A model generated the notes under the pieces. It worked only from the letters and a program-made list of their open reading frames with translations. It had not been told where the DNA came from and searched no databases. A stretch of 58,645 nucleotides of DNA, from positions 1-58,645 of the IMG/VR virus record IMGVR_UViG_3300012895_000001. One strand, 5' to 3'. The translations under genes were made by a program, and so were the position numbers. The number at the start of each line of letters is the position of its first letter. Position 1 is the stretch's first letter. Origin of the DNA: a virus. Lineage: Duplodnaviria; Caudoviricetes. Positions 1 to 58,645 of the stretch are shown one piece after another.

Positions 1-186
1 ATCGCGAACTACAACGCCGCGTTCAATGGCGTGATCCAGTTGCCGCTCCAGACCGATGCGGCTTATGTGCCGACCTTGACGATGCTGGCCAGAATCGCGC
101 GCGACCGAGGCCGGACTGATTTGGCGGAAGCGTTCGAGCAACATCTGGCGGCCGTTGGTGAATCTCAACTGCGGAGGGCGGCATGA
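1..186 (+). CDS. hypothetical protein, 5' end lies outside the window start
   Basis: Open frame 1 (IANYNAAF...LRRAA*) ending in an ATGA overlap with the next ORF at 183. Confidence 0.5.
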   Translation: MANYNAAFNGVIQLPLQTDAAYVPTLTMLARIARDRGRTDLAEAFEQHLAAVGESQLRRAA

Positions 187-371
187 GTGCTACGACTGAA
201 TGCGGTGGCTTGGTATGCGTCAAGGAGCGCCACGACAAAAGAAAGAACATGGTGCGCTGGTGGTTGGCCAGGCTGCGGAGACTGCGGTGCGAAAAGAATC
301 CAACCAAGCGCCAACGCGCTCGGATAAACCAAATCGGCCAATGCCTCGTGAATGAGGTAGAAGGCAAATAA
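183..371 (+). CDS. small basic hypothetical protein
   Basis: ORF coupled by ATGA to the upstream ORF. Confidence 0.4.
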   Translation: MSATTECGGLVCVKERHDKRKNMVRWWLARLRRLRCEKNPTKRQRARINQIGQCLVNEVEGK

Positions 372-386
372 TCAATCCAAAACCGC

Positions 387-623
387 ATGAGTGCCACCGA
401 ATCCCAAACCGAACTCAAGCCCGCCGCACTTTGCGCCAAGAACGACATCGCAGCAGCGGCCATGCTGGGCATCGGCACCACGAAACTGTGGGAGCTTTGC
501 AATCTGCCCAAGAACGACCCGCGCCGGATCAAGCGGACGAGCTACGGCAAGATTCCGATTTCTGAACTGGAACGCCACATCCGCGAGGAAATGAACTCGG
601 CGGAGAAAGCGGAAGCGGTATGA
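387..623 (+). CDS. excisionase-like HTH DNA-binding protein
   Basis: AAAMLGIGTTKLWEL...KIPISELERHI resembles the HTH_17/Xis pattern; early-operon position. Confidence 0.6.
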   Translation: MSATESQTELKPAALCAKNDIAAAAMLGIGTTKLWELCNLPKNDPRRIKRTSYGKIPISELERHIREEMNSAEKAEAV

Positions 624-676
624 ACATTAACTGAATTTAAACAAACACAAGCAACACCGAAAGGAAGGGTAACTCT

Positions 677-1243
677 ATTTGCGAATTCAAATCTGGAATC
701 GTGGTGAAGGACGGCAAGGAAAAAGGCGGCTTCCGTCTTTTGATGTCGCCGTGGACGGAAAGCCACAGCGAACTAATCACCATCTTCAAGTTGAACGATG
801 GAAAACATCTTCACTTCGCCCGAGTCGAGTTCAAGCCTGAAAATCTTGATACCGCCTATCTGGTCGAAACCTACAAACTCAAAATTGACGAGGAACGCAC
901 GCCAGCGTGGTTTGACGAGGACATGAAAGAGGCTGTTACCAAGAAGATGACGGCTTACATCAAGTCAATCATCGTTTCCGGTGACGTGCAGCTTTTGATC
1001 GGTGGGCAATTCATTGTCGCGCCGTCCGCAAAAATTGAGTGCGCTCACACAATGGTTATCAATGCAATGTGCGGCGGCACGGTGAATTACATCCGCGGCG
1101 GCACGGTGAATGACATCAGCGGCGGCACGGTGAATTACATCCGCGGCGGCACGGTTATAAAGATTCAAGAAATTTGGGATCTGGTAATTAAAAAAATATG
1201 GCCTGCTGCAAAAATTGTTGAGGACACCCGCAAATCCAAATAA
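677..1243 (+). CDS. hypothetical protein with C-terminal 8-aa GGTV repeats (possible beta-helix); start ATT 677 or GTG 701
   Basis: ORF 701..1243 extends in frame to ATT-TGC-GAA-TTC-AAA, 8 nt after AAGGAAGG. Confidence 0.65.
   Translation: MCEFKSGIVVKDGKEKGGFRLLMSPWTESHSELITIFKLNDGKHLHFARVEFKPENLDTAYLVETYKLKIDEERTPAWFDEDMKEAVTKKMTAYIKSIIVSGDVQLLIGGQFIVAPSAKIECAHTMVINAMCGGTVNYIRGGTVNDISGGTVNYIRGGTVIKIQEIWDLVIKKIWPAAKIVEDTRKSK
1071..1154 (+). repeat. 24-bp tandem repeat, ~3.5 copies (GCGGCGGCACGGTGAATKACATCM)
   Basis: Directly visible; encodes GGTVNYIR/GGTVNDIS. Confidence 0.9.
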
Positions 1244-1455
1244 GCATGAAAACAACCATCATTGAAACCATTGGAATCGGACTGCTGGCGTTGCTGGCGG
1301 TGGCTATCTACATCGTGATTTGAAATTTTATGAAGAAGTAAACCATTGCCGGAGATGACGAACTATATGACCGAAAAATTGAACTCGTGCGCTGGCCTGA
1401 CCAATCACGCATTGAAGGTAACAGCTAAATCTCCGGCAAAATTTTAACCAAGAAT

Positions 1456-1770
1456 ATGCCTAAAAAATCACAAGTAAAACAGCCGCGCGCCATTGATGAA
1501 ATCGTGCGCGGGATGATGGATGGCGTGCCGCCGCGACCGGACGAGCTGGTTGGTCTGGCGGTTTCATATCGGCTTCGCGGGCCGTGCGCGGTGAATGTGT
1601 TCAAGGCCACGCTGCGCGGCCATGTGGAGCGATTCAAACAGCGTTCCGCCTTGTTGCGGGAATCGGGACACGCCAGCACGGATGTAATCAACCGCACCGG
1701 ACACATGGGCGCGGCGCTCGCCTGGGACAACGCCGCGAATCTTTTGAACGCGGAATTGAACAGGCCGTAG
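1456..1770 (+). CDS. hypothetical protein
   Basis: ORF with A-rich leader in a co-oriented cluster. Confidence 0.55.
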   Translation: MPKKSQVKQPRAIDEIVRGMMDGVPPRPDELVGLAVSYRLRGPCAVNVFKATLRGHVERFKQRSALLRESGHASTDVINRTGHMGAALAWDNAANLLNAELNRP

Positions 1771-1773
1771 CCC

Positions 1774-1971
1774 ATGAAAAAGCCATGCCGCAGGTCGGGC
1801 AAAACCAAATATGACACGCACGAACACGCCGCCATCGCCGCCGGCAAACGCATCACGGCCAGCAACGAATCGTTCAGCAGCCGGAAATGGTCAAGGCCGG
1901 AAGCCTTGTGGACGTATCTGTGTGAGTTCTGCAACCACTGGCATTTAACAAGCAAAGACCCTACGAAATAA
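1774..1971 (+). CDS. small Zn-binding phage protein
   Basis: C..GK..Y and YLCEFCNHWHLTS motifs typical of small phage proteins. Confidence 0.6.
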   Translation: MKKPCRRSGKTKYDTHEHAAIAAGKRITASNESFSSRKWSRPEALWTYLCEFCNHWHLTSKDPTK

Positions 1972-1975
1972 AATT

Positions 1976-2260
1976 ATGGCACATGGAAAAACATTAGAAC
2001 TGGCAAAAATCAAACCACATCCGCGCTATGTAATCCCGATGCGCCCGACAGGAGCGAAAGGAATTACGAAATGGATTCCGGCTTGTCCACCCGGCGCAAT
2101 CCTGAAATCCGGCGGGACAATGTATGAATATCAAACCACGGGCCAGTTGCTTCGGGTTTCTCCGCCGCGTCCTTGGCGCGGCAAATCGGAACGCCGACAG
2201 GCCATCCGCAACCGCCGCGAAGATCGTGAACTGGCGCAGCGCAATTTACTGACCGCATGA
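1976..2260 (+). CDS. hypothetical protein
   Basis: ORF with AT-rich leader. Confidence 0.55.
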   Translation: MAHGKTLELAKIKPHPRYVIPMRPTGAKGITKWIPACPPGAILKSGGTMYEYQTTGQLLRVSPPRPWRGKSERRQAIRNRREDRELAQRNLLTA

Positions 2261-2319
2261 CCGCCAATCTCCAAGACCTACAAGCTCGCCTGCTGCTGGC
2301 GTGAACTGAAATAAAATCT

Positions 2320-2532
2320 ATGCAAGAAAAACCACAACTGTTGACGGATGAGGAATACAAGCAAGTGATACTCATGGCGGTATCTGGCAAGCCTCAAACA
2401 AAAGAGCAAATCGCGACCGTCATAAAAGAAGCCGAATCAATGCGCTGCACCGCCCTGATTCTCGAATCAGTCTTGGCTGGCGATCTGTGTATGTATGACG
2501 ACGGCGGCACGATAAAAATGAAGCGGCCATGA
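2320..2532 (+). CDS. hypothetical protein
   Basis: ORF with AT-rich leader. Confidence 0.5.
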   Translation: MQEKPQLLTDEEYKQVILMAVSGKPQTKEQIATVIKEAESMRCTALILESVLAGDLCMYDDGGTIKMKRP

Positions 2533-2716
2533 ACGATCCACTCGCCCTAAAACGTCCGCCGTGCCGCAAGCATTATTTCGTGGCGGGCGTGTGCTGGAAT
2601 TGTTCGCTGACGAAATCCGCGCATGACCGGGCGCGCAAGGAAACGAACCATGGACGGAAAAAAGTGAGCCGATGATCGGCAGCAAAAAATTTAACCGAAC
2701 CAACATCAATAAAAAC

Positions 2717-3736
2717 ATGACAACAACTGCAATCGAAAAAGCACCCGCCAAGAAAAGTGACATCCGCTCCTATATCCAAAGCGAGGTCGTCAAAAAACAA
2801 ATTGCGATGGTGCTACCTCGCCACCTGACCGCCGACGTGATGGCGCGCGTGGTCTGCACCGCCATCCTGAAAACGCCCAAACTGGCCGAGTGCCGGATCG
2901 AGTCGTTGCTGCAATCCATCATGCTGCTTTCGCAGTTCGGCCTGTTGCCGGACGGACGCAGCGCGCATTTGATTCCGTATTTCAACACCAAGGCGAATGC
3001 CTATGACTGCCAGGCGATTATTGACTGGAAGGGCAAGGTTGCCCGCGCCACGGAAAATGGCGTGGAGAACATCGCTGCCGACGTGGTTTGTTTCAACGAC
3101 AAGTTCACCTGGAAGATGACGCCGGAAGGTTTGCAGTTCGACCACGAGATTGATTTCCGCACGCCGAACCGTGGTGAAATGTTCGCGGCCTATTGCATCT
3201 GGAAACATGGCGGCAAGTTCTCCGGCGTGATTATGACGAAGATGGAAATTGACGGCATCCGCAAGCGCAGCAAATCGCCGGACAAGGGGCCGTGGCAAAC
3301 AGACTTCAATGAGATGGCGAAAAAGACCGTTGTTCATCGTGCTTCAAAGCTGTGGCCTTTGGACGCTGAGTTTAAGGAGGCCATCGAGGTGCAGGAAGTG
3401 AAGGAAGCAACGATTGAACTGCCGCCGCTCGTGCAGATCGAGGACTCCGAAGCGCCGAAAGAAATTGCAGCAGCAGACGAATCCAACCCTGACCTGAATC
3501 CCGCCAAGCCAGCCAGCGCCGACGAAACGCCAGCGCAACTGGCCTGCCGGATGGTGAACGATGCCGTCGTTCCTCTGGATATGTTCGTTGCCGAACTGAA
3601 CGCGCGCAACATTGCCACCGAAGGCGTCACCTCGTCATGGCCGGACTTTGAAGCCGTGCCACCGCAGGTTTGGGAATCATTGGGCAATCAGCCAAAAACT
3701 CTGGCTGCCATCATCAAGAAATTCGGGAAGAAATAA
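2717..3736 (+). CDS. recT: RecT-family single-strand annealing protein
   Basis: LPRHLT..., TPKLAEC, AHLIPY, IDWKG, GPWQTDFNEMAKKTVVHRASKLWP motifs. Confidence 0.9.
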   Translation: MTTTAIEKAPAKKSDIRSYIQSEVVKKQIAMVLPRHLTADVMARVVCTAILKTPKLAECRIESLLQSIMLLSQFGLLPDGRSAHLIPYFNTKANAYDCQAIIDWKGKVARATENGVENIAADVVCFNDKFTWKMTPEGLQFDHEIDFRTPNRGEMFAAYCIWKHGGKFSGVIMTKMEIDGIRKRSKSPDKGPWQTDFNEMAKKTVVHRASKLWPLDAEFKEAIEVQEVKEATIELPPLVQIEDSEAPKEIAAADESNPDLNPAKPASADETPAQLACRMVNDAVVPLDMFVAELNARNIATEGVTSSWPDFEAVPPQVWESLGNQPKTLAAIIKKFGKK

Positions 3737-3740
3737 TCCA

Positions 3741-4097
3741 ATGTCCACCATTCCCGAACCACCGCCGCACGTCTTGGCCAACTATAAGTTGAACCATGAA
3801 CTTGAGTGCGAACGCCGGAATGAGTTGAACCGTTTCCAGCGGAAGCGCGCGAACAGTTCCACCGCGTTCAAGCGACTGCGCGGGCCGGGAGAGCGGGAGG
3901 AATTCTTTGCCGACCTGTCCGAAGCAAACGCCGCTCTGGAATCGCTTATCAAGCCGGCAGCACCACAGGAGCAGACTTACGAGGACGTGATTTGTTCCTG
4001 GGGCGGCCGGATGGGCGGCGAATCGCAACTCGCTCGCGGCCATCACGCGGCACGCGCAACAGGAAGCACGGACCACGGGGTATTGAAGCAAACATAA
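3741..4097 (+). CDS. hypothetical protein
   Basis: ATG 5 nt after the recT stop. Confidence 0.5.
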   Translation: MSTIPEPPPHVLANYKLNHELECERRNELNRFQRKRANSSTAFKRLRGPGEREEFFADLSEANAALESLIKPAAPQEQTYEDVICSWGGRMGGESQLARGHHAARATGSTDHGVLKQT

Positions 4098-4109
4098 ACA
4101 AATAAAATC

Positions 4110-4532
4110 ATGTCATCATTCAACAAGGTAATCCTACTCGGAAATCTCACGCGCGATCCTGAATTGCGCTTCACGCCAAAAGGCACTGCGGTCGCCAAAC
4201 TTGGCTTGGCGGTCAATCGTGTCTGGACAAACGAAGGCGGCGAGAAGAAGGAAGAAGTGACGTTCGTGGACGTGGACGTGTTTGGCCGCACCGCCGAGAA
4301 CTGCGGCCAATATCTAAAGAAAGGCCGTCCCGTGCTGATTGAAGGCCGGTTGAAACTAGATCAATGGGACGACAAGCAATCAGGCCAGAAGCGCAGCAAG
4401 CTGGGCGTAGTGGCCGAGACGGTGCAGTTCCTGGGCGGCAAGAGCGAGGGCGGAGCAAGTGAAGCGCGACAGACAGCCGAGCCGGGCGCAAAACCGTTGA
4501 CGCCTAACGAAAGCGACGACGTGCCCTTCTGA
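4110..4532 (+). CDS. ssb: single-stranded DNA-binding protein
   Basis: FNKVILLGNLTRDPELRFT...GRLK..W; acidic DDVPF tail. Confidence 0.97.
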   Translation: MSSFNKVILLGNLTRDPELRFTPKGTAVAKLGLAVNRVWTNEGGEKKEEVTFVDVDVFGRTAENCGQYLKKGRPVLIEGRLKLDQWDDKQSGQKRSKLGVVAETVQFLGGKSEGGASEARQTAEPGAKPLTPNESDDVPF

Positions 4533-4560
4533 TTCAACCACGGAAACGAACACGAAATTT

Positions 4561-4761
4561 ATGAATACCGAAATTGTAAAAGTTGAATACGTCAAGCCAG
4601 TCATCTTGCCAATGGGTATTTACGAAGGCGTTTGGTCTGGCTATGTCATCACAATCAATAACGGAGATGGCGAGTGGCATCTGAAAACCAAAGACGGCAT
4701 TCGCGGAAGCGTGACCGTCACCGTGACTTCAAATGAATCTGGAATTTCGGTAGTGCGTTGA
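4561..4761 (+). CDS. hypothetical protein
   Basis: Co-oriented ORF. Confidence 0.5.
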   Translation: MNTEIVKVEYVKPVILPMGIYEGVWSGYVITINNGDGEWHLKTKDGIRGSVTVTVTSNESGISVVR

Positions 4762-4764
4762 ATC

Positions 4765-5115
4765 ATGGGCATCTCACGAACAGATTATTTGGCAATGCAG
4801 GCGCGGGTTGCGCCCAAGCATACAGCTTCGCCATCAGCCGAGCGCGAAGCCGACCTGCACGCCGCCATCATCGAGCATTGCAAGGCGCATGGCTGGTATT
4901 TCATTCACAGCCGGATGGACAAGCGCCAGACGGCGGCGATTGGCACGCCGGATTTTGTGATCGCCACGTTTGCGGACGTGTTCTTCATCGAGTGCAAGCG
5001 CGCGAAGGGCAAGCCGACCAACGCGCAACGGGCGGTTGGCATCATGCTGGATCACCTGAAGCGGAACTATGCGCTGGTGGATTCGTTTGCCGGATTTTTG
5101 GAGGCTGTAAAATGA
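4765..5115 (+). CDS. VRR-NUC family nuclease / resolvase-like
   Basis: EADL...GTPDF...FIECK...GKPT..Q PD-(D/E)xK motif. Confidence 0.8.
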   Translation: MGISRTDYLAMQARVAPKHTASPSAEREADLHAAIIEHCKAHGWYFIHSRMDKRQTAAIGTPDFVIATFADVFFIECKRAKGKPTNAQRAVGIMLDHLKRNYALVDSFAGFLEAVK

Positions 5116-5390
5116 AACTCCTGAAACACGAGCGCGAGTATTGGAATCGGATGTTCACGCATGGCGCGGCTGCTTGCCTGGGTAAACCGTGTCCGGTTCA
5201 CAATCCATCCGCTCATCACATGCGGAAGTGGCCGCTGAATTACCGCTTTGACCGTGGCATCACGGAGCGGATCTGCAAGCACGGTGTTGGCCATCCCGAC
5301 CCGGATTGTTTGCGGGCGCAGAAGGATTCAACGCATGGCTGTGATGGGTGTTGCCATAAGAAAAAACGCAAATCGAAAGGGGCGAAATGA
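5112..5390 (+). CDS. Cys/His-rich phage protein
   Basis: CPVHNPS.HHM, ERICKHGVGHPDPD, HGCDGCC; ATGA coupling. Confidence 0.65.
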   Translation: MKLLKHEREYWNRMFTHGAAACLGKPCPVHNPSAHHMRKWPLNYRFDRGITERICKHGVGHPDPDCLRAQKDSTHGCDGCCHKKKRKSKGAK

Positions 5391-5953
5391 GCAACGAAAA
5401 ACCAATCTTGTTCAGCGGTGAAATGGTGCGAGCGATTCTCGAAGGTCGCAAGGCTCAGACACGGCGGTCGGTGAAGTGTCCGGCTTGGTTTGAAGGACAC
5501 TTGATTTACTACAAAGAAGGCATCGGAACGGCTTGCAACATTTCTTCGCGTGATGGTGCCCAGCAGATTTCGTGTCCTTACGGTCAAGTTGGCGACCGGC
5601 TTTGGGTGAAGGAAACTCACCTACCAAAAGCCAGCGGCACAATTTACCGGGCTGATTTCGATTCGGTCGAGGCCGCTGGCATTGGCGCGATGTATGGCGG
5701 ATGGAAGCCGTCTATATTTTGCAAGCGCATCTACTCGCGAATCACTTTAGAAATCGCCTCGGTGCGCGCGGAGCGGTTGCAGGACATAAGCCATCGGGAC
5801 GCGCTGGCCGAGGGAGTCACCTATGATGTTAGCAAGCCCGACGGTTCTCCATTGGCAAGATACAAAACACTTTGGGAATCCATCAACGGAAAAGGCTCTT
5901 GGGCAAAAAATCCGTGGGTTTGGGTGATTGAATTTAAAAGGATTTTGCCATGA
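5387..5953 (+). CDS. ASCH/PUA-like phage protein
   Basis: PILFSGEMVRAILEGRK.QTRR, GDRLWVKET, ERLQDIS, NPWVWVIEF. Confidence 0.85.
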   Translation: MSNEKPILFSGEMVRAILEGRKAQTRRSVKCPAWFEGHLIYYKEGIGTACNISSRDGAQQISCPYGQVGDRLWVKETHLPKASGTIYRADFDSVEAAGIGAMYGGWKPSIFCKRIYSRITLEIASVRAERLQDISHRDALAEGVTYDVSKPDGSPLARYKTLWESINGKGSWAKNPWVWVIEFKRILP

Positions 5954-6186
5954 ACGAACTCTTTGAAATTCAAGAAACCAAGTCGCCGAGGCTGAAATGG
6001 ATGGATGAACATCTGATTTCCGTCGGTGAAAACATATTCAAGCCGACCCACTCCGATGATTTCCGGCACGGTTATACGCGCGTTGCCAAGTGCCCGACCG
6101 GCGAAGGCTACGGCAACACCGATGACGAGGCGCTGGTGGACTTGGCCAAACGACAGGGCTGGCGTCTCTGGAACGAAACTATATGA
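5950..6186 (+). CDS. hypothetical protein
   Basis: ATGA-coupled ORF. Confidence 0.55.
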   Translation: MNELFEIQETKSPRLKWMDEHLISVGENIFKPTHSDDFRHGYTRVAKCPTGEGYGNTDDEALVDLAKRQGWRLWNETI

Positions 6187-6449
6187 CTCATCAATTGGAA
6201 CTTGCCGATTTGAAGCGCGACTGGATTGATGGCGCGGCGGATTTGTTAAGCCGCACGCTGCTCGCCCGTGGCAACCAGATCACCGCCGAAACCATCCGCA
6301 AATACGTCGTCGCCCCGCCGCATGAAAACTGGTTCGGCTGCCTGGTCGCAAAACTACGTTGCACCGGAAAAATCAAGGAAGTGGGCCGCGTGAAGTCAAG
6401 CCGGCCGGAACGGAATGGCGCGAAGATAACACTGTGGGAGGTCGTTTAG
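6183..6449 (+). CDS. winged-helix-like hypothetical protein
   Basis: Coupled ORF; N.FG.L...G.I...G..KS.R pattern. Confidence 0.55.
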   Translation: MTHQLELADLKRDWIDGAADLLSRTLLARGNQITAETIRKYVVAPPHENWFGCLVAKLRCTGKIKEVGRVKSSRPERNGAKITLWEVV

Positions 6450-6450
6450 C

Positions 6451-6870
6451 ATGAACCTAACCAACCAACAACTCGCCGTCTCCAATCTAGCTCAAGAAGC
6501 CCGGCAATTGATAATGAAGATCGAACTGGTCTTGCAACAGCTTATCCCGTCGCCGCCAGCCTCGCTCACGGCGGATCAGCAGCAGAAGGTCAAGCTCATC
6601 CTGAAAGTGGTCGAGAAGCGGTTTGGCGTGCCGTCCCATCGAGTTCTGGACCGGACGAAGGAGCAACACGTCGTGGATGCCCGTCACGCAGCCATGTGGC
6701 TTGTGGCGCGCGGTATGGCATTGGACAACCTTCGCATCGCCCGGATTTTCAGGCGCGACCGGAAACTGGTGATCCACGCCATCAAACGAATGAACGACCT
6801 GCTGGCGAACGAACCGGCCTTCAACGAAACCATGCGGCTGGCGCAAAAAGATTTGGGGATGAAGGGATGA
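6451..6870 (+). CDS. DnaA C-terminal (domain IV)-like HTH protein
   Basis: V...FGV....VL.RTK.Q.VV.AR.AAMWL...IARIFRRD...VIHA matches the Bac_DnaA_C pattern. Confidence 0.75.
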   Translation: MNLTNQQLAVSNLAQEARQLIMKIELVLQQLIPSPPASLTADQQQKVKLILKVVEKRFGVPSHRVLDRTKEQHVVDARHAAMWLVARGMALDNLRIARIFRRDRKLVIHAIKRMNDLLANEPAFNETMRLAQKDLGMKG

Positions 6871-7027
6871 GAATTGGACTGAACAAATTGACTTTGCGCC
6901 ATTCATGCGAACATGAATCGGTTAAACTTTTACCCATCTCCGCGCCGGATGATCCGGCACTTTCCTTGCCGTCAGGCATGGTCATGTTCGCAGCGTGGGG
7001 TGGGTATTTTTCAAGATAATAGCGAAC

Positions 7028-7744
7028 ATGAAATATCAAATCAAAGATTGGGTTTCTCATTTTGAGAATGATCGCAGCAAGACGCGGGCGCAATGCTCGT
7101 TTGTCTGCGTCCCAAACAAGCAGCATGGAATGGGATTCTGCCGCATCATGGCCGAGCCAGATGGCGCGGCGATTTACGGAATCTGGCATTGTTTAGTCGG
7201 TGCCTGCTCACAGCAAAAGAAGCGTAACGGTTGGCTCACCATTGACGGTGAGCAGGCGGGGATCGCATGGGGATCGGATGACCTGTCATTGAAATTTCGC
7301 CGCCCAGTGGCCGAGATAGACCGCGCTCTTGATTTTTTAGCTTCAGACAAGGTTGGATGGCTAATTAAGCATCAAAACACCAATGAAATCAACAATCCGC
7401 CGCCTAATCACCGTCCAATCACCGTCCAATCACCGTCTAGTCCTCTGAAAGAAGGAAAGAAGGAAGAGAAAGAAGGAAGAGAAGGCGCTCCCCATTTTCC
7501 AGAATCGGAAACGCCATCGTGGAAAGAATTCTGGGGCTACTGCCAAACCCAAGCCTGCCTGCTGCCGGCTGAATGGTTCGTTAAAGACAAATTCGAGGCG
7601 GCCAATGCCGACCACTGGAAAAATAAAACCGACTGGCGGGCTTATGCCAGAAGGATCAAGGGATGGTGGGAACAGGATGGCAGGCCGATGAAGGCCAAAT
7701 CAATTTCGGGCAAATCTCAATCTCATAAAGGAGGCCCGCTATGA
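7028..7744 (+). CDS. phage replication initiator protein
   Basis: Immediately upstream of DnaB; internal iterons and A-rich tract; C-terminal W....DWRA.AR..W. Confidence 0.7.
   Translation: MKYQIKDWVSHFENDRSKTRAQCSFVCVPNKQHGMGFCRIMAEPDGAAIYGIWHCLVGACSQQKKRNGWLTIDGEQAGIAWGSDDLSLKFRRPVAEIDRALDFLASDKVGWLIKHQNTNEINNPPPNHRPITVQSPSSPLKEGKKEEKEGREGAPHFPESETPSWKEFWGYCQTQACLLPAEWFVKDKFEAANADHWKNKTDWRAYARRIKGWWEQDGRPMKAKSISGKSQSHKGGPL
7406..7438 (+). repeat. 11-bp iterons (AATCACCGTCC x3), putative replication origin
   Basis: Tandem repeats followed by a purine/A-rich tract inside the initiator, as in lambda O. Confidence 0.65.
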
Positions 7745-9033
7745 GCAATGCCTCAAAAACAGACCGCCTTCCGCCCTACGCCGCCGAATCCGAACAGGCA
7801 TTGATCGGTTGCTGTCTCATCTCGCCTTTGGATTGCCTGCCACAAATCCAAGCGGCATTGACCGGCGAATCGTTTTATGATTTGGCTAACCGCGAGATTT
7901 ACGCCGTGATCTGCGCGATGGAGTTGAGCGATGTGAACGTAATCACGGTTTATCAAAAGCTCAAAGACAAGGGGCTTGGCGACCAGACTGGCGGCTCGGC
8001 TTATCTTCAAACCTGCCAAGACGCCTGCATCAGCACGGCGAACATTGAAACTTGGATTAAGGAAGTTTCCGAAAAGCACACGCGGAGGAAAATCATATCA
8101 GCCTGCACCAATCACGTTTTGTCAGCCTACGAATTTACAGGAGAGACAACCGCCCTGCTGGACATCATCGAAACGTCCATCCTTAAAATCAGGCCGTCAC
8201 AACGGAACGAATCCGACATCAAGCATCTCGTCAGTCAGGCGATAGAAAAAATCGAATACAAATTCCAAAACCCTGGAAAGATTGGCGGGCTTTCAACCGG
8301 GCTTTCGGACTTGGACAAAATCAGTGACGGAATGCACAAGGGCGAATCCATCGTCATCGCCGGATTTCCCTCAACTGGCAAAACCGCATTGGCCGTCAAT
8401 CTGGCCGTCAATTGCGCGACCGATGGAATCCCGGCCGCAATCTTCTCCGCAGAAATGCGCCCGGTGCAATTGGTGGTGCGCTCGCTGTGTTCCAACTCGC
8501 GGGCAAACTATCATCACCTTGGCGACGATACTGGCGCGCTGCAACGCCTCGTCGTTGAGGCTGGCAAAATGTCGAAGTCACCGCTTTACATCGAACAGGC
8601 GCAAGGCATGAGCATCGGGCAGTTGGTGGCAACCGCCCGCCGGCTCAAGCAGAAACATAACATTCAGATCGCGGTCGTGGATTACATCCAACTGCTAACC
8701 GGAACGGGCGACAACCGCGAGCAGCAGATTTCTTCCATCTCAAAAGGATTGAAGGCAATGGCCTTGGAATTGGAAATTCCCGTGCTTGGCTTATCGCAAT
8801 TAACCGACGACGGAAAACTGCGCGAGTCGCGGGCAATCGGCCAGGACGCCGACACGATTTGGAAACTGGAAAACGAAGGCGAGTGGCAACCAAAGATTCA
8901 ACCGATAAAACTCATCGTTGAAAAATGCCGCGATGGAGAAACGGGCAAGGTGGATTTGACGTTTATGAAATCGTTCACGCGCTTTGAATCTGCCGCAAAA
9001 ATCTCCGACGCCGACGTTCCGCACAACGATTAA
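7741..9033 (+). CDS. dnaB: replicative DNA helicase
   Basis: PP....SEQALIG, Walker A GFPSTGKT, FSAEM, VDYIQLL, LSQL, LRESRAIGQDAD. Confidence 0.95.
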   Translation: MSNASKTDRLPPYAAESEQALIGCCLISPLDCLPQIQAALTGESFYDLANREIYAVICAMELSDVNVITVYQKLKDKGLGDQTGGSAYLQTCQDACISTANIETWIKEVSEKHTRRKIISACTNHVLSAYEFTGETTALLDIIETSILKIRPSQRNESDIKHLVSQAIEKIEYKFQNPGKIGGLSTGLSDLDKISDGMHKGESIVIAGFPSTGKTALAVNLAVNCATDGIPAAIFSAEMRPVQLVVRSLCSNSRANYHHLGDDTGALQRLVVEAGKMSKSPLYIEQAQGMSIGQLVATARRLKQKHNIQIAVVDYIQLLTGTGDNREQQISSISKGLKAMALELEIPVLGLSQLTDDGKLRESRAIGQDADTIWKLENEGEWQPKIQPIKLIVEKCRDGETGKVDLTFMKSFTRFESAAKISDADVPHND

Positions 9034-9038
9034 ATATC

Positions 9039-9365
9039 ATGGCCACTTTGCACATTGAAAAAACCGAGCCACTAACCATCAAGGAACTCGCATGGGAACT
9101 GGGCGTGTCGGACCATTACGTTTTTCAAATGCACGCGATGGGCTTTCCGATGGTGCGCCGGATTTTTCCTGAAAGCCAGGTGCCGATGCTGACCGCCACG
9201 GTGGCCGACGCGCGCGAATGGATCGAGGCGCATCAATTCCGATTCATCCACGGCCGGCCAGTGCTGACGGAAGGGCAGTTGCGGTTCGGGTTTGGGTTAC
9301 AACCGGAATCGTGGACGGGATTTCTGGAGGGTGATACAAAGCAAACAGTTTTACACGAATTATGA
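9039..9365 (+). CDS. HTH DNA-binding protein
   Basis: LTIKELAWELGVSDHYV. Confidence 0.55.
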   Translation: MATLHIEKTEPLTIKELAWELGVSDHYVFQMHAMGFPMVRRIFPESQVPMLTATVADAREWIEAHQFRFIHGRPVLTEGQLRFGFGLQPESWTGFLEGDTKQTVLHEL

Positions 9366-9536
9366 GCGCGCACGAAATTAAACCAAATCCTATCGGGGGG
9401 GGGGGGATTTGGAAATCCAGACTCACGCTTGCAAAATCTTTTACATCGGCGACGGGATTTGCGCTTGTTGGAAATTTGGCCGGGAAACGCCTTGGGGGGA
9501 AGAAAATACTGTGACACGAATTAACACGAACGAATT

Positions 9537-9929
9537 ATGACAACCACCGAACAACGCGAGTTAGATGCTTGGATTGACATTGAGATTTTCGGAGTCAAGA
9601 AATTGACTGTCGAAGAAATGGAATCCGTTATCAAAAAACAACTGGAAATCCAATCAGATTGCGGCTCGTTCCGTATTGAAAATTCGCATTTTCTTGGCGG
9701 CATGAAAGGCGACGGTGGATATTGGTGCGAGCAAAAATTCACCAGAAGAACCGACAATTCGTTTGGCGCGATGGAGGTTTTGGAGAAGTGTGTTGAGAAA
9801 GTTGGTCAGATAACAATCTATTATGAATCGGGAGAGTTTTGCCTATCGCAACCAATTTCAGATGCAGATTGGAGTCCTACCCTAGAACTCGCCATCGCTT
9901 TGTTCGCGCAAAAAGTTTTTACGAAATGA
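9537..9929 (+). CDS. phage hypothetical protein (ABA-sandwich-like)
   Basis: RELDAWI.IEIFG...AMEVLEK...TLELAIALFA. Confidence 0.6.
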   Translation: MTTTEQRELDAWIDIEIFGVKKLTVEEMESVIKKQLEIQSDCGSFRIENSHFLGGMKGDGGYWCEQKFTRRTDNSFGAMEVLEKCVEKVGQITIYYESGEFCLSQPISDADWSPTLELAIALFAQKVFTK

Positions 9930-10297
9930 AACCTTCACCCATCAACTCGAAGCTCTCAACCGTTTTCCTCGCGCTGGCTTTGCTGCGGGGATGTGTGCCG
10001 TGTCAGGCGGGTGAGACAATGGACGCAACGAAGGTCAACCGGATTGCCGTCGCCATCTTCAAGAGCGAGGGCGGTTATGCGGCGGCTTATCTCTACGGCA
10101 TCAAGAGCGTGCCGTATCGCACGGAAGCGGAAGCGCGACGGATTTGCGAGAACAGCATCCGCAACAATTACACGCGCTGGCTGGCGAGCGGATGCACGAA
10201 CGATTTTATTCCGTTCATGGCGGCGAGATATTGCCCATTCGATCAAATCAACTGGACGCGGAATGTGAATTACTTTTTACAACCCAAAAAACCATGA
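9926..10297 (+). CDS. secreted lysozyme/transglycosylase-like protein
   Basis: Hydrophobic N-terminus; AIFKSEGG, YGI, ARYCP...NWTRNV. Confidence 0.5.
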   Translation: MKPSPINSKLSTVFLALALLRGCVPCQAGETMDATKVNRIAVAIFKSEGGYAAAYLYGIKSVPYRTEAEARRICENSIRNNYTRWLASGCTNDFIPFMAARYCPFDQINWTRNVNYFLQPKKP

Positions 10298-10938
10298 GCG
10301 ACGAACATATCGAAATCAGCGGCGTGGCCAGCCGGCCATCATCGAACGAGTTGGAACGCCGCGCCCGCGATGCCGAGCCGTTGGATGATGAATCCGGCCC
10401 TCAAAGCAGCCTCGCGCTGGATCTGGCCGAACAGTTCCGGGGCGACGTGGTGAGCGATGTGACCGCGCCGGAAATCCTGCTGTTCCTGGCCGAGCGTGGC
10501 GCGTTGCCGGCGGTCAATGGCCGTCACCATGCGGAAGTCCAGAACGCGGACGGCAAATACAAGGAACTGACGGCCATCTTGCTCAAGGTGCTGGATTACA
10601 CGCGACCACCCGACCGTCCGGGCAAGGATGAATTCGATGTGCTGTCCACCATGCGCGTGCGCCGTTACGCCGTGCTGCACGCCTTCGACCAGGAACAATT
10701 CGACTTTATGAACGGCAACCTGAACACGCAGGAATTCGCCGCCACGGTGAAGGTGTTGAAGCTGAATTATGTCAAGGGCAAGGTGCGCCGGACGGAAAAG
10801 GCGCTGACGAAGGCGGCGGTTAATAACGCCGTTTTGGATGCGCAGAAACATTTTCAACTTCCCCCAAGGCGGGATCAGCGCAACGAGGAAACGCGGGACA
10901 AGCAATCCAAGGTGCGCAAGGGGCAGTTGGCAGCTTAA
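10294..10938 (+). CDS. putative transcription regulator with C-terminal HTH-like region
   Basis: TQEFAA...LTKAAVNNAV..AQKHF; resembles the ORF at 31469. Confidence 0.5.
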   Translation: MSDEHIEISGVASRPSSNELERRARDAEPLDDESGPQSSLALDLAEQFRGDVVSDVTAPEILLFLAERGALPAVNGRHHAEVQNADGKYKELTAILLKVLDYTRPPDRPGKDEFDVLSTMRVRRYAVLHAFDQEQFDFMNGNLNTQEFAATVKVLKLNYVKGKVRRTEKALTKAAVNNAVLDAQKHFQLPPRRDQRNEETRDKQSKVRKGQLAA

Positions 10939-10953
10939 CCAAAAACAACCACT

Positions 10954-11598
10954 ATGAAACCAAACGACATCACCATCATTGACAACCCTCGCGCGCAATT
11001 TCTCGCGGCGCATCCACAGGAAAAGGCGGCGCACGATTCGCGCATGGCCGAGTTCCGCGAGATCGCAGGCAGCCTGGTGGAAAAAATCAAGCCATCGCTC
11101 CAATCCATCATTGACCGCGCCGAGGAAGTGCGCCGCATCGGCATTGTGCTCACGGAAGAAGCGCAATCGTTGCCGGGCGGGAAGTTCTCCAGGGATTTCT
11201 TTGAGCAGATGAAGCACGAACTGACGGATGCTCGCGGGCAGTCGGTGTCGTTCGAGCTTTGCGAGTGGGCCATCCGCGTGGCGCATGAGAACTGCGACCC
11301 GATTGATGAATTGTTGACGGCGCTGAAATACAAGCAGCCGCTCCTGCTGGCGACGGGGGACGCGGATTTCAAACTGGAATCGGTGCGGGCGGTGCAGCAC
11401 GCCGTCGCGCCGGTTGATCCGCGCGTGCAGTTGAACAAGGTGTGCGACGTGGCGACGTTCAAATCCGTGCGGGCCAGTTTCACGGAGAAATACTTTGTGG
11501 ATAACCAATGGACGCCCGGCGCGATTGACGTGCTGGCAGGCCAGTTGAAACCCTACTTTGACGAGGTGGAAAGTTTCCGGGCGGAGTTGGGGATATGA
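10954..11598 (+). CDS. hypothetical protein
   Basis: Long ORF with phage-like codon usage. Confidence 0.7.
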   Translation: MKPNDITIIDNPRAQFLAAHPQEKAAHDSRMAEFREIAGSLVEKIKPSLQSIIDRAEEVRRIGIVLTEEAQSLPGGKFSRDFFEQMKHELTDARGQSVSFELCEWAIRVAHENCDPIDELLTALKYKQPLLLATGDADFKLESVRAVQHAVAPVDPRVQLNKVCDVATFKSVRASFTEKYFVDNQWTPGAIDVLAGQLKPYFDEVESFRAELGI

Positions 11599-14358
11599 AC
11601 TCCTCAATCAAAGACCTCGGAATAAACCGTTTCTGGGGAGAGATGGGAGAGCCAGACTTGGACAAGCTATTTGAGAAGTGTGTCAGACGAACATTCGATG
11701 ATGAATGGCACAATGTCAGGTGCAAGCTTAGCTTCTGGTCAACGTCAGGGGCAAATAAGGAATTAGTCGAACGCACCGCCAAGAACTATTGGCGTCAATA
11801 CTTTGAAGATGGAGAATATGATAAACTTTTGAAATTATGAATGACAAGCCGAAATGTAACTGCGGACTAGGAATGTTGCCTTTTGACGATGGCAAGCACT
11901 ACCCAACTTGTCCTGCTAACCCCACACCACCCACCCAGACGCCGAGGACGGATGCAATAGTCTATGACCATAAAAGACTTCCTACTATTTATTCTGACAT
12001 AGTTGAACACGCCCGCACCCTAGAACTCGAACTCCTCCAAGCCCAACGGGAGAGGGATGAGGCGAGAAAACAACTTAACCAAGGCGATACTGAAAATAAA
12101 TACCTATGAAAACACTTGAAGGAATCTTAATCATCGGAATTGTGGTCGTAGCATACCTTGTCGCATCCATAATTTGCGCTCCAATTATTATTGCTAAATT
12201 CTTCCTAGACATAAAACCATGAACACAAATCAACCACCTGTCACCGGTAATCCAGCAGAAGATGCTTTTTATGAGCGTGTTGAAAATTTGGAATCATCAA
12301 GACATTCACATGAACCGGACATAGCCCAATCCATTGTGCCGGATGGACATTGTAGAATTTGCCGGATGTTGTGTCGTATAGAAATGCTCGAACTCGAACG
12401 CGCAGAAGCATCTATTTCAGTTCAACGACAAGATTCAGTTATGAACGACGAAATAATAACCTGCCCAAACTGCGGAATAAGTAATCTGGCTAGTGAGCCG
12501 TGTCCGAAATGCCAAAAACAAATTTCTTTGGATGAGTTGCCGTGTTCGGCTGGCTTGGCATCTGATACTCAAAATCTACTCAAAGAAATAGAATGGAGCG
12601 GGTGCGTAAACACCGAAACCATGACCGTGCCAGCCTGCCCTTGCTGCTACAACTGGAAGCCCGATAGTGGAAACGCGGACTTCTGGAATGGCCGAGAGGA
12701 AAGGCGCGGGCACAAACCAGACTGCAAGTTAAATCGCTTTCTAAAAAGTCCTACCATCCACGCCATAAAATCGCCCAAAGATTTAACTGCCGAACTCACC
12801 CAACTTCGGAACGCGGTGGATGAGTTGGTGAAGCAGCTTCGTAAGGCAGATTGGAACTGTGACTGCTATGAGGACGAAGGACATAGACAATCGTGCAGAA
12901 CTATTATAATTCCTGCTGCAATAGAACTCGCCAACAACCTGCCACATAGGAAGGAGAGAGGAGTATGAACGCATCTATTTTCACAGGAATTGGTCAGGAT
13001 ATTCACCGACTAGAACAAAACAAAGCTGATAAACATGAACTTACTACGCTCGCTGGCAATGTGGATAGTTTGGAACGTGCCAATAGGGAACTTCGCGCCG
13101 AAGTTAATGGGCTTCGCTCTGAATTCGAAGCCTGTAAAGAAGAAATAAACCATATCAAATCATTTCTCGTTTTATGAACCGCCCACCCACCACACCAAAG
13201 AGAAGGGGAAGGTAGTATGACACCTAAATGTGTAAAATGGGGTTGCGATAACGCAAATTTGGAATGGCTTCCAGAGGGTCGCTCACTTCAAACCAGCAAT
13301 GGATTTTTCACGTCATATAGCGACGGCTGGGTATGTCCAGTATGCGGCGGAGGCTATGGGAAGCATCCTGCACCCACCACACCAAAGAGAAAGGGGAAGG
13401 GATGAAAGACCATAAAGACTTAATTCGTTATCCTGTAAGCCATGAAAAATTGGATAAATACACAGCGTCCTATCAAGTTACTCTATTCTGTGCCAACTGC
13501 CACCACATGGACTACGGACGATTGCCAAAAGGAATACCACGAATCGGAATTAATTTTGAGTGTGAAAAATGCGGATGCCAAAGCACAATAGTTTAACCAC
13601 CCACTAAAGGAAACATGAAAACAGCGGAAGAATGGGCAATAGAACTTGGCGCGATAGGCGACGAAGCCATTGTGACAGCTAACATCGTTAAACAAATCCT
13701 CCAACAAGGCCGCATCGAAGGTGCGAAGTGGGCGGCGGGGAAGGCTAGAAAAGCAGCAATAAACTTGGCAAGCGATAGCAATCACATCCCAATTATAGCA
13801 AACGAAATCGAGAAATCCATCCTCTCCTCCCTCGACGAACTAAAGGAGATTAAGTGATATGACAAAGGAACAGTTTAGTAAGTGGAAGAAGAACGGAAAC
13901 CTACAACTTGCCAAGCAAGAAATTTACGAATCACTGGCAAATGATTTAGCAGAGAACATGAAGCTGTCACAACGAAACCTGCTTGAACTTGCAAAGTATT
14001 TACAGCTTTCACTGGTTGAAGAAAACAATAAAAGGCAAATGTTAAAGTTGGATGTTCTCGACTTTGCATTGAAACTTAACAAGCTATGACCCCCACCCCA
14101 CAACCCCAACCCTCCGCAGAGACGAGGGCGAGAGAGTTGATGAAATCATTCTTAACATGGACTCTTTTCCCACTCTACGCCACCGCAGCCTTTGTGGTTG
14201 TTGCACTTTACTTGATTTGGTTTCTTATGCTCGAAACGTGGCATCAACTCAAGGTTAGAGGTTTCGACGGAATAGCAATATTCACCATAGTTTGCGCGGT
14301 GGTTTATTGCGCGCTTTTAATGGTTGGGCGCGCCATGTCAAATAATATTTATCGGTAG
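11595..14358 (+). other. AT-richer cluster of small overlapping accessory ORFs (11595-11840, 11837-12109, 12219-12968, 12965-13177, 13217-13405, ~13402-13596, 13615-13857, 13859-14089, 14086-14358)
   Basis: Co-oriented, often ATGA-coupled small ORFs, many Cys-rich; visibly lower GC. Confidence 0.65.
13184..13400 (+). repeat. ~29-bp direct repeat (CACCCACCACACCAAAGAGA(A)AGGGGAAGG) flanking ORF 13217-13405
   Basis: Copies at 13184-13212 and 13371-13400. Confidence 0.85.
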
Positions 14359-14368
14359 TCGCAAAATA

Positions 14369-15268
14369 ATGCCACGCAAGCCAGCCAAACCAAAAACGCC
14401 AGTTGCGCCAGCGGTCAAGGAATCCTTGACGACTGAAACGCCGCCCGCGTTGCCCGACGAACGCGAGGCGCAACGGGTGGAGGCGCGGTTTGTGGAGATC
14501 GGACGCTCGCATGGCGATGTGACGGAAAAGCGGTTGCGCGACCTTTATTTCATCTGGAAAAACCCGATCAACGCCGAGGGTAAAATCCAGCGGTTGCGCG
14601 GTGATGAAATCAAGGAGCTGCAAAAACACGGCATCATCCAGACCGAGATCCAGGAAACCGGCGAACTCGGCAGCGGCGTGGCGTGCGCGGAATACATCAA
14701 GAAAACGCGCGGTTACGCCTGCAACAAGGATTTCATCACGAAATGGACGAACGGCAAGATGCGCCCCCCGGTGGGCAATAAAAGATTTCCTATGGCCGAT
14801 GCGGCCGGCCGGCGCAAACAGTCCGAGGTGGATGCCTGGTGCGATGTTTCGTTGCCGGGCGGCACGGGTGAGATTTCAGCCGGGGCGTTGAACAAGATTG
14901 ATCCGCACACGCGCAAGGCCGAGGCGGATGCGAAGGTGGCGGAAATGGAATCGGCGGAGATGGAACGCGCCACTTCCGGCAAATGGATTCTGTTCGCCAT
15001 CGTCAAGAGTTACGTCAACGGCATGGGCGCAAGGGCGTGCGCCGCGTATGACCGGGCGATTGAGGACCGCGACGGGTTGCGGAAAATCGTTCGCGAGGTG
15101 GCGGCGCGTTGCGGGGCGACGGAAGAATTCATCCTGCGGCTGGACGCGGAACTGGCACGCGAGTTTGTGACGGCGAACGACAACCTGAAAGCCGAGTTCA
15201 AACGCACGCAGGTTGAAGCGCAGAAACATTTTGAACAGCAGAGAAAGGAACAATTGAAGGCAACGTGA
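14369..15268 (+). CDS. putative terminase small subunit
   Basis: Upstream of TerL; HTH-like segment then RKAEADAKVAEME..E...G. Confidence 0.55.
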   Translation: MPRKPAKPKTPVAPAVKESLTTETPPALPDEREAQRVEARFVEIGRSHGDVTEKRLRDLYFIWKNPINAEGKIQRLRGDEIKELQKHGIIQTEIQETGELGSGVACAEYIKKTRGYACNKDFITKWTNGKMRPPVGNKRFPMADAAGRRKQSEVDAWCDVSLPGGTGEISAGALNKIDPHTRKAEADAKVAEMESAEMERATSGKWILFAIVKSYVNGMGARACAAYDRAIEDRDGLRKIVREVAARCGATEEFILRLDAELAREFVTANDNLKAEFKRTQVEAQKHFEQQRKEQLKAT

Positions 15269-15283
15269 CGTTGCATCCATTTT

Positions 15284-15709
15284 ATGAAAATTAAAACTGA
15301 AATAGAGTTCGCGCCGTTTTTGATACGGATTTCCGCCGGTGTCCGCTATTGGGAAGATGCCAAGATCAACGGAGTCGAGGATTCTGATGGCTCATTGATT
15401 CCGCACAGGCAGTTCGACTCGTGGAAGCCGGTGATTTATTTTGCCACCGGCCAAGTTTTGAACTGGCCGAACATTCCAAAACCAATTTCAGCGGACATCC
15501 ATTACAAGGTCTGCGATGCCGGCGAATACTGGCTGGAAGATGTTGACGGGAAGCGCGTGAAATACAAGGGCGACTACGTTCCTTCGTTCCTATCCGTTGG
15601 CGAGCGCGGCTGCGGCGATTACATCGTTTTGAAAATCAAGCCGGATGGATTTATCGAAGGATGGCAGCAGCCGGAACTTGATGGCGACGATTGGATTTTG
15701 GAAAAATGA
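15284..15709 (+). CDS. hypothetical protein
   Basis: ORF between TerS and TerL, coupled to TerL. Confidence 0.65.
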   Translation: MKIKTEIEFAPFLIRISAGVRYWEDAKINGVEDSDGSLIPHRQFDSWKPVIYFATGQVLNWPNIPKPISADIHYKVCDAGEYWLEDVDGKRVKYKGDYVPSFLSVGERGCGDYIVLKIKPDGFIEGWQQPELDGDDWILEK

Positions 15710-17754
15710 CCGCACACACCACCCATGCAGAACGCGACCCGTTGGAATACCAACTTGACGCGGAATTCTTTGGCCGGCTGGCCCAGCCGCGATTCCGCGG
15801 CCAGATTTGGGATTATGCCCGCACGTTTGAGTTGGGAAGCAGTTACGAGGTGCCCAAGGATAATGTCTGCCGTGATTGCCGCGCGCAGGGCATCAAGCGT
15901 TGCCGCCATTTCGAGATTGATACCGCCCGGCAACTGGTCGGGCCGATGCAGGCCATCCGCGATGATAATGTCCGCATGGTGATGGTGTTGAAGGCCACGC
16001 AGACGCTCGGCTCGCTGGTCTGGGATCTGGCACTGCATTGGTTCATCGTCCATTCGCCTTACCAGACGATGATCGTGTTTCTTGACGCGGACGACAAGGC
16101 GCAGAATTATTGCGACAAGCGGCTGATGCCGACGTTGAAGGCGAACCCGGACATCGAGCCGTTCATCCCGACGGGTATTGACCGGCATGACGCGACGAAA
16201 ACGGACATCAAGTTCACGAACGGAAAAATCATCCGCATCTGCGGTTTGAACGAATCCAATGCGTCGTCGCTGACCTGGCAGGTGGTGGTGATTGACGAGG
16301 GCTGGTTACATTATTCGGACGGGCTGATGCAGAAAGGTATTGACCGTGCCAAGCAGGTGGAGAACCGGAAGGTCATCATCATCGGTCAGGCAGGCAAGGC
16401 GGATGAGGACCAGGATAAACTGTGGAAGGGTTTGAACAAGCGCGTGCCGCTGACGTTCGCGTGTCCGTGTTGCGATGGGCGGCAGGAATTTTCTTTCACG
16501 AAGGCGCGACCGGAAGATTTCCAGCCGATAATCCGCGAAGGTGTTGAGCCGCCCAAGCCCGGCACCTACTACGGCTTGACGGTGCCGCAACGGTTCAGCG
16601 AGATAACGGACGTGAAGGCGGCGGCGAAGGAAGCCTATTACGAATGTTACCACTGCGGCCATCATATCGCCGACACGAAGGAAAACCGCGCCGCGATGAT
16701 GGCGACCTACCAGCAGGACTGGCAGATGAACGGTTTGACGCCGCCGAATTACGAGGTGGGTTTCTGGAATCCCGACCCCGCAAGCGTGACCTTGCCGTTT
16801 GCGCAGACGATGGCGGCGTATATCGCGGCGAGCAAGGCGGACAAGGAGCGCGGAAACCGGCAGCCGTTGATGGATTTTTACCAGAACCGTTGGGCGACGG
16901 CGTGGAGCGACGGCATCATCGGCATCGGTGCGGCCGCCTTGCCCATGCACATTTTTGACGCGGACAAGCCATTGCCGGGCGAACTGGTGCGAATCGCGGG
17001 TGTGGACGTGCAGGACAATCTCACGAATGTCTGGATTCAGATTTGGGCGATTGGCGAAGGGGCGGCCATGCGGCTGCTCTGGTGGGAGCATGTCGAATCG
17101 CCGATGGGCATGACCTTGCTGGAACGCCGGGCGCATGTCAAAAACCGTTGCCGTGAATTGTTCAAAAAATTCAAGGTGCAACCGCAAAATGTGAAGTTCG
17201 ATAGGGCGCACGTTCCTGAAATCATTTTTGAATGGGCGGCCGAGGATTGCGTCCGGGGCGGCTGGCTGCGTGACCGCGCCGGCAACAAAACGAAACAGGA
17301 TGTGTTTTACGGTCTGGTGCTGGGCGATCCGTCCAAGGGTTACAAGCACAAGACGCGCGGCAACAAATATGTGTGGGCCGGATTCAGCCCGGTCTTTTAC
17401 GAGCAAGTAGTTTTGACCAACAAGCTGGGGCAGCGGGAGGTGTTGCGCGTGCCGTATCGGTTGATGTCCACCGACCGCTCGCAAAAGCTGGCGCAACGGT
17501 TCATAGACCAGCAGGATTCTCCGAAAATGGAGATCCCGCCAGCTTACCTCGCGGATAAATCATTGCTCGGATTCTGGTCGCAACTCAATTCCGAGACGCA
17601 GGTTTTGGAAAAGGGAAAAATGGTGTGGCGGCAGATCAGCCAGCGACCAAATCATGGACGCGATGGATTCCGCATGGTATTGATGCGGATGGAGGAGGTC
17701 GGTCTGCTGACGTTTGTGAAACAGGAAGTGGAGGAAGCAGATGCCGCAGATTGA
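15706..17754 (+). CDS. terminase large subunit, lambda GpA type
   Basis: VLKATQ.., VVIDE Walker B, CPCC and CYHC Zn motifs, F.Q.R.A..W, GVDVQ, NH.RD. Confidence 0.85.
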   Translation: MTAHTTHAERDPLEYQLDAEFFGRLAQPRFRGQIWDYARTFELGSSYEVPKDNVCRDCRAQGIKRCRHFEIDTARQLVGPMQAIRDDNVRMVMVLKATQTLGSLVWDLALHWFIVHSPYQTMIVFLDADDKAQNYCDKRLMPTLKANPDIEPFIPTGIDRHDATKTDIKFTNGKIIRICGLNESNASSLTWQVVVIDEGWLHYSDGLMQKGIDRAKQVENRKVIIIGQAGKADEDQDKLWKGLNKRVPLTFACPCCDGRQEFSFTKARPEDFQPIIREGVEPPKPGTYYGLTVPQRFSEITDVKAAAKEAYYECYHCGHHIADTKENRAAMMATYQQDWQMNGLTPPNYEVGFWNPDPASVTLPFAQTMAAYIAASKADKERGNRQPLMDFYQNRWATAWSDGIIGIGAAALPMHIFDADKPLPGELVRIAGVDVQDNLTNVWIQIWAIGEGAAMRLLWWEHVESPMGMTLLERRAHVKNRCRELFKKFKVQPQNVKFDRAHVPEIIFEWAAEDCVRGGWLRDRAGNKTKQDVFYGLVLGDPSKGYKHKTRGNKYVWAGFSPVFYEQVVLTNKLGQREVLRVPYRLMSTDRSQKLAQRFIDQQDSPKMEIPPAYLADKSLLGFWSQLNSETQVLEKGKMVWRQISQRPNHGRDGFRMVLMRMEEVGLLTFVKQEVEEADAAD

Positions 17755-17793
17755 CACGGATTTTAACGCAATGTCGCAAAGATGCCAAGGCGC

Positions 17794-18129
17794 TTAGGCA
17801 CCTTCGTTCACATCGCGCAAGATGAGGTTGATGTGATTGCCGGCGTTCTGGGTGGAATGAATTTTGCAATCGCGGGCCTTGCCGGTGTTCGGCAGCACGG
17901 TCACGTCCAGTCCGAGCGTGAATTCCAATCCGACCGGCAGATCGGATAGCAGGATTTGAACATCGCCAATCATGTGCGGTGAAATGCCGCCGCTCACCAA
18001 AATATCCTGTTTGCTGAAGGTGCCGACGGTGCAATCGTAGGCGACGTTGCGGATGGAAACGGTTCCACCTTGCAGGTCGGACTTGACCATCTCGCGGAAA
18101 CCCGATTCAAGATATTTAGCATCGCCCAT
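17794..18129 (-). CDS. putative head-tail joining/closure protein (inverted orientation)
   Basis: ~111 aa beta-rich ORF in the head module, preceded by the TTGACT late motif. Confidence 0.5.
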   Translation of the reverse strand: MGDAKYLESGFREMVKSDLQGGTVSIRNVAYDCTVGTFSKQDILVSGGISPHMIGDVQILLSDLPVGLEFTLGLDVTVLPNTGKARDCKIHSTQNAGNHINLILRDVNEGA

Positions 18130-18175
18130 TTGAAAAGGCGGCAAGTCAAAGTTTGACTTCGCCGCCTTTTCGATG
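18127..18175. promoter_or_regulatory. near-perfect palindrome with back-to-back TTGACT-N14-ATG motifs
   Basis: CAT-TTGAAAAGGCGGC-AAGTCAAA-G-TTTGACTT-C-GCCGCCTTTTCG-ATG. Confidence 0.7.
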
Positions 18176-18526
18176 CCCGAACGCATTTTCAAGTATCATA
18201 CGACCGCCGAATTGGTTTCTGGCGTGAAGGAATTGGCGATGATCCGCGCGTCGGCATCGGGCACCATAACGTCGCTGAAAAATTCCAACACCGGATTCCT
18301 CAAGGAAACCGGCGAGGTCAGCCAGCAGCAGCTTCAGGATATTTACCTCAATGCCCGCTACGAAATCTTTCTGCGCGGCCAGGGGATTGACGGCAATGAC
18401 GCCGATGAAACCTGCTCCGGCCTGGAGGCGACAAACCCCTATCTGGAAAAAATCATGCGCGTCAAGACCGTCCACGGACGCGGCAACGGCTTCATCGGCG
18501 GTGGATTCAACACCGGACCAATCTGA
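18173..18526 (+). CDS. putative gpW-like head completion protein
   Basis: Position between TerL and portal; small size. Confidence 0.45.
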   Translation: MPERIFKYHTTAELVSGVKELAMIRASASGTITSLKNSNTGFLKETGEVSQQQLQDIYLNARYEIFLRGQGIDGNDADETCSGLEATNPYLEKIMRVKTVHGRGNGFIGGGFNTGPI

Positions 18527-18528
18527 CC

Positions 18529-18750
18529 ATGAAAGCACCCAAACCAGCGACGGTGGCGGAGTTGATCGCGGTCGTTGCCGAGAGCAACAAGGCGCATGAT
18601 TTTGCGCTGAAGATGGGCGCGCTCAAGCCGGGCGTGAAGGTGTCTAATCCGCTGCTGGATAATCTTTATGTGGCGGCCACGCACGCCGCCAAGTCTTTGC
18701 AACCGTTCATGCAGGTTGAAATCAAAACCGCCGCGCCCAAATCCACATGA
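18529..18750 (+). CDS. hypothetical protein
   Basis: Coupled to the portal gene. Confidence 0.5.
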   Translation: MKAPKPATVAELIAVVAESNKAHDFALKMGALKPGVKVSNPLLDNLYVAATHAAKSLQPFMQVEIKTAAPKST

Positions 18751-20438
18751 GCGACATCTGTTCACCTTACACCAGCGGCACGCAGTTCGGCCGGAAATTA
18801 TTTCCGTCGCCGCGCGATAATCCCGGCAAATATCAAACCATCTGGCCGTTGCAACGCGACATCAAGCGCAGTATCTCGCAATATGACCATGCGGAAAAAG
18901 TCACCATCTGCGCGCAAATCTCGGCGCGCATCCCGGCGTTGAGCGGGGCCATCCGCCAGAAAAACTCATGGGCGTTCCCGGCGCAAAGCTGGCATCCCAT
19001 TTTTTACGGGGATTATCTGGACGAAGGCATCTGGGAGGAAGCGGCGGAGGATTGGCTGGTGCATTCGGTTTTCCCCAACGCATTGCTAGGCAACACGTTC
19101 AAGCAACTTTTGAAAGCCATTCAGGTGAGCGGCATGGATGTTGACCGGCATGGGCGCGATCTGGCGGTGTTTTCGCGGGACGCAGACAACATGCCGAAAA
19201 TGAGCATCATCCCCGGCACGCGCATCGGGAATGGCAATATCGGCATGGGCGGTTGGATGAGTGTGACGGCGGACACGTTCGGCACGAACGGGCTGGTGTC
19301 GGGTTATGCGGTCTGCAAGGGCGGCGAGTTTGACGGTTATCGCATCTACAACGGCATCATCCATGACGAAACGGATGAGCCGATTGCGGCGCGGGTGCTG
19401 GGCATCAAGTCCAACGGCAAGGGCGGCTGGCAGGAAACTTATGCGGATTACCGGCTGGGTTTCAAATACGGCGCGCACCTTTGGAGCGAATATGACTGGC
19501 ACGGCATGGGTGCGCCGTTGCCGAAGATGGCCAGCGCGATTTTGAAGTGGCTGCGGAAGGAAGAAATTGACGATCTGTTTTTGACCGGCATCGCCAACGC
19601 CGCCAGCCAGACGGTGATCCACAAACTGGCCGAAGGGCAGGACGCGATGCAGGCGCTCGGCGATGGGATGCAGATGATTGAGCATACCGACAGCGATGGC
19701 AACAAGCAGCAGATTTACGTTTCCAAGCTGGGCGACGGAAGCACCAAATACATCGGCAGCGAGGAAGAATTGGAGGGTTTGAAATACGACCAACCGCACA
19801 CCAACGTCCAGGATTTTGCGGACTCCAACCTGGTGGAATGCCTGTTCGATTACGGCTGGCCGTATGCGTTCCTGGACAGCGGCGGCACCGGGCGCGCGGC
19901 CACGCGTCTGGATTGCGAACTGGCGAACGGGTCCATCGGCGAGAAACAATCGCCGGGCGAGGAACGGATGTTCTGGTTTCTGAAATACGCCCTCGCTTGC
20001 GGAATCACCTATAAGAAAATCCCCGCGCCGCCGGCTGGTGTTCTGGACATGCCGTATCGGTGGACGTTCGGGACGCCCAAGGAAATCTCCGTGGACGCCG
20101 GCAATGATGTGACGGCGTATCTGAACATGCTGCGGTTCGGCTTGACGAGCCAGCGGATCGGCGCGAGCCGGTGGGGTTACGTCAAGAAACGGATTGACCG
20201 CGACCGGCTGAAGGAATCTTACACGCTGATTGACCAGACGAAGAAGATGCTGGAATACGCCAAGCGCGAAAAGGTGGACCTGACCTCGCCGGAATACCAA
20301 TCGGCCAGCAGCTTTTTCTGGATGCCCAACGCGAACATCCAGACGCCCCAACCGGCAGCGGCGGCCGGGGCGGAAGCGGATAAAACCAATTTACCGCCGG
20401 GGAAAACGAAACCGGAACCGGCCAAGAAAGCGGAGTAA
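18747..20438 (+). CDS. portal protein (lambda-like, divergent)
   Basis: 563 aa between TerL and protease; W...P..ISVDAGND.....LRFGLTS. Confidence 0.7.
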   Translation: MSDICSPYTSGTQFGRKLFPSPRDNPGKYQTIWPLQRDIKRSISQYDHAEKVTICAQISARIPALSGAIRQKNSWAFPAQSWHPIFYGDYLDEGIWEEAAEDWLVHSVFPNALLGNTFKQLLKAIQVSGMDVDRHGRDLAVFSRDADNMPKMSIIPGTRIGNGNIGMGGWMSVTADTFGTNGLVSGYAVCKGGEFDGYRIYNGIIHDETDEPIAARVLGIKSNGKGGWQETYADYRLGFKYGAHLWSEYDWHGMGAPLPKMASAILKWLRKEEIDDLFLTGIANAASQTVIHKLAEGQDAMQALGDGMQMIEHTDSDGNKQQIYVSKLGDGSTKYIGSEEELEGLKYDQPHTNVQDFADSNLVECLFDYGWPYAFLDSGGTGRAATRLDCELANGSIGEKQSPGEERMFWFLKYALACGITYKKIPAPPAGVLDMPYRWTFGTPKEISVDAGNDVTAYLNMLRFGLTSQRIGASRWGYVKKRIDRDRLKESYTLIDQTKKMLEYAKREKVDLTSPEYQSASSFFWMPNANIQTPQPAAAAGAEADKTNLPPGKTKPEPAKKAE

Positions 20439-20453
20439 TCCTGCACCAAATTT

Positions 20454-21281
20454 ATGAGACTCGCACAAATTATTTCCACGCTGAAAACCGAACCGCTGTT
20501 TTGCGCATCGGGCTACCGCGAAACCCTGCTCGAAATTCTTGATCAGCACGCGGTATTGAGCGCGGCGGATTACAAACATCAGCGCACCGGCAAAGCCAAG
20601 AGCGGAAGCGAGCTTGACATCGAGCAGATGGAGGTGAAGAACGGCATCGCCTATGTGCCGGTGGGCGGCCCGCTCGGCCAGGGCTTTGGCGAGTTTGAAA
20701 AGGGTGCCGGCTGCGTGGACGTGGACGATATTTGCGCGGAACTGGACGAAGCCGAGGCCGATGACGATGTGAAATCAATCTTGATTGTGTTCGACACGCC
20801 CGGCGGAATGGTCATGGGCACGCCGGAATGTGGCAACCGGATTCTGGCCGTTGAAAAACCGATTTACGCCTGGACGCGCGGCACGATGGCCAGCGCCGGA
20901 TATTGGCTGGCCAGTTGCACCGGCGGAATTTTTTGCACACCCAGTTCTCAAATCGGCAGCATCGGCGTTTGTTCCAGTTTCATGGACTTGAGCAAAATGG
21001 CGGACATGGTGGGCATCAAGGTCAAATCTTTCGGCAGCGGCACATACAAAGGCATGGGCACGCCCGGCACCAGCCTGACGGCGCAGCAGGAAATCTTTCT
21101 GCAAAACCGGGTGATGACACTCGCACAGAATTTTTACGAACACGTCCGCGCCCAACGCGGCGCGGTGAAGGACGAGGACATGCAGGGACAATGCTTCTCC
21201 GGCACTGACGCAATGGCCAAGGGTCTGGTGGATGGTGTCTATAACAGCCTTTCAGAATTGGAAGCGTTCCTCATCGAATAA
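20454..21281 (+). CDS. S49 family head maturation protease
   Basis: DTPGGMV.G, MASAGYWLAS, GSIGV, GTYKG, GLVDG. Confidence 0.92.
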   Translation: MRLAQIISTLKTEPLFCASGYRETLLEILDQHAVLSAADYKHQRTGKAKSGSELDIEQMEVKNGIAYVPVGGPLGQGFGEFEKGAGCVDVDDICAELDEAEADDDVKSILIVFDTPGGMVMGTPECGNRILAVEKPIYAWTRGTMASAGYWLASCTGGIFCTPSSQIGSIGVCSSFMDLSKMADMVGIKVKSFGSGTYKGMGTPGTSLTAQQEIFLQNRVMTLAQNFYEHVRAQRGAVKDEDMQGQCFSGTDAMAKGLVDGVYNSLSELEAFLIE

Positions 21282-21299
21282 TCTCAGCCAAAAATCTTC

Positions 21300-21328
21300 A
21301 AGGCGTCCTTAACTGGACGCCTTTTTTA
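21300..21328 (+). terminator. rho-independent terminator
   Basis: AAGGCGTCC-ttaact-GGACGCCTT followed by a T run. Confidence 0.7.
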
Positions 21329-21394
21329 TTCCAGTCGGTTGACTGTCGGACATTTTCGATTACGGGCGGTGCGACCGCAACCAATTAAAATTTT

Positions 21395-22108
21395 ATGGCA
21401 AGCAATCCTTTGAATTTCAAAAAGAATCACGCCGAACTGACGGCGGCGGAAGCGGCCATCGCTCCTTTCATTGTGTCGGCCAAACTTTCCGTGGCGGCCG
21501 ACGCCCCGCTGGCTGAAAAAATCACCGCGCTCGGCAAGCTGACCGCGACCGGCGACAAGACCGAAGATTCCGCCGCCCTGATTTCCGCCAATGGCGAACT
21601 CGCCGGCCAAGTTGAAACCCTCGAAGGCAAGTTGGTCGCGGCCAATGCGACCGTCGCTGCCCATGCTCAGAAAATCATCGAACTTTCCGGCCAGTTGACG
21701 GTGGCCAACGATTCCGTCACCACGCTGACGGCCAAGAATCTCGAAACGTCCAACCTGCTCAAGTCCACGACCGAAGCAGGCGAACGCCTCACCAAGCAGC
21801 TTGCCGATCAGAAGGCGGAACTCGCCAAGGATTGCCTCGCGGTCGGCTGTTTGAACCTCGTGGGCGCGGACGGCAAACCGCTTGCCAAGGAAGCAACGGC
21901 GGAAACGCAACTGGCGGCGGCCCTGAAACTTTCCCATGCCGAACTGGCCACGTCCTACAAGGGCGCGTTGCACGCGGCGGCCAGCAAGATCGGCGTGGAC
22001 CTGTTCGCCAAGCCGGCGGCGGCTGCGCCCGGCTCGGAGCAGAAGAAATTGACCGCGACGGAAAAATGCCTGGCGGCGGTCGCCAAGGCTGGCGGCAAAT
22101 CGGTTTAA
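21395..22108 (+). CDS. putative capsid scaffolding protein
   Basis: Ala-rich coiled coil between protease and capsid. Confidence 0.6.
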   Translation: MASNPLNFKKNHAELTAAEAAIAPFIVSAKLSVAADAPLAEKITALGKLTATGDKTEDSAALISANGELAGQVETLEGKLVAANATVAAHAQKIIELSGQLTVANDSVTTLTAKNLETSNLLKSTTEAGERLTKQLADQKAELAKDCLAVGCLNLVGADGKPLAKEATAETQLAAALKLSHAELATSYKGALHAAASKIGVDLFAKPAAAAPGSEQKKLTATEKCLAAVAKAGGKSV

Positions 22109-22148
22109 CCAAATTTTTTAGCCCATCCAACACTGAACCAATAAATAT

Positions 22149-23204
22149 ATGGCAATTCAACAACTCGCTACTCTCTGGACGCCGGACGTGTGGATTCCGG
22201 GCATCGCTGAAAAGCAGGCCACGTTCCCCTCGCTGTTCAACAGCAAGGCGGTCACGCGCACCAACCTTTTGACCGAACTCGCCAGCGGCGAGGGCACCAA
22301 GGCCAACGTGCCGTTCCTTAAGGACATCACGGACCAGGCCAACGAGGTCCAGATCGAGCACACCGCCCCGACGACCATCAATGGTGCGCCCGGCGATGTC
22401 TGCAAATTCCCCATCCTGAACCGCGTGACCAAGAATGCGTGGACGGCGATGGCCAAGAATGTTTCCGGCGCGGACATCATGGATCATGTGTTCGGCACGA
22501 TGGGCCAACGCTGCCTCAAGCAGTATCAGACCACGCTCATCGCGATGGCGCGCGGCTTGTTCGGTTCGGCGGGCGCAATCAACGCGGCGGGTGCCCTGAC
22601 GGATGTGCGCTACGGCGGCACGACCGGCGAAGTTTTCTCGGAAACCGGTCTCGCGGCCCCGGACGCGGCTTTGATGTCGCCCGACTTGTTCATTGATACC
22701 TGCGCGTTGCTCGGCGAATTGGAGGACACGCTCAAGACGGGCGCGATCTTCATCCATCCGACGGTTTTGGCCCGCTTGAAAAAGCTGGACGTGAATGGTT
22801 TCAAAACCACGGTGATGCCGAGCGAACTGCCTTTCACCATCCGCACCTATCGCGATGTGCCGATCTTCACCAGCACGGCTTTGCGCCGGGCGGGCACGAC
22901 CAACGGGTTCGTGTATGACACTTACATCTTTGCCGAGAACAGCATCGGTTTCGGTGAAAAACCGCAGGTGGCGGACAAGTCGGACTTGGCCAGCCTGGCT
23001 TATTTCTTCGACCGCGACCTGAACGACGACCTGATCTGGGATCGCCGCCGGATTTCGTTCGGCCTGGACGGCACGGCGTTTGATGATTCTTCCCTCGGCG
23101 CTTCGAGCGCGACGGATGCGGAATTGCAGACGGCGGCCAAATGGTCGCTGAAATATCAGTCCGCCAACCGCGTTGGCGCGGCTTGTATCCGCACCAACGG
23201 GTAA
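22149..23204 (+). CDS. major capsid protein
   Basis: 351 aa in the canonical position; P.VW, NVPF, IHPTV...L. Confidence 0.8.
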   Translation: MAIQQLATLWTPDVWIPGIAEKQATFPSLFNSKAVTRTNLLTELASGEGTKANVPFLKDITDQANEVQIEHTAPTTINGAPGDVCKFPILNRVTKNAWTAMAKNVSGADIMDHVFGTMGQRCLKQYQTTLIAMARGLFGSAGAINAAGALTDVRYGGTTGEVFSETGLAAPDAALMSPDLFIDTCALLGELEDTLKTGAIFIHPTVLARLKKLDVNGFKTTVMPSELPFTIRTYRDVPIFTSTALRRAGTTNGFVYDTYIFAENSIGFGEKPQVADKSDLASLAYFFDRDLNDDLIWDRRRISFGLDGTAFDDSSLGASSATDAELQTAAKWSLKYQSANRVGAACIRTNG

Positions 23205-23266
23205 GCGGCAACCTGCCGCCTGGACAATGGGCAGCGGTAGGTTACTGAAAATATATTTTAAGCATC

Positions 23267-23698
23267 ATGGCGACAAAATTAACAGCGGGTCAGCGGCCGG
23301 AAAAGCGGAGCAAGCCCGCGCCCGCACCGGAAGAACTGGCGGAGCAGGTGTCCGAGGTGGCCGCCGCCGAGAAGTTCCCGGATAATTTTGCCGATTCGCT
23401 GAAGCTGTTGCAGGAGCTTTCCGCCGAGACGGTGACGAGCGAGGAAGAATGGAACGACAAGCAGCCGCGTTTGCTGGCCTTGAAGGCGCATGTGTTCAAG
23501 ATCCAGCAGGGTTTGCCGGTCGTGCACGAGAACGAGCATGTCACCCAGGCGGTCTATCTGGAACGCCGGGCCGGACTGCAACGCACGAAACTGGAATTGC
23601 TCGGTCGTGAAAATACGGCCGTGAAGGAATTGCTGGCGGCTTATGATGCCTTGCTGGCGGAGAAAAAACCGGCACCGGAACCCGTGGTGACGGAATAA
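23267..23698 (+). CDS. hypothetical protein
   Basis: ORF after the capsid gene. Confidence 0.6.
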   Translation: MATKLTAGQRPEKRSKPAPAPEELAEQVSEVAAAEKFPDNFADSLKLLQELSAETVTSEEEWNDKQPRLLALKAHVFKIQQGLPVVHENEHVTQAVYLERRAGLQRTKLELLGRENTAVKELLAAYDALLAEKKPAPEPVVTE

Positions 23699-23731
23699 TT
23701 TTACGGTTAAAAAATCAAAACGAAAAACATT

Positions 23732-24238
23732 ATGAAATTCAATCGCATTTTTCTGGCCCTCATCCTTGGCTTCGCCATGCTCGCCGCCACTGGCCGCGAT
23801 GCTCACGCCGCGCTCGGTGTCATTCCGATCATCAGCGGCTCGACGGCCCGTGTCCTCGCCGGTTCGACCAACGTGGTCGTGGTCGGCACCACCACCAATA
23901 CCTACGGCGCGGCCGGCACCTCCACCAACCTGGCATTGCCCGTGAATGAATTCGATTATGTCGGGCTGACCTGGACGTTCAGCGGGTCCACCAACAACAC
24001 GTTGCTGATCTACAAGTCGTATGACAACGGCGTGACTTACAGCACCAACGCCGATTTCACCTATGCGAACCAGACGGCGGTGAGCGGCACGTTTGTCACC
24101 AACGCCGCGCTGGATGTGCGCGGGGCGACGACGCTGGCTTTTGTGCAGCGGAACACGGGCATCTTTGATTCCACGAACGAATTGCTGGAAATCAACCTGA
24201 AAGCGCCGAAGGTTTTGAGCATTCCGGCCACCCGATAA
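23732..24238 (+). CDS. signal-peptide-bearing Thr/Asn-rich beta protein
   Basis: MKFNRIFLALILGFAMLAA...AHA signal peptide. Confidence 0.7.
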   Translation: MKFNRIFLALILGFAMLAATGRDAHAALGVIPIISGSTARVLAGSTNVVVVGTTTNTYGAAGTSTNLALPVNEFDYVGLTWTFSGSTNNTLLIYKSYDNGVTYSTNADFTYANQTAVSGTFVTNAALDVRGATTLAFVQRNTGIFDSTNELLEINLKAPKVLSIPATR

Positions 24239-24264
24239 TTTTTCCGAGTCCGTGGTTTCGTTTC

Positions 24265-24300
24265 CCGCCGTCATCGCAAGGTGACGGCGGTTTTGCTTTT
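24265..24300 (+). terminator. rho-independent terminator
   Basis: CCGCCGTCATC-GCAA-GGTGACGGCGG followed by TTTT. Confidence 0.7.
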
Positions 24301-24352
24301 GGAGGTGAGCCACCGCTGGCGATGGTTAAAAACGGGGTGGTTAAAAACGGGG

Positions 24353-24601
24353 CTATACCGCCTTGAACAAAATCCCCGCGAGTTCCAGGACTCTGGCTAG
24401 TTCGTTGCGGGTGAAACACGATTCGCAAATCCCCCCGCGCAGGGTGATGAGATTTAACTGGCCGCCTTCCGTCCGCTCGATGCTGACGCAGATGGTGCCG
24501 CCGCCTTCATCCTCGTAAAAGGATGCGCCAACGTCGCCTTTTTGCGCGGCGGGATGCGAATAGGGATAGGCGTATTTTGGGAGTTCGATGGAGTTTGGCA
24601 T
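24353..24601 (-). CDS. hypothetical protein
   Basis: ORF bounded by motif copies. Confidence 0.55.
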   Translation of the reverse strand: MPNSIELPKYAYPYSHPAAQKGDVGASFYEDEGGGTICVSIERTEGGQLNLITLRGGICESCFTRNELARVLELAGILFKAV

Positions 24602-24641
24602 ATTTTGGATGGTTAAAAACAGGGTGGTTTCATTATTCGAT

Positions 24642-24836
24642 TTATATTTTTGATTGGCAGTCCGCGCAGGTGTCCTCTCCGTTCAGGACATCCACCCATT
24701 CCGTTTTACAGATGGCGCATTTTGCATTGTGCTTGGCGGCTGATTCCTTTGCCTGCTGTTCATCCATCAGCGCGTCCAGTTGCGCGCTCTGCCAATCGTC
24801 TATTTCTTCCACGCTCGGACCGTTCGGGTTTGTCAT
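24642..24836 (-). CDS. small Zn-ribbon protein
   Basis: CxxC...CxxC. Confidence 0.55.
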   Translation of the reverse strand: MTNPNGPSVEEIDDWQSAQLDALMDEQQAKESAAKHNAKCAICKTEWVDVLNGEDTCADCQSKI

Positions 24837-24893
24837 AATGAATTTTCAGGTTAAATTGCGCTTTGTAATGAATTTAGTTTGGGCGTAATGAAT

Positions 24894-25619
24894 TTAGAAC
24901 TTGACCAGCCACGCCCTACAAGCGACTGGCTGCCTGATTTTACCATCGTCTGTTAATCCCATTCCACCCACGCGGATTTTAGATCCAACGCGGCACTGGT
25001 CAATCTTGCCGCCACCCAGCTTCACGCGGCAGGTTGCGCCGGTTTGTTCGACCCTGACCTCGGCGCTTTGGGTTCCCCCGATGGCGGTCACGGTGCAATC
25101 GTAAATCTGTTCCTGTTTCACGCAGAGCATTGAGCCAAACGGAGCGTCCCAATCGTGCGCGCAAAATCCTTCCTCCGTGGTTAAAACCGGGGGGACGCTG
25201 ACTTGCTCGACCAGGATCATGTCCGGCGGGAAGTGCGGGACGTAGCTGCACAAGATGCCCCACCGTTCGCGCGTGGAGCGGTTTAACACCGGCTCGCCGT
25301 GGACGGACTCAACGGTGATCGCCGCGCGCCAGCCGTTCGGAAATTTCTTGAACATGGCATCATCTTCCGGCGTATAAAATCCCCCGCTTTTACGCTTCAT
25401 CCATTCGCAGAGAATACCCGCGCCGGCCACCGCGAACCTGTCCAGTTCGCCATCCATTTTCCGCTGGATCAAGCGCGAGCCGTGTTTGCCAATGGCCTGC
25501 ATTTCGGCAAGGGTGACGAGGTGCTTGGTTGGAAATGGCAGGGTGTCGGTGGTTTTCACGATTGAGCCTTTCCTTCGCGCACAAGCGCATATTTTATTGT
25601 GGTTAATTGCCCAGCGCAC
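24894..25619 (-). CDS. minimal ATP-dependent DNA ligase-like protein (start uncertain, possibly GTG 25559)
   Basis: Motif I QRKMDG, motif IV EEGFC, motif V-like LCVK...YDCTV, OB-fold GLT.DG.IRQP. Confidence 0.65.
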   Translation of the reverse strand: MRWAINHNKICACARRKGSIVKTTDTLPFPTKHLVTLAEMQAIGKHGSRLIQRKMDGELDRFAVAGAGILCEWMKRKSGGFYTPEDDAMFKKFPNGWRAAITVESVHGEPVLNRSTRERWGILCSYVPHFPPDMILVEQVSVPPVLTTEEGFCAHDWDAPFGSMLCVKQEQIYDCTVTAIGGTQSAEVRVEQTGATCRVKLGGGKIDQCRVGSKIRVGGMGLTDDGKIRQPVACRAWLVKF

Positions 25620-25719
25620 AACTTCCCGCCTGAAAAATGACGGCTACGAAGCGTCCTATATTGGTTGGTATTCCCGCACGTTGAACAAAATAAAAACGTC
25701 AATGATTTTGCTGGCTTAT

Positions 25720-26082
25720 TCACTTCGCACCTCCTTGCACGGAGGCAACAAGTTTCTCAATCCGTTCAGCCCGTGCGCGCAGGCGTGCGGCTTTGGCGGC
25801 AGACTGTTCTGGCGTGGCGTCCTGGCGGTTGCCGGCATCGCGCTCGATGGTCTGGGCGGTGTCGCGCAGTTTGCGGCAGGCGCGGGCAATGACGACCGGC
25901 GCAACCTTGGCGATCTCCAGGACGCGGGCCTCCAGCGCGGCGGTGGTCTGCGGGGTGAGGTCGTGCCGCGACTCGCCGCTGGCCTTGTGGATGATGTTCT
26001 TGAGGGCGGAGCGGTAGCCTTCCTCCTCGGTGACGCGGGGCACGGGCGATGCGTGCTGCGTGATGCGTGAATCTGGTTTCAT
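25720..26082 (-). CDS. hypothetical protein
   Basis: ORF downstream of a motif copy. Confidence 0.55.
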   Translation of the reverse strand: MKPDSRITQHASPVPRVTEEEGYRSALKNIIHKASGESRHDLTPQTTAALEARVLEIAKVAPVVIARACRKLRDTAQTIERDAGNRQDATPEQSAAKAARLRARAERIEKLVASVQGGAK

Positions 26083-26111
26083 GGGGTTTGGATGGTTAAA
26101 AACAGGGGCGG

Positions 26112-26339
26112 TTATGCGGCCGCCAATACTCCGCGCAAGGCGGCGTGTTTATCTTCGCAAGGACCGATAACTTTTTCCAGTCCCGGCACGCTGGCCCACC
26201 AATCGCGCTTGAAATAAAAGGCGACGGTTTCCGATTGCTCCAGGCGTTCGCCTTTGTGCCAGCGTCCGTTTAATTCATCCGACTTTGGCGCGGAAACGTC
26301 GTGGATGTTGCGGCATTGTATGGTTTTCATAGTTGTCAA
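26112..26339 (-). CDS. hypothetical protein
   Basis: ORF bounded by motif copies. Confidence 0.55.
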   Translation of the reverse strand: MTTMKTIQCRNIHDVSAPKSDELNGRWHKGERLEQSETVAFYFKRDWWASVPGLEKVIGPCEDKHAALRGVLAAA

Positions 26340-26361
26340 ATTTCAGTTGGTTAAAACCGGG

Positions 26362-26841
26362 CTAGTTTCCGCGTGCTTTGGCGATGGCGGCGCGGGCTGA
26401 CATCAAAGCAACCTGCACGTCATTACCAGCGGATGCTCCAATCATGCGTTTTTGCATCCAAGGCATTGTTGCGGCATCCACAAATCGAACTAAAGCCGAT
26501 AGCAGGTCCGGCGCGCTGGCGTGCCATTTAACAATGTCAGCAGCATCAGCCATGCAGACAGTCCCCCCGCCTTTGTTCTGGTCAAACACCGTCACAATGC
26601 CGGCACGCAACCGCATTTTCAGCTTCGGGGTGTGTCCTGCCAATTTCCCCCCGCGCTCCGGCTCGGTTTCCGCCAGCATCTTTTCAGCATTGTCAGCCGC
26701 ATCCTGAGCCATTTTTAACGCAAGGTCTTTACGGTAACTGCATGGAGTGATCCGCCGGCCATTGTGTGTCGGAAAATAGTTCGGGTTAATATCGCCGCTT
26801 CCAGGCGCTTTGCGCACGCCAATTTTGATTTTCGATGTCAT
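26362..26841 (-). CDS. phage hypothetical protein
   Basis: HTP...ASAPDLLSAL...ARAAIAKARG, a common phage domain. Confidence 0.65.
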   Translation of the reverse strand: MTSKIKIGVRKAPGSGDINPNYFPTHNGRRITPCSYRKDLALKMAQDAADNAEKMLAETEPERGGKLAGHTPKLKMRLRAGIVTVFDQNKGGGTVCMADAADIVKWHASAPDLLSALVRFVDAATMPWMQKRMIGASAGNDVQVALMSARAAIAKARGN

Positions 26842-26874
26842 AATTTTGTGGTGTTAATGGTTAAAAACGGGGTG

Positions 26875-27453
26875 TTAAAACGAATGTTTCTCAAGCTCGG
26901 CAAGCTGGCTTTCAATGGCTTCAATTTCAGCCTTCATCCGGGCGACTTCTTCCGCGTTGACGGTTTCCCCCTCGTCTGGGTTTTCTTCCGCGTCCAGTTC
27001 CCCCTCCAAGTCGGTTTTCTGGCTGTCAAGATCATCGGTCAAATCTGTCTTAATGGCTTCCGCGTCGTCTTGCTGGTAGGTTTCCCCACGCACTTCAACC
27101 CAATCCTGCCCGTCAGCGTAATCATTCACGCCGCAACGGTGCGCGGTAGGGTCCATCTCGCGCCAAATTTGCGACGGCATGAAAGTTAATCCGGCAACAT
27201 TAACTTCGCCTTCAGCGTCCAAGCATTCATTAAATGCCGCCTCGCGGTCCACAATTTTGCAATCGGCGGCAATTCTGGTTTCAAGTTCGGCAATGATGTT
27301 TTCAATCTGTGTTTCGATTGCTTGGATCGCATCGCCGAACATTTCAAAACGGCCGCGATTGATTCCGCTGATTCTCAAATGATAAACGCCTTTTTTATCC
27401 TTCCGAAGATAAACCGGCCGGCCGTTTAGGGATGCGCATATAATGGTTTTCAT
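26875..27453 (-). CDS. highly acidic early protein
   Basis: F.E.LD....V.VAG..F.PS......DP.A.RCG; D/E-rich C-terminus. Confidence 0.65.
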   Translation of the reverse strand: MKTIICASLNGRPVYLRKDKKGVYHLRISGINRGRFEMFGDAIQAIETQIENIIAELETRIAADCKIVDREAAFNECLDAEGEVNVAGLTFMPSQIWREMDPTAHRCGVNDYADGQDWVEVRGETYQQDDAEAIKTDLTDDLDSQKTDLEGELDAEENPDEGETVNAEEVARMKAEIEAIESQLAELEKHSF

Positions 27454-27614
27454 AAAATTTCAGTGGTTAAAATGGTGGTGGTTAAAATTAGGGGGTTAAT
27501 AATAAATCCGGCCGTCATCGCCATGACGCGGCATTCGGCGCTTGTGTGGCCCGCGCGTCCATCATTGTAGATGAGACGCATTCCCGTTTTGATGTTCGCC
27601 GTGTTAATCTTCAT
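27450..27614 (-). CDS. small leaderless ORF
   Basis: ATG 6 nt downstream of the -10 box; its 3' end runs through motif copies. Confidence 0.4.
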   Translation of the reverse strand: MKINTANIKTGMRLIYNDGRAGHTSAECRVMAMTAGFIINPLILTTTILTTEIL

Positions 27615-27620
27615 GCCGAC

Positions 27621-27649
27621 AAAATACCGCAACCGCTTGCGCTATGCAA
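27621..27649 (-). promoter_or_regulatory. sigma70-type promoter TTGCAT-17-TATTTT with operator GCAAGCGGTTGC
   Basis: Spacing, plus 15 bp identical to the promoter at 27981-28009. Confidence 0.65.
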
Positions 27650-27782
27650 TAAAAATCTTCATTTATTTTTACTATCTCAATTCGGCATTGAAAACATTGA
27701 GCGAAACGGGGAAGATTTATTTGGAGAAAAGCGGAAAAGCGGAAAAATCCAGGCTAAAATCCTATTGTGAATAGCAGCGCGC

Positions 27783-27974
27783 TCAGGCTGGCTTTGTGTC
27801 GCGCTTGGCAACGTGGTCAGCCCAGCGAACGGCGGCCCCTGCCTGCCCAGCCGCGCGCGCTTGTGCCGTTGATCTAGCCTTAGCCTGCCCACGACCAGCC
27901 GCACCGCCTAGCCTGCCCAGCGCAACCGCCGCAGGGTGTTTCCGTCTCGTCTTCTCATCGTCTCGTCGTGACAT
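27783..27974 (-). CDS. small basic 'PAAVALGRLGG...RW' protein, probable DNA-binding regulator
   Basis: KHPAAVALGRLGG...ARAAG..GAAVRW; leaderless. Confidence 0.6.
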   Translation of the reverse strand: MSRRDDEKTRRKHPAAVALGRLGGAAGRGQAKARSTAQARAAGQAGAAVRWADHVAKRDTKPA

Positions 27975-27980
27975 TGCTAG

Positions 27981-28009
27981 AGCATGATGCAACCGCTTGC
28001 GCTTGTCAA
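27981..28009 (-). promoter_or_regulatory. sigma70-type promoter TTGACA-17-CATGCT with operator GCAAGCGGTTGC
   Basis: Consensus -35; operator shared with 27621-27649. Confidence 0.65.
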
Positions 28010-28289
28010 TGCCGAACTGAACGCCAGACTTTACAGCTAAACATTGGCGCTTTGCATGAATCGTTAAACAGCCGATAAACATTGATGATTCGCAGTAATG
28101 CAGTAATCGGTTGGGCCGGTGTGCTTGGTGAAACATTTATCGCCAACAATGAACGCGATGCGGAAACGGTGTGGGACTACTGCGAATCGCTGCCAGATGA
28201 CCTGTCTCCAACAGATATGGATGCGATTAACGGACACACAATGAAGCGCCGCGCATTCGATACGGCCGCCCGAATCATTGGGTAGTGCC

Positions 28290-28517
28290 TTAATTTGAAT
28301 TTAACTTCTTCCACCGTGCGACGCACCAGCCAATTGAAATGAGAGCTGCAATACACACCCAACGGTCGCTTCCGTTTGACCACAGATGAGAAATATATTT
28401 GCAGACTGCTTGAAACGCGCCCACAACAGAAATTACGAGAATCATTAAAGCAGTCAAAAAACCAATCGTCGTTGCAACGTAATCAAGCGCGGTTAAAATT
28501 TTGCCTGTAATCTTCAT
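28290..28517 (-). CDS. small two-TM membrane protein
   Basis: Two hydrophobic stretches; ATGA-coupled. Confidence 0.55.
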   Translation of the reverse strand: MKITGKILTALDYVATTIGFLTALMILVISVVGAFQAVCKYISHLWSNGSDRWVCIAALISIGWCVARWKKLNSN

Positions 28518-28828
28518 TGTTTTCCCTTTTTCAAATCAGCCATGATTGCCACTTTAACAGCCATGGCCGGCGAATCCACTGGCGGTATTTCCAGAACGGT
28601 AACGAATCGCTCGCCAGTTCCATCCACATTTTCAGGATGCGACCAGCCATAAGCGCGTTTGGCCTTCGGGTGTCCTGTCAGATCAAAAACCTCGACCTCG
28701 CCTTGCCAGAGCGTCTTGCCGCCAAAGATTTCCGTGACAGGCACGGATTCACGCCAAACCGCCCCGCAGTTATGCAACTGCTGAACGGTCACTTGCAACC
28801 GCGCTAGATAATCGGATTTATTCGCCAC
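28514..28828 (-). CDS. hypothetical protein
   Basis: SVPV.E.F.G...W.G.VEVFDL.GHPKA.RAY.WS pattern, recalled from mobile-element cargo genes. Confidence 0.65.
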   Translation of the reverse strand: MANKSDYLARLQVTVQQLHNCGAVWRESVPVTEIFGGKTLWQGEVEVFDLTGHPKAKRAYGWSHPENVDGTGERFVTVLEIPPVDSPAMAVKVAIMADLKKGKQ

Positions 28829-28841
28829 AGGTTTTCAATTA

Positions 28842-29471
28842 CTAATGTTTTTTGGCCGCAATCAGCTTCGGCAGATAATCCAACGCCACGGCGTCTCTTG
28901 ATTTGAAATATCTGTGGGCGTGGTTTGGCAACCAATCTGTTTCAATAAATTCAATGAAAATGGACAGCACATCGTTTCTGTATTGGCGCGCTTGAATTAT
29001 CATCTTGTTTGGCAATTCGTGGTCGTAAAATTTATACAAATGCTGTTTCAGCGGATGGTTCTTTTTAAGCCATTTTGGGAATATCAAGCCCACGCTTACG
29101 TCCGGCCTGATTTCTTTTCCCTGATAGCCTTTGTCGGGCAATGTGTGACCCATTTGCTCAAGTCGCCCATAAACTCGTATAAACAATTCGCTAATGATTG
29201 AAAAATACCCCATGTCCACACGATGCCAGTTGGCATTAAATCGCCTCACGAACGCTGGCAGTGAGGCTTTTCCAAGCGAAAATGATCCGGTCTTTCTTAT
29301 TTGTGGGATTACGTCATGCGTGACCCATCGCTTGAACTTTTTAGCCTCGGCCTTGCGGCTTTGCAAAATTAGGTCGTAAAGCCCATATTCGCTTACAATA
29401 TAAACCTTTATTTTCCGGCCTTTTGAATCCACGCCATCGGTAGTGCCGATGTCGTCTTTTTCCAACCTTGA
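28842..29471 (-). pseudogene. BRO-N domain antirepressor-like gene, 5'-truncated
   Basis: Begins mid-domain at SRLEKDD...IVSEYGLY.LIL.SRK.EAKKFKRWVT.DV.P.IRKTG. Confidence 0.75.
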
Positions 29472-30283
29472 GTAAGCAAAGTGATTTTATGACCGGAATG
29501 GGGATGTATTACAGCGGTTGGGTTGCGAAAAACAAACCAACTGACCAGTCTGCAGACGTTCCGCATTTTTTAGCCTTTGAAACACTGAAGCCCTATGTTG
29601 AAAAGCATTTAGGCGACCTGCAGTCTATCGTTGTTAAATATCGCACAGAAAAGGGAAGCATTGCCCACGGCATTAAAGCCGAAATAATACCTAAAATCTG
29701 TGAAATATGGCTGGATGCAGATGAGGAAATTAAACTTGGGAAAAGACAGAAGCAGATCGCGCAAAAAGCAAAAATCATAATTCGAGCACTGGCTCACGTT
29801 GGCATTGTTGCGCTAGTTGATGAGGCGACTGGATACCAAGAAGTTCGCAATAAAGAGGCGCTGCAGGCTCTTTTGGATGCGTTTCTGCAGAAAGAATTTG
29901 CTGCTTGGGCGAAGCGATTTCCAGATGAATTTTACAAGGAAATGTTCCGTTTGCGGGGATTGGCTTGGAATAAACTCTCCGTTAGAAGGCCGCTTTATAT
30001 TGGCCGACTCACAAACGATATTGTTTATGAACGCTTGGCGACTGGCATTCTGAATGAGCTGCAGGGACGAAATCCACGCGATGAGAAAGGCCGCCGTCCC
30101 CAGAAACATCACCAATGGCTCACAGATGATATTGGACACCCAGCGCTCGCTCAACACCTTCATGCGGTCATTGGATTGATGCGCGCTTGCAAAGATTGGA
30201 CGCATTTCCACGATTTATTAGACAAAGCGTTTCCAAAAAAGGGAAGCGTGCTGCAGTTGGAGTTGTTGACGGATGATAAATAA
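29468..30283 (+). pseudogene. P63C domain protein, probably 5'-truncated
   Basis: LAHVGIVALVDEATGYQ, W.KRFPDEFY, TNDIVY.RL, HHQWLT.DIG.P.L; no free 5' region. Confidence 0.75.
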
Positions 30284-30290
30284 TTTTAAT

Positions 30291-30357
30291 GGGGTGGCTT
30301 GGAGTTGCGCTGGGCTATACATCCACGGCAGCATGAGGTTCGATTCCTCACACCCCA
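30291..30357 (+). ncRNA. tRNA-like remnant (acceptor stem plus T arm)
   Basis: GGGGTG...TGAGG-TTCGATT-CCTCA-CACCCCA; no clear D or anticodon arm. Confidence 0.4.
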
Positions 30358-30408
30358 AACCTACCCCGCAAAGAAAGTAAATCAAAACCGGCTGGATTCA
30401 AATTCAAA

Positions 30409-30972
30409 TTAAGGCACTACCAAAAATTCAGCTTTTTGAATTTCATGTCCAAAACAGTATTTGAACAAAACATCCTGCGCCCATCCATCTTTTCGGGTTG
30501 CAACCTGAACCAACATCTTCTCCGCTTCGCGGTCAACTCTAACTTTCGATGTCTGCTGTTGGATTAAATTTAACTGATTATGAAGCCTCTCCCTCTCATC
30601 CTTTTCCGTATTCAGTGCGCGTATCGCAGCATCGCGTTCTTTCTCTACCGAAATCAATTGCGCCTTCAAACGTTCCCGATCCGACTCCGTTGTTTGAAGG
30701 CTTTGCTCAAGCGCGAATACTTCCGCACGGTGTTGTTCTTCCGAGAGATTCAACTGCGCCGTCTTAAGACTAGTCTCGCGGCTCTGCCGCCAGCCGAGCC
30801 ACTTAAAAAAACTTCCTATCAATGCCAGCGGATTCACGCGCGGTAAATCAAACGCTTTCCAACCGGCTTTGGCAAGCCCGCTTCCTTGAACGAGGACGGG
30901 AGAGCAGGGGAACGGCGGGCGACATGTTTTCAAAACCAACGGGGAACCAATCAGGAACCAATGGAGAACCAC
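30409..30972 (-). CDS. coiled-coil hypothetical protein (true start probably ~30840)
   Basis: Coiled-coil ORF. Confidence 0.4.
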   Translation of the reverse strand: MVLHWFLIGSPLVLKTCRPPFPCSPVLVQGSGLAKAGWKAFDLPRVNPLALIGSFFKWLGWRQSRETSLKTAQLNLSEEQHRAEVFALEQSLQTTESDRERLKAQLISVEKERDAAIRALNTEKDERERLHNQLNLIQQQTSKVRVDREAEKMLVQVATRKDGWAQDVLFKYCFGHEIQKAEFLVVP

Positions 30973-31271
30973 TAAAAGAGAAATCAGACGAAACGGGCAA
31001 AAAAGGAACCACTAAAGGAGGAACCAATCAGCAACCAATCGAGACCCAATTGGAAACCACTGGAGGAACCACAAGCGGAACCACTGGAGGAACCACTAAA
31101 ACAAATGCTTCTTTAACAAAAGCCCCCAAACAAAAGCGGGAGAACGCTTCCGCTCAAGTTTTGGAGACGGAACGGGATCAAGAATCGGAAGCACCAGCCG
31201 GACAGATTCCAGGGATGTCGCCGGAAGAACTGAAAGCGGCGGTTGCCGCCATGCGAAAAGCCATCGAATGA
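30822..31271 (+). pseudogene. fragment of a second replication initiator with GGAACCA(C/A) iteron-like repeats
   Basis: About 10 GAACCA-type repeats at ~30942-31100 in a low-complexity ORF. Confidence 0.45.
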
Positions 31272-31456
31272 AAACTACCACCCACCCAACCTTGCCATTC
31301 AGCACCGCGCCGATTGATTGGAAGCAGCCCGTTGAATGCAAATTTGACCAGCTTCAAGTTCTCCGCCACACGGCAGAGCGAAACGGTTTTCACATTTCCA
31401 ATCTTCAACCCGTGCCCGGAGGTTACGAGGTGCATTTTAAGGCCAAGGCGAATTGA
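31268..31456 (+). CDS. hypothetical protein
   Basis: ATGA-coupled ORF. Confidence 0.5.
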   Translation: MKTTTHPTLPFSTAPIDWKQPVECKFDQLQVLRHTAERNGFHISNLQPVPGGYEVHFKAKAN

Positions 31457-31468
31457 CCCGACAAGATT

Positions 31469-32137
31469 ATGATGAACACCGATTTTCAAAACGCCGACGG
31501 CTGGCCGGCTTGTGGCCGCAGTCTCGAAAACGCGAATCTGTTATCTGGATTCGAGCTGCACCATGCGCCGGCTGCGGAATTAGCCGCCAATGGCGGGATC
31601 TGCGCCAAGTGCGCGACCAAAATCCGAAAGGCCAATGCTGGCGTTCTGGCTGGGAAAATTGAATTGCCGGTGGACCTTAATGAGCATAACCGCGAATCGG
31701 AATTTGAACCCGATCTCGTCGGTTTTTCTGAGGACGGCCATAGAGTCGGAGTGGTGGAATTCGATTTCGCCGCCCTCGACGGCGTGCTGGAATCCGCGCC
31801 GGAAGAAGCGCGGCAAATGGCTGGTGAAGCAATACGCGAAAACCTGCCGTATTGCTTTGGCAACGGCAACCTGACCGCAGCAGCGGCCAAGTTCGCTGTC
31901 ATTGGCGCTGGCTTGAGGCCAGATGCACCAGGACTGAACGACGCAACGCAGACGGACCTAGCGAAGCGGCTAGGACTGAGCAAGGCGGCATTAAGCAAGG
32001 CTTCGGTGAAGTTCCAAGACACCTTTGGGGTCAAATTCGGCCGTTCACGCTCATTGTCGGCTCGGTCGAAGATGCGAGCACGAAGGCTTGGCGGCCCAGC
32101 CCGCAACCACCACGACACGAAGGACACCGCGCCATGA
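31469..32137 (+). CDS. putative HTH regulator related to ORF 10294
   Basis: TQTDLAKRLGLSKAALSK...FQDTFG...RS...R.KM. Confidence 0.6.
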   Translation: MMNTDFQNADGWPACGRSLENANLLSGFELHHAPAAELAANGGICAKCATKIRKANAGVLAGKIELPVDLNEHNRESEFEPDLVGFSEDGHRVGVVEFDFAALDGVLESAPEEARQMAGEAIRENLPYCFGNGNLTAAAAKFAVIGAGLRPDAPGLNDATQTDLAKRLGLSKAALSKASVKFQDTFGVKFGRSRSLSARSKMRARRLGGPARNHHDTKDTAP

Positions 32138-32318
32138 CCCCCCACCCCGTAAATATTTTCTTTGATCGTCCGTTCCCCAATTCAGTTTCGAAACGGCCAA
32201 ATCTTTCCATGCGCACCGTATTTTCTCGAATATACACTAAAACCTTGGAATAGCCCCATTTGAGTCAATCCCGATTTTGACTGTGCCGGATTGATGCCGG
32301 CCCTGTGAATGAAATTTT

Positions 32319-33146
32319 ATGAACCAGCCAATCTCGATGGACATGGACACCTCCGGCTTGACCAAGGTGATTCCTGAATTGGTTTCGTTCGGCCGCCGCA
32401 CCGTCGCCGAACAATGCGTCACCAGCATGGGCATGATCCTTCAGGACGCGCAAAACCTGACGCCGTTTGTGGCCACCACGCGGATGGATGCCGACCTCGA
32501 AGTGGACGTGGAAGGCATCACCGGCACTGGCCGTCCGTCCAAGGCCAAGAATCCGAAACATTTCAAAGTCACGCCCGGACAATGGCGGCGGCACGCCACG
32601 CCGCTGGGTGTTTTGATCGTCATGGCGCGGATGCGGCCAGGTTCCAAATACAACCGCCTCACCGGCAGCCGTTGGGCCTTGCCATCCGCCATCCTGCCCA
32701 CCGGCAAGGGCAGCGCGCGGGATCGTCAGACCATCATCGGAAATTTACTCAGCCGCATGACCCTCGCCCGGCATTCCTCCGGGCATTACCTGCAATCCGG
32801 TTACAAGTTCGTGCGCGACCTTTGCGTGAGCAGCCCGCTGTTCAAAAATAAGTATCGCGCCCGCACCGGAGTCGCCAACGCCAACTCGATGAACAAGCTC
32901 GACGCCAGCGCGCTCGGCCGGCTGACCATGACCCCGCCCGACGGCGACCGATTCAGCATCACCGCCGAGAACAACGTCGGACAGTCCGGCAATGCCATCC
33001 TCGATGCCAAGCATCGCCTCGCCTTGATTCAGCATTCCGGTCCCGCCCTCCAATCCGCCATCAACCGCGAAACCGCCGCCATCAACCGCGAACTCGCCCG
33101 CCGCATCGAGGAAGGAATGCCCCGCTTCAACAAAATGCTGTCCTGA
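32319..33146 (+). CDS. putative neck / tail-completion protein
   Basis: Basic protein at the start of the tail module. Confidence 0.5.
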   Translation: MNQPISMDMDTSGLTKVIPELVSFGRRTVAEQCVTSMGMILQDAQNLTPFVATTRMDADLEVDVEGITGTGRPSKAKNPKHFKVTPGQWRRHATPLGVLIVMARMRPGSKYNRLTGSRWALPSAILPTGKGSARDRQTIIGNLLSRMTLARHSSGHYLQSGYKFVRDLCVSSPLFKNKYRARTGVANANSMNKLDASALGRLTMTPPDGDRFSITAENNVGQSGNAILDAKHRLALIQHSGPALQSAINRETAAINRELARRIEEGMPRFNKMLS

Positions 33147-33177
33147 CCGCCACTTTGACTTCAAGGCTTTTCTGACA

Positions 33178-33750
33178 ATGGGCAATCTCCGCGACAAAAA
33201 CGACCGCGCCATCCGCGCCTTCATCTACGCCACCGTAAAAGGCGTCAACGCCAAACTGCCAATCTACATCTCGCGCGATCCTGAATCCCGCGATGTCGCC
33301 ACCGCCCCCGGACTCGTGGATGTCAAGACCGTGCAGGGGCCGGAATCGCCCCCCGGCAGCGGCAATTACTTCCTCACCGTCCTTGTCCGCGCCAAAATGT
33401 CAGGCACCGACCAGCCCGACCAGCCGGCCAACACCAATCACGGCTTTCTAAACGACCTGATAGACGCCCTGCACGACGTGCTGCACCAATCCGACAACGG
33501 CCAGGATTACCACGCCACCGCCAAATTGATTTCCGAAGCTGGTAATTCACTCATCACCGACCAATCCAGCGGCACCGACGAAGTGGAAACCGCCCGTGCT
33601 GCCCGCGATGCCGACATGGCGGATTATTCCTGCCTTGCTTTGTTGCACACCTCCCTCGGCGGCGACCACGACCCCGATGCCGACGTGAATTACATCGAAC
33701 TGATCACCTTTCAGGTCAATGTCATCGGCTCTGGCGGTTATTGGGATTAA
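33178..33750 (+). CDS. putative tail terminator
   Basis: Position and acidic alpha/beta pattern; TTGACT motif upstream. Confidence 0.5.
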   Translation: MGNLRDKNDRAIRAFIYATVKGVNAKLPIYISRDPESRDVATAPGLVDVKTVQGPESPPGSGNYFLTVLVRAKMSGTDQPDQPANTNHGFLNDLIDALHDVLHQSDNGQDYHATAKLISEAGNSLITDQSSGTDEVETARAARDADMADYSCLALLHTSLGGDHDPDADVNYIELITFQVNVIGSGGYWD

Positions 33751-33756
33751 ATTTTA

Positions 33757-34013
33757 TGACCGACACACCCGAAAATCCACAACCCAAGCCAAGTCCCGCC
33801 AAATCCGAAGCCTGGTCCGTGCGCGGCCTGCGCCTGCCTGCGACCGACGCCATCGCCAAACTACGCGAAAACGACAAGATCCCCGACGAGGACCGCGACT
33901 GGCTCATCCGCAAGATCGAGAAATCCGGTTTTGCCGGCGTCGTCGTGGACGCCCACGAACATTTCCATGAAGGCGCGACCATCCTGAACGCTTCTGTGCT
34001 GAAGTTGTATTGA
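33757..34013 (+). CDS. hypothetical protein (start approximate)
   Basis: MTDTPENP... ORF. Confidence 0.5.
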
Positions 34014-34041
34014 GCGCCGCTTGACTTTCTCCGATTGTTGC

Positions 34042-34458
34042 ATGAATAAATTTTCCACCAGCCTGCTGTTGCTCGTCCTTTTGACAGGCAGACTTTTCGC
34101 TGGCACCACCACCGTCTCGAATCTCGTCACTTACGCCGCCACTGGCGTCACGACCACCACCACGAACTACGGCGTGCCTGTCCGCATCGGCACGGCTTAT
34201 GTGACGATGCCGCCGAACATCCTCATCTCGCACGGCAACCTGTCCAACACGGCCGCCCTCACCGTCAACATCCAAAGCGGCACCTCCACCACGAGCAACC
34301 TGATGTCCACCACGGCCACCTGGACGCCTTCCACAACGAATTCCGAGGATTACACCGTTCAATCCACCACGCTTTCGATTCCGATCTACCAGCAAACGAT
34401 GGTCATCGCCACCAACAACGTCACCGTCGGCACCAAGGCCATCTTTGTCGCCCCCTAA
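34042..34458 (+). CDS. signal-peptide Thr/Asn-rich protein
   Basis: MNKFSTSLLLLVLLTGRLFA signal. Confidence 0.7.
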   Translation: MNKFSTSLLLLVLLTGRLFAGTTTVSNLVTYAATGVTTTTTNYGVPVRIGTAYVTMPPNILISHGNLSNTAALTVNIQSGTSTTSNLMSTTATWTPSTTNSEDYTVQSTTLSIPIYQQTMVIATNNVTVGTKAIFVAP

Positions 34459-34480
34459 AGTTGACTTAACGATTTTTACG

Positions 34481-34882
34481 ATGAAACGATTCCTCGCTCT
34501 CCTGATTTTGCTTTTCGTGTTTGCGTTGCTGCTCACACCGGCCCGCGCCGGCATCCTGATCGGTTCGCTCACCACCATCACCACGGCGCAGACCAACAGC
34601 CCTACGTTCGTCACGAACAACGCCTATATCTCGATTCCGCAAGTCACGATTTCCAATAACGGCTTGTCGGCCACCAATTCCTACACCGGCTGTTTCCGCT
34701 GGTCGCTCGATGGAACCACGTTTTTCACCAACAACACGCCCATCTTCAATCCGTCCGTGACCAACGCCGGCAGCGTCACCATCGCGCCGCAGGTCGTCAC
34801 CGTTCCGGTCTATGTGCAGATGCTTGCCATCACCAACCCGGCAGCCGTCGGTGCCATCCAGCTTGGCGTCACCTCCCCGTAA
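34481..34882 (+). CDS. signal-peptide Thr/Asn-rich protein, paralog-like to 34042
   Basis: MKRFLALLILLFVFALLLTPARA signal; shared Y..P...IS.G.LS.T motif. Confidence 0.7.
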   Translation: MKRFLALLILLFVFALLLTPARAGILIGSLTTITTAQTNSPTFVTNNAYISIPQVTISNNGLSATNSYTGCFRWSLDGTTFFTNNTPIFNPSVTNAGSVTIAPQVVTVPVYVQMLAITNPAAVGAIQLGVTSP

Positions 34883-34887
34883 TTTTT

Positions 34888-35172
34888 ATGGCCGATTTAC
34901 CCAAACCCGCCGCGACTCCGCCGCAAAGTTCGTTGCAAGCCCTGAAGGCTGCCAACGACACCTTGCTCGCCGCGTTTGAAGCCAAGCTGTCCGCTCTCAC
35001 GCCCGACGAACGGCGCAATTACTTTTTCAAGAACAAGGATGCCGAGTCCGTCAACCTCGTGAACTTGCTCTCCGCGCGCGTGGATGCCATCCGCAACCCC
35101 GCCGACCGCAAGGCTTTTTTCATGGCGCATCCCGAATTAGAGATCCGTTACTCAGCCAGCAATTTCAAATAA
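34888..35172 (+). CDS. hypothetical protein
   Basis: Co-oriented ORF. Confidence 0.55.
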   Translation: MADLPKPAATPPQSSLQALKAANDTLLAAFEAKLSALTPDERRNYFFKNKDAESVNLVNLLSARVDAIRNPADRKAFFMAHPELEIRYSASNFK

Positions 35173-35181
35173 TCCAAAATT

Positions 35182-35661
35182 ATGATTCCAGACATCCTTG
35201 TTGGTCAGGCCGCCATCCACGGCATCCAGAACGACGGCACACAGATCGCCATCACCGGCTACGGCACCTTCGTTCTCACCAAAGTCAGCGGCGCGCACAC
35301 CTTCACCATGAACGAACTCATGGATGAAACCGATTTCACCACCGCGATGGACGCTGTGAACGAAGGCCACGAGATCGAGATTGATCTCACCATCTCCGGC
35401 GGCACCGCCGGCACCCGCGCATCCGCCGCTGCCCTGGCTGTTTATCCCGCGCCCTTGGCCAAGATCACCCTCTCGCACCTCAAAACGCAGGGCACCTTTG
35501 CCACCAGCGCCGTGAAACTGTTCGATGGCGACTTTGTATATCTCGGCGGGGCCAAGATTGACCAGGCGCAAGGCGATTGGGTGAAATTGAGCGGCGTCAA
35601 ACTCAAGAAATGGGCGAACGCCACGCAGAACACGTCGCTCACCACGACCGTTACTGGCTGA
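35182..35661 (+). CDS. putative tail tube (major tail) protein
   Basis: Size and position, followed by a terminator and chaperone/tape measure genes. Confidence 0.6.
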   Translation: MIPDILVGQAAIHGIQNDGTQIAITGYGTFVLTKVSGAHTFTMNELMDETDFTTAMDAVNEGHEIEIDLTISGGTAGTRASAAALAVYPAPLAKITLSHLKTQGTFATSAVKLFDGDFVYLGGAKIDQAQGDWVKLSGVKLKKWANATQNTSLTTTVTG

Positions 35662-35679
35662 ACCGGATAAAAAGACATC

Positions 35680-35717
35680 AAGGGCGCGGCGAGCAATCGT
35701 TCCGCGCCTTTTTTATT
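35680..35717 (+). terminator. rho-independent terminator
   Basis: GGCGCGG...CCGCGCC followed by a T run. Confidence 0.65.
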
Positions 35718-35724
35718 AACAAAA

Positions 35725-36474
35725 ATGCACGAAAAGCTACTCGCCGCCGCCGTCCTGCCGATGCCCAGCCGCGTGCTCGGCCTCGACCTCATGCCCTACT
35801 CGCTCGGCTGCGAATTGCAGTTGTTCCGCGAGGACAACGCCTTTATCACGCTTGACCGCTCCGATTTCGATGCCTTGCCAGTCCAAAAACAGATCTACGC
35901 CCTCATCCGCGCCGTAAATATCTGCGCCAAACGCCAACCGCGCTGGTTTTGGCTCTGGTCCAAGCGAAATGTGCCCAAAAAAGAGGCTGATTTGGTCGTT
36001 TGCATCGCTGAATTCCGCAATTATCTGGCCGATGGACGGCTCCAATTCCATGCCGACCTGCCGAAAACCGAGGATGACACCGTGCGTTATTTGGGAGAAC
36101 CAGAGCTTTTACGGCTCTATCGCTTCATTTTGGCCCATGTTCCCGCCGCCGAATACGCTATTTGGGGCGCGACCGCGTGGGATTTCCCGTATTCCATCGC
36201 CAAAATGCTCTCCCAAGGCCATGCCGAATCGCATGGCAACCTCGTCATCTACAACATCCAGCAAAAAACCCACGACGATTACCATCAGCAATGCGAAAAC
36301 GGCCGCGCCGCCTGGCATCTGGCCGGCGATGACGATGCGAAGCGGTCTTTGGCGCTGGTGCAGCACCCAATCATCCGAGAACTCGCCGGCTTGGAAGCCG
36401 AAGTATCAGATTTTGAGAAACGAATGAACACCGGCACCGACGCTGACGAAAAGGAGGCATCATGGCCGGCTTAA
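35725..36474 (+). CDS. putative tail assembly chaperone
   Basis: Between tube and tape measure genes. Confidence 0.5.
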   Translation: MHEKLLAAAVLPMPSRVLGLDLMPYSLGCELQLFREDNAFITLDRSDFDALPVQKQIYALIRAVNICAKRQPRWFWLWSKRNVPKKEADLVVCIAEFRNYLADGRLQFHADLPKTEDDTVRYLGEPELLRLYRFILAHVPAAEYAIWGATAWDFPYSIAKMLSQGHAESHGNLVIYNIQQKTHDDYHQQCENGRAAWHLAGDDDAKRSLALVQHPIIRELAGLEAEVSDFEKRMNTGTDADEKEASWPA

Positions 36475-38003
36475 TTGTCACCATTGACGGACGCAACGAT
36501 CCGTTCAAGCAGAAAGTTGCTGAAACGGTGGCAATTTCCAAGGCCGCCGGTGCCGAAATGGCTGCGACGGGCGCTCCAGCCGTGGCGGATGCCGGCACCA
36601 AAACCGGCCAAAGTTTCTTCCAACGGTTCATCAACGGACTTAAGGGGCACGGCAGCGGCGGTATGCAGCAGCTCGTCCACGTCGTCCGTGCCACGTTTGA
36701 TTCGCTCGCGAGCGGCATGAATCCGTTCCGGGTGTTCCTGCAACAAGCGCCACAGGCGTTGCAGGCATTCTGGTCACTTGGCGGTTCGGCCGCCGCTAAA
36801 TTCATCCTCGGATTCGGAGTGGTGGCCGCCGCCGTGGCCGGCATCGTCGCCAGCCCGTTCATTTTCTTGCACCGCGTCAACGGCCTGGTTCTGAAACTGA
36901 ACGATTCCGTCCAAAAGGTTTTTAACGCCGACCATATCCCGAAATATCTGCAAAAGGTCAACGAGATGGCCGAGGCGGAAAAGGATGTGACCGATGCTGT
37001 GGACAAACGGCTTGATGCTTACAACTCCGTTTCCGAGGCTGCCGCGCGCGAACTGGCCGTGGCGAAACAAAAAATTGATTACGAACGCGAGTTATTGGAG
37101 GCGCGCAAGGCCAACGACCTTGCAGCCGCCACCAGCGTCCGGCAGCGCGCGGAAATCGAAAAGAAATACGCCGCGATGGGCATGGCGTTGAACAAACAGC
37201 AGCGCGATGCCGAACTGGCCGCCATGATCAAGGATAAGGCCGCGCTCGAAGCCGAATCGAAACAAAAATTGCTCGATATGGAATCAGCCGCGCCGAAATT
37301 CTCTGAAGCGCGCCATGAGCAGGACTTGCAAAACGCCAAGGAGGCGGCGGACAAGTCCAAAGCCTACTTTGCACAGGCCGAACCCGGCAAGAAGGATGAC
37401 CGCGCCTTCAGCATGGACAAGGACCGCGTGCTCGCCCGTTCCGTTGACAAATTCGAGTCCGAAATGGCTTGGTTCCGGGCCAAGTTCGCTGACTGGTGGA
37501 CCGATCCGGTCTATAAGAATGGTTTGGAGAAGGCCCGCGCCGTGGCCCAAGCCGCCCAATCTCGCATCAACCAGAATCAAGGCAACCTGACCGCCTACAA
37601 CAGGCTTTTGGACAACGAAGGCGACGTGAAGCGCGCTTTCCAGAAAGCCGAGGATCTGCGGCGCGAAGCCGAGAAATCCGCCGCTGCTGCCGCCATTTTG
37701 GGAGGTCCAGAAGGCGAGATTGCCAGAAAAGTTGCAGCAAATAAGGCTTCCGATGCCCAGGAAGCGGCCGTGAGTGCGCTGCGGTTGGCGAGGAAAGATC
37801 CGTTGGGTAACGGCCAATCCAATGGCTCCGGCAATGCTTCAGTCACCGACCGCGAACGCATCGGCGCGGCCAGCAATGCCATGCAGGCGACCACGCTCGA
37901 CATACAGCGCCGCCAGCTCTCCGTTCAGGAAAAGCTGCTGCAACATTTCCAAAGCCAGACCGTGGACGGCAATCCCGCCGTCGGCGGCGCGCACTTTGTC
38001 TAA
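36462..38003 (+). CDS. tape measure protein (short)
   Basis: LASGMNPFRVFLQQAPQ (lambda TMP N-terminal motif), Ala-rich coiled coil. Confidence 0.8.
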   Translation: MAGLIVTIDGRNDPFKQKVAETVAISKAAGAEMAATGAPAVADAGTKTGQSFFQRFINGLKGHGSGGMQQLVHVVRATFDSLASGMNPFRVFLQQAPQALQAFWSLGGSAAAKFILGFGVVAAAVAGIVASPFIFLHRVNGLVLKLNDSVQKVFNADHIPKYLQKVNEMAEAEKDVTDAVDKRLDAYNSVSEAAARELAVAKQKIDYERELLEARKANDLAAATSVRQRAEIEKKYAAMGMALNKQQRDAELAAMIKDKAALEAESKQKLLDMESAAPKFSEARHEQDLQNAKEAADKSKAYFAQAEPGKKDDRAFSMDKDRVLARSVDKFESEMAWFRAKFADWWTDPVYKNGLEKARAVAQAAQSRINQNQGNLTAYNRLLDNEGDVKRAFQKAEDLRREAEKSAAAAAILGGPEGEIARKVAANKASDAQEAAVSALRLARKDPLGNGQSNGSGNASVTDRERIGAASNAMQATTLDIQRRQLSVQEKLLQHFQSQTVDGNPAVGGAHFV

Positions 38004-38008
38004 CTATC

Positions 38009-38914
38009 ATGGGAACACCAATCTTAAACGGCAGCGATGAACCAGCCAAGCAATTCTGGGAACAGGATTTCTCGCGCTGGAATTCCGGCGCGAGCACTCT
38101 GGAATTCAAGGGCTACAACATCGCCAAGATGTCCGCGCTCGCGCAGTCGTATTACAACGCCGGCTGGCGCGGAAAATTGCGCCTGGAAAAGAATCTCGCC
38201 ACCCTCACGCTTCAGTCCAGCGATATGTCCGGCGGCACCGGCGGTTCGTGGGGCGGCGGCGGCGGTTCCGGGGCCATCACCGACAAATGGGAGATTTCAG
38301 TTGACCAGGAAAAGCCCGACCTGCTCGACAACGACAATTTCCTGTCCTACGCCACCGCTGCCGACGGCACCTTCACCGGGCTTTCGCAGCAGATTTGCCA
38401 GTTGATCCGCCGCGTGGCTTCAAGCGACAACCCGACCTGGGGCGGCTTCAAGGCTGCCGCCGATGTCGCCGTCATCGTGGATTCGTCTGGTGCTCCTATC
38501 GCCGGCCAGACCATCTCCGCCAATTTCAGCATCTCCACCATCAGAAATTGGGTGCAGGATTACTTTCGCGGTGCGACCAACTATGTGCGCGGCAAATACA
38601 CCGTCCGGCACACCACGCTCGCGCCGAACAATTACGCCGCCAACGTCGCCGATTTCAACGTCTGCCGGATTTACACCATCAGCCAGTTATTGACCGAACT
38701 GCAAAGCACCAGTCTTTGGATTCTGCCGTTGCCCAGTTATCTGGCCTACAAGATCAACGCCTATCCAGTCCCGTCCTATCAGCCGGCCAACTTCATGTTC
38801 GGCGCATTGAAGATGCGCAGCCCGGCCGTCCTCGCCGCGCTCGGCCGCATTGAGATCACCACCGAGTATCTGATTGACACCTGGCCCATCCACACTTACG
38901 GCACCGCCTCGTGA
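38009..38914 (+). CDS. putative distal tail / baseplate protein
   Basis: Directly after the tape measure gene. Confidence 0.5.
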   Translation: MGTPILNGSDEPAKQFWEQDFSRWNSGASTLEFKGYNIAKMSALAQSYYNAGWRGKLRLEKNLATLTLQSSDMSGGTGGSWGGGGGSGAITDKWEISVDQEKPDLLDNDNFLSYATAADGTFTGLSQQICQLIRRVASSDNPTWGGFKAAADVAVIVDSSGAPIAGQTISANFSISTIRNWVQDYFRGATNYVRGKYTVRHTTLAPNNYAANVADFNVCRIYTISQLLTELQSTSLWILPLPSYLAYKINAYPVPSYQPANFMFGALKMRSPAVLAALGRIEITTEYLIDTWPIHTYGTAS

Positions 38915-38917
38915 ACC

Positions 38918-39484
38918 ATGAAAGGTTACAAGCCACTCAAACCCGTCGGCGATTCCGGCTTCGCCCTGTTCGTCATCGCCATCTGGGAGATGCTATGGAA
39001 CGGCAAGTTTCCCATTCGCGGCGTCAAAGGCGCGAAGGTGGCCTATGTGGACGGCTACTATGAAGTCAGCGCCGATCCGTCCAAGGGCGGCTCCGGCGGC
39101 TCCGGCTGGAAATGGCAATCGCCCAAGAAAGAACTCGACCAAACCGTGGCCGTCGCCGGTCCGAATGGTGACACTTACACCGCCGTCTATCTCTCCCCCG
39201 GCAATCCGCTCTGCACCGACGGTATGCTCGACCTCATTTCGGGCGAACTGGTCATCGCCCCGCCCGGCATCTGGATGGCGGCGCAAGCCGTCCCCGCCCA
39301 AGTCACCAACCCGGCCGGATTACCCGCCGGCGTCTATTACAACGTCCCGCAACTGCCCTATCCCGGAACCACCAGCCCGCCCACCGCGCCATCCGGCACC
39401 CCGCTGGCCGGCGACCTTGACGGCTCGGATGTTTTCTGGATTCAGATTGAAGCCTACGATTACTGCGCCAATCAAGTTGCATGA
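38918..39484 (+). CDS. putative tail protein
   Basis: Tail-module position. Confidence 0.5.
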   Translation: MKGYKPLKPVGDSGFALFVIAIWEMLWNGKFPIRGVKGAKVAYVDGYYEVSADPSKGGSGGSGWKWQSPKKELDQTVAVAGPNGDTYTAVYLSPGNPLCTDGMLDLISGELVIAPPGIWMAAQAVPAQVTNPAGLPAGVYYNVPQLPYPGTTSPPTAPSGTPLAGDLDGSDVFWIQIEAYDYCANQVA

Positions 39485-42471
39485 TTCCCGGCGGCGACAT
39501 CGCTCCGTTCCGCGCCAAGTTTCCTGAATACGGAATCTGCCGAAACCCGTCGCATGGTCGGCTCGGTCTGGTCCGCAAGGTTTTCAAAAACACCACGTCC
39601 ATCCCCAAGGTGCTGGGCGACGGCACGCCCGACGGTTACACCGTTGACGGAACCGGCCGCTCCGCGATTGAAGCCTTGCTCGGCAACGAAGAAGTGACGT
39701 GTCCCGACACTTCGGTTTGCAGTTCCAAGCCCGCCGGCACCGGAGTAGATTACGACGGCACGAATTACGGCGTGGATAACCTCATCGGCCCTTGGCTCAC
39801 GCTCACGCCGGTCAACACCTTCGCCGATGCTGAAACCACCATTGACCTCGCCGTTTGCAACATGGTCGGTCGGCAATCCGTTTTCGGGCATCGTCAATGG
39901 CATGGCGCTTGGGGCTTTCTCAATGATGATGCCAACTGCCCGGACAGCGCCGGTTGCGATGTCGGCTTTGTCCGTCAAAACTGGCGAAGCTGGCATCCGA
40001 CCCCGGCCACCACCAAGTATTGCACCGGCACCTTCGATTCACGCATGGCGGAAACGGCCGAGTTCGTTGACAACTTTTACGACGCCACCGCCGCCATGCG
40101 CGGCCTTGGTTATCTCACCTACACCTATGACCGGCAAAACACTTACACGGCGGAGATTGATCCGCATAGCGGCTGCATCACCCTCACCGGCATCACCAGC
40201 ACGTTGACGGATAACTACCACTACGCCGGGCCGGTGGCCTTGAAGGGCGTCGTCGCTGGCGTGGACGTGTGGTTGCCCAGCGGCGTGCCGATTGCTGGCA
40301 GTCCGTTTCCTCCGGCGGGCGATGTTTATACCGAGTCCGGCGTTGACCTTGGCGACGTGACCGCGTTCTCGACCTGGCTCGAAACTCACGGCATTCAAGT
40401 GGCCACTTACGGGAATTTCAGCACTTCCATCGTTATGGGCGACTGGCTGGCGGCGCTGACGGCGTGCGGCGGACAGTTCAGCGCGCCGATCTCCGGTTAC
40501 GACAGCATTGGCGGTTCATGGAACGCATACAAAGAGTTCACCAACCAAGGCGTGATGGACGCGGCCGCGATGAAAGATTTTCTGGAGAATGAATGCTTGC
40601 CGTTCATTGGGAATTATCCAGGCTCTACGGCCACAACGTCGCTGACGGACACGGAATTGTCCGTGTCCATCGCCGTGCCGGTGATTGACCTTGGGCCTGG
40701 TGGCGGTCCTGATTCCAGCGGGACGCTCACCATCACCGCACTCTCTTTCAGCCTCACTCTGGACGATGCCAACACGTCCGCCGCCGTCATCGAGGATGCT
40801 GAAGATCTCATGGCCCCGTGGGACTTCAAAGACCATGTTTTGTTTCCATTCACGAACGACGAATGGCGCGGCATCGCCGTCCTAGTCTCGCGCAACGAGG
40901 TGCGAATGAATGTCAGCCTGCCGCTTTACCAGACTGACCCCGACAGCTACGTTGACCCGAACATCGCGCTGCTCACCTTCGATGATGGTGTGAATCCTGG
41001 CGACATTCTCGGTCTGCCGAACCCAGCCACCGAGGAAAATCCCAGCGCGGATAACACCGTCCCCGGAACCACGATTGATTACCCGGAAGATTATTTCGAC
41101 CCGCGTTACATCAACATGAAAGGGTGCTGCCCGGAACAGCCCGACCCGACACCATCGAGCGCATGGTTCGTGCAAAGTTACGGCGGTTGGCGTTCGGATG
41201 CCGGTTCCGATTTGCCACCCCGTGCGACCCAATGGACGAATGTTTATCAAGCCTTCGCTCTGTCGCACGGGCGCATCCGGCGCTACGGTCGGCTCACGGA
41301 TGTTTATTCCGACGTGAACCCGGATGCTTCCTTGTGGGTTTCAAAATGGGCTGAGAGCGTCATCCGGTTGCCCAGCTACGACCATGCTCGGACTTATGGC
41401 GCGGACCGATTGCTGGAAACGCCCACCGGCACCTGCGACGGAGATTCGCCGCCGGATGGAACGTGGACGCCGGATGGCCTACGCTTCCCAAGCTGCCCGC
41501 CCTTCGGCGGCCGTCTCGCCATTTCATCCATCGTTGACAACATGGACGGCACCTGCACCGTCACCCATGATGCGACCACCGTGCTGATTGATGACGCCGT
41601 GCCGAGCCTGCAACTCTTTCCCGTGAACCTCTGCGACCTCGGCATGACCATGCTCGCCGGCAACCTCACCGTCACCACGCTTTCGCTCACGCAGTTCACC
41701 GTCACGGCGTCATTCGCCACCGTCAGCGCCGCCCGCTGGGTGACACTCTACGGCGCAATGCCAGGCGACCCGCCGCAGACTGGCGTGGCCTCATGGTATT
41801 GGGCCGACCGGCGCGGCAAGGGGCAATTCGTGCTGTTGGAATGGTCGCTTAATCCACGACCCAACGGTGAATATGCTCGGCTCGATGGCGTTCTGGATTG
41901 TGATGGCGTGCAAGTTGACCGTCCGTCCGCCGCCTGGCCGCCCGGCGGACCGTTCACCACCGTTGACAGCGGCTACGATTATTTTTCCGCCTTGGACAAG
42001 AACAAGGGATTTTTGAGCTGCACCCCTTGGAAAATCGTCCTGTCGCCGAATGAAACCGACACGCCACCAGAAGGCGCGGGCGTCCGATATGATTTTGAGC
42101 ACACGTCCGACTTGGACGAAGCCTACGGCTCCCAGCAATGGCTCATTGCGAGTCAGGCGATGGAAAATCCGTTGTTCATCCCGCTGCCAAGTGACGACCA
42201 GCAGGCGTGCGATGGCAGCGAACCGCCGACGTGCATTTACGATTTCGTGGAAGCCCGCGCCATCCTGCCGCACGCCAACAGTGATACTCTGCCGCCCGAC
42301 AACGGAGCCGGAGATGCGCAAGACGAGGACCCGCCCGCGCCGCCGATTGATTACACCATCCTCGACCCGACCGTTGACACCGCCGGACTCACGCCGCCCG
42401 AACCCGGCGAAGCCAGCGACGTTCCGGTGGCGACCCTGATCCCCTCCGGCGTATTTGAACCCTGCGCATGA
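39481..42471 (+). CDS. large acidic Asp/Pro/Thr/Cys-rich tail protein
   Basis: 996 aa ORF in the tail module. Confidence 0.65.
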   Translation: MIPGGDIAPFRAKFPEYGICRNPSHGRLGLVRKVFKNTTSIPKVLGDGTPDGYTVDGTGRSAIEALLGNEEVTCPDTSVCSSKPAGTGVDYDGTNYGVDNLIGPWLTLTPVNTFADAETTIDLAVCNMVGRQSVFGHRQWHGAWGFLNDDANCPDSAGCDVGFVRQNWRSWHPTPATTKYCTGTFDSRMAETAEFVDNFYDATAAMRGLGYLTYTYDRQNTYTAEIDPHSGCITLTGITSTLTDNYHYAGPVALKGVVAGVDVWLPSGVPIAGSPFPPAGDVYTESGVDLGDVTAFSTWLETHGIQVATYGNFSTSIVMGDWLAALTACGGQFSAPISGYDSIGGSWNAYKEFTNQGVMDAAAMKDFLENECLPFIGNYPGSTATTSLTDTELSVSIAVPVIDLGPGGGPDSSGTLTITALSFSLTLDDANTSAAVIEDAEDLMAPWDFKDHVLFPFTNDEWRGIAVLVSRNEVRMNVSLPLYQTDPDSYVDPNIALLTFDDGVNPGDILGLPNPATEENPSADNTVPGTTIDYPEDYFDPRYINMKGCCPEQPDPTPSSAWFVQSYGGWRSDAGSDLPPRATQWTNVYQAFALSHGRIRRYGRLTDVYSDVNPDASLWVSKWAESVIRLPSYDHARTYGADRLLETPTGTCDGDSPPDGTWTPDGLRFPSCPPFGGRLAISSIVDNMDGTCTVTHDATTVLIDDAVPSLQLFPVNLCDLGMTMLAGNLTVTTLSLTQFTVTASFATVSAARWVTLYGAMPGDPPQTGVASWYWADRRGKGQFVLLEWSLNPRPNGEYARLDGVLDCDGVQVDRPSAAWPPGGPFTTVDSGYDYFSALDKNKGFLSCTPWKIVLSPNETDTPPEGAGVRYDFEHTSDLDEAYGSQQWLIASQAMENPLFIPLPSDDQQACDGSEPPTCIYDFVEARAILPHANSDTLPPDNGAGDAQDEDPPAPPIDYTILDPTVDTAGLTPPEPGEASDVPVATLIPSGVFEPCA

Positions 42472-42722
42472 TCCTTGGACAGAAAAAACCGGCACCCGGA
42501 ACCAAACGAACTGCCAAGCCCGCCGTCCATCGGGACTGGCCGCCCGGACTCCTGCCCCTGAAACTGCTCGCCAATCCCGGCGACCGTGGCCTTGGCGACA
42601 TCGTGGAACGTCAGCTTGGCATGGTCGGCACTGCCTTCAAGACCGCCTACGCTGCGCTGCTCAAACAACCCTGCGTTTGCTCCAACCGCCAGAAATGGTT
42701 GAATACGCGATACCCGCTTTGA
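42468..42722 (+). CDS. small phage protein
   Basis: RGLGDIV...C.C..RQKWLN..YP. Confidence 0.55.
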   Translation: MILGQKKPAPGTKRTAKPAVHRDWPPGLLPLKLLANPGDRGLGDIVERQLGMVGTAFKTAYAALLKQPCVCSNRQKWLNTRYPL

Positions 42723-42737
42723 CTTTACCGCCTTGGC

Positions 42738-44441
42738 GTGAAGCCAATCTTCTCGTTACTCCGCCATGTTGCCGTCCAACCCTTCACGGCGGCGCGAGCC
42801 ACCGCCTTCCGGTTGCGCGCCGCCACCCTTTTGCTGGTTTCAGCTTTTCAGCTTTTCAGCTTTTCAGCTTTGGCCGACACCGCTTTGTCCACCAACAACG
42901 TCGTTTTCACCTTCGCCTCGTTCGGCCTGCCCGCCGACCGCGTGACCAGCCTGACCGTTCAGGCGCAGCAATGGCCGTTGCCCGCCGGCAACTTCTACTC
43001 GCGCGACCCCATCACCCGCAGCCGGTCGAATTATCCGCAGATCACGAACGGCAGCGTCCGTCTGACCAACCTCGTCTGCGGCGTGCCCTACAAAGTCACC
43101 TTCGCCACCACATGGGATACTTACACCACCAACATCTTCATCCCCACCACGCCCGCGCCCGTCCAGACCAACCTTGATGGCTCCGTCAACGCCGGCTTTT
43201 ACCAGGGCATCTTTGTGCAAGGGCCAAATCCATTTTTTGCCTTCTCGTCATTGTCGGGATTCCTGATCGCCACGAATTACATCAACCTGACCAATTCGCA
43301 GAATATCACCAACATCACCGTCCAGACGAACACCTTCATCGCCGGGACGGAACTCGTGGCCGGCAGCAACGTCACGTTAAGCACAAATGGCAACACCATC
43401 ACCATCAGTTCAACTGGCGGAGCCGGCGGCAGCGCGACCAACGCCATCGGGACCATAACCCCGACCGCCGGCTTGGCCGTGGCACTTTCAACCAACGGTT
43501 CCGGCTCAATCACCGCCACCCTGTCGCTCACCGGCATCACCAACGCCATCCTGACGAACTGTTCGCCCACGTTGAGCTACATCGCAAACCAGACCGCCTA
43601 CATCGGCACCAACATGAGCGCGACCAATCTGGTTGGCACGCTGCCCATGTCCGTCCTCCCGCCGATTGTGAATACGAACAACGCCAGCCAGCTTTCGAGC
43701 GGCACACTCCCCGACGCCCGGCTCTCGACCAATGTAGTAGTCAATGGAGGCACTTGGTATGCCGGAACCATAAGAACTCGCGCCTCAACGAATCACACCG
43801 GCATTGATTTTCAATTTGGCGATGCCGGAAACGACGCTGGTGGCGATGCCAGCCTTAGCACCGGAGAAAGTTTATTGGGTGCCTTGGGCAGTTTTCTGAC
43901 ATTCGGTTCGGCACATTTGAACGTCGGCGGCACGGCTCAAATTTCTGGCGGAAATGATTCCATTCAAAACGGCCCCGCAGTGATGACTATTGGCGGTGGC
44001 AATGGCGTTGCTGCTGCTGGTTCATTATTGTTGGAAGGCGGCGCGTCGGATTTTGGCGGTCAAGGCGCTTCTATAAACATTCAAGGCGGCAGCAACACCG
44101 TTGACGGGAAAATTGTTTTTACCGGAAAAATGAACGGCAACGCCATCGAACTGACCAACACGATTCCGTGGACGCTGCTGACTTCGACGAACACGCCGAT
44201 GGTGTTCAATGGCACGATTCAATCCTTCACCGTCACGAATGTCGCCCTCGTGCTGACCAACCTCACGGGCGCAAATGGCTCGTTGAGCTTCAGGATTCGT
44301 CCGGTGGCCCCGATTCCGGTCACCCTGCCCACGGTCAAATGGCTGGCCGGGAGCAACAGCGTGATGACCAACGGCATCTTATCGCTCACCAGCTACGGCG
44401 GCACGAATGACATCGTGGCCGCGATGAAGGAGGGGCAGTGA
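42738..44441 (+). CDS. signal-peptide-bearing fibre-like protein, Thr/Asn/Gly-rich
   Basis: Hydrophobic N-terminus ending SALA; LVAGSNVTLSTNGNTITIS and NASQLSSGTLPDARLS fibre motifs. Confidence 0.7.
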   Translation: MKPIFSLLRHVAVQPFTAARATAFRLRAATLLLVSAFQLFSFSALADTALSTNNVVFTFASFGLPADRVTSLTVQAQQWPLPAGNFYSRDPITRSRSNYPQITNGSVRLTNLVCGVPYKVTFATTWDTYTTNIFIPTTPAPVQTNLDGSVNAGFYQGIFVQGPNPFFAFSSLSGFLIATNYINLTNSQNITNITVQTNTFIAGTELVAGSNVTLSTNGNTITISSTGGAGGSATNAIGTITPTAGLAVALSTNGSGSITATLSLTGITNAILTNCSPTLSYIANQTAYIGTNMSATNLVGTLPMSVLPPIVNTNNASQLSSGTLPDARLSTNVVVNGGTWYAGTIRTRASTNHTGIDFQFGDAGNDAGGDASLSTGESLLGALGSFLTFGSAHLNVGGTAQISGGNDSIQNGPAVMTIGGGNGVAAAGSLLLEGGASDFGGQGASINIQGGSNTVDGKIVFTGKMNGNAIELTNTIPWTLLTSTNTPMVFNGTIQSFTVTNVALVLTNLTGANGSLSFRIRPVAPIPVTLPTVKWLAGSNSVMTNGILSLTSYGGTNDIVAAMKEGQ

Positions 44442-46174
44442 AGAAATATTTTCTCTGCTTTCTGCTTTCTGCTTTCTGCTTTGGCGCATCGGCGCAGAGC
44501 ATTTTGACTGCCGAAGGATTGTCAATTTTTGGCTCATCGGCTTCGGTTGGACCGGTTAATCCTACAAATTATTATTACTTCACGAACTATGCGGGCGGTT
44601 CAACCATCGCCAATGTCTCAAATCTGGTTTTCACGCTGACTAACACGCCGACCTATCAGCCGACACCGCCAACTCCTTATTCGCCTTTCGTGCTGGCTAA
44701 TGAAAGTTTCCAGAGCGGACTTGGCAGTTTGAAGGTGACGGCCGCCGGGACGGGAACCCTGACCGCAAGCGGCGGAACGTTGAGCTATATCATTTCCAGT
44801 CCAACTACGCTCATCCTGTCGGAAACAAATAATTTCTTCATCACTCCGCAATGTGTCGTTGGGCTTTCAGTAACGGCACTGACCAATGCCACTTGCGCTT
44901 TTGGGCTGATGACTGCGGATGGACAAAACGGGATTATTTGTTCGTTCCCGGATTTTACCACTGGCGATGGCCTGCGCTTATCGAGTGCCAATGGTGCCAG
45001 CTTCGCCACTCATGTTCCGTTTCTTCCAGTTACCAATCATCAAGCGTTTTCGGTCGCGTTGGAGATGCTACACAATATCGTCAATGTATGGACAAACAGC
45101 GGCACGGGATGGGGAATTGCCGGCTCGGTAAGTTCGGATTACCAAGGGCCATACGACCTTCGCAATTCAACCAATCTCGCTGCATGGAGTCCAGCCTTTT
45201 ACGTTTACAACACGAGCGGTGCGGGAAGCATTTACCTGACTAATTTTAATGCGACCTATTTCAATGGCCCCGGCGGAACAAGGGAGGTTTCGCTGGTTCA
45301 CAATCTTGATTTGACTTCAATGCCGACGAACTCCAATGGGCGTTATATGTTGGGACTTGACCGTTCCACTGTTCCGGGAACGATTGGAAAACAAGACCCG
45401 TCAACCAGTTTTCAAATCCACGAATATGACCCGGCCACGCGGACGCTTTACCCAGCAATCGTGAACATCGGTGGGATATTCAGCAACACGCCGTCCGCAC
45501 TTGCAGAGGCGGCGGTGGTTCACGACGATGCCATTCATGGCTATCATATTTTCAGCGACAACTTCACTACACTCGATTTCGGCAACACTGGCGTCAGGAT
45601 TTGGTATGGCTTCGTGCCAGACGCAGGCTTCACAAACACGTTCAACGTAACGCTCGCCCCAGTCGCAGTTGTCGCTGATGGGATTGGTGTTGATATGTAT
45701 GGGCCGGATGTCATTTACGTTGACCCCTACTGGTATATGACCATGACGGAATGGACTGGTTCAAACTGGCGGACACGTTTGGTCAAAGGAAGTTCGCCAA
45801 CCAATTTCAACACGCAAATTGCAACTGACATTACGATTGATTCAGAAGGTGTGAATTTTTACCGGCTGGGGACGAACATTCAGATTGCCGCCGGGTCGTT
45901 TGTCATCAGCAATAGCGTCCGGGGATATACAGAGTTGTTCGACACGGCGAATCTAACAGCGTTAAATCCAATCGGCTTTCTCAATGTGTCCAATCTGAAC
46001 ACCACCACGGCAGAACCGCAGCAACCAGCGATTGCGGTGTTTCCTGACAGTCATGGGAATCTTCAAATTCAATACATCGGCTTTCAGGACAATGACTATC
46101 AGGGGAAATATCAAGCCAGTGGAAATTTCATAATCGAAGGAACCGAATGGCATCAAGTCCATGTTCAACAATGA
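44438..46174 (+). CDS. signal-peptide beta-rich protein (lectin-like plus glycosidase beta-propeller-like)
   Basis: MKKYFLCFLLSAFCFGASA signal; YGPDVIY...WYM and EG.NFY repeats. Confidence 0.65.
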   Translation: MKKYFLCFLLSAFCFGASAQSILTAEGLSIFGSSASVGPVNPTNYYYFTNYAGGSTIANVSNLVFTLTNTPTYQPTPPTPYSPFVLANESFQSGLGSLKVTAAGTGTLTASGGTLSYIISSPTTLILSETNNFFITPQCVVGLSVTALTNATCAFGLMTADGQNGIICSFPDFTTGDGLRLSSANGASFATHVPFLPVTNHQAFSVALEMLHNIVNVWTNSGTGWGIAGSVSSDYQGPYDLRNSTNLAAWSPAFYVYNTSGAGSIYLTNFNATYFNGPGGTREVSLVHNLDLTSMPTNSNGRYMLGLDRSTVPGTIGKQDPSTSFQIHEYDPATRTLYPAIVNIGGIFSNTPSALAEAAVVHDDAIHGYHIFSDNFTTLDFGNTGVRIWYGFVPDAGFTNTFNVTLAPVAVVADGIGVDMYGPDVIYVDPYWYMTMTEWTGSNWRTRLVKGSSPTNFNTQIATDITIDSEGVNFYRLGTNIQIAAGSFVISNSVRGYTELFDTANLTALNPIGFLNVSNLNTTTAEPQQPAIAVFPDSHGNLQIQYIGFQDNDYQGKYQASGNFIIEGTEWHQVHVQQ

Positions 46175-46620
46175 AATTCATCCCCTACATCCTGCTGCTC
46201 GCGTTGTGCGGGTGCGTGGCACCAAGGCAAAACGCTGAAACGCTGAAACCTGAAACGCTGACATCAGCAATGCCCGACCTTGATCCGCGTCATGCGCCAC
46301 AGGCGCAAGTCAGTCGTCAGTTGTCAGTCGTCAGTAGCGGGAACCAGCAAGGCGCGGATACGCAGGCCGTGGTTCTGCCGCCGCCCGCGCCCGTCCCGCC
46401 ATCATTCCATTTCTCTGACGGCTTTCTGGACAACGTGTGGTGCCTGCAATCCAGCACCAACCTGATTTCATGGGTCAACGTCGAACCCAACCCGCAAGCT
46501 CCGCAATTTCCGGTCTGGCATTGGGGTTACGGCGACGGCTTGGGCAACGTGCAAACCAACCTGCCGCCGAACACCGGCGAAGCTCTGGTCGTTTATCGCT
46601 GGAAGGGAATGCCGTGGTAA
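46171..46620 (+). CDS. lipoprotein with LQSSTNL..W C-terminal motif
   Basis: LLALCGC lipobox. Confidence 0.65.
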   Translation: MKFIPYILLLALCGCVAPRQNAETLKPETLTSAMPDLDPRHAPQAQVSRQLSVVSSGNQQGADTQAVVLPPPAPVPPSFHFSDGFLDNVWCLQSSTNLISWVNVEPNPQAPQFPVWHWGYGDGLGNVQTNLPPNTGEALVVYRWKGMPW

Positions 46621-46919
46621 ATCTCACCCGTCAATCCCTGAACCGCATGGTGCGCTCCGGCAACCGCATCAGCCGGATGAAATTGGCCGAATGCCTGCGG
46701 CTGCTCGGCGTGCCGCGCATCAGCCACGGCGTCGTCATTGGCAACGGCGTCAACCAGTCGCGCCTCTGGGATTTATGCGAGCAGGCCAAGCAGCTTTACC
46801 TCGCCGGCGTCAAGCGCATCCGCACCGACTTCGCGGAGAACCACGAGGCCGCCGTCGTCTGGAACGCCCTCTGGGCGCAGGCAAAGAAACTGTTTAACCG
46901 TCGCGGGATTGAAATTTGA
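46614..46919 (+). CDS. hypothetical protein
   Basis: GTG start overlapping the previous gene. Confidence 0.45.
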   Translation: MVNLTRQSLNRMVRSGNRISRMKLAECLRLLGVPRISHGVVIGNGVNQSRLWDLCEQAKQLYLAGVKRIRTDFAENHEAAVVWNALWAQAKKLFNRRGIEI

Positions 46920-46923
46920 ATTT

Positions 46924-47442
46924 ATGAACGACCAAGCAAAAATCATATTCGGCGGGCTTCTGGGGTTGATGTTCTTCGTCATCTCCGTTCTCGGCCAATC
47001 CACCGCCGCGTTGCCCGTCACGCCACTGCCCGGCAGCAGCGATCCGAACGTCATCACGGCCATGTTCTATCAGGTCTTGAACAATCCGGCGTCTTTGTCG
47101 GTCATCGGCTTTCTCTGCATTATCGCCTGGCTCGTGGATGACCTGCCGTTCGTCAATTCGCGCTATGTTGCGCATCTCACAGTGATTGCCGGCGGCGCGA
47201 TTTATTGGATGTTTGCCACCCCGGCGAGCGTTCCAAGCTCCTATCCATATCCAATGGCCGTCTTGGTGGTCAACGGGACAATCTGCGGATTTTTCGCGTT
47301 CATCGCCCATCGTCAAGTTGTGGCGCGCTGCATCAACTTCGTGCGGCTGCGGTCCGACGCAGACGGCAGCGACCGGCCAACCATGCTCAAGCCGCCCACC
47401 GATGACGCCCGCGTATTCAACAAGCCACCGGGCGGGATTTAA
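46924..47442 (+). CDS. multi-pass membrane protein, holin candidate
   Basis: About 4 hydrophobic segments, located after the tail genes. Confidence 0.55.
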   Translation: MNDQAKIIFGGLLGLMFFVISVLGQSTAALPVTPLPGSSDPNVITAMFYQVLNNPASLSVIGFLCIIAWLVDDLPFVNSRYVAHLTVIAGGAIYWMFATPASVPSSYPYPMAVLVVNGTICGFFAFIAHRQVVARCINFVRLRSDADGSDRPTMLKPPTDDARVFNKPPGGI

Positions 47443-47527
47443 CGCAAAGACGCGGAGGCGCAAAGCCGCAACGATTCCCAACTACTGACCACTGACCACT
47501 GACCACCGGCTTGACTCCACGCGGTTT

Positions 47528-47908
47528 ATGGCAACTCAACTGATTATGAAATTTACCCATCACGCATCACGCATCACGCATCTCCTCCTGCTCCTTTGCG
47601 CCCTTGCGTTTCTGTCTATGACCTTCACCGGCTGCAACACCACGCAGCAGACCATCGCCTACAAATCGCTCTACTCGGTCGAGCGCGTCACCACGGCCGC
47701 CTTTGACGGCTATCTGGATTCCGTCATTGCCGGTCAGACCAGCACGAACTCCCTGCCACGGGTCGGGTCGGCCTACAACAAATTCCATGCGTCCTTTCTC
47801 GTCGCGCTGGATGCCGTGCAGTTCAACACCAACGCGCTCGCCCCGGCCTCGCTGGTCGTGGAGTCGCAGGATGTCCTCAACCTCATCGTCGAAGTGAAAG
47901 GCAGATAA
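47528..47908 (+). CDS. lipoprotein (spanin-like candidate)
   Basis: Hydrophobic signal with FTGC lipobox. Confidence 0.6.
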   Translation: MATQLIMKFTHHASRITHLLLLLCALAFLSMTFTGCNTTQQTIAYKSLYSVERVTTAAFDGYLDSVIAGQTSTNSLPRVGSAYNKFHASFLVALDAVQFNTNALAPASLVVESQDVLNLIVEVKGR

Positions 47909-47909
47909 C

Positions 47910-48149
47910 ATGGAAAAGAAAAATATGTGGGACATCCTGATCCCGATCATCGCCAACGAAGGCTTGCTCGTGGCGGAAGCTTTATTTCAAAAATGGACGA
48001 ACGGCCAACCGCCGACGCAGGCGAACTTCGACGAACTGCGCGCGCTGGGCAACCAACGCGCCATTGACCGCCTCAAAGCGCGGCTCGCGGCCAAGGGCAT
48101 ACCGCTGGATTCCGAACAGGCCAAGCTGCTGATTGGTTTGGTTGGGTGA
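47910..48149 (+). CDS. hypothetical protein
   Basis: Adjacent to the lipoprotein gene. Confidence 0.55.
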   Translation: MEKKNMWDILIPIIANEGLLVAEALFQKWTNGQPPTQANFDELRALGNQRAIDRLKARLAAKGIPLDSEQAKLLIGLVG

Positions 48150-48329
48150 TTCGTGTCCATTGGTGTTCATTCGTGGTTAAAAGTTTTTGAAACGATTTTC
48201 TTGTGGCGCAAGCTGCAAGACGCGGGACAACGGGCAAAATCAAATCAATCCGCCGATGCCTGTCATTGGCCAGAACTAAATATAGTCCGTTCGTCCCGCA
48301 AAATTTGCGGTGAGCCACCGCTGGCAAAC

Positions 48330-48530
48330 ATGCTCAAGCATATTCCAAATCCCGGCAGTGCGGCGGCGCAAAAAGCCGGCTGCACCTGCGCCGTTCTCGA
48401 CAACCGCCACGGGCGCGGTCTGGGGCGCGGCAAGTTTTACATCAGCGCCGATTGTCCGTTGCATGACAATCCGAAACCACGCAAGCGGGCTTCCCGACTA
48501 TCAACTCCCCGACTATCCGCTATCAACTGA
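48330..48530 (+). CDS. small Cys-rich phage protein
   Basis: PNPGS..A...GCTC.VLDN.HGRG...DCPLH. Confidence 0.6.
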   Translation: MLKHIPNPGSAAAQKAGCTCAVLDNRHGRGLGRGKFYISADCPLHDNPKPRKRASRLSTPRLSAIN

Positions 48531-48535
48531 TTCCC

Positions 48536-49090
48536 ATGCGCCACGGCTTCCAAAATACGACCGGCCTGCGCAACACGTCCTTTGACGGCGGCAACGTCAT
48601 CGCCATAGACCGGCTGTATTTCGCGGATCGCCTCGGCAATTATTACCGCACCGCACCCTATTTGCACACGGATGGCGGCAGCGTTCCGCCCCTTGGCGTC
48701 ATCGGCGGCGTGGTTGTGTTCGTCGCCCACTGGCTCTGCCATTTTTCAAGCTGGTTCAATCTGCTCGCCGTGCTTGGCCTCGTCATCTGCGTGGCCGGCC
48801 TTTACCTGATGTCCTATGCCGAATGGTGGTGGAGCTACATCCTCCACGACGCCGCCTACCAGGACAACCTTGAACGCTGGAACGATGTCAAAAAAATCTG
48901 GGTGAAATGCACCCTGACCCAGCACGAATCCAACAACCTGATTTGGGATGCCATGAGCACGCAAAAGGCGTTGTTCTGGGAATACTGCGTGGTCTGGGTC
49001 GCGCTTGAACTCTGCGGCTGGCGGGCCTTTGACGAGGACCGCAAACGCGCGGCAACCAAGTGGTCCGGCAACGTGCCGGTGCGCAAATGA
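48536..49090 (+). CDS. DUF1353-like membrane protein
   Basis: TDGGSVP...ILHDAAY. Confidence 0.65.
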   Translation: MRHGFQNTTGLRNTSFDGGNVIAIDRLYFADRLGNYYRTAPYLHTDGGSVPPLGVIGGVVVFVAHWLCHFSSWFNLLAVLGLVICVAGLYLMSYAEWWWSYILHDAAYQDNLERWNDVKKIWVKCTLTQHESNNLIWDAMSTQKALFWEYCVVWVALELCGWRAFDEDRKRAATKWSGNVPVRK

Positions 49091-49252
49091 CTGCCATCGC
49101 CCACAACGCCCAATACCTACCCTCGCAAGGCACGGTCGCGCAGGCGCAGGCCAAGCATACCGGGCATCATCTGTTCGTCGCGTTCAACCCGGTCGAACAA
49201 TGGGTGCTTCCAATCCGAAAATCACGCATCACGCATCACGCATCATCCGCCC

Positions 49253-49555
49253 ATGTCGCCAAACGAATCCGAAAAGCCGGCGCAACCAATCATGGCTAAA
49301 ACCGATTCATGTCCGGCGTGCGGCATGGACTGGACCGCCCATGCGGGCATCGCCGTCACTTGCGCGGTATCGCAGAAAGCAATGGCGGAGCTTGCCCAAG
49401 CCAACACCGAAAACGCTGAATTACGCCGGCAGTTGCGCGACCGGAACCATCTGCTGCTCGCCGCCAAGCTCGCCTGGCTGCCGGACGATGCCGAAGATTT
49501 CAGCGACGACGCCTTTGCCGTGGAGATTATGAAAAAGTTCAAAACCAAAACCTAA
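49253..49555 (+). CDS. hypothetical protein
   Basis: CPACG..W..H.G...TC; coupled to the next gene. Confidence 0.55.
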   Translation: MSPNESEKPAQPIMAKTDSCPACGMDWTAHAGIAVTCAVSQKAMAELAQANTENAELRRQLRDRNHLLLAAKLAWLPDDAEDFSDDAFAVEIMKKFKTKT

Positions 49556-50307
49556 TGAACATCACACACAAATGGGAGCGGTTCATGGCGGTCGGCTGTT
49601 CGCACGGCAATCTGATAGATCCGAATGCGCGGTCGGCGGCGTTGGAATTCAAATCCCGGTTCAAGCCGAAGCGAATATTTCATTTGGGCGATTGGTGTGA
49701 CACGGCGGCGTTGCGGGCCGGGGCGAAAGGCACCAGTGATGAAGATGAGCCGGTTTCCCCGGACATTGACATCGGCCTCGAATTTCTTGAAGAACTTGGC
49801 GTGACGGATTGCCCAATGGGAAACCACGACGAACGGCCTTACCGATTCCTGAAACATCACAACGCCATCATCAGTGGGTTCGCCTCGCTTTTGGTTTATG
49901 GTGACGGGAAGAAGAAACTCGGCATCGAGGGCGAGATGAAGCGGTTGAAAATAAACTGGGTCAACACCTGGAGCATCCGCAACTGGATTTACGCCTACGA
50001 CATCAAATTCATGCACGGCTATATGTTCGGCCAGCAATGTGCGCGGGATCATGCTGAAGCGCACGGCAACGTCGTTTTTGCCCACGCGCACACGGCTGCC
50101 CAGCAGCAGGGCCGGCGCGACGACAACCCCTTCGGCATCTGCGTCGGCACCCTTGCCGGCATTGACAACATGGATTACGCCAAGAACCGTCGGCAGACGC
50201 ACGCATGGTCGGCGGGCATCGTCTATGGCGAAGGCTGCGTGAACAAACTCGGCTGGATTCAGCTTTTCAATAACGGCCAGAAAAAGGAATGGCGATTGCC
50301 TGTATGA
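49555..50307 (+). CDS. calcineurin-like metallophosphoesterase
   Basis: GCSHG, HLGDW.D, GNHD.R, FMHG, AHAH motifs. Confidence 0.85.
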   Translation: MNITHKWERFMAVGCSHGNLIDPNARSAALEFKSRFKPKRIFHLGDWCDTAALRAGAKGTSDEDEPVSPDIDIGLEFLEELGVTDCPMGNHDERPYRFLKHHNAIISGFASLLVYGDGKKKLGIEGEMKRLKINWVNTWSIRNWIYAYDIKFMHGYMFGQQCARDHAEAHGNVVFAHAHTAAQQQGRRDDNPFGICVGTLAGIDNMDYAKNRRQTHAWSAGIVYGEGCVNKLGWIQLFNNGQKKEWRLPV

Positions 50308-50531
50308 GCGCGCTGAACAAAACGGCGGCGAGGCTCGTTAGCGAACTTTTCCAAGAAAAGATTGTTGACGAAAAGGCGGAAACGGTCCGTGAAATAGCAA
50401 AAAAGAAAAATGCCAGCATTCGTCAGACATCAAGGCAAATTGAGCAATGGATTTCCACCGGGAAAATTGAAATGGTTTGGAAGCGTGGAACTATCCGGCT
50501 CGTGCCCGCCTACCGCATCAAAAAGCCATGA
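50304..50531 (+). CDS. small winged-helix protein
   Basis: TVREIAKK...I..GKIE. Confidence 0.55.
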   Translation: MSALNKTAARLVSELFQEKIVDEKAETVREIAKKKNASIRQTSRQIEQWISTGKIEMVWKRGTIRLVPAYRIKKP

Positions 50532-50779
50532 GCGCCGGCCGCAAACAGGTCAAGATCACCGCCGACCTAGTTGCGCGCACCCTGCACGCCCTGGACGAAT
50601 TGAACGTGCCTTACGTCGTCTTGATTGAAGGCATCCCGGCTTCATTCACGAACAGTTCGCGCCTGCACGCGGCGGCCATCGTGGAACAATCCTATCTGCT
50701 AGCCAACAAGATTCAAGAGATCGAGGTGGAAGCCGAGGCCGATAAACAGACGGCCATCCCGCGCAAGGATGAGTCGTGA
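50528..50779 (+). CDS. hypothetical protein
   Basis: ATGA-coupled ORF. Confidence 0.55.
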   Translation: MSAGRKQVKITADLVARTLHALDELNVPYVVLIEGIPASFTNSSRLHAAAIVEQSYLLANKIQEIEVEAEADKQTAIPRKDES

Positions 50780-50958
50780 ATTATCCGCTTGCATCCCGGC
50801 GCGATTGACTTAACTTCGTTTTTGTTGACGAAAGCACGAGCGGGCTTAGGCCGCTCCCCGAAGATTGACGTAAGGAGCAGAACTTTGATTCTGTGGTGGG
50901 TGGTGTAAATCCACTGTGACCGCCGGTGCCGTATAAACGCGGAGCCAAGTCAACAAAC

Positions 50959-51048
50959 GGAGCGGTGGCAGAGAGGCTGATAGCATCCGGCTCGAACCCG
51001 GATTTACCAGAAATGGTAACGGAGGTTCAAATCCTTCTCGCTCCGCCA
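50959..51048 (+). tRNA. tRNA-Ser(CGA)
   Basis: GGAGCGG acceptor, TCCGG-CTCGAAC-CCGGA anticodon arm, long variable arm, GGTTCAAATCC, encoded CCA. Confidence 0.85.
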
Positions 51049-51190
51049 ATTTTAGTGACGCCGGAAACGGTGGGAAGTTTTGAGAATGACAGCCAACGCA
51101 TCCGCCGCAAGGATGGAAGCTAGTGAGTGCCGAGAGGTTCATTGCGCTGTGTGGCTCCAAACAGCAATCCAGTGATTGCCGTCACTATTC

Positions 51191-51276
51191 GGAAGTTGTC
51201 CGGCTGGTCGAGGACACTCGTTTGAAGCGAGCAACGGGTAACACCGTCGGGGGTTCGAGTCCCTCAGCTTCCGCCA
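51191..51276 (+). tRNA. tRNA-Ser(TGA)
   Basis: GGAAGTT acceptor, CTCG-TTTGAAG-CGAG, long variable arm, GGTTCGAGTCC, encoded CCA. Confidence 0.75.
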
Positions 51277-51380
51277 ATTTAACTCATCCGCCATGTGTGG
51301 AAGGAGCTATGGTTCAGCTTCGGCTGGGCCGTCAATTCTTAAACGGGTTCTCGACAATGAAAGAATTGTCCTAGACCTAT

Positions 51381-51411
51381 GCCGCCGGAGTAAAATCCGG
51401 CGGCTTTATTT
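51381..51411 (+). terminator. rho-independent terminator
   Basis: GCCGCCGGA-gtaaaa-TCCGGCGGC followed by TTTATTT. Confidence 0.65.
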
Positions 51412-51439
51412 TCCATTTTGACTCCTTCGCATTTGAGCA

Positions 51440-51739
51440 ATGGCAACACCTTCGCGGCTTGAAAATTCTTCCAACCTCGTCCAAAAAACCATTGAAGAAA
51501 GAAGCAAGATTTACGGCGACCCGCGCCTGTCGCACGAAAACATCGGCCTCGCGTGGACGGGCATGATCCAGCAGCACTACGGCATCCGCCTCGACCATCC
51601 ATTGCCCGACTGGCTGGTGGAACTGATGATGGTGCAGTTCAAATGCCAGCGGTCGGCACGGGTTTATCATGGTGATAATTACGTTGACGCGCGTGCCTAC
51701 CTGCAATTCGCCGAGCAAGACCAGCAGACGGAGGCGTGA
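51440..51739 (+). CDS. DUF6378-like phage protein
   Basis: ER..IYGDP.....IG..W...MM..FK..R...H.DNYVD...Y. Confidence 0.75.
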   Translation: MATPSRLENSSNLVQKTIEERSKIYGDPRLSHENIGLAWTGMIQQHYGIRLDHPLPDWLVELMMVQFKCQRSARVYHGDNYVDARAYLQFAEQDQQTEA

Positions 51740-51757
51740 GGAAAGTTATTTGGAAAC

Positions 51758-52732
51758 TCACAACTGATCCAGCGGACTTTTCGCGTGATTCAGATTGACG
51801 CAATGAGTATAAATCATGGTCGTCGTAATATCCTTGTGGCCCAGCAGTGATTGAAGCATCTGCAAATTTCCACCGTTCTCCAAAAAATGCGTGGCAAAGC
51901 TATGGCGGAGAATGTGCGGATGAACCCGCTTGTTGATTTTGGCGCGCTGGCCGGCCAGCCGCAGGGCGGTTTGAAACCCATTCGGAAACAAGTGGTGCCG
52001 CCGCATCGCACCGTCATCCGCCAGGCAAATCTCGCGTGATGGGAAAACCCATTGCCATTTGAAATCCTTCGGCGCATTGGGATATTTTTTAGCCAGCGCA
52101 TCGGGCAACCAGACCGAGCCAAAACCATTCTTCAAATCATTTTCATGGATTGATTTTGTGTTGGCAACCCTAAGTTGCAAATCATCAATCAGGCTTTTTG
52201 GCATTGGCACCAGGCGGTCTTTTCCGCCTTTGCCGTCCTTGACGATCACCATTTTGTTCCCAAAATCCAGTTCCTTGACCCGCAGGCGAAGGAGTTCCAT
52301 TAAACGCAGGCCGGAACCGTAGCCCAGCTTCGCCAGCAAGAGCCAGTCGCCTTCAAGTTTTTTGAACAATTCAGAAAGCTCATCACGGGTCAGCCATTCG
52401 GGAATGTTCGGCTGCGTCTTGGCGCGTTCGGCCTTCACCTTGCCAAACTCTTTTTGCAGGACATGACGGAACAAAAACAGGAGTGCATTGAACGCCTGAT
52501 TTTGGGTCGAGGCCGAAACTTTCCTGTCAACCGCCAGATGCGTCAGGTATCTTTCAACCATCTTGCCATCCAGACAATCAGCCGTTCCGCAATCCGCCCA
52601 AGAAAAGAAATCAGCGCAAACATTTACATAGGCATAGACCGTGCTTTGAGCCATGTGCGCCGTCGCCATGATTTCCCGCAACCGTTTAATCAATGGCGAC
52701 TTCTGCTTAAATTGTTCAGCCGAGAATAACAC
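51758..52732 (-). CDS. intI: integron integrase
   Basis: VSASTQNQAFNALLF; YGSGLRL.E; KGGKDR; integron-specific insert HENDL..GFGSVWLP.AL.KKYP...W.WVFPS...RRHH; HILRHSFATH; LGH...TMIYTH. Confidence 0.95.
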   Translation of the reverse strand: MLFSAEQFKQKSPLIKRLREIMATAHMAQSTVYAYVNVCADFFSWADCGTADCLDGKMVERYLTHLAVDRKVSASTQNQAFNALLFLFRHVLQKEFGKVKAERAKTQPNIPEWLTRDELSELFKKLEGDWLLLAKLGYGSGLRLMELLRLRVKELDFGNKMVIVKDGKGGKDRLVPMPKSLIDDLQLRVANTKSIHENDLKNGFGSVWLPDALAKKYPNAPKDFKWQWVFPSREICLADDGAMRRHHLFPNGFQTALRLAGQRAKINKRVHPHILRHSFATHFLENGGNLQMLQSLLGHKDITTTMIYTHCVNLNHAKSPLDQL

Positions 52733-52740
52733 AATGTTTG

Positions 52741-52759
52741 TGTCTAATGATTGTTCAGT
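52741..52759 (+). other. attI site (L TGTCTAA, 5-bp spacer, R G|TTCAGT)
   Basis: Adjacent to the intI start; GTTCAGTGGCAC is the exact reverse complement of cassette 1's own R'' region. Confidence 0.7.
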
Positions 52760-53052
52760 GGCACTATTCTATGCCACGGCGTTCTCAGCTTTTCAGGATC
52801 ACCACCGAGCTTGGTAGCGATTTCCCGCATGAGGGGTTCACACATCTTCACAGCCTCTTGCTTGTGGATGTCGCACAGCCGCCACTGCATCACAGAGCCA
52901 TCGTCCATCAGTGCCGGAGATTGCCACTCTGCGTTTTCTTGGCATCTGTAGTCTCGGAAGTTGTATAGCCAGTCACACTGTGCCACTGAACCACTTGATG
53001 GAGTGGACACGGCGGGCGTCGTAGGCGATTTGATAACGTCAGGATTGTTCAT
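52744..53052 (-). CDS. cassette 1 ORF, Cys-containing hypothetical protein
   Basis: Start inside attC1, stop inside attI. Confidence 0.6.
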   Translation of the reverse strand: MNNPDVIKSPTTPAVSTPSSGSVAQCDWLYNFRDYRCQENAEWQSPALMDDGSVMQWRLCDIHKQEAVKMCEPLMREIATKLGGDPEKLRTPWHRIVPLNNH

Positions 53053-53087
53053 GGTCTTTGTTCGTGCCACTCATCGCGGCGTTCAGC
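52985..53087 (+). other. attC1
   Basis: ACTGAAC...GAT(G)GAGTGG / CCACTCATC...GTTCAGC. Confidence 0.85.
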
Positions 53088-53598
53088 TTCCGCCGCTCAC
53101 ACCCGCTGCGCTGGGGTGTGCCGGCTGGGTTACGCTTTTAGTTCCTGCCCGTTCATTCCAGTTAGAAATCGCGCGTTTAAGCGTAATGGCTCCAACAGAC
53201 ACCTCTGCCGGACATTCCATGTTCACACAAAATAGCTGCCAATAATCTGGCTCGATGCTTGTTTCCTTGGGTTGTGCGCCACAAAACGGGCAGGGCAACG
53301 CCTCAAGTCCAGCCGGACCGCTTTGGAAGCTGAACGTCTGAGCTATCAGCGCTGGCTTCATCTTCCGCTCATCGCTGGACGGCAGACTTGCCATTGGAGC
53401 GTTCTGGCTCTGCACGCTTTCAGGCTCGACAGGCGCGGCGGAAGCTGAACCCATCGCTGAAGGTGGACACCCGTGCCGGGCTTCGCTGCGCTCCGTCCCT
53501 GAATCAAGCACACCACCACGCACGATGTCGCCAAGTCTCTCCAAAAGTTCTTTTCTTCGTTTGCCTTTTTTCATATATGCTTGATTCAGGGATGCCAC
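53083..53598 (-). CDS. cassette 2 ORF with Lar-like (restriction alleviation) Zn finger; start uncertain
   Basis: LPCPFCG...C...C......AI..WN.RA. Confidence 0.65.
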   Translation of the reverse strand: MASLNQAYMKKGKRRKELLERLGDIVRGGVLDSGTERSEARHGCPPSAMGSASAAPVEPESVQSQNAPMASLPSSDERKMKPALIAQTFSFQSGPAGLEALPCPFCGAQPKETSIEPDYWQLFCVNMECPAEVSVGAITLKRAISNWNERAGTKSVTQPAHPSAAGVSGGS

Positions 53599-53616
53599 TT
53601 AGCTCAGACGTTAGGG
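53444..53616 (+). other. attC2 (long, 173 bp)
   Basis: GCTGAAC...GCTGAAGGTGG / CCACTTAGC...GTTAGGG; inner 15-bp inverted repeat TCCCTGAATCAAGCA. Confidence 0.75.
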
Positions 53617-53642
53617 CACTTAGTCTCCTCGTGCCGTTGCGT

Positions 53643-53894
53643 TCACGGTTCGATTGTGTTTGGGAATGGAATCGGACCACCTTTGCCTTCCATTGCAGCC
53701 TTGATGTCATCGGCGTGCAGACACTCACGCAGGTCTGGGCATCGGTCGTTGTTGGACGGGATTGCGATTTTCCCGTTACACATATCGTTGCCGGGAGTTG
53801 CATCGTAGAGGATTCCCGCCACTGGCGGCCCATACGATGGGATCAATACCACCTTGTCACCGTTCCTTGCTTCTCTGCCGTTCTTGTAGTGCAT
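53643..53894 (-). CDS. cassette 3 ORF, phage-type hypothetical protein
   Basis: MHYKNGREA.NGD.V...G...CNG...CLHADD. Confidence 0.75.
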   Translation of the reverse strand: MHYKNGREARNGDKVVLIPSYGPPVAGILYDATPGNDMCNGKIAIPSNNDRCPDLRECLHADDIKAAMEGKGGPIPFPNTIEP

Positions 53895-53924
53895 GTTATT
53901 TTGTTTTTGTTGTTATCCGCCGTG

Positions 53925-54016
53925 CCCTAACCAGTCAGTTGAGCGAAAGCGACGGGCGACCGCCTTCGCAAATTCAACGCTTATTGTCCGCCGCTCCGCT
54001 CACTTCCGCGTTCGTG
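53925..54016 (+). other. attC3
   Basis: CCCTAAC...AGT(T)GAGCG / CGCTCACT...GTTCGTG. Confidence 0.85.
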
Positions 54017-54153
54017 GACTTCGCCCATCGAGCTTTCGCGGCGGCACTGGCCGCTTGTTTGCGCTCGGCTTTGGACATTCCAGCCCATCGTGATTTTCCG
54101 CCCTTCACTTGGTTTTGTGCCTTGAAGGTATGGCCGCATTTTGGGCATTTCAT
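53974..54153 (-). CDS. cassette 4 gene 2: CPKCGH Zn knuckle plus basic 'GG.SRW...AAKARW' protein
   Basis: ATGA-coupled to the upstream gene; stop inside attC3. Confidence 0.65.
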   Translation of the reverse strand: MKCPKCGHTFKAQNQVKGGKSRWAGMSKAERKQAASAAAKARWAKSTNAEVSGAADNKR

Positions 54154-54437
54154 GCGAGCCTCGCTTTCTCCCGTTCGACCACCGTTTTTTGCAGCGTCGA
54201 GACATTGGGATGTTTCATCCAGATTGCGACCCGGCACGCCACGGTTGCCCGCTGGCTGTAGTCGCCCGTTTGCCAGAGGTAGCGCAGGCCTCGCACGGCT
54301 TGATCGCGCAGGATTTGCCGCACTTTGGCATCGTCCGCTTCTGGGTGTTTCGATGTTCTCCACTCGGCGAAGATGCGAGCGCAGCAGTCGGCGAGGGCGT
54401 AGGATTCCATGAATGGCATTGGTATTTGTTGTTTCAT
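54150..54437 (-). CDS. cassette 4 gene 1, hypothetical protein
   Basis: Starts 8 nt below the -10 box. Confidence 0.65.
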   Translation of the reverse strand: MKQQIPMPFMESYALADCCARIFAEWRTSKHPEADDAKVRQILRDQAVRGLRYLWQTGDYSQRATVACRVAIWMKHPNVSTLQKTVVEREKARLA

Positions 54438-54445
54438 ACGCCACC

Positions 54446-54474
54446 ATCTTATGCGAGCTAGCTCGCATTGTCAA
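54446..54474 (-). promoter_or_regulatory. cassette-internal promoter TTGACA-17-TAAGAT with perfect 18-bp palindrome ATGCGAGCTAGCTCGCAT
   Basis: Directly visible. Confidence 0.8.
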
Positions 54475-54498
54475 GCGGTTATTTTTATTCGACCAGTC

Positions 54499-54606
54499 CC
54501 CGAACCATGCGCTGATGCAGACCACCGGCCACGCTGCCCGTGAATCGGTAACGTCCCTTGCGCTCGTGAGTTGGTCGGTCGGTGGCTGCATAGCTATTCG
54601 TTCGGC
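54499..54606 (+). other. attC4
   Basis: CCCGAAC...GCT(G)ATGCAG(A)CCACCG / CGGTGGCTGCATAGC...GTTCGGC. Confidence 0.9.
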
Positions 54607-55157
54607 TTCATGAACACCATCCAATGCGTCTTGGCCGTTTTGCCACACCGTTGCCCCACGAGCGGACGCTCGGGAGTGAGTGCCAGTATTTGTGAGACTG
54701 GCACTTCGTGTTCGTTCCATTTGAAAATCAGAGTCCCTTCCGGCCGCAGCACGCGGAAGCATTCAGCGAAGCCGAGGCGCAGCATCTCTTTCCAGTCGCC
54801 TTCGAGCTTGCCGTATTTCTTGGCCTGCCATCCCTTCTTGCCGGCCCGCACCAGATGCGGCGGGTCGAACACCACGAGCGCGAAACGGTTGTCAGGCCAC
54901 GGCAGGTTCGTGAAGTCGGCGATGACATCGGGATTCACTTCGAGCGTCCTACTTCCGCCACGACTCGACACGTCCGTCAGCACATGGGTTTCGCGCCGCT
55001 TGTCCGCGAAGATTGCGCGGGAGTCTTTCCGGTCGAACCAGAACATCCGAGAGCCGCAGCACACGTCCACGACAGAAGCCGAACCAGTCGCTGCACGCTC
55101 AATGACTACCGCGTTGACGGTTTCAGGCGAGGCGGACGCTGTTGGCGCGGTAGTCAT
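54594..55157 (-). CDS. cassette 5 ORF: phage SAM-dependent methyltransferase
   Basis: DVCCGSRMFWFD, VVFDPPH, ECFRVL.P.GTLIFKW; start in attC5, stop in attC4. Confidence 0.85.
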   Translation of the reverse strand: MTTAPTASASPETVNAVVIERAATGSASVVDVCCGSRMFWFDRKDSRAIFADKRRETHVLTDVSSRGGSRTLEVNPDVIADFTNLPWPDNRFALVVFDPPHLVRAGKKGWQAKKYGKLEGDWKEMLRLGFAECFRVLRPEGTLIFKWNEHEVPVSQILALTPERPLVGQRCGKTAKTHWMVFMKPNE

Positions 55158-55178
55158 GGCGTGAGCTTCACGTTAGAG
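55078..55178 (+). other. attC5
   Basis: GCCGAAC...GCT(G)CACGC..ATGACTACCGCG / CGCGGTAGTCAT.GCGTGAGC...GTTAGAG. Confidence 0.9.
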
Positions 55179-55360
55179 GCTTGCAGACGTTCCGCACGGT
55201 TCACTTCGCACAGGATGTCCGAGATGGGGTCTTTGTGCTTTTTGGATTTGCAGATTTTTCCAATCATCTCAAGTGCATTTGAGAGGACAGTGATTTTGCG
55301 CCACGCCCGAAGGAGTGATTTGTTCTTGGCTTCGATTATTTGCTTTTTTGTTGCTTTCAT
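55154..55360 (-). CDS. cassette 6 ORF, basic hypothetical protein
   Basis: Stop overlaps the methyltransferase ATG inside attC5. Confidence 0.6.
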   Translation of the reverse strand: MKATKKQIIEAKNKSLLRAWRKITVLSNALEMIGKICKSKKHKDPISDILCEVNRAERLQASNVKLTP

Positions 55361-55384
55361 GTTTTTAGTGTTGTTGATGTTCGC

Positions 55385-55491
55385 CTCTAACCAGTCATCG
55401 CAGACCAACCGCGAGCGGCGCTGCTGGTCAATCGGTAACGTCTGGTGCGCTCGGTCATCATGGTTCGCGGTGGCTGGATTCCACGTTGGGT
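55385..55491 (+). other. attC6
   Basis: CTCTAAC...ATC(G)CAG(A)CCA(A)CCGCGA / TCGCGGTGGCTGGAT...GTTGGGT. Confidence 0.9.
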
Positions 55492-55781
55492 GCTTCAGTA
55501 TTTGACCGCCACTCCTTCCATATTTTTAGTCGCGTTTCCACGTTTTTAAGCTGTCCCCAAGCGCCGTCAATCTCCTCGTCGGTTATTCTTGCGGCCTCTC
55601 TGGCCGCCCTATCGGCCACCACGGCGGCTTGGTGTCTGGCTTTGGCTCGGTCGAGTTCTACGTTTAGACCAACAAGCGTATCACCATTCGGACTTTTGCT
55701 GTTGATGTGGCACTCCGTGCAGACCTGTTCTCCGTTCACGACGAATGCGCCGTGACGCTCTGGATGTTTTTTACAGTTCAT
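55458..55781 (-). CDS. cassette 7 ORF, Zn finger plus coiled coil
   Basis: C..H...CTECH; stop inside attC6. Confidence 0.6.
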   Translation of the reverse strand: MNCKKHPERHGAFVVNGEQVCTECHINSKSPNGDTLVGLNVELDRAKARHQAAVVADRAAREAARITDEEIDGAWGQLKNVETRLKIWKEWRSNTEAPNVESSHREP

Positions 55782-55800
55782 ATTTTTTGCATTTAATCGC

Positions 55801-55899
55801 ACCCAACCAATCACCGAAGCGGACGGCCTTGGGCGCATTTAGTCCGCTCTCGCGGGTGACGCGCCTTGTGGCCGTCCGCCGCTTGGTTCTGCGTTAAAT
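55801..55899 (+). other. attC7 (distal end of the array)
   Basis: ACCCAAC...ACC(G)AAGCGG / CCGCTTGGT...GTTAAAT. Confidence 0.85.
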
Positions 55900-55908
55900 A
55901 ACTGCGCC

Positions 55909-55938
55909 TATAAAAACACAATGAATCAATAGTGTCAA
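55909..55938 (-). promoter_or_regulatory. candidate leftward promoter (TTGACA -35, weak -10) reading into the array
   Basis: Minus strand TTGACA-ctattgattcattgtgt-TTTTAT. Confidence 0.45.
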
Positions 55939-55979
55939 GCGTAATTATTTTGCGACTCAAAGACGCCCGCGCTTGCGTG

Positions 55980-57086
55980 TCACAGCTTTCTCACCGCCGC
56001 ATTCAAATCTTCCATCCGCCCGTGCAGGTAGGTTTTCAGCATCATTTTCCCGCCATCTTTATCGCCACGCAGCAGGGCCACCATCGCTGGCGGAATGTTC
56101 TTGGCCAGCGCGCGGGTCGTGAACAAGTGCCGGAAATCACTCGGCGTCATCGTTGGAATCTTGGCATCCTCGCACGCCCCCGCCAGCGCCCGCCTCGGGC
56201 TTTTGATAGGCACCAGCGGCGAGCGTCCGCCGGGATGAGATTTCAACAATTCCTTCACCACCACGCGCATCTGAAACGCCATCGGCAGTTCATCGGCTTC
56301 CTTGTCATGCTTGATGGCCCGCCAGCGGATTGTATTGCGCTCCAGGTTCACGTCCACTGGCAAGATGGACCGGATGGAATGTGGCCGCTTGCCGGAATAG
56401 GCCAGCGCCCGGATGAACCAATAGGCCCGCCGCCGCGTCGGGTCGCGCCGCAGATGCCTCAACAGTTGCGCCAATTGTTTCTCTGACGGCATCTGGCGCT
56501 CCTTTTTGGGTAAAGCCAGCCGTTTGACCTTCAAAGCGGGATTCGTCGCCGCCAAGCCTAATTCAATCGCCAGATTCAATATCCCGCGCAACGTCTCAAG
56601 GCAGCCATTGAACCGGCCGGGATAATAACCCGCGCGCCAAAACTTGACCGCCCACTCCTTGCAATCCGCCTCGGTGATGTTATTCGCCCGCATCGAATCC
56701 AGATCCGGCCACGTCTTGCGGAGCATCCTTAACGTGTCCAGCCGATATTCTTTGGCGCGCGGCTTGCGCGGCACGCCATCGCGCTTGCAATTAGTGTCCG
56801 CCTTCACCTTCTTCGCCCAGGCATCGGCAACCTGCTTGAAAGCGTAATCGTCCACGTTCGGGCGCCCCGACGTAGCCTTGCGCATCTCCCGCGTTTTCCT
56901 CAAAAGCTCATCCAGCCGCAGCTTGGCGATCTCCGACGACTTCGTTTGGAGGCTTTTTTTGAGTTGCTGACCGCAAACCATCGCCCCGCAAAAGTAGGTG
57001 CCGGAGATGCGGTCGCGGTAAAGATTGGCGAACTTGGTCTTTTGCAGCCTTTTCTTAATGTAAGACGACGATGTAAGAATCTCCAT
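55980..57086 (-). CDS. int: phage integrase (tyrosine recombinase)
   Basis: AYSGKR, K, DFRH, RGD...KTYLH; arm-binding N-terminus; adjacent to attP. Confidence 0.85.
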   Translation of the reverse strand: MEILTSSSYIKKRLQKTKFANLYRDRISGTYFCGAMVCGQQLKKSLQTKSSEIAKLRLDELLRKTREMRKATSGRPNVDDYAFKQVADAWAKKVKADTNCKRDGVPRKPRAKEYRLDTLRMLRKTWPDLDSMRANNITEADCKEWAVKFWRAGYYPGRFNGCLETLRGILNLAIELGLAATNPALKVKRLALPKKERQMPSEKQLAQLLRHLRRDPTRRRAYWFIRALAYSGKRPHSIRSILPVDVNLERNTIRWRAIKHDKEADELPMAFQMRVVVKELLKSHPGGRSPLVPIKSPRRALAGACEDAKIPTMTPSDFRHLFTTRALAKNIPPAMVALLRGDKDGGKMMLKTYLHGRMEDLNAAVRKL

Positions 57087-57092
57087 AAAAGT

Positions 57093-57139
57093 GAGCCAGT
57101 TGTCGGGATTGAACCGACGACCGACGGTTTACGAAACCG
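57093..57139 (-). other. attP core: 3' half of tRNA-Thr(CGT)
   Basis: Minus strand CGGT-TTCGTAA-ACCG, GTCGG-TTCAATC-CCGAC, acceptor strand; no 5' half. Confidence 0.8.
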
Positions 57140-57403
57140 AATGACTACCTACATAAGCCTTCACAGTCAATTCCAAATGCCGGTTTTATTGGCTTTTTTG
57201 ATTGTCAGATTGCGAAAACATCCACTCACAACCACCCAGATTCACCATTTTAAGGCCACCTATGTAAGAACTGCCTATGTAAGATGGGTTTTTTGAGGTT
57301 AAGAAATTTATTAGTTTTGATTTCATGGGGTGCGGTTGTTATGGTTGGCGCTTCACATTTTTAGCCAAATGGCACTTCTGTCACAATCTGTATTTGAAAG
57401 GTC

Positions 57404-57775
57404 ATGCAACGACTCTTTGAAGCCTGGCAGGATAAACTGCGGGACGATCCCGATTTATGGACAATTCGACACTGCCTCGGTGCCGGCGGACTGATCTGGC
57501 GCAACCGGGCATACCTTAAAAACCGCTGCCGTTTCGGGATGTTCCCGTCCGAAACGATGGCATGGAGCTGCGCCAGCCTATATGTCTCGCCGGAAGATTT
57601 TGCCCGCGTGGAGGCGGCATACCGGATGGCGCTCGCGGTTCGGACGCCGGTGATGCTGAATGTGACGCTGAAAATCCCACATCGGCATCCGGTCGAATTG
57701 CGGAACATTTTCCTGCTGGCGGTGGAAGGTGACATGAATGATGGGCTGGTGGTCAGTCACCAGTTGCCTTTTTAG
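57404..57775 (+). CDS. stand-alone PAS-like domain protein
   Basis: W.N.AY...FG......YVSPEDFARV...Y..AL....P...V.LK. Confidence 0.5.
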   Translation: MQRLFEAWQDKLRDDPDLWTIRHCLGAGGLIWRNRAYLKNRCRFGMFPSETMAWSCASLYVSPEDFARVEAAYRMALAVRTPVMLNVTLKIPHRHPVELRNIFLLAVEGDMNDGLVVSHQLPF

Positions 57776-58082
57776 ATCCGCCGTCCTCGCCGCCGGCCTT
57801 GCGCTTTTTCTTGGGATTGGCGTTTAGCTTTTTCAGGTCTGCAACGGTTGTGCCTATCTGCCGAATCTTTTGCTGACGTTCGGCGTCTGGTAATACTTTG
57901 GGGTCTGTGGGCGTTTCTGGAACCTTGGCCAGAGTAATTCCGTGCTTCTTCAGATAATCAATGAACGCCTCTCGCGCCAACTCGCTTTCGGATGTTAAAC
58001 GCGAGTCCGACAAGGTTATGAATGCCTGCTTCATAGCCCCCGGAACCCGCACTTTCATTTCCGAATCTTTAACAGTTCCCAT
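57753..58082 (-). CDS. ribbon-helix-helix regulator
   Basis: MKVRVP..MK......SESELAREAF.DYL. Confidence 0.7.
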   Translation of the reverse strand: MGTVKDSEMKVRVPGAMKQAFITLSDSRLTSESELAREAFIDYLKKHGITLAKVPETPTDPKVLPDAERQQKIRQIGTTVADLKKLNANPKKKRKAGGEDGGSKKATGD

Positions 58083-58260
58083 TATAGCCAGTAGTTAGCG
58101 TATTGGAACGCGACTGTTCCTGCTGCAATAGCAGACGGAACGCGCGTCGGGCAATGTCTGAAAGGTCCAGCCCTTCACGAATCGCAATATCTTCCAAGCC
58201 GATCTTCATCCGCCCGTCTGTCCGCACTTTGATTTCTTCTGATAATGCCGCTTTGCTCAT
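58069..58260 (-). CDS. ribbon-helix-helix regulator
   Basis: IKVRTD..MK..L..IA...GLDLSDIARRAF. Confidence 0.7.
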   Translation of the reverse strand: MSKAALSEEIKVRTDGRMKIGLEDIAIREGLDLSDIARRAFRLLLQQEQSRSNTLTTGYNGNC

Positions 58261-58311
58261 AAACCACCTCAATCTTTTGTTTTTAGTTTGTTAAATAACT
58301 CCGCTCACTTC

Positions 58312-58451
58312 GGGAACAATGTCCCACATTGTCCCCATAGTCAAATAAAAATAACGGCAAAAATATACACTTTTGAGCCTTGCTGGCATGGCTAAAAACA
58401 ATATTGAAAAAACCGTTGACACTTGTTCCCCAATGTGAGACACTAGGGACA
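58312..58451. promoter_or_regulatory. divergent PL/PR switch region with CAATGTGRGACA operators
   Basis: Minus TTGACT(58344)-17-CATTGT; plus TTGACA(58416)-17-GACACT; each overlaps an operator copy. Confidence 0.7.
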
Positions 58452-58452
58452 G

Positions 58453-58629
58453 ATGAGAACAGCAACACTTACCGACAACATCAAGACCCGCGTTGAGAAG
58501 AACATCAAAAAGGCTCTCAAATCAATTGCCACCGCCAAGCACTTGGACGTTTCCGACATTCAGCGCGAGGCGTTCCGGGATTTCATCGCCAAGCCTGAAA
58601 ACCGGAAATTGATTCAGGAAGCCAAATGA
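58453..58629 (+). CDS. Cro-analog ribbon-helix-helix protein (leaderless)
   Basis: Own translation: MRTATLTDNIKTRVEKNIKKALKSIATAKHLDVSDIQREAFRDFI... Confidence 0.75.
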   Translation: MRTATLTDNIKTRVEKNIKKALKSIATAKHLDVSDIQREAFRDFIAKPENRKLIQEAK

Positions 58630-58645
58630 CCACTTCCCCGCTCAA

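Follow-up and report, generated by a model that had tools for sequence, protein, structure and literature searches.

Can a phage genome carry a complete integron whose recombination sites follow the canonical plan while its cassette genes are all read in the opposite direction? The question is raised by one locus of IMGVR_UViG_3300012895_000001, a linear IMG/VR contig of 58,645 bp with an estimated completeness of 73%, which as a whole is called the window below. The original prediction, made from the letters alone, had described a phage-encoded integron with seven antisense cassettes and phage-type cargo. The present analysis confirms this: the phage contig carries an integron with all its parts, in which + is the attC top strand and the cassette ORFs are antisense (Table 1).

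Table 1. Features of the integron and its distal flank (R1 and R2, covariance models; complement, pairing of a cassette start with its own R''; slash, crossover)
Feature	Position	Strand	Evidence or remarks
intI, integron integrase, 324 aa, GTG start	51758..52732	-	TIGR02249; 28-homologue alignment; IntI1 alignment
attI core TTTGTGTCTAATGATTG/TT; crossover between 52753 and 52754	52736..52756	+	conserved in relatives
ORF1, 102-108 aa	52744..53070	-	starts in attC1 loop, stops in attI core
Cassette 1; attC1 52983-53081	52754..53081	+	12-bp complement; fold; R1 64.5, R2 31.6 bits
ORF2, 171 aa, Lar-like zinc-finger restriction-alleviation domain (residues 100-151)	53083..53598	-	PF14354, phrog_599
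Cassette 2; attC2 53442-53610 (169 nt, long loop)	53082..53610	+	16-bp complement; R1 19.1, R2 30 bits
ORF3, 83 aa, begins MHYKNGRE	53643..53894	-	codon score +7.9
Cassette 3; attC3 53923-54010	53611..54010	+	10-bp complement; R1 70.7, R2 32.8 bits
ORF4b, 59 aa, zinc-ribbon-like, basic tail	53974..54153	-	stop in attC3, 37 nt past cassette border
ORF4a, 95 aa	54150..54437	-	codon score +9.3
Cassette 4, two ORFs; attC4 54497-54600	54011..54600	+	10/11 complement; R1 78.5, R2 37.6 bits
DNA methyltransferase, 187 aa	54594..55157	-	phrog_954 E 2.1e-72; codon score +27
Cassette 5; attC5 55076-55172	54601..55172	+	10-bp complement; R1 53.9, R2 26 bits
ORF8, 68 aa from ATG	55154..55360	-	codon score +13.3 (longer ORF)
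Cassette 6; attC6 55383-55485	55173..55485	+	9-bp complement; R1 67.4, R2 35.8 bits
ORF9, 107 aa from ATG, Cys/His-rich	55458..55781	-	stop in attC6, 28 nt past cassette border
Cassette 7; attC7 55799-55893, R' = G55893/TTAAAT	55486..55893	+	9-bp complement; R1 73.3, R2 41.4 bits over 55799-55901
Second tyrosine integrase, phage type	55980..57086	-	PF00589 28.8 bits; phrog_1 E 1.2e-24
tRNA gene 3' part, without 5' half, attP-like, beside phage integrase	57093..57139	-	sequence inspected

The integrase and the phage contig

IntI matched the TIGR02249 'integron integrase' profile with 353.5 bits (cut-off 265) over profile positions 2-315 of 315, and by BLASTP it is 40% identical to IntI1 of plasmid pSN254. 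Its residues R143, K168, H273, R276, H299 and Y308 align opposite R146, K171, H277, R280, H303 and Y312 of the IntI1 catalytic set, and the IntI-specific stretch ALAKKYPNAPKDFKWQWVF aligns to IntI1 without gaps. The integron-specific insert and the intact R-K-H-R-H-Y set that had been predicted are thus both present. The N-terminal extension is kept in homologues of 323-324 aa (alignment A1, n = 28). The closest metagenome IntI proteins reach up to 79% identity; among the 80 GTDB loci listed from a scan of up to 600 stretches, the closest IntI is 47% identical, with a partial match of 50%.

The contig also encodes RecT, DnaB, TerL and a major head protein, and its phage origin is supported. 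Phage or mobile-element genes flank the integron on both sides, the second tyrosine integrase lying directly upstream of the array in the direction of gene reading, and the attP-form tRNA fragment lies beyond. ARAGORN called no tRNA at 57093..57139, and past 57139 the contigs of runs X3 and X4 go on as tRNA. In a comparison of assembled contigs rather than raw reads, an independent 9240-bp Logan contig from the probable source run covered 49407-58645 with 0 differences, which speaks against a chimeric assembly, a concern voiced originally.

attI and attC sites

The 5' end of intI abuts attI, which is followed by seven attC hairpins whose top strand is directed away from intI. The attI crossover lies 21 nt from the intI start codon, and the core is kept beside intI in all four loci compared (the window, L002, L082 and L083), with similarity stopping exactly at G/TT, confirming an attI at the start of intI. 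The seven attC crossovers (G/TT, + strand) are located at 53081, 53610, 54010, 54600, 55172, 55485 and 55893; the last agrees with the end coordinate of 55899 proposed earlier. Circles inserted at G/TT would give cassette starts that complement their own R'' box, and the pairings claimed for the seven cassettes were reproduced by script, exactly in all but cassette 4. Inverted GTT..AAC pairs (k >= 9, spacing 150-700 nt) number 14 in the whole window, 8 of them within the 3.2-kb array, compared with 0.08 on average and at most 2 when the array is shuffled.

Folding of the bottom strands, one of the checks proposed with the prediction, gave an R box, an unpaired spacer of 4-5 nt and an L stem in all seven sites, and on the minus strand every fold shows single-base bulges on the 3' arm. 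A consensus fold of 11 sites contains compensatory changes in 12 of 16 pairs. The covariance models R1 and R2 each gave seven matches in the window, every one of them on + and within the array, and both thereby recovered exactly the seven attC sites predicted. R2 was trained on 67 attC from canonical bacterial and plasmid arrays, with the rows of the window and L002 left out. Its matches have E-values from 3e-8 to 2.4e-4, with nothing else at E <= 1 in the 58,645 bp; as R1 was used to choose the training sites of R2, the independence of the models is incomplete, and the E-values of both are rough. The long attC2 was matched by R1 with E 0.011 although absent from the R1 training set.

Judged by the arm on which the bases bulge, + is the top strand. 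The pSN254 aadA attC (class 1 control) has the same geometry, its gene-sense strand bulging on the 5' arm, and the assignment of + as canonical top strand therefore holds. R1 matches that attC on the aadA sense strand with 40.2 bits, and in canonical arrays R1 and R2 both match on the gene-sense strand. The phage top strand is purine-poor in 11 of 12 sites. The first extrahelical base is G on top (C on bottom) in 9 of 11 sites and C on top in the aadA control; given this atypical base, strand choice by IntI is read from geometry only.

Cassette genes

As predicted, all eight ORFs read toward intI: they lie on the minus strand, that is, the attC bottom strand, as do the PF14354 and phrog_954 matches, and a cassette read in gene sense consists of an attC followed by an ORF. 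The AT skew, too, changes sign at 52-58 kb. For 5 of 7 cassettes the codon scores prefer the minus strand; they are ambiguous for cassettes 2 and 7, ORF9 scoring -4.9 versus -0.1 for a 50-aa + ORF; the score of ORF1 (-0.3) is weak, yet the best in cassette 1. The ORF1 N-terminus, MNNPDV, resembles the MKNPDV start of a 97-aa ORF in L002. The Lar-like ORF2 matched PF14354 with 32.5 bits (cut-off 28.6) and TIGR03655 with 29.9 bits, under the cut-off of 39.6, and the zinc-ribbon matches of ORF4b are weak, none reaching cut-off. A homologue of ORF3 (46% identical) is found upstream of intI in L013. As to the proposed phage accessory cargo, the Lar-like protein and the methyltransferase have annotations of anti-restriction type; for ORF3, the nearest protein clusters are all viral (Atlas: 100% Viruses at 0.96), a lead only. 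Since 6 of the 8 ORFs have no assigned function, 'anti-defence cargo' is based on two genes.

The genes are interlocked with the recombination sites. Start codons fall within an attC loop in 3 of 7 cassettes of the window and 4 of 6 of L002, and border-adjoining ORFs continue across the R box, whose AAC then encodes Asn, in 5 of 7 cases in either array. The read-through ORFs end a few codons on, in the neighbouring attC or attI (7-37 nt outside their own cassette for 5 of 7 border-adjoining ORFs in the window), some via an ATGA overlap with the next start. The methyltransferase has its start codon and first ~27 codons within attC5 and stops 7 nt past the cassette border, while the TGA of ORF8 overlaps its ATG (ATGA) inside attC5, across the border 55172/55173. 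Several attC sites contain one gene's stop codon together with the next gene's start codon, and intI follows the last cassette gene co-directionally after 11 nt. A promoter-like site precedes ORF4a (54474 to 54446, TTGACA-17-TAAGAT, 10/12 matches) and overlaps a palindrome. At the distal array end no sigma-70-like promoter was found, the sole strong one lying inside cassette 4, by a consensus that may not be that of the host.

Relatives and wider survey

The same reversal is found in L002 and L003 (IntI 61% identical; 6-7 ORFs including a C5 methyltransferase and an acetyltransferase), L082 (61%) and L083 (58%; two methyltransferases). The related-contig comparison that had been suggested showed the attI core kept and the first cassette different in 4/4 relatives. 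L002 and L003, from different samples, have identical arrays, an identical gene order in relatives being what had been put forward as a sign against the idea.

Cassette strands were called by a home-made codon-score heuristic, which left 63 cassettes (21 + 42) undecided and 15 loci out for having too few training ORFs. Viral loci gave 38 cassettes toward intI and 6 away (canonical), metagenome loci 0 and 13, and GTDB genome loci 2 and 32. In the viral loci, Pfam matches above cut-off were found for 4 of 12 intI-directed ORFs (C5 methylase, N6_N4 methylase, HD_4 and MmcB-like) and for 0 of 8 opposite-strand ORFs, and in canonical arrays the matches (APH, Hexapep, DUF5343) lie on the attC top strand. 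Tail, terminase or head matches occur at 6 of 10 reversed loci. The IntI tree places the window within a five-row clade, all reversed (support 96/88), and the label needs 8 changes compared with 17.9 in shuffles. The reversed layout recurs across several phage-borne IntI lineages, whereas the bacterial relatives are canonical.

Comparison with known systems

With canonical integrons (class 1 and sedentary chromosomal), the locus shares the IntI-specific domain, the RKHRHY set, an attI beside the intI 5' end, attC sites built of R box, unpaired spacer, L box with extrahelical bases and variable loop, an attC top strand leading away from intI, and cassette starts complementary to their own R''. 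It differs in that all cassette genes are on the attC bottom strand, toward intI, that attC loops carry start codons, and that the first extrahelical base on the bottom strand is C, not G. Because intI is co-directional and so close downstream of the last cassette gene, the class 1 Pc/Pint arrangement is unworkable as described.

Reverse-oriented cassettes of chromosomal integrons are mainly toxin-antitoxin cassettes with their own promoters. Like these, the present genes are antisense, and cassette 4 has a promoter-like site and two overlapping small ORFs. However, in known arrays such cassettes are a scattered minority among sense ones, while here they account for 7/7 and for all of L002, L082 and L083, and most have no recognisable promoter. 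In inverted-integrase integrons (Treponema/Chlorobium type), intI is flipped relative to attI/attC and the genes lie on the attC top strand. They also have intI and cassette genes co-directional, but in the window it is the genes that are flipped, while intI is oriented canonically with respect to attC. With 5 weak attC matches downstream of its intI, on the gene strand, virus Rctr41k (KX853513) is a possible phage case of the inverted-integrase type.

Reverse-oriented cassettes are mentioned in passages of PMC9892861 and PMC5027507. The consulted parts of the former (Qi et al. 2023) report integrons and attC clusters in phage genomes, DNA methyltransferases in the cargo and recombination of phage attC by IntI1; integron parts in phage records and methyltransferase cargo are shared with the present locus. 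The 3 complete integrons described there in 10,705 genomes are host chromosomal pieces or class 1 integrons on a P1 phage-plasmid. Sections 3.1-3.4 describe no systematic coding-strand reversal and no phage-specific IntI lineages. Phage integrons are therefore already published, whereas, as far as these sections go, systematic coding reversal appears not to be.

Discussion

The locus is probably a genuine integron residing in a temperate tailed phage genome, with a canonical recombination apparatus and reversed coding polarity. That the polarity is simply misassigned, i.e., that the minus strand carries a canonical array in which each ORF precedes its attC, with intI merely downstream of an attC cluster, is very improbable. 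The bulges lie opposite the minus-strand AAC triplet, which is bottom-strand geometry in the folds, the aadA control and a passage of Nivina et al. 2016 (PMC5027507), where the extrahelical bases of the bottom strand are placed on the arm opposite that triplet. R1 and R2, which detect canonical arrays on the gene-sense strand, gave 0 minus-strand matches at E <= 1 in the window. The simple site at 52753, its core conserved beside intI, has no attC-like stem-loop on its left, beyond 55900 there is no partner for the right box of attC7, and excision would remove from three ORFs the start codon together with 60-150 nt of coding sequence. These points weigh against a hairpin after each ORF on the minus strand, a start/R'' complementarity test that is symmetric between both models, and a first extrahelical base that is G on +, whereas in canonical sites the G is found on the bottom strand. 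A host chromosomal integron joined to or captured with phage DNA, or a mis-delimited or chimeric contig, is equally hard to credit: most complete integrons published from phage records are pieces of host origin, e.g., in Vibrio anguillarum prophages (in the parts of PMC9892861 consulted), the contig is a linear metagenome fragment, and the attC family resembles that of Verrucomicrobiae genome L187 (up to 50.9 bits), but the phage-type flanks, the attP-form fragment, the independent 9240-bp contig, an IntI closer to metagenome proteins than to the GTDB loci listed, and a reversed polarity shown by phage contigs and by no more than 2 of the 34 bacterial cassettes with a strand call all argue for residence in the phage.

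A more serious, though still unlikely, alternative is a once-active integron that has become an ordinary phage operon, its attC sites mere gene junctions no longer moved by IntI. The border-crossing ORFs and the ATGA overlap are equally compatible with such a co-evolved operon with immobile attC, L002 and L003 share one array, run X2 yielded only 100% identical fragments, and the contigs compared contain no excision joints at cassette borders. However, IntI is intact with its full catalytic set, in 6 of 7 cassettes the R''/start complementarity runs without mismatch over 9-16 bp, the attI core persists next to differing first cassettes, and the AAC-frame read-through of the R box would survive relocation beside any attC or attI of the family; one low-depth X3 contig has a match starting at 54599, the border of cassette 5.

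For the favoured reading of a resident phage integron, the stop and start codons inside attC point to a single leftward transcription unit, comprising the phage integrase gene and the cassettes and ending in intI, in which attC sites would serve as gene-to-gene junctions. Such a unit would make a Pc promoter unnecessary and tie IntI synthesis to transcription of the array. The window would be a member of phage-borne IntI lineages that as a rule show reversed polarity. The cargo would be phage accessory genes, at least partly directed against restriction (the Lar-like protein and the orphan DNA methyltransferase). The predicted shuffling of accessory or anti-defence genes has indirect support from the kept attI, the differing first cassettes and 2 of 8 ORFs of anti-restriction type; the contigs compared showed neither recombination events nor circular cassettes, nor any variant of the array in the same phage. 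Phages may thus own a means of collecting accessory and anti-restriction genes.

Integron integrase

The intI ORF (Table) matches TIGR02249 over its full length with 353.5 bits (cut-off 265), and its product is 40% identical to IntI1 of plasmid pSN254, with which the IntI-specific additional domain aligns free of gaps. R143, K168, H273, R276, H299 and Y308 lie opposite R146, K171, H277, R280, H303 and Y312 of IntI1, and this R-K-H-R-H-Y set is invariant or nearly so across 28 homologues. The TIGR02249 score and the IntI1 alignment thus bear out the integron-specific domain and the intact catalytic residues of the original prediction. Since homologues of 323–324 aa keep the N-terminal extension, the GTG at 52732 is a plausible start. 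Identity to the window's IntI reaches 79% in metagenome proteins; GTDB species genomes gave, among the matches listed, 47% at best, or 50% if a partial match is counted. A single-protein search of IMG/VR confirmed no close IntI relative; the relatives in that collection were found by alignment-based search instead.

attI site

The region between intI and the first cassette was aligned for the window and for L002, L082 and L083, three relatives whose IntI is 58–61% identical to that of the window. A block TTTGTGT(C/G)TAAT(G/A/C)AT(T/G)GTT is conserved in all four loci, and similarity stops directly past GTT. This conserved simple site lies 21 nt from the intI start, as expected from the attI that had been read as abutting it, and the first cassette differs in each relative, which is the outcome that had been proposed as a check of the integron. 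Because a conserved core is followed by unlike first cassettes, the alignment supports an attI site with a G|TT crossover next to intI.

A diverged direct repeat is also seen at 52700–52745 and 55887–55935, comprising TTCTGC, TTAAAT, AACACAATG and a short palindrome ending GTGTC. One copy lies over the first codons of intI and attI, the other directly after the last attC, and 22 of 30 positions are identical. IntI-binding repeats belonging to the original, empty attI could account for the two copies, as could an operator or a chance likeness.

attC sites and their polarity

Cassette borders were searched by a script that looks for words beginning with GTT and having, further downstream, a reverse complement with AAC at its end. 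The whole window holds 14 such pairs with k ≥ 9, eight of which fall inside the 3.2-kb array, and shuffles of the array gave a mean of 0.08. The script recovered the same chain of cassette starts, each complementary to its own R'' over the same length, as the original prediction (Table). Folding, which had been named as a check, gave an attC fold for all seven sites, each with a 9-bp R box (closed with its own cassette start), an unpaired spacer of 4–5 nt, and an L stem carrying single-base bulges. The consensus of six window sites and five L002 sites consists of the R box, a 5-nt spacer, 3 bp, a bulged base, 6 bp and a second bulged base, with compensatory changes in 12 of its 16 pairs. The covariance models named as a further check, R1 from phage attC sites of the window/L002 type and R2 from canonical attC sites, each recover seven of seven window sites. 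The last crossover is G55893|TTAAAT by family alignment, which agrees with the predicted end of the array and replaces a placement of the attC7 end at G55886.

Further features were observed in individual sites. A conserved loop stretch is common to attC1, attC4 and attC6 of the window and attC1 of L002. The attC of cassette 2 is unusually long (169 nt); in the region 53325–53368 this cassette has a second, internal R''-like box, with 11 bp of complementarity to its own start, and a 23-nt inverted repeat that involves the true R'' region (53435–53460). ORF2 may be an attC-derived N-terminal part fused to a Lar domain, or two cassettes may have merged. Another contig (1493 bp) of the probable source run, from soil, carries an attC5-like stretch of 87 nt that matches 55082–55168 of the window with 10 differences; because its flanks are unrelated on both sides, it points to a second integron of the same attC family in that sample.

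Since both strand models pair the same boxes in the complementarity test, the polarity of the sites rests on other evidence. The bulged bases of the window sites lie on the 5' arm of the + strand, i.e., the arm opposite the minus-strand AAC triplet, and extrahelical bases on the arm opposite that triplet are described as the mark of the bottom strand in the accessible text of Nivina et al. 2016 (PMC5027507). The class 1 integron of pSN254 served as a control: the gene-sense strand of its aadA attC is also bulged on the 5' arm, and R1, built from + strands, matches this site on the aadA sense strand with 40.2 bits. R2 was trained on 67 attC sites, all from canonical arrays: those of Verrucomicrobiae, Spartobacteria, Gammaproteobacteria and Planctomycetota genomes and of other metagenome loci, plus the class 1 site. 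Its matches in the window are exactly the seven sites, all on the + strand (E 3e-8 to 2.4e-4), with no other match at E ≤ 1 on either strand of the whole window. At the array ends, no hairpin lies left of the site at 52753, and nothing further right pairs with the right box of attC7. Purines are scarce on the top strand of 11 of 12 phage attC sites, as is stated for known attC sites in the same accessible text (PMC5027507). Bulge geometry, the aadA control, R1, R2, the array ends and base composition thus agree with the + strand as the attC top strand, as had been predicted. The phage sites depart from the aadA control in their first bulged base: on the top strand it is G in 9 of 11 phage sites (C on the bottom) and C in the control.

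Cassette genes and their layout

By current understanding, integrons belong to bacteria and use strand-selective recombination to place promoterless genes in sense behind Pc. All eight ORFs of the window's array lie on the minus strand, i.e., the attC bottom strand, so that Pc-driven expression of the cassette ORFs is impossible; promoterless genes on the attC top strand under a Pc at the intI/attI end are not what the array contains. The predicted direction of all eight ORFs, toward intI, is upheld by the minus-strand ORFs themselves, by domain and family matches, and by codon scores. ORF2 carries a Lar restriction-alleviation domain (PF14354, 32.5 bits, cut-off 28.6), and the 187-aa ORF matches phrog_954 (E 2.1e-72) and is a DNA methyltransferase. 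When scored with a codon model derived from the phage's long ORFs, five of seven cassettes favour the minus strand and cassettes 2 and 7 are ambiguous, the former being settled by the Lar match on the minus strand. Of the phage-type accessory cargo originally proposed, the Lar-like domain and the methyltransferase stand; the other six ORFs gave nothing above cut-off in Pfam, NCBIfam or PHROGs. The nearest protein clusters of ORF3, the MHYKNGRE-type protein, are all viral, which is a lead only, and a 46% identical homologue lies upstream of intI in the viral locus L013.

Read in the gene sense, a cassette has its attC first and its ORF after. The start codon is located within the attC loop in three of seven window cassettes (ORF1, ORF2 and the methyltransferase) and four of six L002 cassettes, and 7–60 nt past the attC in the remainder. 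Some attC-encoded N-termini are common to unrelated genes, e.g., MTTAPTASAS in the window methyltransferase vs. MTTAPTDSES in a non-homologous methyltransferase of L083, and MNNPDV in window ORF1 vs. MKNPDV in a 97-aa ORF of L002. Of the ORFs adjoining a border, five of seven in the window and five of seven in L002 continue across the R box, in which AAC is an Asn codon, and terminate 2–12 codons further on, in the next attC or attI; for the rest, the stop lies within the R box or ahead of it. Two window sites (attC5 and attC6) and three sites of L002 and L083 have the stop overlapping the next start as ATGA. In the window intI starts 11 nt past the ORF1 stop; L002 has the stop and the intI ATG side by side, and the last cassette gene of L083 overlaps intI. 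We infer from this arrangement that the cassettes would form one leftward transcription unit with coupled translation, ending in intI.

A consensus promoter scan found no sigma-70-like promoter at the distal end of the array, and the only strong sigma-70-like site of the region lies in cassette 4 (TTGACA-17-TAAGAT, 54474->54446, minus). This site overlaps a 16-nt palindrome (54449–54464) and is just upstream of two overlapping ORFs of 95 aa and 59 aa, the second of which is zinc-ribbon-like. By its sequence, cassette 4 looks like a self-regulated two-gene module, perhaps of the toxin–antitoxin or regulator type.

Reversed polarity in other loci

L002 and L003, viral contigs from different samples with identical arrays, have six or seven attC sites opposite the intI strand and all ORFs toward intI, with a C5 methyltransferase and an acetyltransferase among the cargo; L083 and L082 show the same reversed layout. 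Outside intI, the window and L002 share scattered weak tblastx matches only, and the integron thus resides in different phage backbones. About 4 kb from its main array and in the opposite orientation, L002 has a second mini-array of two attC sites (2373–3023, +), with a DNA methyltransferase (1736–2491) and a 181-aa ORF on the minus strand; with + strand attC sites, these genes are again on the attC bottom strand.

For a wider survey, loci were oriented with intI on the + strand and R1 matches were counted. The matches fall on the minus strand in 91 of 95 cases in 80 viral loci plus the plasmid control, 44 of 45 in 80 metagenome loci and 83 of 83 in 80 GTDB genome loci, showing that the orientation of attC relative to intI is canonical everywhere. 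The coding strand of the cassettes, called by a per-locus codon model, is directed toward intI in 38 cassettes and away in 6 in the viral loci, 0 and 13 in the metagenome loci, 0 and 1 in the class 1 control, and 2 and 32 in the GTDB genomes, with 63 cassettes undecided, 9 gaps skipped, and 15 loci without training ORFs left out (L018, L025, L083, L087, L089, L101, L118, L122, L141, L143, L144, L151, L154, L157 and L214). A longest-ORF rule miscalled three of six L002 cassettes and was dropped in favour of the codon-score model because GC-rich shadow ORFs mislead such a rule.

Pfam matches above cut-off were obtained for 4 of 12 intI-directed ORFs of the viral loci (C5 methylase in L063, N6_N4 methylase in L007, HD_4 in L058, MmcB-like in L035; a DHH match in L040 is below cut-off) and for none of eight long opposite-strand ORFs of the viral loci. 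In canonical arrays, three of seven attC top-strand ORFs match (APH, Hexapep, DUF5343), and the sole match on the other strand is an IS66 transposase. The largest ORF of ten reversed loci encodes a tail protein in four, a terminase, a head protein and a Mu-like transposase in one each, a ParB-like protein in two, and an unassigned product in one. Large ParB-like proteins lie next to the integron in the reversed-type viral loci L040 (10972–12894) and L009 (4452–6677).

In the IntI tree (53 rows), the window falls in a five-row clade, all reversed, with support 96/88, and the reversed rows form about three groups. The reversal label requires 8 changes vs. 17.9 in shuffles, none of 500 shuffles being as low; because related rows share labels, this comparison shows clustering, not the number of origins. 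The reversal is not peculiar to the window phage.

Genomic setting, assembly and cassette borders

The record (58,645 bp, linear) is estimated to be 73% complete, and its AT skew flips sign across the minus-strand block of 51758–57086.

Features of the window, with the complementarity between the start of each cassette and its own R'' box
Feature	Coordinates	Strand	Remark
RecT-like protein	2672–3736	+	
DnaB-like helicase	7741–9033	+	
Large terminase	15691–17754	+	
Major head protein	22149–23204	+	
tRNA-Ser, two genes	50959–51048 and 51191–51276		
intI, eight small ORFs and a second, phage-type tyrosine integrase	within 51758–57086	minus (all)	
intI ORF	51758–52732	minus	
Cassette 1, start G to R'' end	52753–52991		12 bp, exact
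Cassette 2, start G to R'' end	53081–53450		16 bp, exact
Cassette 3, start G to R'' end	53610–53931		10 bp, exact
Cassette 4, start G to R'' end	54010–54505		10 of first 11 positions
Cassette 5, start G to R'' end	54600–55084		10 bp, exact
Cassette 6, start G to R'' end	55172–55391		9 bp, exact
Cassette 7, start G to R'' end	55485–55807		9 bp, exact
3' part of a tRNA gene (anticodon loop CGT, T arm, acceptor end), without the 5' half	57093–57139	minus	Adjoins the phage integrase

A chimeric assembly had been named as an observation that would speak against the integron. An independent Logan contig of the probable soil source run (9240 bp) spans 49407–58645 with zero differences; a phage phosphoesterase gene lies at one end of it, followed by the tRNAs, intI, the array and the phage integrase up to the end of the contig. 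A leaf-litter run of another study yielded eight fragments, seven of which are identical to the window and one of which has 13 differences; the identical pieces include parts of intI, cassettes 2 and 5, and 55609–55925 across the array end. The 5.9-kb intI–array–int block was also considered as a separate island in a phage tRNA-Ser gene. This candidate is ruled out by the tRNA fragment at 57093–57139: it is on the opposite strand and unrelated to either tRNA-Ser, and the block is therefore not an island bounded by tRNA repeats. Contigs from other metagenomes (lake and freshwater runs) have a full tRNA past 57139, and the fragment, judged by its sequence, looks like the attP form.

The interval from the tRNA genes to the 3' end of intI encodes a DUF6378 protein (PF19905, E 2.3e-11; 51440–51739, +), and a strong terminator-like hairpin follows the tRNAs at 51381–51404. 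Beyond attP, three small ORFs appear ribbon-helix-helix-like by eye only (57753–58082, minus; 58069–58272, minus; 58453–58629, +).

Cassette-border joints were looked for in assembled contigs only, where absence says little, and none was seen. One low-depth contig of a lake-water run matches the window from 54599, the border of cassette 5, and its preceding 95 letters do not match. The contig hints weakly at a different neighbour for the methyltransferase cassette elsewhere. Uncovered stretches in the leaf-litter, lake and freshwater runs (X2–X4), and the small shares in runs X3–X5, are uninformative on absence or habitat.

Comparison with known systems

In inverted-integrase integrons, intI shares the attC top strand and its 3' end faces the array. 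The window has a minus-strand intI whose 5' end abuts attI, with + as the attC top strand; the inverted-integrase type thus has a flipped intI, whereas here the genes are flipped instead. Nor is the array a CALIN, an attC cluster without an integrase, intI being 21 nt from the first crossover. Virus Rctr41k (KX853513; region 4680–10639), a published Caudoviricetes record, has a 40% identical IntI homologue annotated 'xerD integrase-like protein'. Five weak attC-like matches (E 0.0014–0.078) lie on the gene strand downstream of intI, between annotated small genes, and two methyltransferase-like genes are present. Rctr41k may be a phage example of the inverted-integrase layout.

An integron in a phage is not new as such, since cases were reported by Qi et al. 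2023 (PMC9892861). According to the accessible text of that study, a screen of 10,705 phage genomes gave three complete integrons, which are pieces of Vibrio/Shewanella chromosomal integrons or class 1 on a P1 phage-plasmid; 17 attC clusters were found in phages, with methyltransferases noted among the cargo, and phage attC sites were recombinable by IntI1. In the text covered by a full-text literature search, there was no report of systematic bottom-strand cassette genes, although the supplementary annotations of PMC9892861 might show orientations, nor of attC-embedded stop and start codons, nor of phage-borne IntI lineages with a reversed layout.

Significance

The observation of the original prediction is confirmed and its interpretation supported. 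As far as sequence can tell, the recombination machinery is that of an integron in every structural respect, but the expression logic is not. The array is probably a genuine phage-resident integron with reversed coding polarity. Whether a distinct phage integron type, with attC sites as gene junctions, would hold under proper gene calling and experiments appears about evenly balanced. The chances are likewise even that tailed phages have their own mirror-image integron lineages, with canonical recombination, bottom-strand genes, attC sites as stop/start junctions, intI last in the operon, and a separate cassette pool rich in DNA methyltransferases and counter-defence genes.

If this is true, attC strand choice need not go with expression in one fixed way and their coupling can be rewired, and tools built on the canonical sense probably mis-orient or miss many cassettes in viral metagenomes. 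The control of integrase expression with intI last in the array, and the origin of cassettes with a 5' attC, would become testable questions. Phages would also own a dedicated system for shuffling accessory and anti-restriction genes. That bacterial integrons store anti-phage defence cassettes is a recent finding, and the phage system, if true, would be its mirror.

What the first reader, a model, noticed from the sequence alone, without database searches (positions are those of the whole stretch)
52741..55491. Recombination sites double as coding sequence: starts, stops and translational coupling lie inside attC/attI
The cassette 1 ORF starts in attC1 and stops in attI (52744). The methyltransferase starts in attC5 and stops in the neighbour's attC4. 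ORFs of cassettes 4, 6 and 7 read through the G|TT crossover as an Asn codon (LN, TN, PN, SN, PN across the five crossing ORFs, all in the same frame) and stop in the adjacent site. In attC5 the cassette 6 stop overlaps the methyltransferase start (ATGA, 55154-55157). Because the frame across the crossover is conserved, re-ordering cassettes would swap C-terminal tails and coupling partners, and could make in-frame fusions where a site lacks a stop. That would be a protein-diversifying use of attC (inference).
Basis: partly seen in the sequence, partly recalled or inferred. Interest (0 to 1): 0.88.

Follow-up and report, generated by a model that had tools for sequence, protein, structure and literature searches.

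The report
Backward-facing integron cassettes share one reading frame
In this phage-borne integron the captured genes lie backwards relative to their recombination sites, so most genes run across the recombination point in one fixed reading frame and borrow their stop codon, and sometimes their start codon, from a recombination site.

Summary
The window is a viral record carrying a true integron integrase (51758-52732, minus strand), an attI crossover at 52753 and seven attC sites up to 55899.

Four lines of evidence put the attC top strand on the plus strand: bulge positions, a class-1 aadA control, linkage in natural recombinants, and the position of intI and attI. All cassette genes lie on the minus strand, so they are antisense to their attC and co-directional with intI.

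Five ORFs cross G|TT with AAC read as Asn and stop 1-11 codons later in the neighbouring site. The ATGA overlap at 55154-55157 is real.

In 80 metagenome loci holding the same methyltransferase:
- all 131 attC hits are antisense to it;
- 64 of 66 boundary-crossing ORFs use the same frame;
- that frame closes within 30 codons at 98 of 104 sites;
- its stop overlaps a downstream ATG at 29 of 103 sites, against 6 and 6 in the control frames.

Close methyltransferase homologues keep "KPN" and then carry different tails.

Tail swapping is therefore real. A protein-diversifying purpose is not supported. A standard interface for termination and translational coupling fits better, but that part is inferred.

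The parts
51758..52732 (-). intI, integron integrase (324 aa)
   Evidence: TIGR02249 353.5 bits, cut-off 265; Pfam Phage_integrase and SAM-like N domain
52711..52760 (+). attI region. Crossover G|TT at 52753-52755. ATTGTTCAG is repeated at 52711-52719 and 52750-52758. GTTCAGTGGC is complementary to the R'' of attC1.
   Evidence: Read from the sequence. No attC-like hairpin here; model R1 gives no hit.
52744..53070 (-). ORF1 (108 aa, orphan). Starts inside attC1, crosses the attI crossover as Asn, stops at TAG 52744-52746, 11 nt before the intI start.
   Evidence: no homologue; codon score about 0
52985..53087 (+). attC1
   Evidence: R1 65.4 bits, E 1.3e-13; bulges on the 5' arm
53083..53394 (-). 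Lar-like restriction alleviation gene. Likely start is M69 of the long ORF 53083-53598. TGA stop lies inside its own cassette.
   Evidence: PF14354 1e-07; phrog_599; N-terminal extension scores as non-coding
53444..53616 (+). attC2, a long site with a large central structure
   Evidence: Same box and bulge pattern by eye and by fold. Not found by R1, so it is the weakest site.
53643..53894 (-). ORF3 (83 aa), contained wholly in cassette 3
   Evidence: codon score +0.12
53925..54016 (+). attC3
   Evidence: R1 57.9 bits, E 1e-11
53974..54153 (-). ORF4b (59 aa, zinc-ribbon-like). Its ATG overlaps the ORF4a stop (ATGA). Crosses the attC3 crossover as Asn and stops inside attC3.
   Evidence: A foreign contig's homology starts at 54009.
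54150..54437 (-). ORF4a (95 aa)
   Evidence: codon score +0.11
54446..54474 (-). Promoter-like site TTGACA-17-TAAGAT with the palindrome GCGAGCTAGCTCGC in the spacer, upstream of ORF4a
   Evidence: 10 of 12 consensus match only
54499..54606 (+). attC4. The same site type is 91-92% identical in three other viral contigs.
   Evidence: R1 89.3 bits; blastn
54594..55157 (-). DNA methyltransferase (187 aa). ATG lies in attC5, 28 codons of attC5 are read as a leader, and it crosses the attC4 crossover as ..KPN, E, stop.
   Evidence: phrog_954 2.1e-72
55078..55178 (+). attC5. Holds the ATGA overlap at 55154-55157.
   Evidence: R1 52.3 bits. L092 shares the whole site plus the methyltransferase but has a different upstream neighbour.
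55154..55360 (-). ORF6 (68 aa from ATG 55360; 84 aa from TTG 55408). Crosses the attC5 crossover as Asn.
   Evidence: 11 homologues sharing the conserved KICxSxKHKDPxxDILCExNR block
55385..55491 (+). attC6
   Evidence: R1 69.8 bits
55458..55781 (-). ORF7 (107 aa from ATG 55781; 126 aa from ATG 55838 inside attC7). Crosses the attC6 crossover as Asn.
   Evidence: Only match is the 107-aa entry identical to the window's own protein.
55801..55899 (+). attC7, the last site of the array
   Evidence: R1 63.6 bits
55980..57086 (-). Second tyrosine recombinase (phage-type integrase), co-directional with the cassette genes
   Evidence: phrog_1 1.2e-24; no match listed to TIGR02249

Best explanation
This is an integron with an ordinary platform on a phage-like contig. 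IntI is divergent from the attC top strands and attI lies next to the intI 5' end. The unusual part is that the cassettes carry their genes on the attC bottom strand.

The genes therefore read towards attI and intI. Together with the phage integrase upstream and intI downstream, they form a compact block of genes all on one strand.

Each gene's 3' end abuts the 5' boundary of its cassette. Most genes have no stop codon of their own. They read the crossover triplet as an Asn codon and end a few codons later at a stop supplied by the neighbouring attC or by attI.

The sites are built for this. The shared frame is almost always closed quickly. Its stop often overlaps or adjoins the ATG of the next gene. 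In the methyltransferase cassette the whole attC is read as an N-terminal leader.

Shown here: site orientation, the fixed frame, rapid closure of that frame, the stop/start overlaps, tails that vary with the neighbour, and linkage of the gene to its upstream attC.

Inferred: the block is transcribed as one or a few minus-strand messages. A ribosome finishing one gene melts the attC hairpin and restarts on the next gene. The shared frame then keeps any cassette order translatable.
For: Orientation of the sites:
- Bulged bases lie on the plus-strand 5' arm. The class-1 aadA attC shows the same on its sense strand. Bouvier 2009 states that the R''-L'' arm is the longer one (passages of PMC2727003).
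- Model R1 hits the aadA attC on the aadA-sense strand, but hits 131 of 131 sites antisense to the methyltransferase in 47 of 80 loci.
- In at least 7 comparisons, near-identical methyltransferase genes keep the upstream attC flank (0.86-1.0 identity) while the flank after the AAC is unrelated (about 0.6). No pair shows an unrelated upstream flank with a conserved downstream one.
- Contigs from other samples break off at 54009 and 54599, which are the crossovers.
- In the window, L009, L011 and L096, intI is divergent from the attC top strand.
- A sense cassette with TAA inside R'' exists in L011.

Frame across the crossover:
- Window: 5 of 5.
- Other viral loci: 13 junctions in that frame, none in another.
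- Metagenome loci, 104 unique junctions: 64 cross in frame 0, 2 in frame 1, 0 in frame 2, 10 end with TAA|C, 14 stop inside their own cassette, 14 have no long bottom-strand ORF.
- With the methyltransferase excluded: 50 of 55.

Closure of the frame: frame 0 closes within 30 codons at 98 of 104 sites, against 63 and 64 for the other frames.

Coupling: an ATGA overlap at the frame-0 stop at 29 of 103 distinct attCs, against 6 and 6 in the control frames, and at 14 of 21 methyltransferase attCs.

Start inside attC: in 27 of 41 rows the attC ends 3-9 nt before the conserved VLD motif, with no start codon in between.

The genes are real: phrog_954, Lar, N6_N4_Mtase and HTH matches; ORF6 homologues; every plus-strand alternative ORF has a negative codon score.
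Against: - There is no transcription or translation data. No RNA holder of this stretch was listed.
- ORF1 and ORF7 are orphans with near-zero codon scores.
- attC2 is not found by the model.
- At attC7 the extra bases partly lie on the other arm.
- The first bulged base is G on the top strand in most window sites, whereas the aadA site has C at that position.
- The 80 metagenome loci were chosen because they hold one particular antisense cassette, so they are a biased sample. Some are near-duplicates, and junctions within one array are not independent.
- Only 46 of 103 attCs have an ATG near the frame-0 stop, so coupling cannot be universal.
- Cassette 4 appears to have its own promoter, which argues against a single message.
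- 7 of 10 sampled bottom-strand ORFs have no Pfam match.
- Why this frame rather than another is used remains unexplained.
Confidence: 0.72

Rival explanations
1. The site orientation is mis-assigned. The genes would then be ordinary sense cassette genes whose 3' ends overlap their own attC, which is a familiar arrangement. Only the position of intI would be odd.
For: Read on the minus strand alone, the array looks classical: a short leader after a GTT box, a gene, then a stop in the following site. The complementarity between boxes is symmetrical and cannot decide the question. The first bulged base is G on the plus strand in most window sites.
Against: - Model R1 gives the sense strand for aadA and the antisense strand for 131 of 131 sites here.
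- The bulges lie on the plus-strand 5' arm.
- The methyltransferase stays linked to the attC on its 5' side, not its 3' side.
- Foreign contigs break at the right-hand boxes.
- The site next to intI has no hairpin, so the last cassette would lack an attC.
- L058 sites align base for base with the aadA top strand.
Confidence: 0.07
2. The overlaps are by-products of compact cassettes and of ORF finders extending to the farthest start codon in GC-rich DNA. The shared frame would be a historical accident carried by related cassettes and sites, with no role in expression.
For: Open frames are common at about 60% GC. Plus-strand ORFs of up to 265 aa here are spurious. The entries identical to the window's own proteins start ORF6 and ORF7 outside the attC sites. 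The attC sites in the sample are related to each other, and the loci share one cassette.
Against: - 50 of 55 junctions not involving the methyltransferase use the frame.
- The top strand gives a flat control of 33, 19 and 16.
- Closure of the frame and ATGA overlaps are enriched only in that frame.
- The ATGA overlap is kept although its distance from the crossover varies from 17 to 47 nt among different attC types.
- The IntIs of four such integrons are only 37-39% identical.
Confidence: 0.16
3. One reading: attC-encoded termini are used to diversify proteins, with shuffling creating new tails and fusions that are selected for.
For: Tails do differ among close methyltransferase homologues. 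A few sites leave frame 0 open for more than 100 codons: L109, L112, L157, L162 and L163.
Against: Tails are short and follow the neighbouring site type, not the protein. 98 of 104 sites close the frame within 30 codons. Methyltransferase homologues such as P0025, P0057 and P0120 end right after ..KP, so the tail is dispensable.
Confidence: 0.05

Closest known systems
ORF-11 / ORF-18 of attI1 in class 1 integrons, with translational coupling to the first cassette
   Same: An ORF spans the recombination crossover, takes its in-phase stop from the neighbouring element's core site, and helps translation of the next gene by termination-reinitiation (passages of PMC8876359).
   Different: ORF-11 is a short leader peptide on the sense (Pc) strand and exists only at attI1. 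Here full-length genes on the opposite strand cross attC and attI crossovers at most junctions, in one frame shared across many arrays.
Short ORFs inside attC that relieve the hairpin barrier to translation of the next cassette
   Same: Translation running into an attC hairpin is proposed to allow the downstream cassette to be translated (PMC8876359, section 3.2 passage).
   Different: That case was described for sense-strand transcripts of class 1 arrays. Here the bottom-strand RNA would be the message, and the stop/start overlap lies in the L' arm.
N-terminal heterogeneity of AAC(6')-Ib
   Same: A cassette protein has ends that vary with its genetic context (abstract and passages of PMC3656343).
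   Different: There the N-terminus of a sense cassette varies. Here the C-terminal tail of antisense cassettes varies, always after a fixed Asn.
Reverse integrons of Treponema
   Same: intI and the cassette genes point the same way (passage of PMC3607928; PMC4889954).
   Different: In Treponema, intI is transcribed towards attI and shares the orientation of the attC sites. Here intI is transcribed away from attI and opposite to the attC top strand, and only the genes are inverted.
Integrons and attC clusters in phage genomes
   Same: Integron integrases, attC clusters lacking an integrase, and methyltransferase cassettes occur in phages (passages of PMC9892861).
   Different: The passages I read do not mention antisense gene orientation, a fixed frame, or coding overlap. 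I did not read the whole paper or its supplements.

Membership tests
Integron (platform) | Integron-type tyrosine recombinase IntI | tested here: met
   TIGR02249 353.5 bits against a cut-off of 265
Integron (platform) | attI next to the intI 5' end, with the crossover in a GTT | tested here: inconclusive
   GTTCAGTGGC at 52753 is complementary to the R'' of attC1 and lies 21 nt from the intI start. There is a repeated ATTGTTCAG and no hairpin. Binding and recombination were not tested.
Integron (platform) | Array of attC sites with R''/R' boxes, an unpaired spacer and bulged bases on the R''-L'' arm, all on one strand | tested here: met
   6 of 7 sites found by model R1 at E of 3e-10 or lower, all on the plus strand. 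The same model finds the class-1 aadA attC.
Integron (platform) | Pc promoter directing transcription into the array | tested here: inconclusive
   Plus-strand consensus matches lie inside intI at 52059-52088 and 52239-52266. These are pattern matches only.
Classical cassette | Gene on the attC top strand, upstream of its own attC | tested here: not met
   0 of 7 window cassettes. In the related arrays, 90 of 104 junctions have a bottom-strand ORF of at least 60 codons ending near the crossover.
Reverse integron (Treponema type) | [quoted passage not shown] | tested here: not met
   intI is on the minus strand and the attC top strand is the plus strand. The intI 5' end faces the array.
ORF-11-type coupling | ORF spanning the crossover, with its stop supplied by the neighbouring element | tested here: met
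   5 window ORFs and 64 junctions elsewhere
ORF-11-type coupling | Translation of the spanning ORF raises expression of the next gene | not testable with these tools
   Only the stop/start geometry could be counted.

The most novel reading that the evidence does not exclude
att sites of these integrons act as universal translational connectors. Every antisense cassette leaves its boundary in the same reading frame. Every attC, and attI too, closes that frame and offers a restart. Any cassette order would then give a translationally coupled operon that ends in intI, tying cassette expression and integrase expression together. This would be a natural reading-frame standard for modular gene assembly, used by phages to carry anti-restriction genes.
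Probability: 0.35. Interest if true: 0.9.

Novelty: new variant of a known kind. Interest (0 to 1): 0.8.

Why it matters
The integron model assumes promoterless genes read from Pc on the attC top strand, with the genes nearest attI expressed most.

Arrays whose genes all lie on the other strand must be expressed from the far end or from internal promoters, and transcription would run into intI. That changes how cassette position, cassette expression and integrase expression relate to each other.

The fixed frame across the crossover also has practical uses:
- It helps annotation. Stops and starts inside att sites are real and should not be trimmed away.
- It gives a sequence signature for finding such arrays.
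- It offers a testable design rule for how shuffled genes stay translatable.

The cassettes involved include methyltransferases and a Lar-like protein. This suggests that phages use integrons to exchange anti-restriction genes.

Tried and rejected
- The search for related loci with IntI in viral contigs found no relative.
- Relatives cannot be drawn for a virus record.
- My first energy-based attC scanner was too crude. I replaced it with a box-and-bulge matcher and then with covariance model R1.
- attC2 is missed by R1.
- ORF1 has no homologue. ORF7 matched only the entry identical to the window's own protein. The tail test could therefore not be repeated on these two.
- No RNA holder of the stretch was listed, so expression could not be examined.
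- Read laying used contigs only. The joints it listed inside the methyltransferase have short sides (21-29 letters) at 90% likeness, and I did not use them.
- ORF length as a guide to the coding strand was rejected, because spurious plus-strand ORFs are longer than the real methyltransferase.
- A script looking for att repeats of the second integrase got no answer and was not repeated.
- Literature searches listed no paper describing antisense cassette arrays or a fixed frame across the crossover. These were keyword searches of open-access text only. Subscription papers and supplements were not seen.
Full report
**What is there**

The window is a whole viral record of 58,645 bases, classed as linear and estimated 73% complete. 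Most long ORFs up to about 50.3 kb lie on the plus strand.

From 51758 to 57086 there is a block of minus-strand genes:
- an integron integrase at 51758-52732 (TIGR02249 353.5 bits, cut-off 265);
- nine cassette ORFs;
- a phage-type integrase at 55980-57086 (phrog_1). Next to it is a weak match to the 3' end of tmRNA at 57101-57141.

Between the two recombinases lie seven attC sites. The box positions are:

| Site | R'' (first base) | G of G\|TT |
|---|---|---|
| attI | - | 52753 |
| attC1 | 52985 | 53081 |
| attC2 | 53444 | 53610 |
| attC3 | 53925 | 54010 |
| attC4 | 54499 | 54600 |
| attC5 | 55078 | 55172 |
| attC6 | 55385 | 55485 |
| attC7 | 55801 | 55893 |

The sites share one plan: AAC, five unpaired bases, three or four pairs, a bulged base, three to six pairs, a second bulged base, then the stem. 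On the other arm there is no bulge, then five bases ending in C, then GTT.

**The observation**

- Five minus-strand ORFs read the crossover triplet as Asn and stop 1, 2, 5, 8 or 11 codons later in the adjoining site: LN-NH*, TN-AEVSGAADNKR*, PN-E*, SN-VKLTP*, PN-VESSHREP*.
- The ORF6 stop and the methyltransferase start overlap as ATGA at 55154-55157.
- The Lar-like ORF ends with a TGA inside its own cassette, and ORF3 ends 33 nt before the crossover.

Given which frames can cross at each site, I estimate the chance of five out of five at about 1 in 108 (my own arithmetic).

**Which strand is the top strand**

Everything depends on this, because the box complementarity is symmetrical. If the sites were read the other way round, the array would look ordinary. 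Five independent results agree that the plus strand is the top strand.

1. The bulged bases lie on the plus-strand 5' arm. In the class-1 aadA attC, taken from a plasmid record as a control, the bulges lie on the 5' arm of the strand on which aadA is sense. Bouvier et al. 2009 describe the R''-L'' arm as the longer one and show that the bulges set strand choice (passages of PMC2727003).
2. Covariance model R1 was built from 17 sites in my orientation. It finds the aadA attC on the aadA-sense strand at E 2.3e-10.
3. In the window, L009, L011 and L096, intI is divergent from the attC top strand, as in classical integrons. The site next to intI has no hairpin.
4. L011 has a first cassette with sense ORFs and a TAA inside R'' of the same attC type. 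The family therefore does hold ordinary cassettes in this orientation.
5. Natural recombinants show what moves together.
   - L092 shares the methyltransferase and the whole of attC5 with the window, but has a different gene beyond the crossover.
   - Among pairs of loci with near-identical methyltransferase cores, at least seven comparisons keep the upstream flank (0.86-1.0 identity) while the flank after the AAC is unrelated (about 0.6). No pair shows an unrelated upstream flank with a conserved downstream one.
   - Contigs from other samples begin their match to the window at 54009 and 54599, which are the right-hand boxes.

So the mobile unit is the gene plus the attC on its 5' side, and the gene is antisense to that attC.

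**The genes are real**

- The methyltransferase matches phrog_954 at 2.1e-72 and has at least 7,837 homologues at E of 1e-5 or lower; only the 8,000 best candidates were scored.
- The Lar-like ORF matches PF14354 and phrog_599.
- ORF6 has 11 homologues sharing a conserved block.
- All seven plus-strand alternative ORFs tested have negative codon scores. Six of the nine minus-strand cassette ORF entries scored are positive and three are near zero.
- ORF1 and ORF7 are orphans, so they rest on position and frame only.

**The pattern is general**

The attC4 motif led to three other viral contigs. One of them is a complete phage with terminal repeats, four attC sites and no IntI. In these and three further viral loci, 13 ORFs with at least 50 open codons upstream cross a crossover. 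All 13 use the Asn frame.

I then fetched 80 metagenome loci holding close relatives of the methyltransferase.
- R1 found 131 sites at E below 0.1 in 47 of them, and all 131 are antisense to the methyltransferase.
- I classified 104 unique junctions, taken from 108 full-length sites at E below 0.001 in 41 loci, by the longest bottom-strand ORF ending nearby:

| Class | Junctions |
|---|---|
| Crosses in the Asn frame | 64 |
| Crosses in frame 1 | 2 |
| Crosses in frame 2 | 0 |
| Ends with TAA overlapping the crossover | 10 |
| Stops inside its own cassette | 14 |
| No bottom-strand ORF of 60 codons or more | 14 |

- With the methyltransferase excluded, 50 of 55 junctions use the Asn frame.
- The same test on the top strand at R'' gives 33, 19 and 16.
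- If the junctions were independent, which they are not fully, 64 of 66 would have a binomial probability near 1e-28 (my own arithmetic).
- A sample of ten of these ORFs gave three Pfam matches, including a DNA methylase and an HTH protein.

**The sites are fitted to the frame**

- After the crossover, the Asn frame closes within 30 codons at 98 of 104 sites. The other two frames do so at 63 and 64 sites.
- At the first stop in the Asn frame, 29 of 103 distinct attCs have an ATGA overlap whose ATG opens an ORF of at least 50 codons. A further 17 have such an ATG within -10 to +20 nt. The control frames give 6 and 6 ATGA overlaps.
- For the methyltransferase's own attC, 14 of 21 cases have the ATGA overlap and two more have TGATG. 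The overlap lies 17 to 47 nt from the crossover in different site types.
- In 27 of 41 rows the attC ends 3-9 nt before the conserved VLD motif, with no start codon in between. The only in-frame start codons lie inside the attC, and each of these rows has an ATG there, 17-28 codons upstream in most of them.

The claim that the methyltransferase starts in attC5 is therefore well supported.

**Tails**

Homologues of 81-97% identity all keep ...VFMKPN and then differ: NEKSSNVPPKTDKR, NDQAHVRPEQP, NVKASE, NAEVSDAKRSLD, NRVER, NTL and others, against NE in the window. More distant homologues such as P0025, P0057 and P0120 end right after ..KP. The tails follow the type of the neighbouring site.

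At attI, the first cassette's ORF crosses in the same frame in three integrons. The tails are NH in the window, S in L009 and M in L096, and the intI start follows 11-33 nt later. The IntIs of these integrons are only 37-39% identical to the window's.

**How it most likely works**

Shown:
- Antisense cassettes.
- One shared exit frame.
- Sites that close that frame and often place a start codon at the stop.
- An attC read as a leader.
- Tails set by the neighbour.

Inferred:
- The block is transcribed on the minus strand from the far end and from internal promoters. One candidate, with an operator-like palindrome, lies at 54446-54474.
- Ribosomes ending inside the attC hairpin open it and restart on the next gene, as proposed for ORF-11 and for short ORFs in attC (PMC8876359 passages).
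- The shared frame keeps this working after any reshuffling.

I cannot say why the Asn frame, rather than another frame, became the standard.

**Comparison with what is known**

The platform passes the tests for an integron. The cassettes fail the classical feature of a sense gene upstream of its attC.

The arrangement also differs from the Treponema reverse integron, where intI itself is turned and shares the orientation of the attC sites.

The closest known mechanism is ORF-11 of attI1, which spans the crossover and takes its stop from the inserted cassette. Context-dependent protein ends are known for AAC(6')-Ib. Phage integrons and attC clusters with methyltransferase genes have been reported.

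Five keyword searches listed no paper on antisense arrays or on a fixed frame across the crossover. I read only listings and passages, and no supplements.

**Verdict**

I class it as a new variant of a known kind and find it of high interest.

Noticed in passing
L010 (G003) 6634-7735: A complete phage genome with direct terminal repeats (56,423 bases) holds four attC sites on one strand inside a run of minus-strand genes. No integron integrase was found anywhere in the record.
   Followed up: partly
window 54499-54606; L009 14424-14532; L011 4134-4242; L010 7627-7735: One attC type is 91-92% identical in four viral contigs, with unrelated DNA on both sides. Its bottom strand carries an ATG two bases after the frame-0 TAG and an open frame reading MQPPTDQLTSARDVTDSR. 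In L009 that frame runs on into a DPPY DNA methyltransferase, and in L010 into a small zinc-finger ORF.
   Followed up: partly
window 53325-53460: GGAAGCTGAAC occurs twice (53325 and 53440). A 23-nt imperfect inverted repeat (53346-53368 / 53438-53460) overlaps the R'' of attC2. It could form an alternative hairpin competing with attC2.
   Followed up: no
window 54446-54474 (-): Promoter-like TTGACA-17-TAAGAT with the 14-nt palindrome GCGAGCTAGCTCGC in the spacer, just upstream of ORF4a. It looks like a self-regulated cassette.
   Followed up: no
window 57101-57141 (-): Weak match to the ends of the tmRNA model (15.5 bits, E 0.0047) right next to the phage-type integrase. It may be the attachment core of an element that integrates into ssrA.
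   Followed up: no
window 50959-51276 and 51440-51739: Two tRNA-Ser genes (anticodons cga and tga) and a 99-aa ORF matching PHROG families labelled phosphofructokinase lie between the plus-strand phage genes and intI.
   Followed up: no
window 52059-52088 and 52239-52266 (+): Promoter-like sites inside intI pointing into the array, where Pc lies in class 1 integrons. If active, they would make RNA antisense to every cassette gene.
   Followed up: no
L009, L011, L096 against window 51758-52732: The integron integrases next to these antisense arrays are only 37-39% identical to the window's, although L009 and L011 share its attC4 type. Cassettes or sites seem to move between distant integrases.
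   Followed up: partly
L009 13186-15490: The antisense cassettes in G001 look like a GroES-like protein, a PAPS-reductase-like protein, a DPPY DNA methyltransferase and a DUF551-like protein. These names come from reading the sequences by eye and no family search was run on them.
   Followed up: no
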